Below, piece by piece: positions 1-64,000 of a DNA stretch of 64,000 nt. The DNA comes from Hamiltosporidium tvaerminnensis FI-OER-3-3 (Eukaryota; Fungi; Microsporidia), in NCBI GenBank assembly GCA_022605425.2, contig CM061247.1, positions 1,736,001-1,800,000 on the forward strand. The letters run 5' to 3'. Each line of letters begins with the position of its first letter. Within the stretch, counting starts at the first letter, position 1. Made by a program: the position numbers and the translations under genes. Below the pieces are notes generated by a model. It was not told the origin of the DNA and searched no databases. It saw only the letters and a program-made list of their open reading frames with translations.

Positions 1-360
1 TTCAAATTTACTTCTCATATCATTCAAACGACTGTATGAAATATTTTTGTAATTTATAGCTATTTTTTTTATTCCACCAATTGTTTGAACATATTCATAA
101 ATATTTTCATCGATTCCCATTTTTTTAAGTTTAAAATCATTGGAAAGTTCTTTTTCCGCTTGAATAAAATATCTTGAATCAGTATATAAAACAGATGAAC
201 CATTTTTTAAAATCAAAGCCATCCCATTTGAACCCGTGAAATGTGTTACGTACTCAATCAAATTATCAGAGGGTGAAATATATTCATTAATATGTTCATC
301 TGCTAGGTTTATTATATATCCATCGTAATCCTTTGAAATAAGCAATTTATAGATTACCAT
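1..360 (-). CDS. Xaa-Pro aminopeptidase (aminopeptidase P, M24B), N-terminal creatinase domain; runs off the window edge
   Basis: Manual translation from the ATG at 360: MVIYKLLISKDYDGYIINLADEHINEYISPSDNLIEYVTHFTGSNGMALILKNGSSVLYTDSRYFIQAEKEL... The DEHxxEY, FTGSxG and TDxRYxxQA motifs are typical of XPNPEP1/Fra1. Preceded by ACCCTT-ATG. Absent from the ORF track because it is truncated. Confidence 0.9.
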   Translation of the reverse strand, partial: MVIYKLLISKDYDGYIINLADEHINEYISPSDNLIEYVTHFTGSNGMALILKNGSSVLYTDSRYFIQAEKELSNDFKLKKMGIDENIYEYVQTIGGIKKIAINYKNISYSRLNDMRSKFE

Positions 361-1014
361 AAGGGTAAACATTGTTTATATTATTTAAGTATTTTTTAAG
401 GAATTACAAAGTGAAACATTTTTGAGACAGTTTCATCTAAATTTATTTGTTTAAAGTATATAGAATAAAGATATATGAAAACATGAGCAAATAAATCTTA
501 TTTAACACAGTATTTATGAATTCCTATGAAACAGAGTATTGTGTTTGAGTTAAATATTAGATTTATTTGTTTAAACTGAGATTGGACAAAATTTATTAAA
601 TCATAGAAAATGGTATTTTCGAGCAATTTTATATTTACAATATAATTGAATTTTTATTTAACAGTTTGCTGGAATAAAAATTTATTCAAATTTATTTTTC
701 AAGAATATAAAAAAATAATACAATCATAAAAAAATTAGATTTTTTTCTTGATTTTATACAGTATTACTCTAATTTCAGCTTTTTTATTAAAAATTAAAAT
801 ACTGATTTTCGAATTATATATTAATGTATGTTTGAGCAATAAAATTCTATTTATCTATTTGTTTCATTTGAATTAAAAAATTATCAAAAATATATATACT
901 TCTGAAATTTAACTTTGTGATTTTATAAGTCTTTTTATCGACTATTAAATTTAAAAATTTTTTTTAAAACAAATATTTTATATATTAGATTTAAAATTGA
1001 AAAAAAAGGTAATA

Positions 1015-1821
1015 CTTTTAAGTAATAACGTTCTAGGTCAAAACATTTTTTTACACCTTTATCATTTCCTTCTACCTCTTTAACCACCATCTTTTATTCT
1101 TCTATATCTGATTCTTCATTTATGTTTATTGTGGGTTCTTCTATTGTGATTCTTCCATCAAAATGAGAGATTAATTATTTTCAGATTTATATGTTTAACA
1201 CCACCTTACTTCGTTACCCGGTTGTTTTACAGGGCTTTTGGTTCCAGGTGCATCTAAGCTCTGCTAATAACCCCTTTTGACGCTCTTTCCCAGTTTCTTC
1301 GGCATTTTGTCTCAACTCAAGTCTTTTTCGTCAATCAAAGGTGATTTTTTTGAACTTCTCTTAAGTACTATATATTGAATATATGCCTCTGCATTCAAAA
1401 GTATTTACAGTTTTTTGAGCCATGGCCTACTGTATTTTATCACAATACCATCCCAAGTAAGCAAATAGGGGATTATCTCAACACTACACCTTAAAAGACC
1501 CAACTCATTGGATAGCAAGCCATAATTCCTAGGTTTTTCGGTTTCAACTATTTGAAGTGAATCTTGTGAAGAAATTCCTACTTTAATGGGTGTCATCTTC
1601 CTTTTATTCTCATCTAAAATATATCTATATCTAGTCTATTTTTTCGAATTTTGACATCAGTTTTTATTCCGATGTTCCCTCTTATCTTTGCATATGCATT
1701 ATCAAGAATTTCTTAAACTGAGTGGTTTCTAATTCTTTTTAAAGACTTAAATCGATATCTATTTAACAATAAAAGGGGCTAGCATCTAACCGTTTTATTA
1801 TGCCGTCTGGTATAATCATCA
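1015..1821 (-). mobile_element. Degenerate 5'-truncated RLE-type non-LTR retrotransposon (endonuclease region and 3' end)
   Basis: Homologous to 47620-48908 (YTRRHN, KVGISSQDSLQIVETEK, IIPYLLTWDG), with stops and frameshifts. A degenerate TSD AAAAAAGG(TT)TAATA is possible at about 1002 and 1823. Confidence 0.85.
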
Positions 1822-2142
1822 CAAAAAAGGTTTAATATTCCATGAATAATTATAATTTCCCTTTAAATTTTAATTCTGTTTATCAAAACTTATCATTTTC
1901 GAAGTAAAAATTCAAACAGTTAAGAATTTTATTTGCAGAAATTCTACATTTTACAGATATTTATGCTTTTTTTATAAAACTTGCATCAAATAACCTCAAA
2001 AACCAAATTCTCACTATAACAATAGATACTTAATTGCAAATATAGATACTGCAACAATTTAAGCTTAATTTATTACATTTGGCATAGAAATATTTACATA
2101 ATCATTTATTCTTAAACTCAAAAAAATATTTTGAAGTATATT

Positions 2143-2375
2143 CATTTATCATCGGCACTAAACCCTGCAGTGTTTGGCGGTCCTCAGTAATACCGCTCCC
2201 CGGTTTTTTTCCAGTGGGTTTGTTTACTTTTTCGGGTTTTGTAACAAGGTGGTTTTAGAGGGTGGGTTTTTACCCCTACGCCCAACACCAACATCAGAGA
2301 TCAGTCTCTTTTAATCGCTTCTTACGACAAGCATAGAATACACCAAGCCAATTGAGTTCCCGGGATGGTTGGGAA
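2143..2375 (-). mobile_element. ~230-bp bipartite RTE-type non-autonomous retroposon (SINE), copy 1
   Basis: Similar to 28714-28947. Contains TGTCGTAAGAAGCGATTAAAAG and GTTGGGCGTAGGGGTAAAAACC motifs resembling RTE 5' UTRs, and a GCCGATGAT tail. 13-bp TSD TTTGAAGTAYATT at 2130-2142 and 2376-2388. Confidence 0.8.
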
Positions 2376-2780
2376 TTTGAAGTACATTAATCTACCTAAT
2401 TGATTTAATGAAGCATTTTTTTTATAACATAAAAGATGTGTTTTATAGGTTTAATCATTACCCAAAAATGACTTTATAACAAAAAAAAGCTTAAACTCCT
2501 CGAAATCATAAAATCTACCTTTTGGTGTTTAAAATATAGAAAATTTTTTCATATAATCCAAATTTTTCTCTATTGTTTAAGCGATAAACGACACTATTCT
2601 TTCTGTATCTGCACTATATTTTTATTGATTATTCACAGATATAAACACATAAGACGAAATAGAACAAATTACAACAATAAAGCAAATTTTCATCTAGTTT
2701 GAATCATAATCGAGACATTTGTAAGTGATGATATTATTAACCTTTAAAATTAAGTATTATTATAAAAAAAACCTTTTAAA

Positions 2781-3850
2781 ATGGGGAATGAATCAATGTA
2801 TTATATGTATAAATCATATAAAAAATCATGTGAAATATGCTTAATATTAGATCCATGGTTTTGAATTATTTCACATTTCAATTTATTATTATTAATGAAA
2901 TTAATTTATGAAATTTTCGAGAATATTCCAGAAATATATTTAATATTTAAATCGATGGTTTTATTTATGCATGTATATTAATTCGGATTTCTTTGCAAAA
3001 ATAGCAATGTGGAATTTTTTGATTTACGTAATAGAAGCTATAATATTATATGAGAGTAGCAGTTTTATTACCAAGGGTTTAGATATACACGGTGTTAGTA
3101 TTTTTGAAGTTTAATTTAGTATTTTGTACAACTATTTCTATTTATTCTTTTGTCTGGCAAGAATTTTCAATGAATATTCAGTTTCGGAAATATTAATATT
3201 ATATTTGATCGAAACATATGTTATTTTTGCTAAACTGACATATTATATGACAGTAAATATCGGCTATATAAAATATTTACAATTGATTGTAAATTTGTTA
3301 TTTTATGCCACATTGTACAAAAATTTACCGGGTGTTTATGATACAATTCTTTGGAGATATTATAGATACCTGGGCGCTAATTCTGATATAAGAATGTTTT
3401 TTTAGTAAGTTTTTATCTAATTAGGTTCGCAAAGCTTTGGAAAGTTTCTGGATTTATTTTATATATCTAAATTTTGTAACTTTTATTGCTATAATTTCCC
3501 ATGGGCTTGAACTTCAGAAACGTGGATTACATATTCTTATAGAAATCATAACTATATCCTTCTTGACATATTCTTTTAGAAAAAACGTCCATGAAAACTT
3601 AAAACTGAAACTGTTAACTATTCTAATAATAGGACTAAGATTCATGTATCAAATTTATCGGGCCTATTTATCCTATATTGCGAACAAATTGTAAGTTAAC
3701 TATGTCTAATTAGTGTAAACATCAATGCATTATATGGGCTCATTATTGTGTTTTTATTGTTTTTTCTTTCTGTCATGGATTGTTTATATTATGGTTCTGA
3801 ACTTAAAGATATACTTCTAAAGAATTCGGATCAAGATAATGATAATTAAA
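2781..3850 (+). pseudogene. Possible decayed multi-pass membrane protein gene
   Basis: Consecutive hydrophobic ORF fragments (3124-3405, 3437-3694) on one strand downstream of CCTTTTAAA-ATG at 2781. No family recognised. Confidence 0.2.
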
Positions 3851-4604
3851 TTATTTCATGGTAATAAAAAAATTGGAAGTTTTCTATTTCTTTGTTTCTT
3901 ATAAAATTTTCGATTTTTTTAGAATATTTTATTTGTTTCTATAACAATATAACTAACGATTAGTGTTTTATTTTCGGTTTTTTCTTGATAACAAATTTTT
4001 TTAGCATATTTAAATAAAATTTGGAACTATTATTATTAAAAAGAGAGTGAAATATTTTCTTCATTTCTATTCTTTTAAATTTTTTGATTAGTATTTTAAG
4101 TTCGCGATATTGGTAAATCGATTTTAAAACATAATTTCACATTGAATTTACATTTTTATAGATTAAATAAGTTAAATATTATTTAATTTTACAAAAATCT
4201 TTACAATTATAAAGAATTTGCATGTTTAAATGTATATATCAAGCTTTCTCTCTAAAAAATTGTCTTATTTTTGTTTCTCACGTATGGATGGACTAAATTG
4301 TTCATGATAACAATCTTGATTTCGATTAATGAGCCTTTGAATTCGATTTCTAAATATTTTGGCTGAATTTCGGTTTTGACACTGTAAATTATTAAAATTA
4401 AAATTAAGGTTAAATTTACATTATAATATACATTTATATCAATAATTTTAACTTAATAGTCTTAACATGATATAAATTTGTAAACTTTAAATTTACATTT
4501 CTTAAATTTGCTCATTGTGGGAGAACCATATTGAAAATATTTTTTTGGATTGTATCTCAAATCAAAAGATATTTAAATGCCAATATATTTTTTAGATCTT
4601 GGAG

Positions 4605-5334
4605 GTGGAGGGAGGATAACAACATAAAAAACTTTCTGCTTGGCAATGAGTGTGTGAAACTGGTGTGAGATCATTGTTTGGATTTTTGGTGAGATTACAA
4701 CTATACTACATCTTCGGTTGTTCCATGAGAGTTGTTATGAGGAGAAGAGGTCTTAGAAATGAAGAAACTTTTTCTACAAATTTATTTGTAGTTTTTTATG
4801 TAACTAGATTGCAGACCGCAGCTGAACATGTATGTAATTGCCATGTAAAAGCATGGAAACCTAGCCTTGCTCACTCGGGTTAGAAGACTTAGCGCTTGGG
4901 AGATATAAAACAAAAAACTATTAAAAGCCGGGATAGCTAAGTAACAGGTTATACCTGTTGGTATGACATTGCACTGTCTGGGTGAACCCCATGTAAATCT
5001 CTGAAATATATCTTAGCTAGAAGTTTATTGGGTTCAGAAAGTGTAGAGTAAGTGGGAATGCTGCATAGTCTTGGGGGAGCCCAGGGAGGGGGGGCTTCGG
5101 CCTTCGATCACACTCCATGCAACGGACATTAACGAAATCTGGGCAATTGCCTCGCCTATAAATTAGGTTTTACACACCTGGTAGGTGAAAGGCTTTGGGA
5201 CGTAGGTATCGCAGGGGTTACGATGGCGTGTTGAGGTAGCAGTTAATTATGTTAAACCTAGAACTGCGTTAATGTCATCCAAATAAATATAACACTTGCC
5301 ACTATGCAAAAATATGTGATACTTTTAAATAAAG
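4605..5334 (+). mobile_element. ~730-bp non-coding retroposon family, copy 1
   Basis: Starts GTGGAGGGAGGATAAC and ends GTGATACTTTTAAATAAAG. Closely similar to the copies at 13538, 19673, 41252 and 52540. Confidence 0.9.
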
Positions 5335-7299
5335 TCAGATATAGGCTCGAGCTTATTCCGATATGTTAATTACCTAAAATTACAAAAAAAATATGTATTT
5401 TCGATTGAATTGCAGAATGAAAAAAACAAACTTGTTAGGTACAATAAAAATATGACTCATAGATGAAAAAACATACGTTTCTATGTAGAATATTATGGAC
5501 AATTTCAATTGAAGTCGCTCTTTAACTAAATACATTTGAAAAATATTTTGATAAATTTAAATAATAGCAAAAGTGTTCCAAAATCACAGATTAACCCATA
5601 CATTTTACATAGAGATTAGAAAATAATTTTGAAACTTTACAAAACTGTTCATACTGGTTCAAGTTTAGATAGATATAATCTTATCATTCTAAATCAAGCG
5701 AATTTATTCTTAAAAATATTTGAACTGGGAATGATATTGTTAGTTTAACTAAATTAATCATTCGTTTCCAGTTCTATTTTACTTTATGATGTTGCGGATA
5801 AAGATATAGAACGCACTCATATTCTGATATATCAATGTCCTAAAATTTCCTGGCTCCATTCCTCTTCAGAAAGACGCGTTTAAGGTGTCGAATTACTTTA
5901 GCGGACACGAATTCTTCTTTTCTATCGGCCAAACATCTTACTTTTATGTTTCATAAGTCATAGTCAAATTTCCACGCCGAATCATTAATTTTTGAGCCAG
6001 TACTTATATTTTTCCATTTGTTTCCTTTAAACTTTCTAATTCAGAATTCATGAGCTTGGCCCATGAATTTATTTAATTTGATGTTCAAATTCAGCCTCTC
6101 TGTTCCAAAGACTTGACACTTCAAAACCAATAATTCGTATCATTTTTTTTCATTAAACAAGGTTTTTTCTGATACCATTTAATTTTTGTAAATCTATATT
6201 ACCGGTTTTTTAATATCTTACATAAATTTCAAAGCTTCAAGCCTTTGACTTTTTTTTGCAAGTTTATTATTTTTTTGAAATTAAAAGTAATAATAACCAC
6301 AGGATGTATTTCTTTTGCAAATATAAATATGAAAATCCGAATTTTATGAAAAGAGAAATGTTAAAAATGAATCATAACTATAAATTTACGATAAAATGAA
6401 ATCTATAATATTTCAAATAGTCCCCAGAAACACATCAATTTGAATAATTCAACAAGAATATTTTTATGTTACCTTGTTTAAAGGTGGGCTCATGAAAATA
6501 AAACTATTATGTTTTTAGATTAAAAATGGAGGTCTCATTTATAGTTTTTCTCATTGTTTAGTAATGAGTGTTTAATTATATTTCTAGAATCTCCACTGAT
6601 AAGTAATAAAATATTGTTGTAATAATAGCAAATTTATTCTACTATTGAATTTTATACAAGGTGTTAGAACAATAAATGTAAATATTTGAATTTTTTGATT
6701 TTAAAAATATGTGGAATCGTTGTTTTTTTTATTAAATTCCAATCTTAAATCATTTTTTGTTCTTAAAATGTATAAGTCGAAAAATTATTTTGTTTGGATT
6801 GATTTTGAATTCTTTTTTTAATAATTTGAAAAGTCTGCATATAGCATTTCCTATAATGTCTATTAAGAATTTTGGATGTGAGATGAATATATTTTTTAAG
6901 ATTTTTAAAATTTTAAATTAATTTTTACTTGTGCAATAGGATGTAATTCTATCAAATTGGGCTCAAAAAATGTTAAATAAATAGAAATCATAAGATTAAA
7001 ACTAAACTTTTGTATTATATTTTCGATTATGCCTTTTCATATTTGATAAATTTGATTTTATAGAGGTATGCAAATTTAAACATAAAAAAAAAGAAAAAAA
7101 AGTAACGGCAGAAGAAGACTATAAAAAGAGCTTATTAGCAAAAACAAACTAAAATAGGAAATTTCTAGTTTATTTATTAAGAACACTAAAGATAATATGA
7201 GTTTCATATTTTCATGCATTTAATCAAATAATAAATTAATAAAGTTTTTTATATTTTTTAAAATGACTTAATTTGATGCTCCCGACTTCATACCATAAA

Positions 7300-8560
7300 A
7301 ATTTATGGTTGCAAATTTTACACTCTTATAAGAGACACTACAACCCCATAAGAGCTCGGGTCTCTTTAACGATCTTTTTTCTGTTCTTATCTATCTTGCG
7401 CCCTTGTCTTCTACCGTATTTCATTAAGCATTCTCAGATTCTTATTGGATGTATCTATTCTTCTGTTACAGGGTCTGACTTTTCTTCTTTTCCCATTGGC
7501 TTTATACAACTGGACTTGACTTTCACTCCAATCAGGTGACGTTCATAATACATGTCCTAGGTATCTTAATTGTCCCTTTTTATTTGACAAATTATCATTT
7601 ACGATATAGAATATAAACTTATTGATTCTTTCAATATTTTTCGCACAATTTTTGTATTTTGATCATATATTTTCAAAGTAATTAGCTTTCTCACGCGTTA
7701 AACTCGCTTAATCTCTATATGTTATATCCGGGTCAAAGAAGTATTCATTAAAACCTGTCTTATTATAATCCTAAAAACATTCATTTTTAAATACCTCTTA
7801 TATATCTTAATTTCATCGAGGATTGCAATATCCGGTAGACTTGTTATCTGAATTTATTAGTTCCTTAATTTTTTCATTGCTTTTGATACTTTCAATTATA
7901 TGAGTTTCGGAGTATATAGCTCGATAAATCTGTAAATTTTAATATGTCAATTGCTAGGCAATTTATTAAGTTACACAGCATCAATGTCATTTCAATATCC
8001 TTTATTTTGTTCTGATTTATCTTTAGAGCGTAACTTGTCGATTTTTTTCTATGGCGTTAAAGAAAGTTTTATGTCTTCTTGGTTTTACCAATTAATACTT
8101 AGATCGCCTCAATACATAAGTAGAAGAATTTTCTGTTGATAAGCATATTTATTTTTAAAGTTTGAGTTTCTCGATAATGCGTTTCATTGCCTGATTAAAT
8201 AATCTACACGATAATGTGTCTCCTTGCTATGCCCCCTTGCTTATTCTAAAATTATTCGAACTATCATTTGCTATCAATATTTTTATCTTTCTTATCAACT
8301 TTGAACAAATTTTTAAAACCTCAAGAGCTAAACTTGTATTTACCATCAGATACAATTATAAGCTTGTTTAAAATCCCGGAAGGTTAATTTTAGGAATATT
8401 ATGCTGCTAGCATTCTTCCAAGATTTTTCATTATAAATATTTGATATTCTTCGATTGACTTTAGAAATCAGTATGGATAATTCTTCTGCTCATCCCTAAC
8501 CTATTTGCAACAATTCTCGTATAACTTTATAACCTGGATTTGACAGAGATTTTCTTCTAT
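7300..8560 (-). mobile_element. Ancient degenerate non-LTR retrotransposon reverse-transcriptase remnant
   Basis: Minus-strand motifs in the correct order: DFKQAY (8358-8375), RGI/QGDTLS with a frameshift (about 8215-8238), LLMY*GDL as a decayed YxDD (about 8097-8123), then YYERH and RIDTS-like segments near 7440-7560. Boundaries approximate. Confidence 0.6.
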
Positions 8561-8601
8561 GAATAGTCGAATTTCATTCTATTCCTTGTTGATATATTAG
8601 G

Positions 8602-8825
8602 GTGGAGAGTGGATAACCATATATAAAACTATCTGACTGACAACCAGGGCGTAGAATTCGTGTGAAAACCATTGTTGTCTCTTTTTGGGATATCACCCAC
8701 ACCGGATCTATAAGCCAAACCTTTATGATCCCGGGTTACAACAGACTAAAAGAAACAAATGGAAAATTTCAATTTGTTCCTCCTCGGCACCGAGAAATAA
8801 TATAGGAACGAAACTAGTAAATTAA
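8602..8825 (+). mobile_element. ~220-bp SINE with the 730-bp-family head and an RTE-like tail, copy 1
   Basis: Head GTGGAGAGTGGATAACCATATATAAAACTATCTG resembles the 730-bp element. Tail TTTGTTCCTCCTCGGCACCGAG resembles the LINE end at 15414-15465. Confidence 0.7.
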
Positions 8826-11370
8826 TTGACATGTAAGATATACCGGAGGTTAATTTCATTCAACGGTCATTTTATTCCTTATTCCATGTTATTTGAACCA
8901 ATTCATGGTTATTTTCGATTATTTTATTGCATCTGTGTTTAACAAGTTTGCTGCTATTTCATCTTCTCCGAGTGCTTCATGATTGTTTAAACTCATAACG
9001 CATTTATTGTTTACTCAAGATTATTCTTAATTTCGATTTCTTCACTATGCTCCCAATATTCATATTTCTAATTATTGCGACATTTTTCTACGTTTGATGT
9101 ATCTCCTCGAATAGAATTAAAGGATTTTCGAAGCATTATACCTACGCGTTGCATTGTTCAACGCAAAATAATCGTAGATTTAGTATTTTTTCAGTTTAAT
9201 ATATAGCCTTGAATGCAAAATTGCTTTTGCGTGATATGAGCGAGCCTTTTCAATTTAAAATTGACTTTTAAGTTTTAACCCATTCGTACTCCGATTTATT
9301 TAATTATGAGATAGCTCGAGTAAATTGAAATAAAAGATTTTTTTGGAATCAGGATTTGTGCCAGGATATGTATTTTCAATAGATCTTATATCAGTTGCCC
9401 AATCGAACACTAGAGGAAAAATTTTTATTAAAAAAAATTCCGAAATTATTCAGTATTTTTTGTTCTAACAATTAAAGTGTATTCAAATATTAAAAATTTC
9501 GATCTCAAAATTAACAATTGTAAATAGAACTATAATAAAATTTAAATTGAAAAAAAAGTTTTCATTCATCTTTTCCTCTTAATATGAATTCAAGCAACAT
9601 TAAAATTTTCCATTTAAATTAGTCCATAAGTTGTATTTTTCACATTGTTTCACCGCTTGTATTATTTTGGCACGTTCATTGATTCCAACATTTTTATATA
9701 TTTTGAGTAAATGGTTTGCTGATTTAGTTTCATGTTCATTTTAAGTTCATTAATCTTGATATTTGTTTAGCTAGTACCTTGGTATTGCTTAGGCGGTATT
9801 TTAAGCAGTGAAGGTTTTTTTTATGTTCTCTGGTTACATACATGACATCAAATAATGTCGTTTTTTTTATCCTCGCAAAATCCGATTAGATTAAAACCCG
9901 GCTTGAATCGAATAAAATGTATTCTCTGATTTTGCATATTACTACCGAATATATGCTTTTTCAATATTTTAAATGTTTCTGATGTAAATAGCATGGAAGC
10001 TAGTCCCAATTTATTCCAATTTGTCACATATGTGATTATCTTGACATTTTATCTATAAATAAGACAAATTTAATGAAATAAAGTGATAGTTCTTAGCTTT
10101 TTAGGTGTGAAGATCTTATGCGGGTCTTCTGGTGTAATTTAAATTTTCAAACTATAGTCTACTTATATTTCATAGTTGAATCGTATATTCTGGTCTGTTG
10201 ATAATAAATGCGTGGTTTTTTAATCCTATATTCATTTATACTTCGACTACTTATTTTCAAAGATTTCTTGAATAGACTGATTCTTAATTAGTTCTGACGA
10301 TTTGAAATTTAAATATTATGAAGAAGATATGGCAGACAGCTCAATAAAAATTATTAAATATAATGTATTAACTGCATTGAGTTTTTTGTAGATATAGCCA
10401 ATGTTGAAACTTTCTTTTTCTACGAATATATTTCTATTGAGGATGTAACATAAGAAAGCCTTTTCACAGCTCAATGTCGACCTATATTAATCAATTAAAT
10501 AAATTAACGGTTGAATCGCAATTTATTATTTTTAGCATTATAAACTTTAAAATGAAATTTTATTTTTCATAAATTTTATATCAATTTGCTGGTTAAGATT
10601 ACCAAAATATATCTTTCACCTTATTTTTTCCTTAGTATATTTACCACATAATTCTTGAATTTATAGAGGCTAGGATTAGTTATCTTTTCCTACCTTTAAA
10701 ATATGCCGCATTTACGAGATGTTTCTTTAAATTTTCCAGGTAATCCAAGAGTTGCAAAAGCATATGTTAGCTTCACAGGTCAAAATTCCGCAAATATCTT
10801 CCGGTTTTTTGTAAATCCGAAAGGCTCTTTGTATTTTGCTTTGATATCACCTTATCTTTCCTCAGAATTTCCGCGCATTGCATTATCTGATTAGAAAAGT
10901 TCACCAGTTGAGTTGAAGTATTCCGAATGATAGTTTATTAAAGATATCGCACGTGTATCAACACATAAAATAAATCAAAGGATTTAAAATGTCCGACAAG
11001 GTCTTTCAAATTTTAATTATGCAAAAAAAGAGAAAAATAAATTTAAAATTAAAAAAAAAGCTTTAATTTTAGTAATTTAATGATTTATTTGCTTTATTTT
11101 AAAATATATTAAATCAACATTAAATTTAAATCCATAAATTCTAAAAATATTTGTCAAAAAAATTATTTTAAGTTAGAAAAGTATTAAAATTGAACTTAAA
11201 AAATTCAAAAAAATTGTTTTAAATTTATAAAGTGAAGAATAAAAAATCATATTCCTAATTATTTCAATAACAAAGAAATGTCCATTTTACCTTCGAATAA
11301 AATCCAGAAAACCATTTAAAACATAAATTTAAAGATTTATAGTTTATATATATCTACAATCAAATCAGTT

Positions 11371-11451
11371 AAAACTTTACCTTTGTAAAAATCTATGAAA
11401 CAAATTAAAACTCTAACTCTGTAAAAATCTATGAGACAAATTAAAACTTTA
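11371..11451. repeat. 36-bp tandem repeat, about 2.2 copies
   Basis: AAAACTYTAMCTYTGTAAAAATCTATGARACAAATT repeated. Confidence 0.8.
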
Positions 11452-11894
11452 TCAAATAATATAAAGGTTATTTAAAAAATTATTTTAATATTTTATTTTA
11501 CTTAAGTCTATAATATTAAAGTCATAATATAATCCAAAAAGTGTTAATTAAATACAGAAGAATTATTCTTTAAATATATTTTCATATGAAATAAAACAAT
11601 TTCTGAACCTAAATTAATAAATAAATTACAAATCTATAAAAATAGAAGTTTTTTAAAAAATAATTTAAAATAATTGTAAAGAAAAATCATTCTGTTTCAT
11701 AAAAATAAACATTTACAATATGAAAGGAATATCTGCAAAGAGAAATTACAACATTTAAATTATAAAGACAAAGGAAACAACAAAATAAATTTAAAAAGAA
11801 TATTTCTAAAGAAATACAAAGATTATAGAAAAAATTATAAATATAGAAGACACGTATTTTGAATGTAAAAAAAATACTTTTTGAAACTAAAAAT

Positions 11895-12335
11895 TTATTC
11901 TTCTTTCGATGCATCAGAAATTGCTTTCAAAACTAACGACAAATCCGTACTATTACAACAAGCTATCAAAAGATCAGTATCAACAATATAATTAAAAATA
12001 GCACACGTTTTCTTACCTTCTTCATTATTTTCTGTAGTCATAAATATAAGTACATTAGAATCATTGTCATCTCTAATTTCTCTAACATAAATATATTTGA
12101 TACCTTTGTAAATGACAGAAGAAATAGAATTTTCTTTACTTTCATCAAATAAAGACAAAAAATATTCAAAATCTTCAACCTTACTTGATTCTGTGTTATG
12201 AGATAGTATTATATCTTCTAAATTGAATAATTCTAAACTTTTTATATAATTTTCATTGTTTGAAATTATTCTTTTAAAGTAATTTTTCCATTCATCCTCA
12301 TAATCACCAGAATCAGACATTACAGGGTTTACCAT
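11895..12335 (-). CDS. Profilin-like protein (divergent); the true start may be Met6
   Basis: 146 aa, with an N-terminal WxxY helix (EWKNYF) and YKGIKYIYVR resembling the profilin GxKY motif. Size fits. An ACCCTGTA-ATG context precedes Met6. Confidence 0.55.
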   Translation of the reverse strand: MVNPVMSDSGDYEDEWKNYFKRIISNNENYIKSLELFNLEDIILSHNTESSKVEDFEYFLSLFDESKENSISSVIYKGIKYIYVREIRDDNDSNVLIFMTTENNEEGKKTCAIFNYIVDTDLLIACCNSTDLSLVLKAISDASKEE

Positions 12336-13377
12336 TTTTTTTTAAAAATGAAGCTTCAAAATTTGTGATTTTTTATTTTCAAATTTTTAAAAATATAAAA
12401 AATATTCGTGGAGTCTAGAATGTAAAAATAAAAATACGAATTACCAGATTAAAATTGAAAGTATTTATTTCTGAAGAAAACTAGTAAGTCTCATTATTAT
12501 ATTGAAAGAATCTAACTAATATTTCAAATAAGAGATTAAATTCAGTGAATCTATTAAAAAATAATTATTGTAAGCCTAAAATAGAATTTTGAAACTAGAA
12601 ATTTTAAGCAAAAATATTTTTTTTAAAATTTTTGTAAAAACAAGCAAATTCCTTAAGAATAAAAATTAAATGTGGAATATTCAAACAGTAAAAATAAAAT
12701 TTAAATATATTTTTAAAAGATTATAGTCTTTGTATCTCGAAGTTCGTGAATTTTGACTAAAAATAATTATTAAATATTTTTTAGAGACATTTGCTTTCTA
12801 AAAAAGAAAAAATATTGGGAATTAAAATATATAATTACATAAAATTTAAAAATATATTTATTGTCTCCTTAACTTGTTGTAAGAAATGAATACACTTTCT
12901 TTTTGTCTTCATTCTTGAGAAATAATTGATCAACTTTTTCAAAATTTTCAATTTACCAAATTCATATAACAAACTTTCAATTAAATACACTTATAAGACA
13001 TATAAATTCATCATATATTTGGTTTTTATTTTATTTTGAAATTAAATTTAGATTTGATACATGTAAGTGTCAAGTAATATCTCTAGATCTTGGTTATTTA
13101 AGTAAGTTTAATTATAAAAAACCCGAGTTTAAGCGTAGCAAAACGTAGGCTTTTAATATCTGAAAAATATTACATTTTAAAGAATAAATAAATATTTTAT
13201 GAAATATGTTTAGATTTGAGAAATTATATTATAAATTGAATATTATGGGGCAAATGAGAGTACAATTGGAAAATTTTTGTTTAAAATTCTATTTATTTAA
13301 CAAAATGTAAAATAATTTAAATTTTTAAAGTTATGTAAAAACCGTTCAATAGAATAAACTGATATTTTGAATTAAAA

Positions 13378-13432
13378 GGAAATAATTGAAGAAAATAATT
13401 GAAGAAATAATTGAAGAAAATAATTGAATAAA
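13378..13432. repeat. 12-13-bp tandem repeat (GAAAATAATTGAA), about 4 copies
   Basis: Directly visible. Confidence 0.85.
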
Positions 13433-13537
13433 ATAAATAATAAAATGAATGCCTCAGTTCTTTTAATGCCTTAAAAAATATTTTCTAAAAAAAAAGAATA
13501 TTTAAATTAAATTTATATTCTATTTTAGAAAAAATAA

Positions 13538-14265
13538 GTTTTATTTAAAAATATCACATCGTTTTACAATAGTGGCAAGTGTTATATTTGTTTTTATGAC
13601 ATTAACGCAGTTCTAGGTTAAACATAAATAACTGCTACCCCAACACTCCATCGGTAACCCATGCGATAACTACGTCCCAAAGCCTTTCATCTACCAGGTG
13701 TGTAGAACCTAATTAATAAGCGAGGCAGTTGCCCGGAGTTCGTTAATGTCCGTTGCATGAACTGTGATTGAAGGCCGAAGCCCCCCTGGGCTCCCCCAAG
13801 ACTATGCAGCATTCTCACTTACTCTACACTTTCTGAAGCCAATAAACATCTAGCTAAGATATATTTCAGAGATTTACATAGGATTCACCTAGACAGTGCA
13901 ATGTCATACCAACAGGTATAACCTGCTACTTAGCTTTCCTGGCTTTAAATGGTTTTTTGTTTTATATCTCCCAGGCGCTAAGTCTTCTAACCCGAGTGAG
14001 CAAGGCTAGGTTTCCATGCTTTTACATGGCAATTACCTACATGTTCAGCTGCGGTCTGCAATCTGGTTACATAAAAAACTACAAATAAATTTGTAGAAAA
14101 AGTTTCTCCATTTCTCAGACCTCTTCTCCTCATAACAACTCTCATGGAACAACCGAAGATGTAGAGTGGTTGTAATCCCACCAAAAATCCAAACAATGAC
14201 CTCACACCAGTTTCACACACTCATTGCTAAACAGAAAGTTTTTTATGTGATTATCCTCCCTCCAC
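13538..14265 (-). mobile_element. ~730-bp retroposon, copy 2
   Basis: Full-length reverse-complement copy. Its flanks are swapped with those of copy 3. Confidence 0.92.
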
Positions 14266-15192
14266 AAAAATTAGATTATCTAATACATATATTATTATAA
14301 TATTTTACATTCGTACATATTAAAAATCCTCATATTCATTCTTAATATAAGATCTAATTTGTTTTCAAACTAAATTTATTGCAAATATTTTTATTGTTTT
14401 TATGATTTGTCTTTTATAGAAATTTAATTATTAAATAATTTAATATTTGTTTCGTACTCGTTCCTCAATTTTGAGTTTTTTACCATCAAAGTATAATTTT
14501 TATATAAAAATGTGCTATAACTTTCAACAGTATTTTATAAATTCAAACAAAAGATTTTTTTGTTTATGTAAGGACTATCTAATAAATATTTTCTAAATTC
14601 TGATTATGTTTGAACATTCTTAGATACCTTTGAACAATTTCAAAGAAAATATCTAAAGTTTCAAGAACCATCTAAATTGTCATTCTAAACAAGAATATCT
14701 CATTCACAGAGAAACTAGATGAATAGAATTATTCATTGGTAATTTTAAAGAAATAAACTGTTTAATTTATTTAATAATTTTTTTATGTATTTGATGAAAA
14801 ATTTAATTTCCGTGTTTTGGATTTACATTGTTTCTTAGAACCATTGGTTGGTTAATTTTATATTATAACAGAGGGAACTCCTATTGGTAGACTTTTTATC
14901 CTTCGAATAAGAAAAGTTTGTTTTGGACTGAAAATCTAGCTTTTCAAATGAAAAATATCCAGAACACTTTAATAAATGGCGAAGATTTAATTCACTTGCG
15001 TATTGTGTTTTCAAATATAAAGAATTAAAAAATATATTTGTGTAAAGAACTGTAAAATAATAATTAGTCACAGTTTTGGTTAATTTATGTTTAAAAATAA
15101 AATAAAAAAATTCTTTTTTTTTTCTCAAAGAGTTTATTTGATAATTCTTTATTCCAATTTTTTTTAGATTTTATTAATTACGAAAAATTTTA

Positions 15193-15465
15193 ATAGATAG
15201 GCAAAAACTACGCTGGTTCAGGCATTGAAGCAGAATGGAAAATAAAAAAATATCAAGGCGAACATTTGAAACAAGATTTGAGGGCAAAATACCGAGTGGG
15301 AGACTGATACCGAAATGACTTGACTCATTAAATCCGGTCTTCAATGAAAGAGGAACTGACACAGAAAATGCCAGGGAATTGACCAGCGACAGAATATATT
15401 AGCGTTATATGTGTTTATCCTCAACACCGAGTGGTACAAGAGGACTGGAATAAGTAAGTAAGTAA
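15193..15465 (+). mobile_element. 5'-truncated 3' end of an RTE-clade LINE with a (TAAG)n tail
   Basis: Translates as DRQKLRWFRH*SRM...EGKIPSGRLIPK*, resembling the RLRWFGHxxRM...RPxGRP C-terminus of RTE-type ORFs. Ends GGACTGGAATAAGTAAGTAAGTAA. Confidence 0.75.
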
Positions 15466-16042
15466 TTTTAAAAATAAAAAAAATTTTATAAAATTTTTAA
15501 TCTCATAAATTTTTTTTACAAAATAAATTGTAGACTAAAATTTTCTAATCGTTCCATTTTATACAGATCCCAATCAAATATACCTTTAAATAAAAAACTT
15601 TACAATTAAGAATTATCAAATACTTATTATGGCTTTACCAATCTTCTTTATTAGTAAACCAAATTATTGTTTAATTAACATATTTTTTAAAATTATTTAT
15701 TCTATAGAGAATTCCACTACTATTTGATGTAAAATAAAAGCCTTAAAAGTAAGATAAAAAAATTTTAAAAAATGAGAAATTTAATTTTTAAAAAACAAAA
15801 ATGAATAAAAATTGATAAAATGTGGTGAAATTTAAAAATTATTTATTTTAATTGTAATTTATTTATATTTCATTTAATTTTTATTAAATTTTTCTATCAA
15901 ATTAAAAATTACTTTTCTTTTCTTTTTAACAAAAGAGTCATGTTGTAATAAATTCTTCTGGTGAATTAAAATTTACGTAAAGAAAATAGAAATTTACGTA
16001 AAAGAAAAACATCTAATTTTAATTAAAACGTGTAATTATAAT

Positions 16043-16146
16043 TAAAACTTGTAACTTAATAAATTCTAATACAAAATAAAAAACTTGTAACTTAATAAAT
16101 TCTAATACAAAATAAAAAACTTGTAATTCAATAAAAACTTGTAATT
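16043..16146. repeat. 37-bp tandem repeat, about 2.5 copies, with extra AAAACTTGTAA units
   Basis: AAAACTTGTAACTTAATAAATTCTAATACAAAATAAA is duplicated. Confidence 0.8.
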
Positions 16147-16244
16147 TTAATGAAAATCTAGATTTTTTATTTTTTAAAAATAATCAAAAGATTCGAACAG
16201 AACAAAATTGCAAATTTTAAAAAATGTAGCCTTCGATCTTTCAA

Positions 16245-16703
16245 ATGCAAGGTTATGAGAATACCAATAATAAATATACTACATGTTCAGTTAAACCAGA
16301 TGTATTAGATAGTACAGAAGTATGTGATAGTAATACAAATATATTCTTTGTTTCTGATATAGACAATACAGAACTGAATAACAAATACAAGATACATTTT
16401 ACACAATACAAAGCAATAAATAAAACAAAATTAATTGTAAAGATTTCAGATGATTTAGAAAAAGTTTGTAATTTTATTTTTAGAATATTGAATTACAGGA
16501 AATACAATTATTTAAATGTTATGGTAAAGTATAAATATTTTCATAAGTTTGATATAAATATTATGGAAAAGTTTACTTATGATTGTTATAATATTGGATA
16601 TAATATATTGTTTAGTTATAATTGTAAAAATAAAATATTAGAAGATGATTTCGTAGATTTTATTGAAATCCACAAAATAGAACATGGAAATTATTTTGGA
16701 TAA
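16245..16703 (+). CDS. Hypothetical protein, possibly ornithine decarboxylase antizyme-like
   Basis: Intact 152-aa ORF with AATAAA after the stop. The C-terminal pattern LIVKI...FHK...IGYNIL loosely resembles the antizyme LYIEI...FHK...LGFEIV. The CDS is likely; the family call is weak. Confidence 0.6.
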   Translation: MQGYENTNNKYTTCSVKPDVLDSTEVCDSNTNIFFVSDIDNTELNNKYKIHFTQYKAINKTKLIVKISDDLEKVCNFIFRILNYRKYNYLNVMVKYKYFHKFDINIMEKFTYDCYNIGYNILFSYNCKNKILEDDFVDFIEIHKIEHGNYFG

Positions 16704-16755
16704 AAAATAAATGTTTTAATTGTTTTTTATTTGTTTTTTGTATTTTTTAAAGAAG

Positions 16756-16884
16756 TTTGATTTGCTTTTGATTTGCTTTTGATTTGCTTTTGATTTGCTT
16801 TTGATTTGCTTTTGATTTGCTTTTGATTTACTTTTGATTTACTTTTGATTTACTTTTGATTTATTTCTTATTTGCTTTTGATTT
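16756..16884. repeat. 11-bp minisatellite (TTTTGATTTRC), about 11 copies
   Basis: About six TTTTGATTTGC units, then three TTTTGATTTAC units, then decay. Confidence 0.92.
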
Positions 16885-17173
16885 AAGTTTCATGAATTTC
16901 TTTTATCTTTGAATAAAATATTTATATTAAACGTTCAAACAAGCAAAATTTTTATATTCTTTTTTTAAAAATAGAAGTTTGGCTGTAAGAATTTGTATAT
17001 TTTTCTAATATAAATGAAGTAAAAAATTCTTTAATTTTTTTTAAATTAAATAGAATTTAGCCACGAGATATTGATTTTAAGAAAATAGATCTTTAGTTTA
17101 CTAGAATGCTATAATAATATGTAAGAAGAAATGAGGAAACTGTACTATTTTATTTTTTCAAATAAATAACCCT

Positions 17174-17368
17174 ATGGGTAAACAGATAAATTGTAAGAAA
17201 GAATGGCATCCGAGTAGATATGAAACAAGAATGAAAGTAGCTGAGGCGGAAGAAAAAGAGGCAGGTAATGAGTTGGTGAAGGAAAGAAGAAGGAAAAATT
17301 ATCTGAAAGAACAAAATATTAATGATGAAGGAAGAATGGCTTGGATGTTAGATGATTTTAAAGAATAA
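17174..17368 (+). CDS. CWC25: CWC25/CIR N-terminal domain protein (reduced splicing factor)
   Basis: MGKQINCKKEWHPSRYETRMKVAEAEEKE matches the Cir_N motif (KKxWHP...VxxAE). A WM motif lies near the C-terminus, and the start context is AACCCT-ATG. Confidence 0.75.
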   Translation: MGKQINCKKEWHPSRYETRMKVAEAEEKEAGNELVKERRRKNYLKEQNINDEGRMAWMLDDFKE

Positions 17369-17439
17369 ATGTTGCATAAATAAATTCGTGCTATATTATG
17401 TTAAATTATTAATTCAATTTAAAAATTATTTATACCCCT

Positions 17440-18453
17440 ATGGAGTCTTATAGACTCAATGAACTGGTGAAAAACAAAAATAACCTTATTATTGTTCATA
17501 CTACAGAATATTCTTATCTTATCCCAAATATTCAATCTGAAATAGAAAATTTAAATCAGAATTGTAATGTCTTTATAATTTTGCAAAAAGATTTAATTTG
17601 TAGTCAAAAAATAACTGCACAATACGATTCTATTATAATTATTGGTTCGTTATGTCCACTTCATAGTGATTTCAAAAATTCATATATTTTTAAATTTGAA
17701 CTTCCCATACAAAATACTTCGATTTTGTTTGATGGTCGAAGAAAATTATTTATAGATAAAATTTTTAGAACGGAAAATACTTTTTCGAATGAAATTCAAT
17801 GTACAAATAATATAAATTTGGACAAAAAAAATCTTGAAAATGATGATATTTTGATTGTAAGTCACAATCAGAAAATTTTTGATTACTTTTTTTATGAACA
17901 CTCATCGTGCGATCCATATTTTACAGAAAAGATTACAAAGAAAGACAAATGCAGATTTCTGATTTCAAGATGGAGTAGAATAGAAAAAATTAAAGAAAAA
18001 AATGTCTTTGGGATATTTTTCGCTTCCAAGGAATACACAGATTTAGCCAATGAAGTGAAAAGATTTCTATTAAAAAAGGAAAAAAGAGTGTTTTTGTTCT
18101 TTTTGAAAGATATTTCATCCGAAAGACTGACAGCAATTGATGGTTTAGAATGTGCTGTAATAATTGATTGTCCTCTGTTTATAAACTTTGACATACAGTG
18201 TCTCATTCCTGTTGTGACTCCTTATGAAATTACATTAGCCTATGAAGAACACTGGGATGGTCGATATTTTATTAATAGATTTGAAGTTTCTGAACAACTT
18301 TGCGAATCAGAAATCGTTAAATATTTTGATCCTGTAAATGTTATTGTTAGAAGCGATTTCAAAGGATTGGAATATGATGGTGAGGATGTCAATGAAATAG
18401 AAGAAGGTAGAAAAGGAATACCAAGAGAATATAATCTGGATTATGAATTTTAA
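17440..18453 (+). CDS. DPH2: Diphthamide biosynthesis protein 2
   Basis: 337 aa with ERLTAIDGLECAVIIDCP...PVVTPYE and a C-terminal EEGRKGIPREY typical of Dph2. Start context ACCCCT-ATG. Confidence 0.8.
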   Translation: MESYRLNELVKNKNNLIIVHTTEYSYLIPNIQSEIENLNQNCNVFIILQKDLICSQKITAQYDSIIIIGSLCPLHSDFKNSYIFKFELPIQNTSILFDGRRKLFIDKIFRTENTFSNEIQCTNNINLDKKNLENDDILIVSHNQKIFDYFFYEHSSCDPYFTEKITKKDKCRFLISRWSRIEKIKEKNVFGIFFASKEYTDLANEVKRFLLKKEKRVFLFFLKDISSERLTAIDGLECAVIIDCPLFINFDIQCLIPVVTPYEITLAYEEHWDGRYFINRFEVSEQLCESEIVKYFDPVNVIVRSDFKGLEYDGEDVNEIEEGRKGIPREYNLDYEF

Positions 18454-19104
18454 TAATTTATTTCTATTTTTGAACACATAAATAAATATCGGAATTTTTA
18501 TACTTTTATAAGTCTATTTCAAATTTTTTCTAAAAATAATAAATTCAGCAATTCAATTAAATCCAATATATCTTCGAATTAGATTTATTTTATAATATTT
18601 TTATGCATTTATATAAAGTGCTGCTATATTATGCAATAAAATTTTACATGTTTTAATATTCTTGAAAGAAATATTGCGTATTAACAAATAATTTTTAATC
18701 ACCATTATATGTTTAAGAAAGAAATATACAAGGTTCGATATCAAGTTTAAATATAAAAATTAATTTACGTTTCAATTAATTTATTCTTCATATAAAATCT
18801 GTTTTCATTTAAACAGAATAAAAAATACAGTCTGACAATAAAATATTAAGAATATAAAAGTATAAATCTTTAGAAATTGATCTTAAAATATTTTCTTTAT
18901 AGTTTATTCAAATTAGCTAAAACTTTATTAAAAACCCGTTGTTTTATACCAAATTGAATCTAATTTAAATAACTTTTCTATAAACAGATAAATTTAGGTA
19001 AAAAAAAGTTTCTAATTTTATAAAATAATTTATGAATTTTTTAAAAAGTGATATTTTTTTAATTAAATAATTTTAAAATGTGTTCGTCTTTAGAAAATTA
19101 GATA

Positions 19105-19625
19105 TTTATTTAATAAAATTCTGGGTTAACAAATTTTTCTCTTTTCTAAATAATTCTTTCCACCATTTCAACCACTTCTATCTCTTCCTCCAACTCCAAC
19201 TCTTCATTTGTATTAGTTGATGGTTCCTTTGCTGTGGTTATACCATCCAAAATAAAGGGGACTTTATTTTTTGGTTTAAAATTTTTTGCATCATCTTCCT
19301 CTCTCTTCTCTTCTTTTAAAGGGGGTGTTGGTTCCCCATGCATCTCTGCTCTCATAATAACACCCATTGACGCTCTCTCCCTGCTCTCTTCGGCATTTAG
19401 TCCTGACTCAAGTCCTCTTCGTCGATCAAAGGAAATTGTTTCGACTGTCTTCTTGAGTACTATGGATTGTATATATGCCTCTACATTCATGGGTATTTGC
19501 AGTCTCTTAACATACGTCTTATTATTTTGTCACAATACCGTCCCAGGTCATCACATAAGGAATTATCTCTACACTGCATTTATAAATAAGACCTAACTCA
19601 TTTGCTAATAGGTCATACTTCCTAA
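19105..19625 (-). mobile_element. Young 5'-truncated RLE-type LINE 3' end
   Basis: Encodes RKYDLLANELGLIYKCSVEIIPYVMTWDG and the C-terminal tail, and ends GTTAACCCAGAATTTTATTAAATAAA. Exact 13-bp TSD AGAAAATTAGATA at 19092-19104 and 19626-19638. Confidence 0.92.
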
Positions 19626-19672
19626 AGAAAATTAGATAAAAAAATTTAGTTTTATTATTTTTTCTAAAATTT

Positions 19673-20400
19673 GTGGAGGGAGGATAACCACATAAAAAAC
19701 TTTCTGCTTGGCAATGAGTGTGTGAAACTGGTGTGAAGATCATTGTTTGGATTTTTGGTGGGAATACAACCACACTATATCTTCGGTTGTTCCATGGGAG
19801 TTGTTACGAGGAGGAGAGGTCTAAGAACTGGCGAAACTTTTTCTACAAATTTATTTGTAGTTTTTTATGTAACCAGATTGCAGACCGCAGCTGAACATGT
19901 AGGTAATTGCCATGTAAAAGCATGGAAACCTAGCCTTGCTCACTCGGGTTAGAAGACTTAGCGCCTGGGAGATATAAAACAAAAAACCATTTAAAGCCAG
20001 GAAAGCTAAGTAGCAGGTTATACCTGTTGGTATGACATTGCACTGTCTAGGTGAATCCTATGTAAATCTCTGAAATATATCTTAGCTAGATGTTTATTGG
20101 CTTCAGAAAGTGTAGAGTAAGTGAGAATGCTGCATAGTCTTGGGGGAGCCCAGGGGGGCTTCGGCCTTCAATCACAGTTCATGCAACGGACATTAACGAA
20201 CTCCGGGCAACTGCCTCGCTTATTAATTAGGTTCTACACACCTGGTAGATGAAAGGCTTTGGGACGTAGTTATCGCAGGGGTTACCGATGGAGTGTTGGG
20301 GTAGCAGTTATTTATGTTTTACCTAGAACTGCGTTAATGTCATAAAAACAAATATAAAACTTGCCATTATTTTAAAAAGATGTGATACTTTTAAATAAAG
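19673..20400 (+). mobile_element. ~730-bp retroposon, copy 3
   Basis: Full length. The 3' part shares diagnostic variants with copy 2. Confidence 0.92.
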
Positions 20401-22097
20401 TAATTAATTTTTATTATTGAATTGAGTCTATATTATCCTCAAATATTTAGAATTAGAAAGAATTTATTTCTACCGATACTTTAAAATAAAAAACGAATAA
20501 AATAAATATTGAGTTGGACAATGAAGATAAAATAAGTGAAATGCGTTGATAATGAAATATTCATATTTTAATTTAAAGACAAATACGAAAGAAATGTTTA
20601 CGAAATTTTTAACCTTAAAACCAAATTAACTGTTTCTAAATATATTATATTTTATGTTATATCTAAACAAATACTCTATTTGAATTCGAATTCATATAAT
20701 GAAATTGATATGCATATTTAAGAAGGATCTAATTAATACAGCAAATGATTTTTGTAGATACAAAATTTTAATTACAGTTTTTTTAAAGAAATTGAAAAGT
20801 ATAAAGCATAACAGCTTACTAATCAAGGCTTTCTTTGTGCTTCAAAATTTTATAAAATAAGGTTCATTGAGTAATATCACAATGCCTTGAATTTTTAAAT
20901 TAATAAAATTTCAAATCTAAGAATCATAGAAATATACAAACTTTAAGAATTTTATTTCAGTTTAATTTAATTAAATATTGAAATAATATGTTCTGTCTAT
21001 ATTCTAGTCTATGGCTTTGAGAATGCTAAAACACTAAACATATCGATTATTGGAATTTAATTAGATCGTTTGTATTGAGGTTTTTTTGATACAGATTTAT
21101 GGATTTGAAAGTCCATAATTATGACTGGCGGTTTTTTAAGGATTTATTTGTGTGTTTATCCATTTCATAATTCTGAAAAATCATTGTATGTAATTTCTTC
21201 TTAGAAACATTTCTTAATCAACATAAGAAATGTGTTTTACAGAAACACGGATTTTATAGATAAATTCTACGGTTGTATCTCCGAACATGTAAATTTTAAA
21301 TGTATATGAGCAGATCAAAATCAAAAATCAAAAACGTTCTGTGAGTATAAAAAGTAATTATAATTGACTTTGTTCTTTTGACTCAATTTACGGTGAATTT
21401 TTTAATTCTCGAGAAACAATGAATTCATAAATTACAATATTTTACTCTGTAATTCTATATTTTTTAAAAAATCTATTTCTAGATTTGCATCTAAAAATAC
21501 CGAATAATTTATTTAAAAATATTTACATTTAAATGTTTATTTATATTTTACTATAAAACGTAAAGACAAATATTTTTTCAAAGTTATTCTAACAGAATCA
21601 CAAAAAATAGAGGGATTTTTTTCTTGTGCATTTCCTAGTCCATAAAATCTACATTATTTTTGATAAGAAGTCTATTTAATTCATTTCAGTTAAAATATTA
21701 TATTAAAAAACCTAAAGTTATCTGTGATACACTACTTCTACATAAATCTTTGAATTTGATATTATTTACACAGTAAAAGAATCTTTTAAATGCATTTTAT
21801 ATTTTTTTGCAAAAAAATTTTATTTGAAAAAACTACTGACTTGTAATTCATAATTTTTAATCAAACAGCTTTATGGATCAGAAACAATATTTGAAATAAA
21901 TAAACATTACAATCTAAATTGAAAATATAATCATTTAAAAGAGCATGATGATACATTGTTATATGAAACAATATGTTCTTTGATTTAAAATAAAAAATTA
22001 AAAATTATTTCGATCGACATTCAAAAATAAATATAAATATCGATAAAAAAAAATATTAGAAAAATAATAAATTAAAAAAATTAATTTCGCTCAATAA

Positions 22098-22646
22098 TTA
22101 TAAATTACTTTCAATACACGCATCTAATCTAATTTTTAAAGCCAAAATATCATTTTCTTCTTTATCTTCACTCATATTTTGTAAAATATTCAAATAGGAT
22201 ACAGCCATATCATCTGTTGTATCAGACATTATGTTCATCAATTCTTGATCGACATATTTGATATCAAATTTAGGATTTGTATTATTTAGTATCTCTATAA
22301 ATTCATAATAAGAATCATCAATATATTCACTAGCATTCTTAAGAAAAACCATACTGTTTCTTATGAGACTTTCATCTGAATTAAACCATTCCAAATTATT
22401 TTTGTTTTCTAAAATAATCATTCTAATTCTTTTCAAACCAAAAAAATGTTTCTTCTTTTTTATATGCAAATTTACATAAGATTCATCATTTTCGTTTTCA
22501 GAATATCTCACATAATCTATTTTATTTCTTTTTATGTTCAATTGTTCTTTAAACAAAGATTTTTTTAAATCTTTAATACGATATTTGCATTTTAAATAAA
22601 AAAGAGTCAAATTATCTTTTAAAGAAAGTTTTTTTTTAAAAAACAT
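22098..22646 (-). CDS. Hypothetical protein, ESCRT-III/Snf7-family-like
   Basis: Probable start MFFKKK follows CCACCCAA (182 aa). Basic helical N-half, acidic C-half and a C-terminal DILALKIRLDA resembling a MIM1 motif. Confidence 0.55.
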   Translation of the reverse strand: MFFKKKLSLKDNLTLFYLKCKYRIKDLKKSLFKEQLNIKRNKIDYVRYSENENDESYVNLHIKKKKHFFGLKRIRMIILENKNNLEWFNSDESLIRNSMVFLKNASEYIDDSYYEFIEILNNTNPKFDIKYVDQELMNIMSDTTDDMAVSYLNILQNMSEDKEENDILALKIRLDACIESNL

Positions 22647-23111
22647 TTGGGTGGATAAAAAAAAATTAAAATAAGAAATAAATAAATTTTGCATCAGAGA
22701 AACAATCATAATTTCTTTTTTATCAGATAATAAATTTGAATTATTTTTTATAATGAATAGAATAATCATATCATATTTAAAAGAATAAATACTGATTAAA
22801 AGTTTACTTAAACAAAGAATAAATTTTTCTATTCAAGATTAGAAGATTTTATGAAATTTTTTTGATACTATAAAAAAAATGCATGATATTATATTTTGTG
22901 TTCATTTTTATAAAGCTACTAATTTAAAATACACACACAAATACGAAGTGTGTTGTTTGTCTGGTAAAATTTATTTCAGATGAACTTAAACCCTATTTAT
23001 TTACAAAAAAATATTAAAAAACCAATATTTGATGAATCAATTCAATTAAGGAATGTACAAAATTTCAATCATATCATGGTTTATTTATTTTAATTTATTA
23101 TATTTAATAAT

Positions 23112-23812
23112 AGGCAGATGTTGAATACATATATTAAAAAACATCTGCTTGGAAATGAGCAGGCGAAATTGGTGTATAAATCATTGTTTAGATCATTGAT
23201 GGTAATGAAGCCACGAAGGTTTTTCGGTTGTTGATTGGGATTTTTACGAGAGGGAGAATGTTTACAAGCTGTTTAAAACTTTTCTATTACCATAGTCATG
23301 AGTTTATTATTTAAATAGATTAGAAACCAGCACTAAACTTGTATATAATATCATTAAAAACGCATGAAAACCTCAGCCTCGCTCACTTAAATTAGAATAT
23401 TTAAGCCTTGGAGATACAAAGAACATATATTTAAAATCCAAGAATACTAAGTAGCAGCTATATCATTTTTATGGAATTTGATGCCATGAAAACCCGATTT
23501 AAGCCACTGAGATATATCTTAACTGGAAGTCTGTTATCTTAGAAAGTGTAGAGTATGTTGGAAGGCTTCTGATATTGGAGGATACCGAGGTTGGTTTCGA
23601 CTTGCGATTTATCTATAAGAAACGGACATTAAAAGCAAAAAAGAAACTGTTCTGCTCATAAAATGGGTTCTATACATCTTTAAAATGAAAATATTTGGGT
23701 TTCGAACCGTAAGGAATACCGATGGAGTGTTAGAGAGCAGTTATTTATCATAAATCTAGAACAGCGTTAATTTCGCTAATCCATACAAAACACGTACTGT
23801 TTTTTTAAATAA
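23112..23812 (+). mobile_element. ~730-bp retroposon, old diverged copy 4
   Basis: Collinear motifs CTGCTTGGAAATGAG, CTAAGTAGCAG, AGAAAGTGTAGAGTA, AACGGACATTAA and CCGATGGAGTGTT. Confidence 0.85.
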
Positions 23813-25680
23813 GCCGAGCAAATTTTTGAACTAAAAAAACAGATTTGTGATCTTTTTAATTTTTTAAGTCAGTTACGAGAAAAAAGACGCAACAAATTTC
23901 TTGCTATTATTTTTTAATAAATTGAGAAAAATGAAAAATTAGGTAAATTAGAAAGATTAAAACGTAAAGTAAATTATAAAAATATTATACTACAGTTATA
24001 TTGCAATCTAAATGTTCTATCTTATTATTCTAAAGCATGATAAATCCGTGTTTCTCTCTAGCTATGCAGTTCCTTTTTTCGTGAATATAAAATATGGTAG
24101 AAAAATTTTAAGTGTGCAAATAGCTTTTAGGCTGAAAATTCCGATGTTTCTGCCTCTTTTTATATTTGAAATACCATGACCAAACCTATATTTAATTATA
24201 AATTGAATAGTAAGTTGTATACACGACAATAATTTATGAATAAAAACTTTCTTAAACATTAAAACAATGAAACAAAGCTTTTAGACATCTATCAGACCGA
24301 GAATCAAATATTTACATTTCTAAAAATTGAATTTTACATAGTTGGTTGTCTATTCAATGCCAAACCACTTTAATATCAAATTTTAAATACTAGCTGTTAT
24401 GCCCGTGGAAATGAACTTAATTTTTATTTAACAAAAAAATAAAAATATATTAAATTATCTTCTTAAGATCAATACATTGGTATAGGAGTTTGCTATATTA
24501 TCCAGACATTTAGAATCTCTCATAAACTGTTTACTCGTACATTTTTTAGTTTTTTATATCAGTATTTTTAGTTGCCTGAGCAATTTCGCAATAGAATTTC
24601 AAAATATATTTTATTTATCTGTATTAACCTCTCTCGAGGCACCCAGATAAAAGGTATCTTTGGTAGAGGCAGGTTCTATCAGTTGAATAAAAGGGTTTGT
24701 TATCCCGTGTAACCAAAGAGTTGTTTTGATTAACGAAAGATATTTAAAATAATATTCCAATTCTTCGTTTTACTTTCTTCCACCATTGGGGTTTAATAAC
24801 ATATAATTTTATATTTTATAAGGGAATTCAATAGCTCATAATTATGTAGTAGAATACTACCTTATCATATTTTTTAATTCTGTTTTATCAAGTTTTAAAT
24901 TTATATTAGTTTTAATTAATTCTTTTTTTTTGCTCAATCAAGATCTTGATTTATTTTAATCACCTTTGCCTAGTTTTTTGTTGGTATTCATTCATGTAAA
25001 GAGTCTTCTTTTCTAAAAACATTTTATATGTGGTATGCCGTATTATATAGATAATTCATCATTGTATTTCTTCCAAGATATTTTTATTGAACGTCTTTTG
25101 ATTGAATCAGGTATAAAATTTCATGAAACCATTCAACCAATAAATGTTTTATGCAATTATTATTGAGGATATAAATAAATTGCACAGAATAATGGTAAAA
25201 AAGGCATCATTTTTATTATTCAATTGCTTACATATTTTTAAAAAAAGCTTAAAAATAAATTCATAAAAATATAGGACCTTGAATTATATTTTAAAAATTG
25301 AAATTTCAAAAATGGTTTAAAATAAATTTTTAGTGCTATTCAAGCTAAAAACCAAAATATATCAAATAATTTCATAATATTTAATTTAAATATATTTTTG
25401 AACCAATAGAACCTTTTCAAGTGTTTATGTTCTACTTCTACACACTATTATTGGTTGTTTAAGATATATAGACCAAACCAAAGGATTCATATACTAAATT
25501 GGAGCACTCTTGTTGGTGTCTTGTATTTCGTCAACCAATTAAACATTTCGAGGGGAATCTTCGCCATCGTCGAGTCATTTTCATTGCTCGAATATATGAA
25601 TGATATACCCCTGGATTTTATATATTAAGCATTTAATTATTAAATCTTTTTTACGAAATAAATTTATTACCCATAAAATT

Positions 25681-26226
25681 ATGTTACATTTTCTCTATTT
25701 TATATTTTCCACAATTTACTGTTTGGAGGATGATCATGGATTTGTTTTAAAAAGTATAGAAAGATTACAGAACAAAACAAATTTCAAAACTTTTTATGAA
25801 ATGTTTGGTGTTTCTGAAAACGCATCTTTTCGTTCAATAAGAAAAAGATACGCGAAAATGATGAGGAATGAAAACCCATTTCCGAATTTGAAAATGTCTA
25901 AATTTGAAGCCGATCATATTTTAACAGAAGGATTCAACATTTTGAAAACCAAAAGAATTTTTTACGACGAAATTCTCAATAATGCTATATTTAGTAAACC
26001 AATCAAGGAATCGAAAAGATTTACTATGATCTCTGGTATTATAATGGGAATTATATTTCTAATAATTTTAGATTTTTTTATTCTGATTCTGAAAGAAAAC
26101 ATGAAAAGTAACAGAAAATTAACAAAGAAGGAAAAAAGAATAGAGCGAATTTCGAATAAACCAGATTTTGCAGATCTATATTTATTGAAATCTTATAATA
26201 AAATCAGAAACTTTCTTAAAAAATAA
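25681..26226 (+). CDS. DnaJ-domain membrane protein (ER, Erj5-like), copy A
   Basis: Signal-peptide-like N-terminus from the ATG at 25681 (ACCCATAAAATT-ATG), a J-domain TFYEMFGVSENASFRSIRKRY...ENP with degenerate HPD, and a C-terminal TM helix. Confidence 0.8.
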   Translation: MLHFLYFIFSTIYCLEDDHGFVLKSIERLQNKTNFKTFYEMFGVSENASFRSIRKRYAKMMRNENPFPNLKMSKFEADHILTEGFNILKTKRIFYDEILNNAIFSKPIKESKRFTMISGIIMGIIFLIILDFFILILKENMKSNRKLTKKEKRIERISNKPDFADLYLLKSYNKIRNFLKK

Positions 26227-26299
26227 AAAATATTCTTTATAAAAAAATTTGCAAAAAAAACTTCAATTCGCCATTTTAAAAATATTTATTTCCTTTACT

Positions 26300-27079
26300 C
26301 TATCTATAATTTAATAAAAACACAAATATATAATCTGTTTGCTCATATATATCATTGTACATCATTTTGGTGTAATAAAAACTCATGATATATAAAATAA
26401 AGTAATCGATTGTGAAATCGAAATGAAAAATTCTCCAAATTGCAAAAATATAATTAAAAACGGGGAAAAATTTAAACCTAAAAACGATTTGGTAGAAGAT
26501 AATTGCAATCACAGTTGAAGCTAAATATCCTATTTTTAAAAATTCTTTATCCCCTGAAGATTGAAAATTTTGAAAAAAGTTAGGTATTTTTTGTAGTTTT
26601 TGTTTAAAAATGCAATAAATCATTTCTTGTTCCAAATTACTGAAATATTTAGATTCATATTCATATGTTATAGCCTCTATAAATAAATTAATTATGAAAT
26701 TCGATAAAAAATATATAACAGTCATTGCAAATATAGATGTCAATCGAATCAAATATTGATGCGGTATTAAATCATCATCAATTTTATATTCACAAAAACA
26801 CTGCTCACATTTTTTTATTTCGCGAAGATTTTTTCCTTTGAATCGCCACAATTTTAAACATGTTTTATGAACATATTTTATAGATCCTTTACATCCACAT
26901 GGTGATATAAGATCACATGTAGAATCTATAGGATTTCGATATAAATAGCATATTTTACATTTTACATCATTTTCAAATTTGGTTTTTAAAAATATTTTTT
27001 CACCGAGCGATTTAATGCTATTTTTATTGTATTTATCTTTTATGTAATTCAAACTATCTTCCATATCAGAAAGACTCAT
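26300..27079 (-). CDS. RING-CH (MARCH/Doa10-type) membrane E3 ubiquitin ligase, copy A
   Basis: CKIC...LISPCGCKGSIKYVHKTCLKLW...CEQC RING-variant domain followed by TM segments. Confidence 0.9.
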   Translation of the reverse strand: MSLSDMEDSLNYIKDKYNKNSIKSLGEKIFLKTKFENDVKCKICYLYRNPIDSTCDLISPCGCKGSIKYVHKTCLKLWRFKGKNLREIKKCEQCFCEYKIDDDLIPHQYLIRLTSIFAMTVIYFLSNFIINLFIEAITYEYESKYFSNLEQEMIYCIFKQKLQKIPNFFQNFQSSGDKEFLKIGYLASTVIAIIFYQIVFRFKFFPVFNYIFAIWRIFHFDFTIDYFILYIMSFYYTKMMYNDIYEQTDYIFVFLLNYR

Positions 27080-28074
27080 ATTTTTCTTACTTAAATAAAA
27101 AATATTGGTATTTTTTATAACAAATAATATCCTTCGTAAGATTACATATAATCTTTGACTATTAATTGGTTATTTTTTGATAGCAATTTCCCTCGATTGA
27201 ATAGCTCAAATTGAAATGTTTCTTCGGAAATAGAATAACTAAAAACTTATATGTTATAAAAAAATGGAGTACAAATCATAATCAAATTTATAGAAGAGAT
27301 TGCTCTATCAATAGAACTTTGAATTTAAGTAACACATTAAATAATTTAGTTGGAAATATAGAATAGACTTAAAATTATAGAATGAAAATCAATATAGGGA
27401 AACTTTATGATATTTTACAGCAATTTATTTTAAAAGAAGAGACACAAATAATAGAATCCTACTTATTTAGAAATTATTGTAATATCAATGAAAAATATAC
27501 GTTTCAACAAATATAATCTTCTATAACAGTAAAAAAACAATGTCAAGTTGAGAAAATTCCAACAAGCATTTCAAAGAAATCTTTTTTCTTTATTTAAGAG
27601 TTGCATTGTTTTATTGGAAAAATCTAAGATTTAGAGAGAATCAGTTCAATGTAACTCAAATGTTTTTAGGTGTTCGTATTTATATAATTCACCTAAAATT
27701 GAATTTAAATAATATATGAAATTATATCTAGCTTATAAAGCATTTATTTCACATGTATAGTCAAAATAAAATATATATTTCGTGATATTTGATTAAATCA
27801 TTTATTCCGGAAATTTTAATGAACTCAGTAAAAGTAGAATATGTATGAGAAAAACTTCTTTAACACAAATATAAATCGTCACTATTTGTATTTTAAATAT
27901 CGACCGTAAAACATAAACCTTAAATTAGATACATTTATTTGGCTCAAAAAATTCAGAAATATACAATTAAGCATAAAATCAAAAAATATCCGAAGAAACT
28001 CAAAATTTCTAAATGAAACACAACAAATGATTAGCACTTAAAGTAAATAAATAAAAAACTCAGAATTACTCAAG

Positions 28075-29041
28075 GTGGAAGGACGATAACTATATAAAAA
28101 ACTTTCTGCTTGAAGAGGAGTATGTAAAACTGGTGTGAAATCATTGTTTGTATTTTAAGTGGGAATAAAACTACACTACATCATTGGTTTGTTATGGGAT
28201 TTATACGAAGAGGGAGGAGGTCTATGGAATGGCGAAATTCTTTCTATAAATTATAATATAGTTTTTTATGCGACTATATCGAAGACCGCCGCTAAAATTA
28301 TTAGTAATCGCAATCTAAAAGTATGGAAATCTAGCCTTGTCCATTCGGATTAGAAGATTTGACGCTTGGAGATATATAAAAATAATTCAACTGGGAAGCT
28401 AAGTAGCAAGCTATACCTGTTGGTACGTCATTGCACTGTCTAGGCGAACGGACTCTATGTTACTTTTTAAATATATTTTAGAAAAAATTTATTTTGTTTG
28501 AAAGATGAAGAGTAAGCAGTAATTTTGCATAGATTTGGGAGGTGCCCAAGGTGGGCTTCGACATACGCTCACACTTCATGCAAAAGACATTAACGAACTC
28601 CGGGCAACCGGTCACCATTCATTCTGGTTCTTAACACTTTTTAGATGAAATCTTTGGAATGTAAGATTCGTAGGGGTACCAATGAAATTGCGTGATAGCA
28701 GCTATTTATGTTACCCCTACCATGCTGGAAGCAGAATTAGCTTTGAGCATTCTCTGCTTCTCGCAAGAGACGACCAAAAGAGACTGTTCCTCTCGATTGG
28801 AGTTGGGCGTAGAGCTAACAACCTAACTTTAAATCACCTTTTAACGAAACCCAAAAAAGTAGACAAACCCACTGGAAAAAGACCCTGGACAGTATTACTG
28901 AGGGCGGCTAAGGCTCTTGCAGAACTGTAGTTCCGAGCTGATGATGTGTTATTTATGTTAAACCTAAAATGGCGTAATGTCATGAAAACAAATATATTAC
29001 TTGCCGAAGCTGTAAAAATGGTGTGATATTTTAAAATAAAG
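28075..29041 (+). mobile_element. ~730-bp retroposon, copy 5, interrupted by a nested SINE
   Basis: Collinear with the family apart from the insertion at 28714-28947. Confidence 0.88.
28714..28947 (+). mobile_element. ~230-bp bipartite RTE-type SINE, copy 2 (nested)
   Basis: TSD GYTATTTATGTTA at 28701-28713 and 28948-28960. Ends CTGTAG...GCTGATGATG and is homologous to 2143-2375. Confidence 0.85.
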
Positions 29042-29485
29042 CAAATTTCACCTTTTTTATATCAAGATATTTCCAATTTTCCAAATTATTTTATTATAGA
29101 TTAAAAATCGCATGTTTTGAAATATAACACAGACTAAACAATCCTACACTACGAGTCTACGTATTTATATCTACCTAAAATAAAAAAAACCGCTGACCAA
29201 ATTCAATGACATGCATTTATGACTAAACGCAAGACAAAGTACGATAACAATGAATGGTAAAAATTAGAATCTTGCAGAAAATCTATAAAGATAAGAAGAT
29301 TTTGCCGAGTTAATAATTGGATATATTGAACACATGATTCATAAAGAGTAGTGATGACTTGAATGCGAATTTTTAGATGCTATCACGCTCTTGGATACAA
29401 TATATCATCTTATTGAATTTAATTTATCCGACTCCGACGATGGCTAATTTGATCCTGAAATTTATTAATCCATGATATCGAAAAT

Positions 29486-29705
29486 GTCGCCAATGGTCTA
29501 GCGTGAGGATATCAGAAATTAGCTCCGAAGGGGTGGGCTCGATCCCGGTTGGTGCACTCTTTATCTTTCCTTCGGAAAGTTTGCGTGAAGCTGACAACCT
29601 GACCATCAAAAGAAAATTGTGTTTGGCCCCTAAAACTTTGCTAAGCTATGATTTATCGTTGGATTGCGTTTCACCCGTAGGGAAGAAGCGAGTTATTAAA
29701 TAAAT
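29486..29705 (+). mobile_element. tRNA-derived SINE
   Basis: tRNA-like head with an A-box (TGGTCTAGCGTGAGG) and B-box (GGCTCGATCCC) but an imperfect cloverleaf, then a ~150-bp body ending TTATTAAATAAA like the RLE LINE. 14-bp TSD with two mismatches at 29472-29485 and 29706-29719. Confidence 0.7.
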
Positions 29706-30279
29706 ATAATATCAAAAATAAAAGAAGACATAACAAACGAGTCAAAAAACTGATGTCCAAGAAAGATTAAGAAAATATTTTAAAGAATGTTTTCATGTCT
29801 AGATTATGGTTATGTAGAGAACTTTTAAGCCATGGTGTCAAAATTATTTGCAGATATGAAAGTAAAACATAGAGATGGTTTCTAAGTTAAATCCTCTTCT
29901 TCCTTGATTGCAACAAGCTTTTCATCAAAGAAGACACTGATCTGTAGTGCAAAAGAGTACCATATTTATAGTTAAAAAATTTGAAATCAAACCGAAGAAA
30001 CTGAGTAGGAATATAAAAAATGTAAACAAAATACACGCATATTTCTAGATTCTGCTCCTTGGAATATTTAGAAGTCTAATGGATAAAAATGAAAACAAAC
30101 ACAAATTAGTTTGAAGTGGGAACATAGAAGCCTCTATTATGGATGTAAATACCATGCCACTGTAAATTAAACGCGTGAATTTTATTCCATGCAATATTTC
30201 CGATAAAATACTAGTTATTTATACCTTTACTTGTTCAAAATATTTTTTTCTTAAGAAGATTATTCGTGTGTGTAAGATC

Positions 30280-30760
30280 GTTTATATGATTCAGTAATGT
30301 CCTGACGACGACTCATCTTGAAATGTTTAATTGATTTAAGAAATATAAGACTCCAATAAGGGTGCTCCAATAAAGATATGTCTCTTTCTATTTGTTCATA
30401 AATCTTATACAACCAATAATGGAGTAGAAGTAACATAAAACAATTAAAAAGATTCTATTGGTTCAAAAAAATATTTGAATAAAATTCGTAAATTTCTTCT
30501 TAATTAAATTATTTACCAAGAATAACATAATAAATTTGTCTTGTAACATTTTCAAACGTTTTCATTTTTTAAAAAAATTTAAATTAATTTGTTCCGATTT
30601 CTTTTCTACGAATTTACAGTTGCATAAAAAATTTTATGATACAAATGATTTTTTTTGCCGTTCTTGCGTGCAATTTATTTATATTCTCAATAATTGTTGC
30701 ATAACACAAATATAACTTTAAAAGCTTCATTAACTTTATATTTGATTAAATCAAAAGATT
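30280..30760 (-). repeat. Diverged inverted copy of the non-coding region upstream of the J-domain gene (about 25100-25600)
   Basis: For example TTCTATTGGTTCAAAAAAATATT and GTGCAATTTATTTATATTCTCAATAAT match the reverse complement near 25390-25412 and 25150-25185. Confidence 0.65.
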
Positions 30761-31913
30761 TTTAATAAAAATGACTAAGAATTTATAAAGTAAATAAATT
30801 AAATAATAGAGCATATAGTAAATGAAAAGTGTTTTCAGACAAAGAATATTCTTAATTGAAATAAATTTCTTTGAGAAAAAAAGACAGAATTGCATAAACA
30901 TAGGTGGAAAGTGAACAGGCTAAACATATAATGTCGAGCTGAAGCTCTGAAAAATTGAAAGTAAATAAAATGAAGGAGGAAAATAGACTAATTAAAAAAT
31001 ATCCTAAATTTTCTTGAGAAATTGCTTGAGAGCGATAAATAATCCAAAAATAAAAGACTAAAAAATATATGAAAAACAGACTAGGTGAGAGTATAGAATT
31101 TTTATTGAAGAAGTTAAGAAACCATGGCACAGATAGTTAAGATAAGTATAATTTTCGGGATTTTTTTTCTTAGGAATGTAAAGAAAGTTCGTATCTACGA
31201 GCTTAACGTCTAGTCCATATGAAATAGAATACTATAATACTACTATGTAATGATAGTTGTATAAGAAAACGACGAGAACACAAAATAGTCATTTACCATA
31301 CTTCGAGCTAATATAATTTATATATTGGAACCGTTAGATTTTTAAAAAGAAATATATTAATTTCCAAAGAATAGCTGAAACTTTACGGTTGAAAAATACT
31401 AGTTGATCTGAACTTGTGCGATAAAAGAGTTTATCCAGGTTGAATGCTGAGAATTAACCGAAGCAAAAAAGGGAGTTAAAAAAGAATATAGTGCAAATTT
31501 ATATAACAAAATATACACTAAATATTAAATCGAATATAATTCAAAGCAAATATATGGAACCTGTTGGTGCTGATTATTCTAATAGATGAATAGCCAAAAG
31601 AAATATCAAGTCACATTTATTAGTTATTTGCTGTTATTATACCCACGCAAACTTCTGTTTCGGAATTGGAATATAAAAAGCTAAACATTGTGAATGTTCC
31701 GGTAAGCTGATAGCATAGTAAGATTCAATATAAAAGAAATGCTCAAGAAATACTCATACTACTTAAAGTTAAGTTATTCAATTTGAACTTTCTTTTCAAA
31801 ATAAATATAAAATTAAGTCGTTAGACTAAAGAAATTATTGGTTCTGAATACGTAAAAAAAATTATTTTACAGAATATGTAACGATATAATCATAAATTAT
31901 AGACCAGAAATAT

Positions 31914-32137
31914 CTTACTTAATTATTCCATTCTTATTTTACCTCTCAGTATCGAAGATAAACAAATGGAAAACTTCAATTTGTTGCTTCAAATTAGTTG
32001 AAAGTCAGGATCATAGGGTTCGGCCAAAAGATACACTGGGGTTAATATTCCACCAAAACAGCAACAATGATTTCACATCAATTATACACCCTTTTTGCAT
32101 AAAAATTAGTTTTTAATGTTGTCATCCTCTCTCTAAC
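31914..32137 (-). mobile_element. ~220-bp SINE (shared head, RTE tail), copy 2
   Basis: Reverse complement reads GTTAGAGAGAGGATGACAACATTAAAAAC...TTTGTTTATCTTCGATACTGAGAGGTAAAATAAGAATGGAATAATTAAGTAAG. Confidence 0.7.
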
Positions 32138-32926
32138 AAAAAAAAATATGTAACATAATTTATTGTTAATTAGATCAATTTGGCTGAGATTAATCCATAA
32201 TGACTTGTCGAAACCGTAGGCTAAATCTATACTATAAATCATCAAAAATTACTTCAGGTGCATATCTTTTAATTGTGATCTGGAATAATATTTTATAGTT
32301 CTTTTTACAGGATATTTTTTAGAAAAAGATAGGTAGGGCCGAAACAAAATTTTACTTGAGTAAATTTTTGAACATTTTGGAATAGCTTGGCTGGAAGACT
32401 TATATAGATTCCAGATTTTATGAATATTTTAATTTATAAATTTTGATACGATACATTCTTATTTTATTGAACATTTGATGGAACTTTTAATGTTTGATAA
32501 CAATCAATGATAAACATCCACTAAATACTTGTCAGTATTTTGATATAAAATCCAATGAGTTATTGGTTTTTCAGACTTTCTATACAAGCTAATGTGGTCC
32601 GCGGCATAAGATTTTAAAGATCTCTGATTTAACTTATAAAAAAAATATTTTCAAATAAATATCAAATTTTAAATTTCATTATGAATGATTGTTAAGTACG
32701 AAGATTTTTAGCAATTTTATTTTACAAAAAATCTAAAATTAAAAGCCTTTTATATAGCCCGCTCTTAATTTTCGAGACTATTTTCAATAAAAAAATACCA
32801 ATTATAAATTTATTTAAACTTTAACCTATCTAAACATGATAGAAGAATTACTTTTGAAACCAAGTTGTAAAAATTGTTTTTGCAAGAAATTTAGTGATAA
32901 AATTTAAATAACAAATTTTTAATCAT

Positions 32927-33496
32927 TTAACTGTAATTTTCTTTTTGATCCTTTAAAATATCTGAATGATGATGAATCATGTGATATTTTAATCCGTTTG
33001 GATTTTTATAACTTTTATAACAACCTTTTACTTTACACGGATATGGTTTTTTGATTCCAAAATATGGTTTCTCATTTAATAAATTTAACTCTGGTATTTG
33101 AAAGTTGGAAAAATCGTAATTCAAAAGTTGAAAGTTCTCGTAATTATTTATAGAAGACTGATTTTCAGCTTCTATCTCCGTTTGATGGTATTTTTGAACG
33201 TGCATTACATACGTATCGAAATCAGTAAATATATTATTACAGCAAATAAAGTCTTTTAAAAAATTACTTTTGCATCTCTGCATGAATTCTGGATAAGTTT
33301 CTAATTGTCTTTCTTCTTTAAAATATACATTTTTTTCTATATTTAATAATAATTCTATCATTTCGATATTCTTTAGATCGATTTTGGTTCGATCTGCTCT
33401 TCTAAGTGCTTCTTTGGTTTTCCAGTACATTTTTCTTCTATTTTGAATATTCTCTTGATTGTTTTCAAGACATTCATTAATGTTATAAAGTTTCAT
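32927..33496 (-). CDS. Sfp1-like C2H2 zinc-finger transcription factor, copy A
   Basis: FICC...H...H and KPYPCKVKGCYKSYKNPNGLKYHMIHHH match the Sfp1/JAZF1-type fingers. Confidence 0.85.
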   Translation of the reverse strand: MKLYNINECLENNQENIQNRRKMYWKTKEALRRADRTKIDLKNIEMIELLLNIEKNVYFKEERQLETYPEFMQRCKSNFLKDFICCNNIFTDFDTYVMHVQKYHQTEIEAENQSSINNYENFQLLNYDFSNFQIPELNLLNEKPYFGIKKPYPCKVKGCYKSYKNPNGLKYHMIHHHSDILKDQKENYS

Positions 33497-35224
33497 GGTA
33501 TTTGCCTAATTTTCAGTTATAAAGAACATTCTCTAATAGGTAAATTATTCTTTGATTAAATGCGAAAGCCATTAGTTTTCCTTTTTTTGCTATTTAATGA
33601 TTGCTTTGATGTAATAAATTACTAAAAAAGTTTTTTTAATTTATCATTTGATCTTTTAAATATATCAGTCCTATATCATTTTGACATTTCTTTCAAATTA
33701 AAAATATTTTTTTAATATATTCAAATTAGATAAATTGTATTGTTTTTTTATTTCTTAGAATACTTCGTTTGATATATTCTTTTAATTTTCAATTTTATCG
33801 TTGAAATCCTTTAAAATTAAACCTTTAACCTAATTTTGATTATGTTATATAATTTTTTCTCATAATTGACTAAAAAATATTGAATCTAATACTTAAAATG
33901 TATTTAATCATGTTTGCATATTATTTCTTATTTTTATAAAGAAACTCCTCAATTTATAGCGTATAAATGAAAAATACAACAAAAAAAGTTATTAAATATT
34001 GGTTGTTTTTTATTCTGACTTTGGAAATTTATCTACAAGTATTAAAATTCGCCGACTCCATTTATTGTATTTAGGATATTTCTTTAATTCATGTAAATAA
34101 ATATTCGATGACGTAAGGTTTTGCAAAAATATTATTTGTATCTTAAACGGAAGAAAATTGATTAATGCCTATTTTTTGATGTTTACTGCTTTATTGATTC
34201 TCCTTTTGTTGTTTTTATTTTTCTATTTTTCTGATTTGACTATTTTTTTATATTTACATAGTCATGATTTTCTATTTTCTTCCATTCACAATATTAGGAT
34301 TGATAATTTTTGTGTTTATTTTAAAAATATCTTCCGGGCTTGAATAATATCTCTAAAGTAATATTAGGTTTCATTTATCTTCCTCTTTCTGTGGTAATCT
34401 AGATACTCTTCCCACATAATCAATATACTTTATCTTGACTATATATTATTTATTTGATTGGTAAATGATTTCTATTGTGACAACCAATTCAAACCAATTC
34501 TTAGTTCGATTCAAACTTCAGGCGCAATTTTATATTGTTTGAAGTATATTAAAATTATTGAAATTTATAAAAAATCGATTAGGGAGTTATTTCAATACTC
34601 AATTTTAAAATTAGGGTTACGTTTCTAATATATTTACTCCGTACGTTTCCATTTAAACATGATAAAGCGACGGCATATAAATTAAACATTAAAGAGACTT
34701 ATTCTAACCGAATATTTTTTAAAAAAATAATCCGAGTTTATTATTCTTAATTCAGATATATTGTTTTTATTCTTAGCTTAATTTTTAATTTTATTTCGTT
34801 AAGATTATTTTGCGGAGATTCTTAAACAGAGCGATGGGCTTCTAATTAGCTTTGTACAATTCATTGGTTTATATTTAGTTGAAGAAGTAGTAGATGCATA
34901 TTGCACAAAAATAATTTCTCAATCTCCTATAGTCATATTTGAGCATTTTTTAAAATAAATTCGCCAAATGACCACCATTTATCAAGATGTTGAAGATAAT
35001 GTTATTTACAAAAATAAATTTGTTTCTAGATGTAATAAAAATCAGGTTCGTCGCGCAATTAAATCTTGGTTTTTTAGTATCTGGGATAATCACTTACACC
35101 ATTACCCTCGTTTTTTTAGTTATATTCGCATTCCTAGATATTTTTTCTTTATATATTATTCATGAGTGAAATCTGTTGAACTTCTATCTATTTTTTTTTG
35201 CTTTTGATTATATCTTTTTTTAAC

Positions 35225-36045
35225 AAAATCGTTGGGTGTGCAAAACGGGTGTGAGATCATTTTTTGATTTAAAAACTGCAAATTTTCTAATTGAAATTTC
35301 TCTATTTCTACTCAGACAGCCAGAGGAGCAGCAGACCTTCCCATTTTGCCACTCAAAATCGCACAGGTCTGTCCCGGGTTCTGATATAGGTGGATAAACA
35401 TGTCACCTACATTATATGTGTTATTCCAGATATATTAAGTTACCAAATATTCTGCTTTAAATTTTAGTTAATTTTTTGATCTACGAAATGGCGAAAGATC
35501 TTCTATAAATTTATTTTGTAGTTTTTTTATATGTAACTACATCGCAGACTGCAGTTGAAAGTGTAAATAATTTATGTAAAAACATGGAAAGAAAGCCTTA
35601 CTCACAGAATCAAAAGACTTGGTACCTGGTAAATACAAAAACAAACCATCTAAACCGGAAAAGCTAAGTAGCAGGTTGTACTAATTGGTATGACTTCGAG
35701 CTTCTAGGTAAACCCTATGTAAGTCGCTGAGATATATTTTATATAGAAGCTTATTGAGTTCGGAAAGTGTAAAGTAAGAGTGATTAATGCATAATCTTGG
35801 GGAGCCTAGGGTAGGTTTCAACCTATGATTACTCCAAGCTACAGACACTAACAAGCACGGGGAAACCGTCTCGCTTAATAATTAGATTCTATTCACCTTA
35901 TAGATGAAAGGCATTGGGAAATAGGTATGGTGAGGGTACCTTTGGAGTATTTAGGGACAGTTATTATATTTTAAGCTAAAACCGCGGTAAAGTCATTAAA
36001 AAAATGTAACACGTGCCACTGTTTTTAAAAGATAAATATTTTTTT
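35225..36045 (+). mobile_element. ~730-bp retroposon, old copy 6, with a ~200-bp foreign segment
   Basis: Head GGTGTGAGATCATT, then unrelated sequence at about 35270-35480, then collinear body (AAGCTAAGTAGCAGG, GAAAGTGTAAAGTAAG, AGATGAAAGG). Confidence 0.8.
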
Positions 36046-37819
36046 AAAAAAATCAATTTCTTTATATTGCTAATCTATTATTAAATCTAGCTAATAATTC
36101 ATTGGTTTTTTGCTGTTATCTCAGACTTCAAAACACCTAGTTCATAAATTTTTTAATAGGTGAGATTTTTTTTAGTTAAAATTATATTCAATCCATTTTA
36201 TAACAATATTCTGAAACATCCATTTGATAATGTATAAAACTAAAAATTTAGCCAATGCAAATTTACTAAGCAAAGTTTTTTTTATAGCTCGTTCTATCTT
36301 TTCGTATGTTTATTAAATATCTATTACATTAATAAGTTAATAAATACAGCAAAAAATATTATTAATTATGATTTTAGTTGAATGACTCTTAGAAAATTGA
36401 TATTACTTTCGATTTTTATTGAACGTAATTTTCATGGAAATATATATTTTGAGAAAGCCTAAAATCTTTAGTATTTCTATAAAAAGGTTTTATAAAGACT
36501 TGAAAGTCTTACAATTGCCATTGTTTTCAATTATGACAAATAGATCGGCAGATGTATTATAATTCCGTTATTTTTAAATACGGTTGGGATTTTAATATAT
36601 CATTCTGAACGAGTAGATTGTCTTTCATTCAAACCTTATTCTTAAACAGAATAGGGAGTGTATAATTAATAATCAAACGCCCCTCTTCAAATTTTAAGTT
36701 TTTAAACCTGGGAACCAGAATAGGAAATAATGACACAGAATTTTTATTGTAATATACGAAAACGTTTTTTAATATCAAAAGATTTTTTAAGTTCATAAAT
36801 TGTTAGCAGTTTACTTAAATAATGTTTCATTCTAAAACTCCCCCCTATATTATGGTCGACTAAAAGTAAAATCAAGCAGATCCTCACAACTGCTGAAGCA
36901 TATGAGTAAGAAAAATAAATATTTATACTTTTTTTTAGAGGAAAAATGAAGAATTTTAACAGGAAAAAAACATTTTAAAGTGAAAAGTTATGAACAGGAT
37001 TAAATAATGAAAAGAAAGAAAAATTTAAAAAAAATGTAAACTTGAAAAAATTAAATTACGAAAAAGTAAAAAAAAATGTACATCAAATAAAATTAAATTA
37101 TTTTCTCTTTTTATATCATTATTCTGGTGTTTTTAAATCACCTTTAAAAATGATATGTTGTTTATATTTGAATTTTAAAGTTGTGAATTTTAAAAAGGTA
37201 AAAAACAAGACCTGTACTAGTAAAATAAACTTTAATTAAAAGGCTTTAACGATATTTATATCCTTTATGCCTTTGCATCTATGTTCATACATCAATATAT
37301 GAAATATAATTAGGGTTGAACTCTAAAGAAAGATGGGGAGGAACACACATAATATAATATAATAACAATTAAAAATCAAGTAATTTTTTAGTAAAAAAAT
37401 ATACCTAAAACGTGCGTAACGAATAAGATATAAATTTCAAAAATAAATCATTTTAAATACACATATTTGTTAAAGCCAGAGCAAATAATGGAATCTTCTC
37501 ACTGCCTTTTCTATATTTTAAAAAAGAGGAAAATAAAATATGAAGTATATGCAACAAAGAGCTTTATAAAAAGTAACATTTGTTAATTTGTTTTCATGGA
37601 ATAAACGCAGTTTTGGTTAGAATACACAAATCCACTTCTGTTACATCAACGGGGTCACCTAAGATATCTACATCTCGAAGCTTTTCATCCAAAAGATGTG
37701 TACGCATATTTAACGGTGAGACAGTTGTCGTTGCGTGAACGCATATAGGTATCTTAAGCACCCATACAAAAAGCTGTTTTTCCACTGAATACACTTTATG
37801 AACCAAATAAACATTTAGC

Positions 37820-38218
37820 CAAGATTTATCTCTGCAGCATATATGTAATTCATCATGACCTTGGAATGTAATAGAAACATTTACAACCTGCTACTTAGCA
37901 TTACTGGATTGGATGCGTATGATTTTCTGCATATCACAGGCGCTAGCCTTCATACCCGATTAGGCAAAGCCCAGTTTCCATACTTTTACAGAGAAATTTA
38001 CTTAAAACTTAAGCTGAAGTTTTCAATCTAGTTAATAAAAAACAATCACCTATTTGTTATACAAATCTTTTTAATGAGACCTTATTCTTTTTGTACCAAT
38101 TCACAAAGAAGCAAACGAAAATGTAATGTGCTTTTTATCTAACTCTAAATCAAAAAAAATTACACAATTCTTAATCATTCCGAACCCATAGTTTTTTATG
38201 TGTTTATGATCCCTCTAC
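37820..38218 (-). mobile_element. ~730-bp retroposon, partial old copy 7 (5' half)
   Basis: Reverse complement starts GTAGAGGGATCATAAACACATAAAAAACT and contains TAGCGCCTG and GCTAAGTAGCAGGTT. Confidence 0.75.
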
Positions 38219-38723
38219 GAATCATCTTCAGAATATTTTTATAATTTAACTTTCATTCTTAATGATCAGATAATTCTATTTTACCAAGTGGAATATTTTT
38301 TAAGATATTGCAATAATTTTTAATTGTATGGGATTCTATTACTATTGACTTCGCATTCTAAATTGTCACTATTATTCTTATTACAAAATTCGACTATAAT
38401 GCTATTCCATTGATTAAAATTCTATAATTTTATGTTTATAGCCATACTACCAATTAAAAGATGTAATGTGTAACATAGTTTCAAATTCGATTTGATGGAG
38501 CAATCTTTTAGAAATTTGATTTGTTAGTTTTTCTCCATTTTTTATAGAGTAAAAAGTTTTTAATTGATTCTTTTTTTAAAGAAACATTTTAATTTTGAAT
38601 TACTCATTTGAGTAGTCTTGCTATCATAAAATGACCAATCAGGAGTTGATAATAATATCTAATCATTCGATGGATATTATTGGTTATTAAAATTACCAAT
38701 ATTTTTTATTTAAGTAAAAAAAG

Positions 38724-39497
38724 ATGAGTCTTCCAGATATGAACGAAAATATAATTTACGAAACAGATGAAAGTAATGAAATGTCTAAGAAACAGCCGGG
38801 TGAAAAAATATTTCTAAAAACCAAATTTGAAAGTGATGTAAAATGTAAAATATGCTATTTATATCGAAATCCAATAGATTCTACATGTGATCTTATATCA
38901 CCATGTGGATGTAAAGGATCTATAAAATATGTTCATAAAACATGTTTAAAATTGTGGCGATTCAAAGGAAAAAATCTTCGCGAAATAAAAAAATGTGAGC
39001 AGTGTTTTTGTGAATATAAAATTGATGAAGATTTAATACCGCATCAATATTTGATTCGATTGACATCTATATTTGCAATGACTGTTATATTTCTTTCATC
39101 GAACTTTATAATTAATTCGTTTGGAGATGCCATAGCACTTATATCTGACGAGTCTAATAATTTGGAGCAAGAAATGATATATTGTATTTTTAAACCAAAA
39201 CCACAAAAAATACCCAACTTTTTTCAAAATTTTCGATTTTTAAATGATAAAGAAAATTTTAAAATAGGATATTTAGCTTCAACTGTGATTGCAATCATGT
39301 TTTACCAAATCGTTTTTAGATTTAAATTTTTCCCCGTTTTTAATTATATTTTTACAATTTGGAGAATTTTTCATTTCGATTTCACAATCGATTACTTTAT
39401 TTTATATATCATGAGTTTTTATTACACCAAAATGATGTACAATGATATATATGAGCAAACAGATTATATATTTGTGTTTTTATTAAATTATAGATAG
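38724..39497 (+). CDS. RING-CH membrane E3 ubiquitin ligase, copy B
   Basis: Paralog of 26300-27079 with an identical RING domain and a different N-terminus and loop. Confidence 0.9.
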   Translation: MSLPDMNENIIYETDESNEMSKKQPGEKIFLKTKFESDVKCKICYLYRNPIDSTCDLISPCGCKGSIKYVHKTCLKLWRFKGKNLREIKKCEQCFCEYKIDEDLIPHQYLIRLTSIFAMTVIFLSSNFIINSFGDAIALISDESNNLEQEMIYCIFKPKPQKIPNFFQNFRFLNDKENFKIGYLASTVIAIMFYQIVFRFKFFPVFNYIFTIWRIFHFDFTIDYFILYIMSFYYTKMMYNDIYEQTDYIFVFLLNYR

Positions 39498-39568
39498 AGT
39501 AAAGGAAATAAATATTTTTAAAATGGCGAATTGAAGTTTTTTTGCAAATTTTTTTTAAAGAATATTTT

Positions 39569-40114
39569 TTATTTTTTAAGAAGGTTTCTGATTTTATTAT
39601 AAGATTTCAATAAATATAGATCTGCAAAATCTGGTTTATTCGAAATTCGCTCTATTCTTTTTTCCTTCTTTGTTAATTTTCTGTTACTTTTCATGTTTTC
39701 TTTCAGAATCAGAATAAAAAAATCTAAAATTATTAGAAATATAATTCCCATTATAATACCAGAGATCATAGTAAATCTTTTCGATTCCTTGATTGGTTTA
39801 CTAAATATAGCATTGTTGAGAATTCCATCATAAAAAATTCTTTTGGTTTTTATAATGTTATATCCTTCTGTTAAAATATGATCAGATTCAAATTTAGACA
39901 TTTTCAACTTCGGAAACGGGTTTTCATTCTTCATCATTTTTGCGTATCTTTTTCTTATTGAACGAAAAGATGCGTTTTCAGAAACACCAAACATTTCATA
40001 AAAAGTTTTGAAATTTGTTTTGTTCTGTAATCTTTCTATACTTTTCAAAACAAATCCATAATTATCCTCCAAACAGTAGGTTGTAGAAGATATAAAATAG
40101 AGAAAATATAACAT
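39569..40114 (-). CDS. DnaJ-domain membrane protein, copy B
   Basis: Paralog of 25681-26226, with the same length and the same CCC start context. Confidence 0.8.
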   Translation of the reverse strand: MLYFLYFISSTTYCLEDNYGFVLKSIERLQNKTNFKTFYEMFGVSENASFRSIRKRYAKMMKNENPFPKLKMSKFESDHILTEGYNIIKTKRIFYDGILNNAIFSKPIKESKRFTMISGIIMGIIFLIILDFFILILKENMKSNRKLTKKEKRIERISNKPDFADLYLLKSYNKIRNLLKK

Positions 40115-41251
40115 AATTTTATGGGTAATAAATTTATTTCCATTATAATAGATTTCATAATTTAAACGCAAGTATTAAACGCCAAATAAAATAATAAAAA
40201 TCAAGGGGTAAAGTGAATATATATGAGCGAGTTATGAATCTTCAGAAACGACGAAGTCGATTTATCTAAAAATGTTTGTTTGGTTTGTGAAGTAATAAAC
40301 AAATAATACTGTCTCGATTATGAATGACTCCTATGTTTCGTTCATAAAACTTTACAATCCATAATAGTGTGTAAAAGTTGAATCTAAAAAATTTAAGACA
40401 TTTGATGAAGCAAAAAAATATATTCAGAATAATTTAAACATTTTTTTATATTATAGTTCATCACAATTAAACCAGCGGCGATAAATATGTTTATAATTTC
40501 TGATTTATATTTTAAAAATTAAGATCTAATGTAATATATCTAAAGGAATTTCTTTTTGAGCTTTTTTTTACTAATATTTAAAAATTTTCTGCAGAATTAT
40601 GTTGTATTCATAACTCGTTATATCATTACTAACAAAAAAAATAAAGGTAAAATGAGCCATGCGACTCAATTAGCAAGGATAAAATTATAGAGCTCGATTT
40701 TTTCCCCTTAAATCAAAAATTAGCGGAGAAACATATCTAAAAGGCCAAAAATTATTTCAAATTTTTACTGCCTTATAAAAACTTAGCATTACTTGAAATT
40801 ACTCGACTAGTTTGAAGTAAAGTGTAAATTTAATGCAGTTACGGAGTTGAATCGAACAAAGTATCATTTTAAAATGATAGCATATGCTGATGTTTATTAT
40901 AATAAAATCGAGATTTTTCTTTCTTTCTAAGCTTTGAGAAACAACATACAAAAAAGACGAGATTATAAATTTCTGAGACTGGTATTTTGAGTTTCGAGCA
41001 GCTTATTGGTGATGAATTTTCGCATTAAATTGAACAAAAAAGAGCATATTTTGGAAAAAAAATATCTTACAGAAGTATAAAATATAGAATCGATAATGAT
41101 TAAAAGAGTGTAATCTCTCTTATTTATATTTTCTTTTATTTTTTACGTTTTATTATTTCTCCATCATTTTAAAAAAAGATTATTATAATGTTAATTAGAT
41201 GAGAAATAAATTAAAATAATACCAGGAATTCTTATTATTGTTTTTCATTCT

Positions 41252-41975
41252 GTCGAGGGAATATAACCACATAAAAAAATTTCTGCTTGTAATGAATACG
41301 TGAAACGGGTGTGAGGATCATTGTTTAGATTTTTGGTGGGAATAAAACCAAACTACCTCTTCGGTTGTTCCATGGAAGGTATGATGAAGAGGAGAGGTCA
41401 AAGAAACAGCGAAACTTTTTCTATAAATTTATTTGTAGTTTTTTATGTAACTAAATTGTAGACACACCATGAACATGTAGGTAATTGCCATGTAAAAGCA
41501 TGGAAACCTAGCCTTGCTCACTCGGGTTAGAAGACTTAGCGCCTGGGAGATATAAAAATAAAAACAATTTAAAGCTGGGAGAGCTAAGTAACAGGTTATA
41601 CCTGTTGGTATGACATTGCACTGTCTAGGTGGACCCAATGTAAGTCTGAAATATATCTTAGCTAGAAGTTTCTTGGGTTCAGAAAGTTTAGAGTAAGTGG
41701 GAATGCTGCATAGTCTTGGGAGGGCAGGGAGGTCTTCGGCCTTCGATCACACTCTATGCAACGGACATTAACGAACTCCGGGCAACAGCCTCGCCTAGTA
41801 ATTAGGTTCTACACACCTGGTATATGAAAGGCTTTCGGACGTAGGTATCGCGGGGTTTACCGATGGAGTGTTGGTGTAACAGTCATTTATTTTAAACCCA
41901 GAACTGCGTTAATGTCATGCGAAAAATATAACTCTAACCACTGTTTTTAAAAAAGGTATATTTTTTAACTAAAAG
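41252..41975 (+). mobile_element. ~730-bp retroposon, copy 8
   Basis: Full-length collinear copy. Confidence 0.9.
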
Positions 41976-42182
41976 CCATAATTATTTTTTTTAAAATAGA
42001 AAATATTGTCAAAAGCTTGATAATTTTGAAATAAAGAGCATAAAATAGATTCGATTACTGTTATTTCACTTTTGAATCTCCGTCTTACTATCTAAACATA
42101 AATTTCTTGATTATTTTGTATAGCTATTTTATCAACTTTTTAGCAAATTTTAAGAAGCTAAGAGAGAAGCTATAACTATGTA

Positions 42183-42397
42183 CTTACATATTCCTGTCCA
42201 CTTTTACCTGTCGGTGTCGAGGATGAACAAATGAAAATTTCTATTTGTTTTTTAAATTGCTATACCCGAGTATTATAAGTAATCGACCGATAGTCCAGCG
42301 TGGTTAGTATCCTATCAAAATTTAAACAATAATTTTCAAACATTATAGACAATCATTGCCAAACAGATAGTTTTAAATGTCGTTATACTCCTTTGAC
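42183..42397 (-). mobile_element. ~220-bp SINE (shared head, RTE tail), copy 3
   Basis: Reverse complement head AAAACTATCTGTTTGGCAATGA and tail TTCATCCTCGACACCGACAGGTAAAAGTGGACAGGAATATGTAAG. TSD TAACTATGTA at 42173-42182 and 42401-42410. Confidence 0.78.
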
Positions 42398-43657
42398 TTT
42401 TAACTATGTAAATAGCCTTAATTTATCTCGATTGTAATATTTTCGATGCTTCTTTTAACTAAAAAGCCACAAATTACTCCGTAGTGACTATGCACACGAC
42501 AATTAATGCTTTTTTTGCCTTTCTGTGTGTATTTTATTTCTATATTTAATTATAGATGTATAAACAATTATTGTTGAATTTTTAAAGTAATTTTGTACCT
42601 GCTAAATTAAAAGTTTTGAATAAACAAAACTACTAACCTTTATAAGTATTAATTATCACAACATGATATCTCTAAAAGATCCTCTAAATTAATTGATCCC
42701 TGCAAAATGTAGACAGAATGGAATGAAAACAGATCGTAAAGTTAAATTAGCAAATAGGAAATAATGAGATAAAGCTGCTTAAAAATTAAATACCAATAAA
42801 AAAGGGTTGAAAATTTATGGTTATCAAAAATATCTTTAAATTATTGTAAAACCCTCAGATGTTGCTAAAGACAGGTTTGAAAGACTTAAAATACATTAGT
42901 AAGCAAGTTAGATAAAGCCTTAAAAGCCGGTTTTAACGATTTAGAACTCATGGGCTAGATAACTAAGCTTAAGATGACAAAACTATTTTCTTTTTATTTT
43001 TCTTCTCTTGAATGTAAAATTATGCACGTTTCTTTTAGCAAAAACACCAGTTTTCACAGCAGTAAATTAAAGAAATATCCTAAATACAATGAATAAAGTC
43101 GGCGAATTTTAATATTTGCAAATAAATTTCCAAAAGTCAGAATAAAAACAACCAATATTTAATAATTTTTTTTGTTGTATTTTTCATTTATATGCTATAA
43201 ATTAAGTTGTTTCTTTATAAAAATAAGAAATAATACGCAAAAAGGATTAAATAAATTTTAAGTATGAGATTCAATATTTTTAGTCAATTATGGGAAAAAA
43301 TTATATAACATAATCAAAATTAGGTTAAAGGTTTAATTTTAAAGGATTTCAACGATAAAATTGAAAAAATAAACAACTCTATCAAAAGAAGTATTCGAAG
43401 AACTAAAAAAACAATAAAATTTATCTAATTTGAATATATTAAAAAAATATTTTTAATTTGAAAGAAATGTCAAAATTATATATGACTGATATATTTAAAA
43501 GATCAAATGATAAATTAAAAAAACTTTTTATGTAATTTATTACATCAAAGCAATCATTAAATAGCAAAAAAAGGAAAACTAATGACCTTCGCATTTAATC
43601 AAAGAATAATTTACCTATTAGAGAATGTTCTTTATAACTGAAAATTAGGCAAATACC

Positions 43658-44227
43658 ATGAAACTTTATAACATTAATGAATGTCTTGAAAACAATCAAG
43701 AGAATATTCAAAATAGAAGAAAAATGTACTGGAAAACCAAAGAAGCACTTAGAAGAGCAGATCGAACCAAAATCGATCTAAAGAATATCGAAATGATAGA
43801 ATTATTATTAAATATAGAAAAAAATGTATATTTTAAAGAAGAAAGACAAATAGAAACTTATCCAGAATTCATGCAGAGATGCAAAAGTAATTTTTTAAAA
43901 GACTTTATTTGCTGTAATAATATATTTACTGATTTCGATACGTATGTATTGCACGTTCAAAAATACCATCAAACGGAGATAGAAGCTAAAAATCAGTCTT
44001 CTATAAATAATTACGAGAACTTTCAACTTTTGAATTACGATTTTTCCAACTTTCAAATACCAGAGTTAAATTTATTAAATGAGAAACCATATTTTGGAAT
44101 CAAAAAACCATATCCGTGTAAAGTAAAAGGTTGTTATAAAAGTTATAAAAATCCAAACGGATTAAAATATCACATGATTCATCATCATTCAAATATTTTA
44201 AAGGATCAAAAAGAAAATTACAGTTAA
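43658..44227 (+). CDS. Sfp1-like C2H2 zinc-finger transcription factor, copy B
   Basis: Differs from copy A at 4 of 189 aa in the provided translations. Confidence 0.85.
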   Translation: MKLYNINECLENNQENIQNRRKMYWKTKEALRRADRTKIDLKNIEMIELLLNIEKNVYFKEERQIETYPEFMQRCKSNFLKDFICCNNIFTDFDTYVLHVQKYHQTEIEAKNQSSINNYENFQLLNYDFSNFQIPELNLLNEKPYFGIKKPYPCKVKGCYKSYKNPNGLKYHMIHHHSNILKDQKENYS

Positions 44228-47200
44228 ATGATTAAAAATTTGTTATTATGATTTAAACTTTGTTTCTTTTTTGATATAGTTCCATCATTCTTAAAATTCT
44301 GATAATTTCATGCAATTATCAGGAAAAACTTTATTTTTGACGCATTTTATCACATAATCTCGAATTATTAAGCAATCTTAACTTAACAATCCCTTTTAAA
44401 TTATTAATTTTATCATTAAGATATCTATTTTTTGAAAAATATTTTAAATTTTATAATTTTTGTTGGATTCAACTCTTCAGAATACAAATAAAAACCAAAT
44501 TTCTAATTTTTTTTTCCTAAATCGTTTATTTTCTAGTTTTGATCCACACCAAACCTTCGCAATTTCGCGCTTTGTATTTCATAGCTACACTCATGCGCGG
44601 CTTTTACAATTATTTCATTACAATTGAGCTTTCTTCAAAAGTATTGACCGGAACAAACTAATTTAAATTCTTTATAATCGCGGCTCATTTCTGCTTTGCA
44701 AAGTAAAGCATGTTTTTTTTGCTTTGAAACTATTTTCGATTTTTTATAAATTATATCTAAGCTTTATATTGGCTATTGAAGGTGCTTCTTTCATTATCTG
44801 TGAAATAATAAAAAAAAGCTAGAGAAGATTTTTATTATTTAGGATAAGATATGAATCAACGATATGATACAATATGGCATAAAATTGCATAATTATACGC
44901 AATTTGCTTAAAAAAGTTTTACTTTGGCCTACATCAACAGCGAAAAAAAGACTTGCACTTCAGCGACTGTCAAATTCAAAGAAAGGCAATGGCTTCGTAA
45001 CAAATCGAAGTAGTTACGAGTATCAAACAGAGGTTTCTAGCTTATCAATTAACCGAAATTTACTAGAAAATCATTCAATAAGATTAAAAAGTAATTCAGT
45101 AAGACACGAAAACATATAATCTGTGTTTTATGCAACAAACCCAAAGGGAATATTCTCCAAATGTCTGTATAGTTGGCGCCAAGTTGTGTTTAAGACGAGA
45201 ACATCAAGAAAATGTACTAATAAAGATGGTCGTTCGTTTCCAAGAGCCTACCTATATTACTTATTTACGTAAGAAAACGCCGGAAAATACCATTTGAGAA
45301 ATTTCAAGATCTGTATCATTCCGAGCAGGTGTTATATATAAACGAAAATAAAATATTCCAAAAGAATAATTCATCGAACGACAATTTTTTGAGAATGTTA
45401 CAAAACCGTGGTTTAGACGTTTATAGAGATTTCTTATTCTAATTATTGAATAACTGCTGTTGTATTTATGCACAGGCCGCCTCTATTCATCAGAGTTGAA
45501 CTTTAGAGCCTTGGAGAATAGAAATCAAAAGCCATAACTATGTATTGTATGAGCAACAAAAAAGGTTAAAACCTTTAAAAACTTAATTAAGAATAATATA
45601 TGCAGGAGTTAACCATTCCATAATACAAGGTAATTACTCTGATAAAAATACAATGATAAAGAAGCTACTAAACACAATTTGAACGTTAAGCGTAATTATG
45701 ATTCTACAGAATTTTTACAATTAAGATTTCTCTTTGAACAATACCAGCTAATTTAATTATAAATCGTAAGGTTATTGGGGTTTTAGTAGCTTGCTCATGC
45801 AAAACACTTAAAAGCATTTCTTAAAATATATAGACAGTATGAAAAATCACAATTAGAAGATACTGACAGAGTTATATTATCGCGAGCTGGTTAAAATCAT
45901 TTGGCAAATTCAAAGCTACATTACAGCAGAAACGGTGCAAAGCGCAGAAATAATTCGTAGCAGTATTCGCAATAAATTCAAAGATTTTATATAGAAGAAG
46001 GAAAAAATACTCCGATAGATAGCACAGGTACTGGTTCTGCCAAAAGAGAAGGTTTCGGGAATATGAACTGCTGTGAAATATTCAAAGATCTAGAGATTTC
46101 AGTTCATTAGAACGGTAAAAAAATCTCTTAACCGATAGAGTAACAAAATTAAGGGATCAATAAGCAGAAAAAACTTCCTGAAATTCGTGATGAGAGCATT
46201 TACCACACCTTAAAGAATTTCTCTACATCTTAATAAGATACAAAGCTGTTCAAAATAAAAATATGATTGGTATATGAGATCTAGAAATGAGTATATTTGA
46301 GTTCTGGACCGTAAACCCGGAGTATATTAACCCTTAAAATAACGATTTCAAAAATTACAGAAATAGCGTCTGATGCTGAGCATAAAAATGTTTTTTTCAA
46401 CGCTTACACAGAATAAATCGAAAAAAATCAGCTCATTTATTAAATCTGGAATTCTTAGCTGTGCTTTATACTCTTAAGCCATTCTATAGATTATTGATTG
46501 TGTAAAAAAAATATTAAAGTAATATGCCAAAATCGCAATAGATATGCAATGAAATAATACAAAAAATAATTGATCGTTAGAATATCAGATATGTACCATT
46601 TCCCCTCTTTTTCAATAATTAAAACGATACGCGCGTAATACGGAACCAGAAAACATCTTTTCATGTTTAGAAGATCTAAAAATACATTTTTAAATTATAA
46701 ATTTAACTAACATATCCCAAATACGTGAATTTTCAATTATTAAAAATTAATTTACTTTTCACGAATTTGATAATTGAAATGAGGTCTGAAGCCAATTGCT
46801 CGCATTAAACAAAAGTTTACTGATATCATAAAAGCACCATGTTACTATAAGTTTTAAAATACGATCTCCCACAAATATTGAAATAGTTTCAAGAACTAAA
46901 AAGGTATTAAACTTATAGATTTAATTATTACTAATAAGAAATAAAACAATACGGTTTTATATATTATGAAATACCTACTTGTCTGCTTCTCGTGCAAATT
47001 TAATTTTTCTTTAACTAAAAATATACCAAATTGTTTGTTTCGATATATTTCGGCGCTTGATTTATGTGTAATTTTATTTTTTTCTGATATAAAATGTAAA
47101 TTAATAAAGTACAATAGCTACAACGAAAGTATATATTTATGCTTAATCCATTTATTATTTAGTTAGCGTGTTTTTAATTTCTAAAGAAATATTATCTCGC

Positions 47201-47619
47201 TGCCTTTTGACTTAGAATTGTTTATCTGATCAAATATCAAAACCATTATAATTATATGTCATGATTTGATCGAAACGCAAAAGCTAGATATATTATATAT
47301 AACCTTGAGATGCTTTGGGTTAGAATCATAAATTTTTATATTAGTTGCTTGGTCTAAAATTCTTTAAAATTTATAAATAATATTCTCTTTCTTTAAAATT
47401 AAAGCTGATAAAGTTTGACTGCATACTAAAAAATATTTTTACGGCGCAAAAATATAAATAATTTTATCATATTAATAGAATTATATTCATTGATTCATTC
47501 TACACAGATAAAACAAACCTCGGGTGCTTAATAGTGGCAGCAAATCTTTTATTGACAATGCTATACTCAGTCCGGGTTTTAGTTTCTTTTTTAATCTTAA
47601 TTTAAAAACGTAAAATGTA

Positions 47620-48908
47620 TTTTTATTTAATAAAATTCTGGGTTAAAATATTTTTTAACATTTTTATATGTTTTCTTCTACCTCTTTAACCACTATTGTC
47701 TCTTCTTCCAAATCCGACTCTTCATTTATGTTATTGGTCGGTTCCTCTAAAGTGGTTCCTCCTTGTAAAATAAAGGGTGCTTTATATTTTAGTTTAAATT
47801 TTTTTGCACCATCTTCCTCTGTTTTCGATTCTTTTAAAGATGGTATTGGTTCCTCATGCATCTCTGATCTCATAATAACACCCAATGACGCTCTCTCTCA
47901 GCTCTATTCGGCATTTAGTCCTGACTCAAGTCCTCTTCGTCGATCAAAGAAATTGTTTCGACTGTTTTATTAAGTACTATAGACTGAATGTATGCCTCTA
48001 CATTCATGGGTATTTCTAGTCTTTTAAGATGAGATTTATGGTATTTTGTCACAATACCGTCCCAGGTCATCACATAAGGGATTATCTCAACACTACACTT
48101 ATAAATAAGACCTAACTCATTGGCTAGCAGATCATACTTCCAAAGTTTTTCAGTTTCAACTATTTGAAGTGAATCTTGGGAAGTGATTCCTACTTCAATG
48201 AGTGTTATCTTATTCTTCTTCTTATCTAAAATAAATATGTCGGGTCTGTTATTCCGAATTTTAACATCAGTTTTAATTCTGGTGTCCATTCTTATCTCTG
48301 CATACTCATTATCAAGAATTTCTTTAACTGAGTTACTTCTAATTCGTTTTGAAGACTTAAACTTATATCTCTTTAAGAGAAGTAAATGTAGGCATCTAAC
48401 CACTTCATTATGCCGTCTGGTGTAGTCATGGCCTAGCATTTTTTCACATCGAGTTGCTTGATGATCTATAGTCTTACCAGATTTATTGCAATGTTGACCC
48501 ACACCATCTGCTCCCCAGAATACATTTCTATCCTGAATATAGCAGAACACAGCTTCATTTCGTGGCCTAATATTCCCTCTCCTTAGCCATCTTGAAGAGT
48601 CACTAACACTCACAAGCTCATTTTTTCTTGCATTATATAACTTTGAATGGAGTTTTCGTTTTTCTATTTGTTATATAGATTTGCAAGTTGAGCTTCTTCT
48701 AACCTTTTCTTAATGACTTCTTCTACCAACCTGTACTTTACATTTAAGAAGCCTGTAATTAGTGCAAGATGGGTTTTATTATTTTCTCCACCTTAAGGAT
48801 TGCTGCTCGTCAGTTGATATTTCTTTACTTTTTTCCAGACAATCCAAGAGTTGCAGAAGCATATGTTCGCTTCGCAACTCAACACTATGTAGGCCTCTTC
48901 CAAGTTCA
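47620..48908 (-). mobile_element. 5'-truncated RLE-type (R4/Dong/NeSL-like) non-LTR retrotransposon, frameshifted
   Basis: ELGRGL post-RT motif, a decayed CCHC knuckle (QHC...DH...C), YTRRHN, and RPDI...IEVGI...EK..KY restriction-like endonuclease. Same 3' end as 19105. Confidence 0.93.
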
Positions 48909-51900
48909 TCCATATATAATATCCATATTCTTATTTATCTTATGAATTTAGAAAGATCGGAAGAAAAACATTTGAACCTTTAGTTGCTAATCATAATTCC
49001 GACCAGAATGGATGTATGTTTATTTTATTTCATGACACACAAGCTTTAGACAATAAAAGAATGAAATATTTGAAAACATAAATTTAAAAAGGGTCAATAA
49101 ATGAAACAATTTTTTTTTACTTTCTTTCTATCAAATGCATTTGTGTTTTATCGAAAAGAAAATGTATCAAATGCAATTGGCTCTTACTATATATACACAT
49201 GTGAAAAACTCACAGAAAAGAAAGAGCCAATACAGATATTGGAAAATATATAAAGATTATAGTTTTAGAATGAACATGATAAAAAAAGATTTTTCGTAGT
49301 GGATATTGCAGGATGCGGGTAATTTGATGTGATCGATCAGGGGTTAGGGTGTAGATGGTATTGAATGCCCTTTAAAGATTTTCGAAAATATTGCACGCAA
49401 TTCTATTAGAGCGCTGTGTTTGCATGTACATTATTTTTTCCTTCAAACGCAAATTTTCTTTCCGGATACACAGCAGTTCTAAATTCAAAAAACCATACTG
49501 CAATTTAATAGAGACAATTTATTTGAAACAAGGTAGAAGTTATTCTTGCGAAAATCATTTTTATTTAAATAAATATTTAAACGATAACTGTTATACTCAT
49601 TTCATTGTAATTTTTTTTCTATTTTTTCAGAAATTGTAATTCAAACTGTTCTTTGCTCTTATAGTTTTGAATTTTTTATTATTAGACAACATTCTATCAA
49701 GTTTTGCTAAGAAAAATTAAACGAATCAGCCTGAATATATAGACTGAATCAGGTTTTGCAGGTATCAAAATAAAAACTAATATAAAAAAATATTTAACGA
49801 ACGACTTATTAAAGTGTGTTTTTGATATTTTATTAAATGTTATACTTTAAATTGGTAACTAGAGCCCCTAGCTTCTAATTGTAAGATTAAATCTTTCTAT
49901 TGTAATTTTATAAAAAAATTTGAGTTGATCTATATTTTTTGTAAAATATAGATCATATATAAAATTATTTACGAATTCATTATAATATGCATAAGAAGAT
50001 TGTAATATGTCACGCTACGAGAGACAGCAGCATATACAACAAATACATTTACGACGATTAAAATGATAATACTGTTCTTTAGGTAGGCGTGGTAATTCAG
50101 TTGAGCCTTTTAAACTTTAAAATATTCACAAAACTTGTTTTTTTGCTTTTTGAATAAATTTTGAAATAATTTTTAAATTAAATATGGCCCCCATTTTAAT
50201 AAACAACTTCTAGACATAACATACCAAGATTAAGATCGATACATCTGAACGATTTTAATCATAAGTCTAAAATCAACTGGAACATAGAGATATCCCGAGA
50301 AGAATTTAAATAAGAATGGTATGAATTTCTGTTTAAAAGTAGAAGAATGAAACTTTATTCAATTATAGACTTAAAAATTATGTCATTGTCAAGCTTAGAA
50401 AGGAATAATTTTATCCAAAAAAATTCATTCATAATGAAATTAGATTTATTTGCAAAAAAAAGTCTTCTAACTAAATACTAAAAACTTTTTGAATTTGAAC
50501 TTTTAGATATAAAAAACTTTAAGTACTTTTTACTTTGATTTCAAATTAATATAATATGTTTGTATTCAAGGGTTTAGACGCTCGGGGATATTTTCTATTC
50601 TAAAAACGTAATCAATATGTAATTTGTCTTAAAGAAACCTGAATAGTAACATTTATTTTTTTATATGTTTCTTTGGCTTTTTAAATGGATTTCTCACACC
50701 AGGCCTTATTGAATGCAGATATGATAACAAAAATGATTTGCCAGGATTAACTTCAGCATATCAAATAATTGGTTTAAAATCGCTTTTTGACGATCTTTAA
50801 CTTGTTTGCAGAATGAATATAACAACTTTTAAAATCTTCTAAATCCATGAGACATTTCATGCTAAAAAGCTACTAATTCAAATTTTTTAACAAATTTGAA
50901 GCAGAAAGACCATATAAAGTATTCTTTTATTTCCACGAAGCCAAACCAGCGTTCTTCTTCAGTAAAAAAGGTCAAGATATAAGTACGCATTCGAACATTA
51001 AATATATCTAAAGCACCTTTTGTTTTTTCGAAAAAAAAAAAGAATTTGAGAAAATTAGTTGCATTGCCACAAAGCGTTTTAAATATTTGTGATATTTTAT
51101 TTTCAATCTTCTCATTAATCATAATCTATTCTTTTAGCTAGATTCTTGTTAATTATTTTTAAAACATAATACTTTCAAATGTAATTATCTTGGACAAGAT
51201 TCCAATGTATTTTGCTTGTTTAATTAGGTTTTCGCTTCATAAATCTAAAAACTTCATTTTCTTAGTGTTTTTATTGCCATATTATCTGATATGGATTTGT
51301 AATTTTTTATGTTTTATTAAATACTGTTTATAATTGCTTCTTATATTCCTTTTCACTTTTATGTGTCTTGCCTCTATTTTTTTATATTTATTAAACTGTA
51401 ATAAAAATTTGAGAGCTATTTAAGAGTAGAGCTTAGAAGAAAAAAAACAAAATGTAAACTTATAAGCATAGTATATTATTTACAGCCAACTGTGGTACTT
51501 GCACTGTTCTTTAGTATTGAATATTTTTCTTGAATTTAAATTTTTTCATAATTATTCATTATATAACGACTATTGAAATGCATAGATATGGAAAAAAATT
51601 ATCACGCTAAAATTACAGGAACATAGCTTGGTACATGCAAAATATTTTACTAACATATTTAAAAATTATTCGTTAGTTGGAAAGTATTTTTAAATAATAT
51701 ATTTCATCGCTTTGGATATTTTTCGAAATTTTACCCTGTTAGCTACACTATTAGAAAATTTTTCAAAAAAATACGATTTAGCCGGTAAAAAAAATTGCAT
51801 AAAATATACATGATTTCGGATTGAACTTAATTATAAAATCGTCTAATGATCATAATGTATTTTAAAAGTGATTCTAGCTTATATAAAACAATATGTCTTT

Positions 51901-52539
51901 TCTTGATTTTCAAACAATTTCTTCATATTGTATATTGAAAACTCTATAAAAAAATAATCGATAAAAATTTATAGAAAGAAACTCAAACAACACCAGTTTT
52001 TTAAGCTATTGAAATAATAGTTTTATTTTTGAATATTTGATTTATCAATATAGGTTTCAAGGATCGTCTATATTATTTTATTTATCCTTCATTATTTTAG
52101 AATAACCAATAAGATTATTTAGAGCTTTAAACAAAAAAATTAGGATAGCTGTAATAAATGATTATAAAGAAAAATTTATAGTTAAACATAACTAAAGAGT
52201 ATTATCTTCTAGTTTCATTGTATTGGTACTGATTTAATAACAGAAAAGCTTATAGTGTTTTAATTCTTTTTATTATATTTTAACGGCGTTACATATATTC
52301 TATACAATATATATCGAATTATGATAGAACATTACGAGATTTAATTCGAACTAACAAAACAAAGTATTTTCAAAAAATGGATAAATTTTTTACACAATAA
52401 CCAATAGGAGACTTATAATTAAAACCTATTTTTCTAATTTTCCATCGTTTAATATACTATATACAAAACTATACCAAGAAAATTAAAACTCATATAAAAA
52501 GAGTAAAAGGGCTAAATAGGAAATTTTAAAGAAATAACA

Positions 52540-53274
52540 CTTTATTTAAAAGTATCACATCTTTTTTTAAAACAGTGGCAAGTGTTATATTTGTTTTCAT
52601 GACATTAACGCAGTTCTAGGTTTAACATAAATAACTGCTACCCCAACACTCCATCGGTAACCCCTGCGATACCTACGTCCCAAAGCCTTTCATCTACCAG
52701 GTGTGTAGAACCTGCTTACTAGGCGAGGCAGTTGCCCGGAGTTCGTTAATGTCCGTTGCATGGAGTGTGATCGAAGGCCGAAGCCCCCCCCCCCTGGGCT
52801 CCCCCAAGACTATGCAGCATTCCCACTTACTCTACACTTTCTGAACCCAATAAACTTCTAGCTAAGATATATTTCAGAGATTTACATGGGGTCCACCTAG
52901 ACAGTGCAATGTCATACCAACAGGTATAACCTGCTACTTAGCTTTCCTGGCTTTATATGGTTTTTTGTTCTATATCTCTTAGGCGTCAAGTCTTCAAACC
53001 CGAGTGACCAAGGCTAGGTTTCCATGCTTTTACATGGAAATTATCTACAAGTTTAGCTGCGGTCTGCAATCTGGTTACATAAAAAACTACAAATAAATTT
53101 GTAGAAAAAGTTTCTCGATTTCTTAAACCTCTCCTCTTCATAACAACTCCCATGGAACAACCGAAGATGTAGTGTGGTTTTATTCCCACCAAAAATCCAA
53201 ACAATGATCTCACACCAGTTTCACACACTCATTGCCAAGCAGAAAGTTTTTTATGTGGTTATCCTTCCTCCACA
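52540..53274 (-). mobile_element. ~730-bp retroposon, copy 9 (young)
   Basis: Exact 15-bp TSD TTTAAAGAAATAACA at 52525-52539 and 53275-53289. Confidence 0.93.
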
Positions 53275-56200
53275 TTTAAAGAAATAACATAACTTTATTT
53301 GATAATAACAAACATTTCTGCACAATTTACAGAATTTTTAATGTGTATAATTTTTTTTATTTTTCTTAAATTTCTTTCATATTTTTGAATCTTCAATACG
53401 ACTATATGAAACTATATCAACCAAAATAAGAAATTCTAATGGACAAAAATGTAAAAAAGCACCTAGAGATTCGAGTCAGATACAATTATCAAATGCTTGT
53501 ACAATTTTTTTGCTATATTAGACGTAGTTTTCACGAATTAAATCAATATCTTTCAAGTCTTTGTTTTTAAAAATTTTGAAGTGCTTACACGGTATATACA
53601 AAATATACGATTAGAAATTTAAAAAAAATAAGTTTAAACAATGTACTAATAGATGGTAAAATTTTATTTCACACAACCATAGTTTTTTTACATAGTTTCT
53701 GATATTTCAAGCTGTTTACCACACATGTAAAAACATTATATTGTGATCAAGATTTTTTGATAATTCTATATTCGGTTCATATACTATATACAAATATGAA
53801 ACGAAAGAATTCAAAAAAAATAGGTAAAAGAAACATGCAATTTTTTTTTCAAATGGTATAACAAAAACAACATTCATCTTTATCAAATCATATTTGTAGT
53901 ATTTGACACTTTTATTGCATAAAATTGTATCTCTTTTTAATCTGTTTTTTTTTAAAAATTTCGAAATCTGCAATGTTGATATAAATTGACTCGATCAAAC
54001 AAAATATAAAAAATGAGGCAATGTTATGCCGATAAGAATAAAAAAAATTTAAACCAAAAAATTTAATAAATTATTTAAGAACTTTTGAAGTATTTTAGAA
54101 ATTTATTTGAAAAAAAAATGTATTTTTAGATTATATTTTTTAAAATCATTCAACCAATCATACGTATAAAAATCAAAAAGATTAACTTGCCTAAATTTTA
54201 AAGAAAAATATCTATAAATTTTAATGAAATCATTTATTTGGTTTTACTACACTGACATATAATATTTGTGATGTTTTAGGAAGATGAAGTTGCATATGTT
54301 TTTAGAAAATTTTCCCCTTTTTAAATTGCTTATACGCTGTTTAGTATGTATTTTTAAAGAATTCGAAAAAAACAAATTTAAAAATTTACTGTCAGAACTT
54401 CAGAGATAATTACAAAAAAAAACTTAAGAGGTTGTTGTAAGACTACTTGAAGCAAAAATAAAAAGTTTCTGGCATTGAATATCACCTTTTAAAATATATT
54501 TAAGCCAAGATTGTAATCTTTAGTCATATCGTAAGTATTAATCCTAGAAAAATATTTAATGAAACTACACCCAAAACAACGACTCGAGTTAATTATAAAA
54601 GGGTAATATTATACCTTAAAGTAATTTTCATATTATTTAGAGTGGTTTAGTATTTTATAGTGCATTTGTGTAATTCGATGTTTTAACACTTCTTCGATTT
54701 AGTTATGCACAATATAAAAAATTTATTGCTTATAGTTGCAATATTAGGTGATAAAAATATTTAAAAACACAGCTAGATTTTATAGTAAACTCTAAAATAA
54801 AATTATTACAGCCAAATTATATGTATTCTATTATATTTTTATGCATTGAAAGATCAATTATTTTTTAAACCAATTTTTTTTATATTTTTTTAATCGTATA
54901 TAAGACTTACTAAATCTAATTACAAATCAAAAAAATAACTAAAAAACCGAAAAAAACATTATAATGATTTCTTAAATTCGTAATTGAATCTTATGTAATA
55001 TTTTTGGCATGCCTTAGGCAATGAATTATATATTTTTTTAGTTTATTTTTAGAACTATGCGATTTTAATTAGAACCATAAGAAAATAACCTTAAAAAATA
55101 TCAAAAATATAATAGAAAGTCAAATATATTTACTATACGATTATAATATGGTATAATAGAGACAAGGTTTTTTAGATACTTTTAAAAATCAAAATAAGAC
55201 ATTATAAACATATGTTTAGATAGCCTTCGAATCGTTTAGCATATTATATAATAACTATACAAATTAATGACATAGAATATGTGAAATTTGTGCTTAAACA
55301 TATACATAATCTTATCAATAAAGTATATAAATAGGTTAATTTTTAGAATAATAATGAATATATGCCAGCTATCGCTTTAAAAGTATTCCCATAAAAGTGG
55401 ATAGTAAGGTTTTAACAACAGAGATAGTCTTAAAAAACTTATCACATTTATTTTCTAAAAACATATAATTCTGAGAAAACTTGAGTAATTTGCACAGGCG
55501 TTTTTTTAATCAAAACCTAGATATATTTTTTATTTTTAATAAAAGATTGAAATCAAGTATTTTGATATTTTAATAAAAGAACATGGATTAAAGTGAAAAA
55601 CGGGTAATTTAAATTCCACACCTTTTGGAATTATAATGATTATTTAAACATACCCCCCTATATATTATATTTTATTGCCAAGGGTTTTGCATTTACACAA
55701 AATATTGTATACAATTTATATTCTTTCTATTTTTGTAAATTTGTAAAAAATACAGCCCTTATATTAGGTGAGAAGAAAAAGACTTTATAATGGAATTACA
55801 TTTATTTAATATAGGAACTATGTTCATGTAAACCTTCTTTTTTTTGTACCTATAACTAGAGATTTAAGTATGAAAAAAAAATAATTCTAATTGAAAACCA
55901 AGAAATGATATGATAATTTAATTTTTTTATTTTTAAATACAAATATATTGATCTGAAGTTAGCATCAGGCATATTAGAACTGTTTAAAGAAAAACATTTC
56001 ATGCGTACTATTAGCAAAAGAAATTCTTTTATCTTTGGAAATTCACTTTTTATCAGTGAGAATCATTTATAGTTAGGCTTTTTATCATTTACTTGTCTAA
56101 GAAATCTAAAAAGATTATATTACTTTTGGTAAAAATAGATTATGTCTGAACCATACTGACTTAATCTGCATATTCTCGTCTGCTTATTGTTTAACTCAGT

Positions 56201-59200
56201 GTGAGCACGATTCATTAAAACGCCGCTTTAAAATATAAGATTCGACTACCCTGACCCAACCGCCCTTCATTCCATTCGTCTATATCAAAGTTAACTATCT
56301 GCTCAACGGAATAAATCATAGTGGAAAGAATCACACTTTAAATTCGCATTCTTCTTATTTTTATATATTTCTTCATTGTATAAATATTAATGTTTGAGTT
56401 TCTATTTTGCGATTTAAAAATATTAATTTTTTTTTGCGTATAAATCTATATTCCCTTTGTTTTTTAAAAATATATATTAGTATGTATAATGGGTAATCTA
56501 ACTTTTTGTTTGTAGGTGAGGTTATTAGAACCTAAGGATGAAATCCGAATTTGAAAAATTGAATAATTGATTAAAATCCAAGCTGATTTTTATGCCAAAA
56601 CAAAGATATTTGATCAGTTATAAAACCTAAGCATTAGATCAACCTAATTTTTTTAAAAGCTACAATTTAAGTTCCAAATAAATTTTAATGTGTGTTTCAA
56701 ATGTATAAAAGAATAATCTAAATGAATTTACAATTTTAACTCAAAGAAGACAATTTTTTTTAATTTTTCCATTTAATTTTGCAAACAACTACAAAGAAAA
56801 ATATTTATTAAACAGTTTAATTAAAGGGAAATTAAATTTTTAAAAATATTTTTTTTTAGGTTCTTATAACATTTAATGAAATTCCAAGAACTTTAAAAAA
56901 ATAAATGCCTAGATTCAGGCATTCTTTTATATTCCTTTTTATATCCAAAGATATAGCTAACACATACAAATCCAATTGAACAACGAGTGCAGAATTTCTT
57001 TAAAAATATAAATTTAGTAGAGTAAAAAGGAAATAGAATATATTAGTTTAAATAATAAACATATAAAGTCTTTAATCTCCAAACACCCTTGAAATTTCAT
57101 TTTTATACTTTAAATGACTAACCTCGGTTCATAAACAAGTAGAATAGGCGTCCAAATAAATGGCGATATATTTTTCTCACATTTCTATCAATTATCAAGA
57201 GCATATTTCCCAGAATTTGCAATTTTTATCTTTAATTTAAATTATCGAACGAAATATGAATTGAGAAAATAATTTTACTTGTTTTATATGAGATATTTAT
57301 AAAATTTTAGTGTGGTTTGCCTATATAGTTATATTGAAGTAAAATATTTTACTTTTTTATATATTTATAAAGATTTCTTAAAATAAAATTTCAGATTATT
57401 TAAAACTTTAAGAATTACTCTCTAGAATTAAAACCAACTTTCATCTGGGTCACCCTGCGGATTTAAGAAGTCAGAACAAAGAAATATTCTTTTAATATAA
57501 TATAATATTTTGTATAAAATTAGCTTTAAAAAAATCGAAGCCAAGTAATATGAATTTTGATTTATTTATTTAAGTTAAGTTTATTTTTTTGATTATTTAG
57601 AAAAGCACATAGTATTTAAATTTAAAAAATAACATACCTTTTTTGCAGTTCAAATTTTATGAATATTTGCTTTTTCAAATAAATTGGATTTTAAACGAAA
57701 TAAAACCTTGATTTGAAAATTTTCAAAAGAATGAAATGATTATGAACCATTAATGTTTTCTTGAAAATGTTTTGAGATAACAGGATCTCTTATTTTCCTA
57801 GCAATAAATACAATTAAAACATATGCGAGAAATGCGTTTATTAAATAGATTTATAATTATCGCTGATCATTTTTATAGACGTTATTACGAAAATTGTTCC
57901 CTAAAAAATAGTATCTAATATAATAACCGAAACAAGTGAGATATTTGAGAATATATATGAATAATTTTTTTTTTCAAACCAGTTAGAAATTTATACAATG
58001 ATCATTCTATATATTCATTTATCAAGATAGATTTTACTCATTAAAATTTCTTGATTTCCACTAAACTGTCAATCCTTATGACTGGAAATAAAAAAATTGT
58101 CTTATTTAAATAATAAGCTTTTTTATGTATGAAAAGAAATCAAGAATGTAAAATAGAAAATATAGAATGTATTATTCGGCTTTTAGGTATTTAGAGTTTA
58201 TTTAGAAATAAAATATACATAGGTTGCCAAAAATTAATGTATTAAGCCAAATACAAGAAAAAAGGCACCATAAACCATAAATACCTTTATTATACCATAA
58301 AAAATATAATATATAATCATCTAATTTCTTTTAATTCTAAATCTACATTTCTTTTTGCGAAAAATATTTTTAAATAGAAATCCCTAATAATAGGATTTGA
58401 AATAAATTTAGATTCGAAATATAACGATTTTATTGTTTATATATTCTTCTTGTAAAATGAAAAAATAATTCACAAGTAAAAGTTATTGTAAGTTAATAGT
58501 TTTTAAAATAATAACAAAAAATTCAAGTCATCTTCCCAATAATATTTTATATAAACTGATTTTGTCTTTTCCATTGTTGCTATATCCAAATCTTTTGTTT
58601 AAGAAGAGAAATGTACACAAAATAGTTTTTTTTATCATTTATTACAACCTAGTCTGACAAAATGATATTCTATAAAGTTCAGATTCGTGGTAGAATAAAG
58701 AAACTAAAAATTTTAAAAGTATTCATTTTTCATAGGCATTCTTTATAAATAAATATATTTCAAAAAATTCCTTTATTTTTATTTTATAAAAATTACCCTG
58801 AAAATTCTATTACTAACTATTCTATGTGAGAAAGAAAATGAATTGAAAGGGTAAATGAAGGAATCTGAATAGAAAACCCAAAGAAAATATCAAAATCAGA
58901 AGAAGACTAATTGAAAGAAGTAGGATACAATTGTTTTTCATTTCTTTATCGAGGTATTTTCTATTTTTGTAAGTGTAAAGTTGAGTGGTTCATTGGTTTT
59001 AGATACAACATATGATAATAGTAAAAGAAATTGTAGTTTTGCCATAGATCAGGATGCTTTGCAATTACAGAGGCTGTGTAAGTAGAAACGGGTCTTATTT
59101 CGGAATTTTTCAAAGAAATTTTTTAGAACAAATAAAATTTTCAAATATACCAACAATTGTTAAAAATTTTAAAAGCACACTAACACAGAAATAAAGTAAT

Positions 59201-60416
59201 AAAACAAGCAAAGAGATCTCTGGGTAGGTTATTACTTTATTTGTGTATATATTTATAAAGAGGGGTTGAGGAATAGAAAAAAGCGATGTATATGTATGAA
59301 GAAGAAGGCCTAGCGGGAAATTTGTCACATTGTATCGTCTTAAAAAAAATTAATTTTTCAGTTTATGAGTGAGATTAAGGGCGAACACATTTATTTAAAC
59401 AGAAATTAGTTTTTCCAAAGACATATACTATATTTGATTTTGATTTAAAGTTTATGAGGAGAGGGTTAGATACACAAGGACAAGTGAAGGGTAAGATAGA
59501 GAGAAATAGATAATTCGAAATTTCTATTTAGTTTCATATAGAAGAGGCCCTAATGTGTTATAAGTTTTTAAATCTAAAAATACTTGTTGTATATACATTC
59601 TTTAAAAAATATTCTATCTAAATAGGCAATATTGTCCCGTTATCGAGCTCATTGCCTTAGAGATACTGTAAAACAGGTATTGATGTTGATACGATTATAT
59701 ATCAACATTTTCATAAGTGAATAAATTCACTTATTTAAGTATATTCGACTGTTTTACGAGATCGAACGAGTTAGTTGTTTACTACCCTATGGATTTATGT
59801 CCAGACTTATGCAAATAATCTTACATAAGTCCTTTAACAAACCATATCAGCGTAGATAGTAAGAGTAAAAGTACATTCAGCTGCGAATATCAAAGTAAGA
59901 ACGAAATCGTTCAGTATTTGTGGCATGTGTTTCATTGCTTCTACATTAGTATGCTGAAAAAGAAATATCTCAGGGCATCTGAGGATTACTACAAAGAGAT
60001 AGATAATCCCATACCCATAGACAAAGTAAGAGTACCACCTTAGAAGATGCCACAATATTAAAAATTTAACTATATTTATATTTTTTCATTTTTTTTTAAA
60101 CCAATTGCATATTGTTACATAATAATGATACGTTCCTACTTCTTGATAAGATATCTACTAAACTCTAAGAGAGAAGCTAAAATATATTGTAATAAAAAAA
60201 ATACCCTACAAATCATCTTTTACCTATTTAAAACAAACCTCGCCTATAAAAATTTCGGACTATCTTTAAAAATATCATTTCATGAATTCGCATAGACAAA
60301 TAAATTTTTTGCTATATTTCTTTAAATTTCTTTTACATATGTCATTGCTTAATCAAAAAAAATAATAGTGTAAAATCATTTTAAATTTTGAAAAATTATA
60401 AAAGTTTTCCATTTCC

Positions 60417-60809
60417 GATATTCTCTTCATAAATATACATTAATAATACAATAAATACAATACAATTCTAATATTCTCTTCGAGAATATCCCTCCATGTC
60501 TTTTAAATGAACTTCAATTCTGATATTCTCTTCGAAAATCCAAATTCTACTTTAACTTTATTAGAGAGACACTTTTGATATTCTCTTCGAGAATATCTAT
60601 TTTACCAAAATAATTAAAGAGACATATATGATATTCTCTTTGAACGTATTTATCTTAGGCCTATTACATGAAATTCGATTCTGATATTCTCTTCGAGAAT
60701 ATCTATTTTAGAAAAATAATTAAAGAGACACTTCTGATATTCTCTTTGAGAATATCCATTATAAAAGCCTTACAAAAACCACACTTTTGATATTCTCTTC
60801 GAGAATATC
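60417..60809. repeat. Regularly interspaced palindromic repeat array: 8 x 21-bp GATATTCTCTTCGAGAATATC with 31-34-bp variable spacers
   Basis: Cores start at 60417, 60470, 60522, 60577, 60630, 60683, 60736 and 60789. No cas genes are present in the window. Confidence 0.9.
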
Positions 60810-63800
60810 TATTCAAAATATAATAAATAGAAAAAGTAAAAGTATGAAAGAAAAAATAAGTATATGGTTTCGAAAAGTAAAGTCAATAAATTGTATTTTA
60901 TATAAAAATAAAATTCCAAGGTATATCAAGAAATGCTTTAACCTGTCAGATATCCACAATACCATTATGATCCGTATCTAACAAGTGAAAAAATAAAAAA
61001 CTTATTTATTTTTTGTACGTATAACTTATTTTCTTTAGCTTAAATGATAAATAATAATTTTATCACGAATATTTATTAAATATATACAAAAAGTGTCTAT
61101 ATTACTTGCCTTCGCTTTCTTTTCTTCGAAAAGAAACATAAGAATCTAGAGGTTTGTTGATTTATTTCAAAATTGACGTACATTAAAAGTTTTTCAACAA
61201 AAATTTGATACTACAAAAAACATTCTTCGAATTTTTTAAAGAAAAATAACTTTCAAAAAAAAAGTAACTTTTTAACTCAAAACATGCAAAACCAAATTTG
61301 CTTTTTTAGAAAACCAAAATTTCTTTCGTTGTGTAAACAAACCTAAATTTGAATCAAAATTTTATAAGTACAATTTATTACTGAATTCTCTATAGGGTTA
61401 TTAAGTTGGTAAAACTAGATATAAGTAAGATTTATAAGATATTTACAGATTTACAAATGTATTTCCTTTTTAGGTAAATTAATAATACTTATAAAAATAT
61501 AAGTTTCTATTTTTACTATAGTCAAAAAACATATGTTTTTTACCATTATTTGAATTACGATTTATATTTTATTCAATTTCCTTAAAGATGAATGCTGTCA
61601 GTTAGTTTAATACATATTTAATAGGATATAAAAATAAAAAGTAATTTTTTATAAAAAAAAAATTAAATTTAAACCAGCAAAAAATAACTACTATTACATA
61701 CAGAATCAAGTTAAAATCTTACAATATTTTAAATTTAAAGAGATATCACCTTTAGTTGCAAATATTTGCTTTAACTTTTCTATTTTTGAGTAAAGAACTT
61801 AAAATTTAAGTTATAAAAAAGGATAATTCAATCTTAATTAAGAGTTTACAGTAATTTTTGTTGAAAGATGGAAGTTATTCGAAATTTATTAAACCAAACA
61901 TAAATCTTCCAAATCTATATTTTTATTTACTCTATTGAAAAAATTTTTCCAAAATTTTTACTTACTAAAAACAGAAAATAGTAATTAAGAATGGTAACAT
62001 AAAATATTTTTGGAAAAAATATTTTTTTATAGAAATTCTTCGAATTTCGTAGCGAGAATAAAATTCTAGCTCTATTAAAAAGATAAAAAAAATATATAAT
62101 AAAAAAAAACTAATATATAACTTATATAATTTATTATAAAAGTGAAAGTACCCACTTTTAAAAGTAATTTGAACAAGGTTTAGGCTTTGATAATTTTACG
62201 GGCGTAATTATTTTAAATTTACCGAGCTATAATTCAAAAATGATAATTTTTTTAAAAAATCTTCAGATTTTTGTCAAAAACAAATAATTGTTCATTTAGT
62301 ATACAGTTTTACAAAAAAAATCTTATTAATACGTTAAAAGACACTCGGAAGATATACCTATCAATAAATAAGTTGATAAAACATAAAGCAAGTCTAAAAT
62401 TCTAAATATTATAAAATTGAAAATTTAAAAAGTTTTAAAAAAAAAATAAAAAATTTAGGAAATTCCAAAAGCTGTAAAAAAACACGAAAAAACAGCTAAA
62501 TTTAAGAGAAAACGTAAAAAACTGGGAAAGAACACGTAAAAACATATAAAAAACTTAAAAATAGTGTAAGTACAGGTAAAAAGATATAAAAAACTTTACG
62601 ACTAAAAAATTCCAGTAAATAAGTAAAAATCATTCTAATAAATTTAGAAAATAGTTTAAAAATTAAAAAAAACATATAAAACCTTCTAAGAAAAGTAAAT
62701 TCTTTTAAAAAAATTACAAACACCTAAAACCAACGAAAGTTTAGGCATTCTTTAAAACTTCTTTGACAACAAATTTAAAAACCAAATTCGAACCGTCTTA
62801 TAAAATATAAAATTGTTATAAAAAACCAGTCTTGAGTTTAAAAAAATAAAATTTTGAAAAATAATGTAAACCATGTATTAGATAAGCTAATAACTAAATA
62901 AAAATACTTACAAGTTCTAAGAAAGAAATACCGGCTGATTAAGAAAGAAAAGAATATAAATCCAAGATATTGCAAAAAGACACAAACTGAATTACGAGGC
63001 ACCAATTTAGACTATAGTAACGTTATAAAGATTGTTCAAAACCTTCCGTTTAGCAAACACTTTTAGAACTTATTTTTAAAAATGTATATATTATATAGAA
63101 AATCTAAGAAAGACAAAAAATCTATTGACATTCTAAATTTAACAACAAACCAAAGACACTAAAATATAAAAATATGCCAAAAGAGATTATTAGTTACGTA
63201 AATGTTAGAAGGTTCATATAACAAGAAAAATAGTAGTTTAGAGAGTAAATAGCCTTCGATCTTACATATTACAAATTTAAAGATTTATATGTCGAATTAA
63301 GAAGATTCCATAACTGAAACTAGACGAAGAGAATGTAATTAAATAAAATATGGTTTTTACTTTTATTTTTTGTAAAATTTAAAGTTTAATGTAATATTTT
63401 CTGACTAAAAAATTAGGTAGTTTATTATAAAAGCCTTTAAAATATTTTATTTTATTGCTTTCAGATAAAAAATTTTAATTTCAATACAATTAGACTTAAT
63501 CCAAGAAAAACATCAAGAATGCTCTCCAAAAAAAAGTAAAACCAAAGTTTTCCGAATTAAGGACTTAGGTAACAAACAAAAATGCTTTTTAGACATGTAA
63601 ATAATTGATTTATATACCTAAATATAAAAAATTGTTTCAAGTAAATAAAAAAAAACGAAATTTGAGTATAACACTATTTATCTTAAATAGAAAAAAAAGC
63701 TTAGGTATAACCCTTGGACCAGCAAAAGTTCAATATTTCCATAACAAGCAAAATAGATAATATAAAAATCAGGTAAAAACTTTTAATGAAAATTCAAATT

Positions 63801-64000
63801 AAGTTCTTAGTAAAAAAATTCAAATTTTCGTTTAAAAAAAATAAAAAAGAGGTACGTATTGTTGCAAGACATATTAAAAAATGTTTTAGATAGGAAACAA
63901 TTTTAATTTAACATTAAGATATAAAAAATTTGAAATTATAATATAACAATAAAATAAGATTAAAAAAACTTTATAATTAAATAAAAAATAAATTTATAAT

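Follow-up and report, generated by a model that had tools for sequence, protein, structure and literature searches.

Retrotransposons that target telomeres have been described in the blast fungus as well as in insects, algae and Giardia, and conserved short cores near chromosome ends are also a feature of the yeast X-element STRs, subtelomeric arrays that bind general regulatory factors (Tbf1/Reb1) and whose cores, set among drifting spacers as in the array described here, are non-palindromic and do not lie in a LINE tail. In the fungus Magnaporthe (Pyricularia) oryzae, MoTeR1 and MoTeR2 are telomere-associated non-LTR elements at TTAGGG ends (PMC7367193), while TRAS1 and SART1 of Bombyx mori are APE-type LINEs of the R1 clade that reside in telomeric repeats, TRAS1 nicking the G-strand between TT and AGG (PMC7265360). 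Unusually long 3′ UTRs characterize HeT-A, TART and TAHRE of Drosophila and GilM and GilT of Giardia, and the 3′ UTR of HeT-A carries a promoter (PMC5537684). No telomere-targeted retrotransposon has been described in microsporidia in the literature searched, nor does the Hamiltosporidium genome paper mention one (Angst et al. 2023, PMC10542269), and the telomere-oriented LINE family of Hamiltosporidium considered here is apparently undescribed.

The DNA analysed (the window) is a stretch of 64,000 nucleotides from Hamiltosporidium tvaerminnensis, and the palindrome array that it contains lies on scaffold_3, 43 kb from the right telomere, the TTAGGG repeats of which are seen in L019. Homology with copies on other contigs begins at one base, 59378, to the left of which the sequence is unrelated, and continues through the array into two minus-strand ORFs, ORF2 and ORF1, past the end of the window. 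The array is part of a mobile element and lies inside the 3′ tail of a LINE. A preliminary description had placed it in a gene desert, which is correct locally, in that there is no ORF of at least 75 aa in 53974-64000, but not for the surroundings, as there are several genes in the window and a 915-aa RT ORF lies 110 bp past its end. The features are as follows.

59378 to 64000 in the window, minus strand: 3′ noncoding tail of an APE-RT non-LTR retrotransposon, the full 4.7 kb of which extend from 59378 to 64109 in window-continued numbering
59370 to 59395, minus strand: 3′ end of the element and insertion junction, with the telomere-like tip CCCT(AA)
60417 to 60809, unstranded: palindrome array of eight 21-bp cores (9-bp arms, 3-nt centre) with homologous spacers of 31-34 bp
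60417 to 60597, unstranded: ancestral-type part of the array, cores 1-4 and spacers 1-3 (periods 53, 52 and 55)
60598 to 60809, unstranded: A1-specific expansion, spacers 4-7 and cores 5-8
L016:110-2854, just past the window, minus strand: ORF2, 915 codons stop-to-stop
L016:2838-3743, just past the window, minus strand: ORF1, 302 aa, with a CxxC...CxxC motif

ORF2 contains an RT domain (RVT_1, E=1.3e-31, aa 461-687) preceded by an N-terminal APE domain that Pfam did not detect and that hhalign recovered against the N-termini of APE-RT hits (probability 97.9%, E=4.9e-13). The APE motifs N/E/Y/GDxN/D/H are conserved, the final DH being NH in three of four sequences. ORF1 matched no known family (Atlas scores ≤0.80). 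Homologues of the ORF2 RT are found in H. tvaerminnensis and H. magnivora, and the closest RTs outside Hamiltosporidium are only 26-33% identical; in H. magnivora the protein is 88-90% identical, on contigs of only 2.1-2.3 kb that end before the array would be reached. A second RT subfamily is 41% identical, and its element abuts the copy on contig C9, which is truncated just before ORF2. Nine copies begin at the identical base at their 3′ ends, while those on C9 and C12 are 5′-truncated, so that RT, APE and a fixed 3′ end with variable 5′ truncation, three features of an APE-type non-LTR retrotransposon, are present.

The sense strand of the element terminates in CCCT(AA), at a TTAGGG-like site, and the same tip is joined to unrelated flanks at six junctions. 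These flanks have TT or TTA at their ends and contain only one or two degenerate telomeric repeats, with GGGTT directly before the tip in three of the six. No A-run was found at these six 3′ junctions, and no target-site duplication at the five junctions searched, the 5′ end of the element being undefined. The 5′-truncated copy on C12 is directly capped by telomere repeats at a TA seed. Insertion would very probably proceed by target-primed reverse transcription in which the CCCU(AA) end of the RNA pairs with a TTAGGG-like 3′ end of the G-strand, and insertion at or near chromosome ends would generate outward-facing head-to-tail arrays, which would spread by subtelomeric recombination as well.

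Eighteen homologous copies were found on 10 of the 17 contigs, one to three per carrying contig, and none on the other seven. No copy is more than 190 kb away from a contig end, a zone that makes up about 30% of the genome, and all have the 5′ end facing outward (18/18 in both cases, the copies not being independent); 11 are at telomere-capped ends and seven at uncapped contig ends (end status from Table S1 of PMC10542269). Such confinement to chromosome ends with uniform polarity is that of telomere-specific non-LTR elements. Several chromosome ends are colinear for more than 24 kb toward the telomere, past 83 kb in window-continued numbering, hence recombination, and not retrotransposition, spread some of the copies. 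A new module family begins near 71.4 kb. The interval 59378-76501 matches in size the longest repeat of 17.12 kb in the genome paper (PMC10542269); as a bounded unit it was set aside because the homology continues beyond it.

Other observations concern how the copies are assembled. The terminal 715 bp of the element (59378-60093) recur as a module that is 92-93% identical at the right end of C9, on C5 at 123 kb and on C6 at 887 kb, with different internal sequence attached in those three copies, and in the copies on C16 and C3 a tail of 72% identity is joined to an ORF2 of 96% identity, all of which points to module shuffling. Further 3′ tips related to that at 59378 (67-73% over 150-330 bp) occur at L017:2500-2720 and L017:3960-4540 and indicate head-to-tail stacking of noncoding relatives.

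Compared with the described systems, the element works like MoTeR, TRAS and HeT-A, yet it is a member of none of them. It resembles the MoTeRs in the 5′ end that always faces outward, in the head-to-tail arrangement and telomere-like terminus, in having an ORF-less partner with common termini (MoTeR2 there, subfamilies X and Y here) and internal blocks of tandem repeats, and in de novo telomere addition to 5′-truncated copies. MoTeR1, however, has a REL endonuclease and is about 5 kb long, whereas the Hamiltosporidium element encodes an N-terminal APE domain, which sets it outside that family; it also differs in its separate ORF1, in its 4.7-kb 3′ tail with a conserved palindrome array and in junctions that contain only a partial repeat, often far inside the subtelomere. 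The nick register of TRAS1 matches the TT|AGGG of the Hamiltosporidium junctions, and SART1 has functional stem-loops in its 3′ UTR, but TRAS1 and SART1 have poly(A) ends and need two or three intact repeats, in contrast to the degenerate flanks and six junctions free of poly(A) seen here. With HeT-A, TART and TAHRE and with GilM and GilT the element shares an unusually long 3′ UTR and polarised head-to-tail arrays in which the 3′ ends point to the centromere. In contrast to these systems, the Hamiltosporidium element has no poly(A), and its host genome retains telomerase and TTAGGG caps. No report of a dyad-symmetric phased array in the UTRs of the HeT-A group or of GilM and GilT was found in a limited literature search.

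The cores of the window array start at 60417, 60470, 60522, 60577, 60630, 60683, 60736 and 60789, which recovers exactly the eight cores and the periods of 53, 52, 55, 53, 53, 53 and 53 bp of the preliminary description. The 10-mer that it had called invariant is in all eight cores, and the right-arm decay that it had noted in units 1, 3 and 5 amounts to four mismatches in each; in addition, unit 2 has a G>A change at position 1 and the loop is TTT in units 5 and 7. The array is beyond chance: at ≤3 mismatches there are five matches where shuffled sequence is expected to give 0.05, and at ≤1 mismatch there are 29 sites genome-wide where a control pattern gives none. Column identity is 0.86 in the cores and 0.51 in the spacers (shuffled spacers about 0.47), a difference with p=0.0002 both by column permutation and by a uniform-rate simulation of duplication, so that the equal divergence expected of an ordinary decaying repeat was not seen. 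The period was proposed to put every site on the same face of the helix, and it is indeed about five turns, but since it ranges from 51 to 55 bp across subfamilies the helical phasing is only approximate. Scans for Rfam families and tRNAs gave no match, and a scan for bacterial promoters, not relevant to a eukaryote, gave counts at chance level.

The number of cores varies among copies: eight on C2 and C14, nine on C13, four on C9, C12 and C16 (at 189 kb), three to four in subfamily Y and two in subfamily X; the copies C14 right, C13 right, C16 at 61 kb, C7 at 872 kb and C3 are represented by alignments and single core matches, with their units uncounted. The stretch 60417-60597 is colinear with the four-core arrays of subfamilies A2 (C9, C12) and Z (C16), which have the same four cores and three spacers in identical order, and the subfamily of the window gained its further units by internal duplication. 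The C13 copy has one more duplicated unit than C2, and subfamily Y has related spacers in an order permuted relative to A and Z. Subfamilies X (C5, C6, C7) and Y (C5, C6, C16) have no RT but retain homology in the tail, the array and the 5′ region; their tail runs straight into the TTAGGG-rich region that in the intact copy sits 5′ of ORF1. In that region (L016:5600-7400) some 20 TTAGGG motifs occur singly and dispersed along the G-strand, with a few on the other strand ahead of them, and retention of the region in the ORF-less relatives makes it a candidate promoter or telomere-seeding region. In a draft contig of a second isolate, two subfamily Z cores have identical arms in a sequence that is 93% identical overall.

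The subfamilies are 65-76% identical to one another, and between them the identity is 83-89% for orthologous arms, 56-71% for orthologous spacers and 50-69% for the flanks; the excess in the arms has binomial p values of 0.004-0.0001, although the pairwise tests share ancestry and overstate independence. Within arrays the corresponding values are 75-87% for arms and 47-56% for spacers. The cores are therefore constrained and the spacers, which had seemed hypervariable, are not unusually fast, as orthologous spacers diverge at the rate of the flanks. Ranked among the 21-bp windows of the tail, the best core window reaches no higher than about the top 1%, and conservation just as strong is seen in a few other blocks. 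Such blocks, with 17-20 of 21 columns conserved in four subfamilies, lie at 62489-62509 and at 59694, 59764, 61652 and 62036. Among the 234 arm pairs of 26 distinct cores, 178 are intact, 54 have changes on one side only and two are compensatory, both of these being the common C-G to T-A. Half-site positions A4 and T6 are 98-100% invariant, whereas the centre has eight different triplets, mainly TTC, its reverse complement GAA and single-step derivatives. An arm sequence that is maintained without covariation around a tolerant centre would fit a dyad-symmetric DNA-binding site more than an RNA stem-loop. That the centre has flipped suggests inversion by way of hairpins from time to time, and slippage or template switching at the hairpin-capable cores would probably account both for the flips and for the gains and losses of units. 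The TTT centre and the neighbouring G>A are the changes that CpG deamination would give; repeats are reported to be methylated in this group (PMC12449221).

Several explanations of the array were weighed. A functionless minisatellite in the LINE tail, in which slippage, unequal crossover and template switching at the cores homogenise them and repair their symmetry, is unlikely but has much in common with the observations, including the recent exact duplications (nine cores on C13, eight on C2), the permuted spacer order of subfamily Y, the TTC/GAA inversions, which show that the arms pair or switch templates, and the many decayed cores. Repair of symmetry permits drift, yet the same 18 arm bases are found in A, X and Y, the flanks of which are only 66-76% identical, and all copies examined retain a near-perfect core, or more than one, at a constant distance from the 3′ tip. 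The improbable alternative that the cores act as RNA hairpins in the element transcript, either for RNP assembly with ORF1p and ORF2p, comparable to the 3′ UTR stem-loops of SART1, or as a Dicer substrate for small RNAs, would be in keeping with perfect cores that fold at about −9.5 to −10 kcal/mol, most of them slightly better on the sense (minus) strand, with retention of the array in ORF-less relatives, as a signal for trans-mobilisation would predict, and with an Argonaute gene found in the genome, Dicer and Argonaute having been reported in H. tvaerminnensis (PMC7313128). Changes that give G-U pairs are more frequent on the sense strand (21) than on the other (11), but the flanks have the same excess of G>A (0.25 against 0.15 for C>T), so this asymmetry was rejected as evidence. 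An RNA hairpin family would also have to accommodate two compensatory pairs in 234, the absence of an Rfam match, a variable loop, a 9-bp stem that is too short for Dicer, a minimum-energy fold of the whole array that pairs arms mostly between units, and a position 1 kb from the 3′ end.

The preliminary description had pointed out a resemblance of the core to a heat-shock element, and a cluster of such sites bound by HSF would make the element stress-inducible. The commonest core does contain the minimal two-pentamer TTCnnGAA, TTC and GAA centres both preserve one, and there are two HSF-domain genes in the genome. A heat-shock element is defined by three alternating nGAAn pentamers or gap and step variants (PMC12708596), and none of the 26 distinct cores is a perfect, gap or step element; only 11 have two pentamers and 15 do not have even these, no base is mutated more often than the G of the right-arm GAA (13 of 26), and the outer arms are unexplained by HSF geometry, which leaves the resemblance weak and HSF binding very unlikely. 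Hardly any probability attaches to a CRISPR-like memory array, a centromere or a replication origin, the superficial repeat-spacer layout being the one point in their favor. A CRISPR array requires unrelated acquired spacers, whereas these, in a eukaryotic host and inside a LINE tail, are vertically inherited paralogues that are mutually homologous, orthologous between subfamilies and, among the loci compared, match only other array copies, so that acquisition is excluded. The origin by tandem duplication that had been proposed instead agrees with this, as does the kinship it had noted between spacers 4 and 6 (84% identical) and spacers 2 and 5 (69%). A centromere would be one locus per chromosome, but the copies are subtelomeric and number zero to three per contig, and the centromere and origin readings fail because the array is not such a locus.

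The idea that led the preliminary description, sites for a dimeric protein, is still the best reading: tentatively, and at slightly less than an even chance, the array would act in cis, from within the tail of a telomere-targeted LINE, as a cluster of sites at which a dimeric protein binds and regulates the element. It is favored by the conservation of the arm sequence without covariation, and the decayed right arm in three of the eight window cores counts against it. Both ORF-bearing copies and their ORF-less relatives carry the array, with two to nine cores, and its first core is at a fixed distance of 1.01-1.05 kb from the 3′ tip among copies (1039-1432 bp for the window array as a whole). 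In the proposed mechanism, which we consider about evenly balanced, each core would be a dyad-symmetric site for a homodimeric protein, host-encoded or possibly ORF1p, that sets how the element or its neighbour is transcribed or packaged in chromatin. With its sites about five helical turns apart, the cluster would control sense or antisense transcription of the element or neighbour in the role of an enhancer, promoter or chromatin module, comparable to the promoters in the 3′ UTR of Drosophila HeT-A. A genome scan found no excess of the full palindrome near host genes over background, hence a host transcription factor would need half-sites elsewhere.

Other repeats were observed in this subtelomere and in the window. 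Another subtelomeric array in which the core is conserved and the spacers drift occupies L018:9500-10000 and L019:1-1200 (about 93.5-95.2 kb, window-continued); its core is the 11-bp G-rich motif AAAGGGTGTTA, at periods of 28-38 bp within higher-order units of 59, 75 and 88 bp, and it resembles a telomere-variant protein-binding repeat. A different non-LTR element, with an ORF of about 1260 aa that has RT and a C-terminal region with REL-like motifs, is present in two intact copies that are 98.8% identical (L017:9490 to L018:3254 and L019:3394-7200) and is also dispersed on chromosome arms, with fragments in the window at 989-1819, 19102-19625 and 47612-48907. There are two inverted duplications of host genes in the window, a DnaJ-like and RINGv-like gene pair (25228-27393 and 38409-40581, 84%) and a C2H2 zinc-finger gene (32907-34089 and 43065-44247, 97%), all named from reading the translations. 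Nine copies of a dispersed repeat, 0.6-0.75 kb long, in both orientations and 67-96% identical, are probably a MITE or solo element.

4605-5335, 13514-14275, 19642-20412, 23135-23803 and 28072-28719 in the window: dispersed repeat, copies 1-5
35480-36068, 37790-38221, 41248-42005 and 52523-53300 in the window: dispersed repeat, copies 6-9

The array alone is a modest finding, because telomeric retroelements typically have long 3′ UTRs that contain internal repeats. In this large-genome model microsporidian the LINE family explains the structure of the subtelomeres and probably also the breaks in the assembly. The array, for its part, is a compact cis-element that varies naturally in copy number (2, 3-4, 4, 8 and 9 cores), and hardly any regulatory DNA motif of the organism has been matched to a factor. 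A broader proposal, and quite a long shot on the sequence comparisons made here, is that the subtelomeres of Hamiltosporidium would be built from a telomere-primed APE LINE system of autonomous and ORF-less elements in whose 3′ tail an array of phased dyads, tunable in copy number from two to nine, recruits a specific protein. If true, each new insertion would bring its own end-chromatin or promoter module, and a partly domesticated layer of retrotransposons would exist beside telomerase in a microsporidian.
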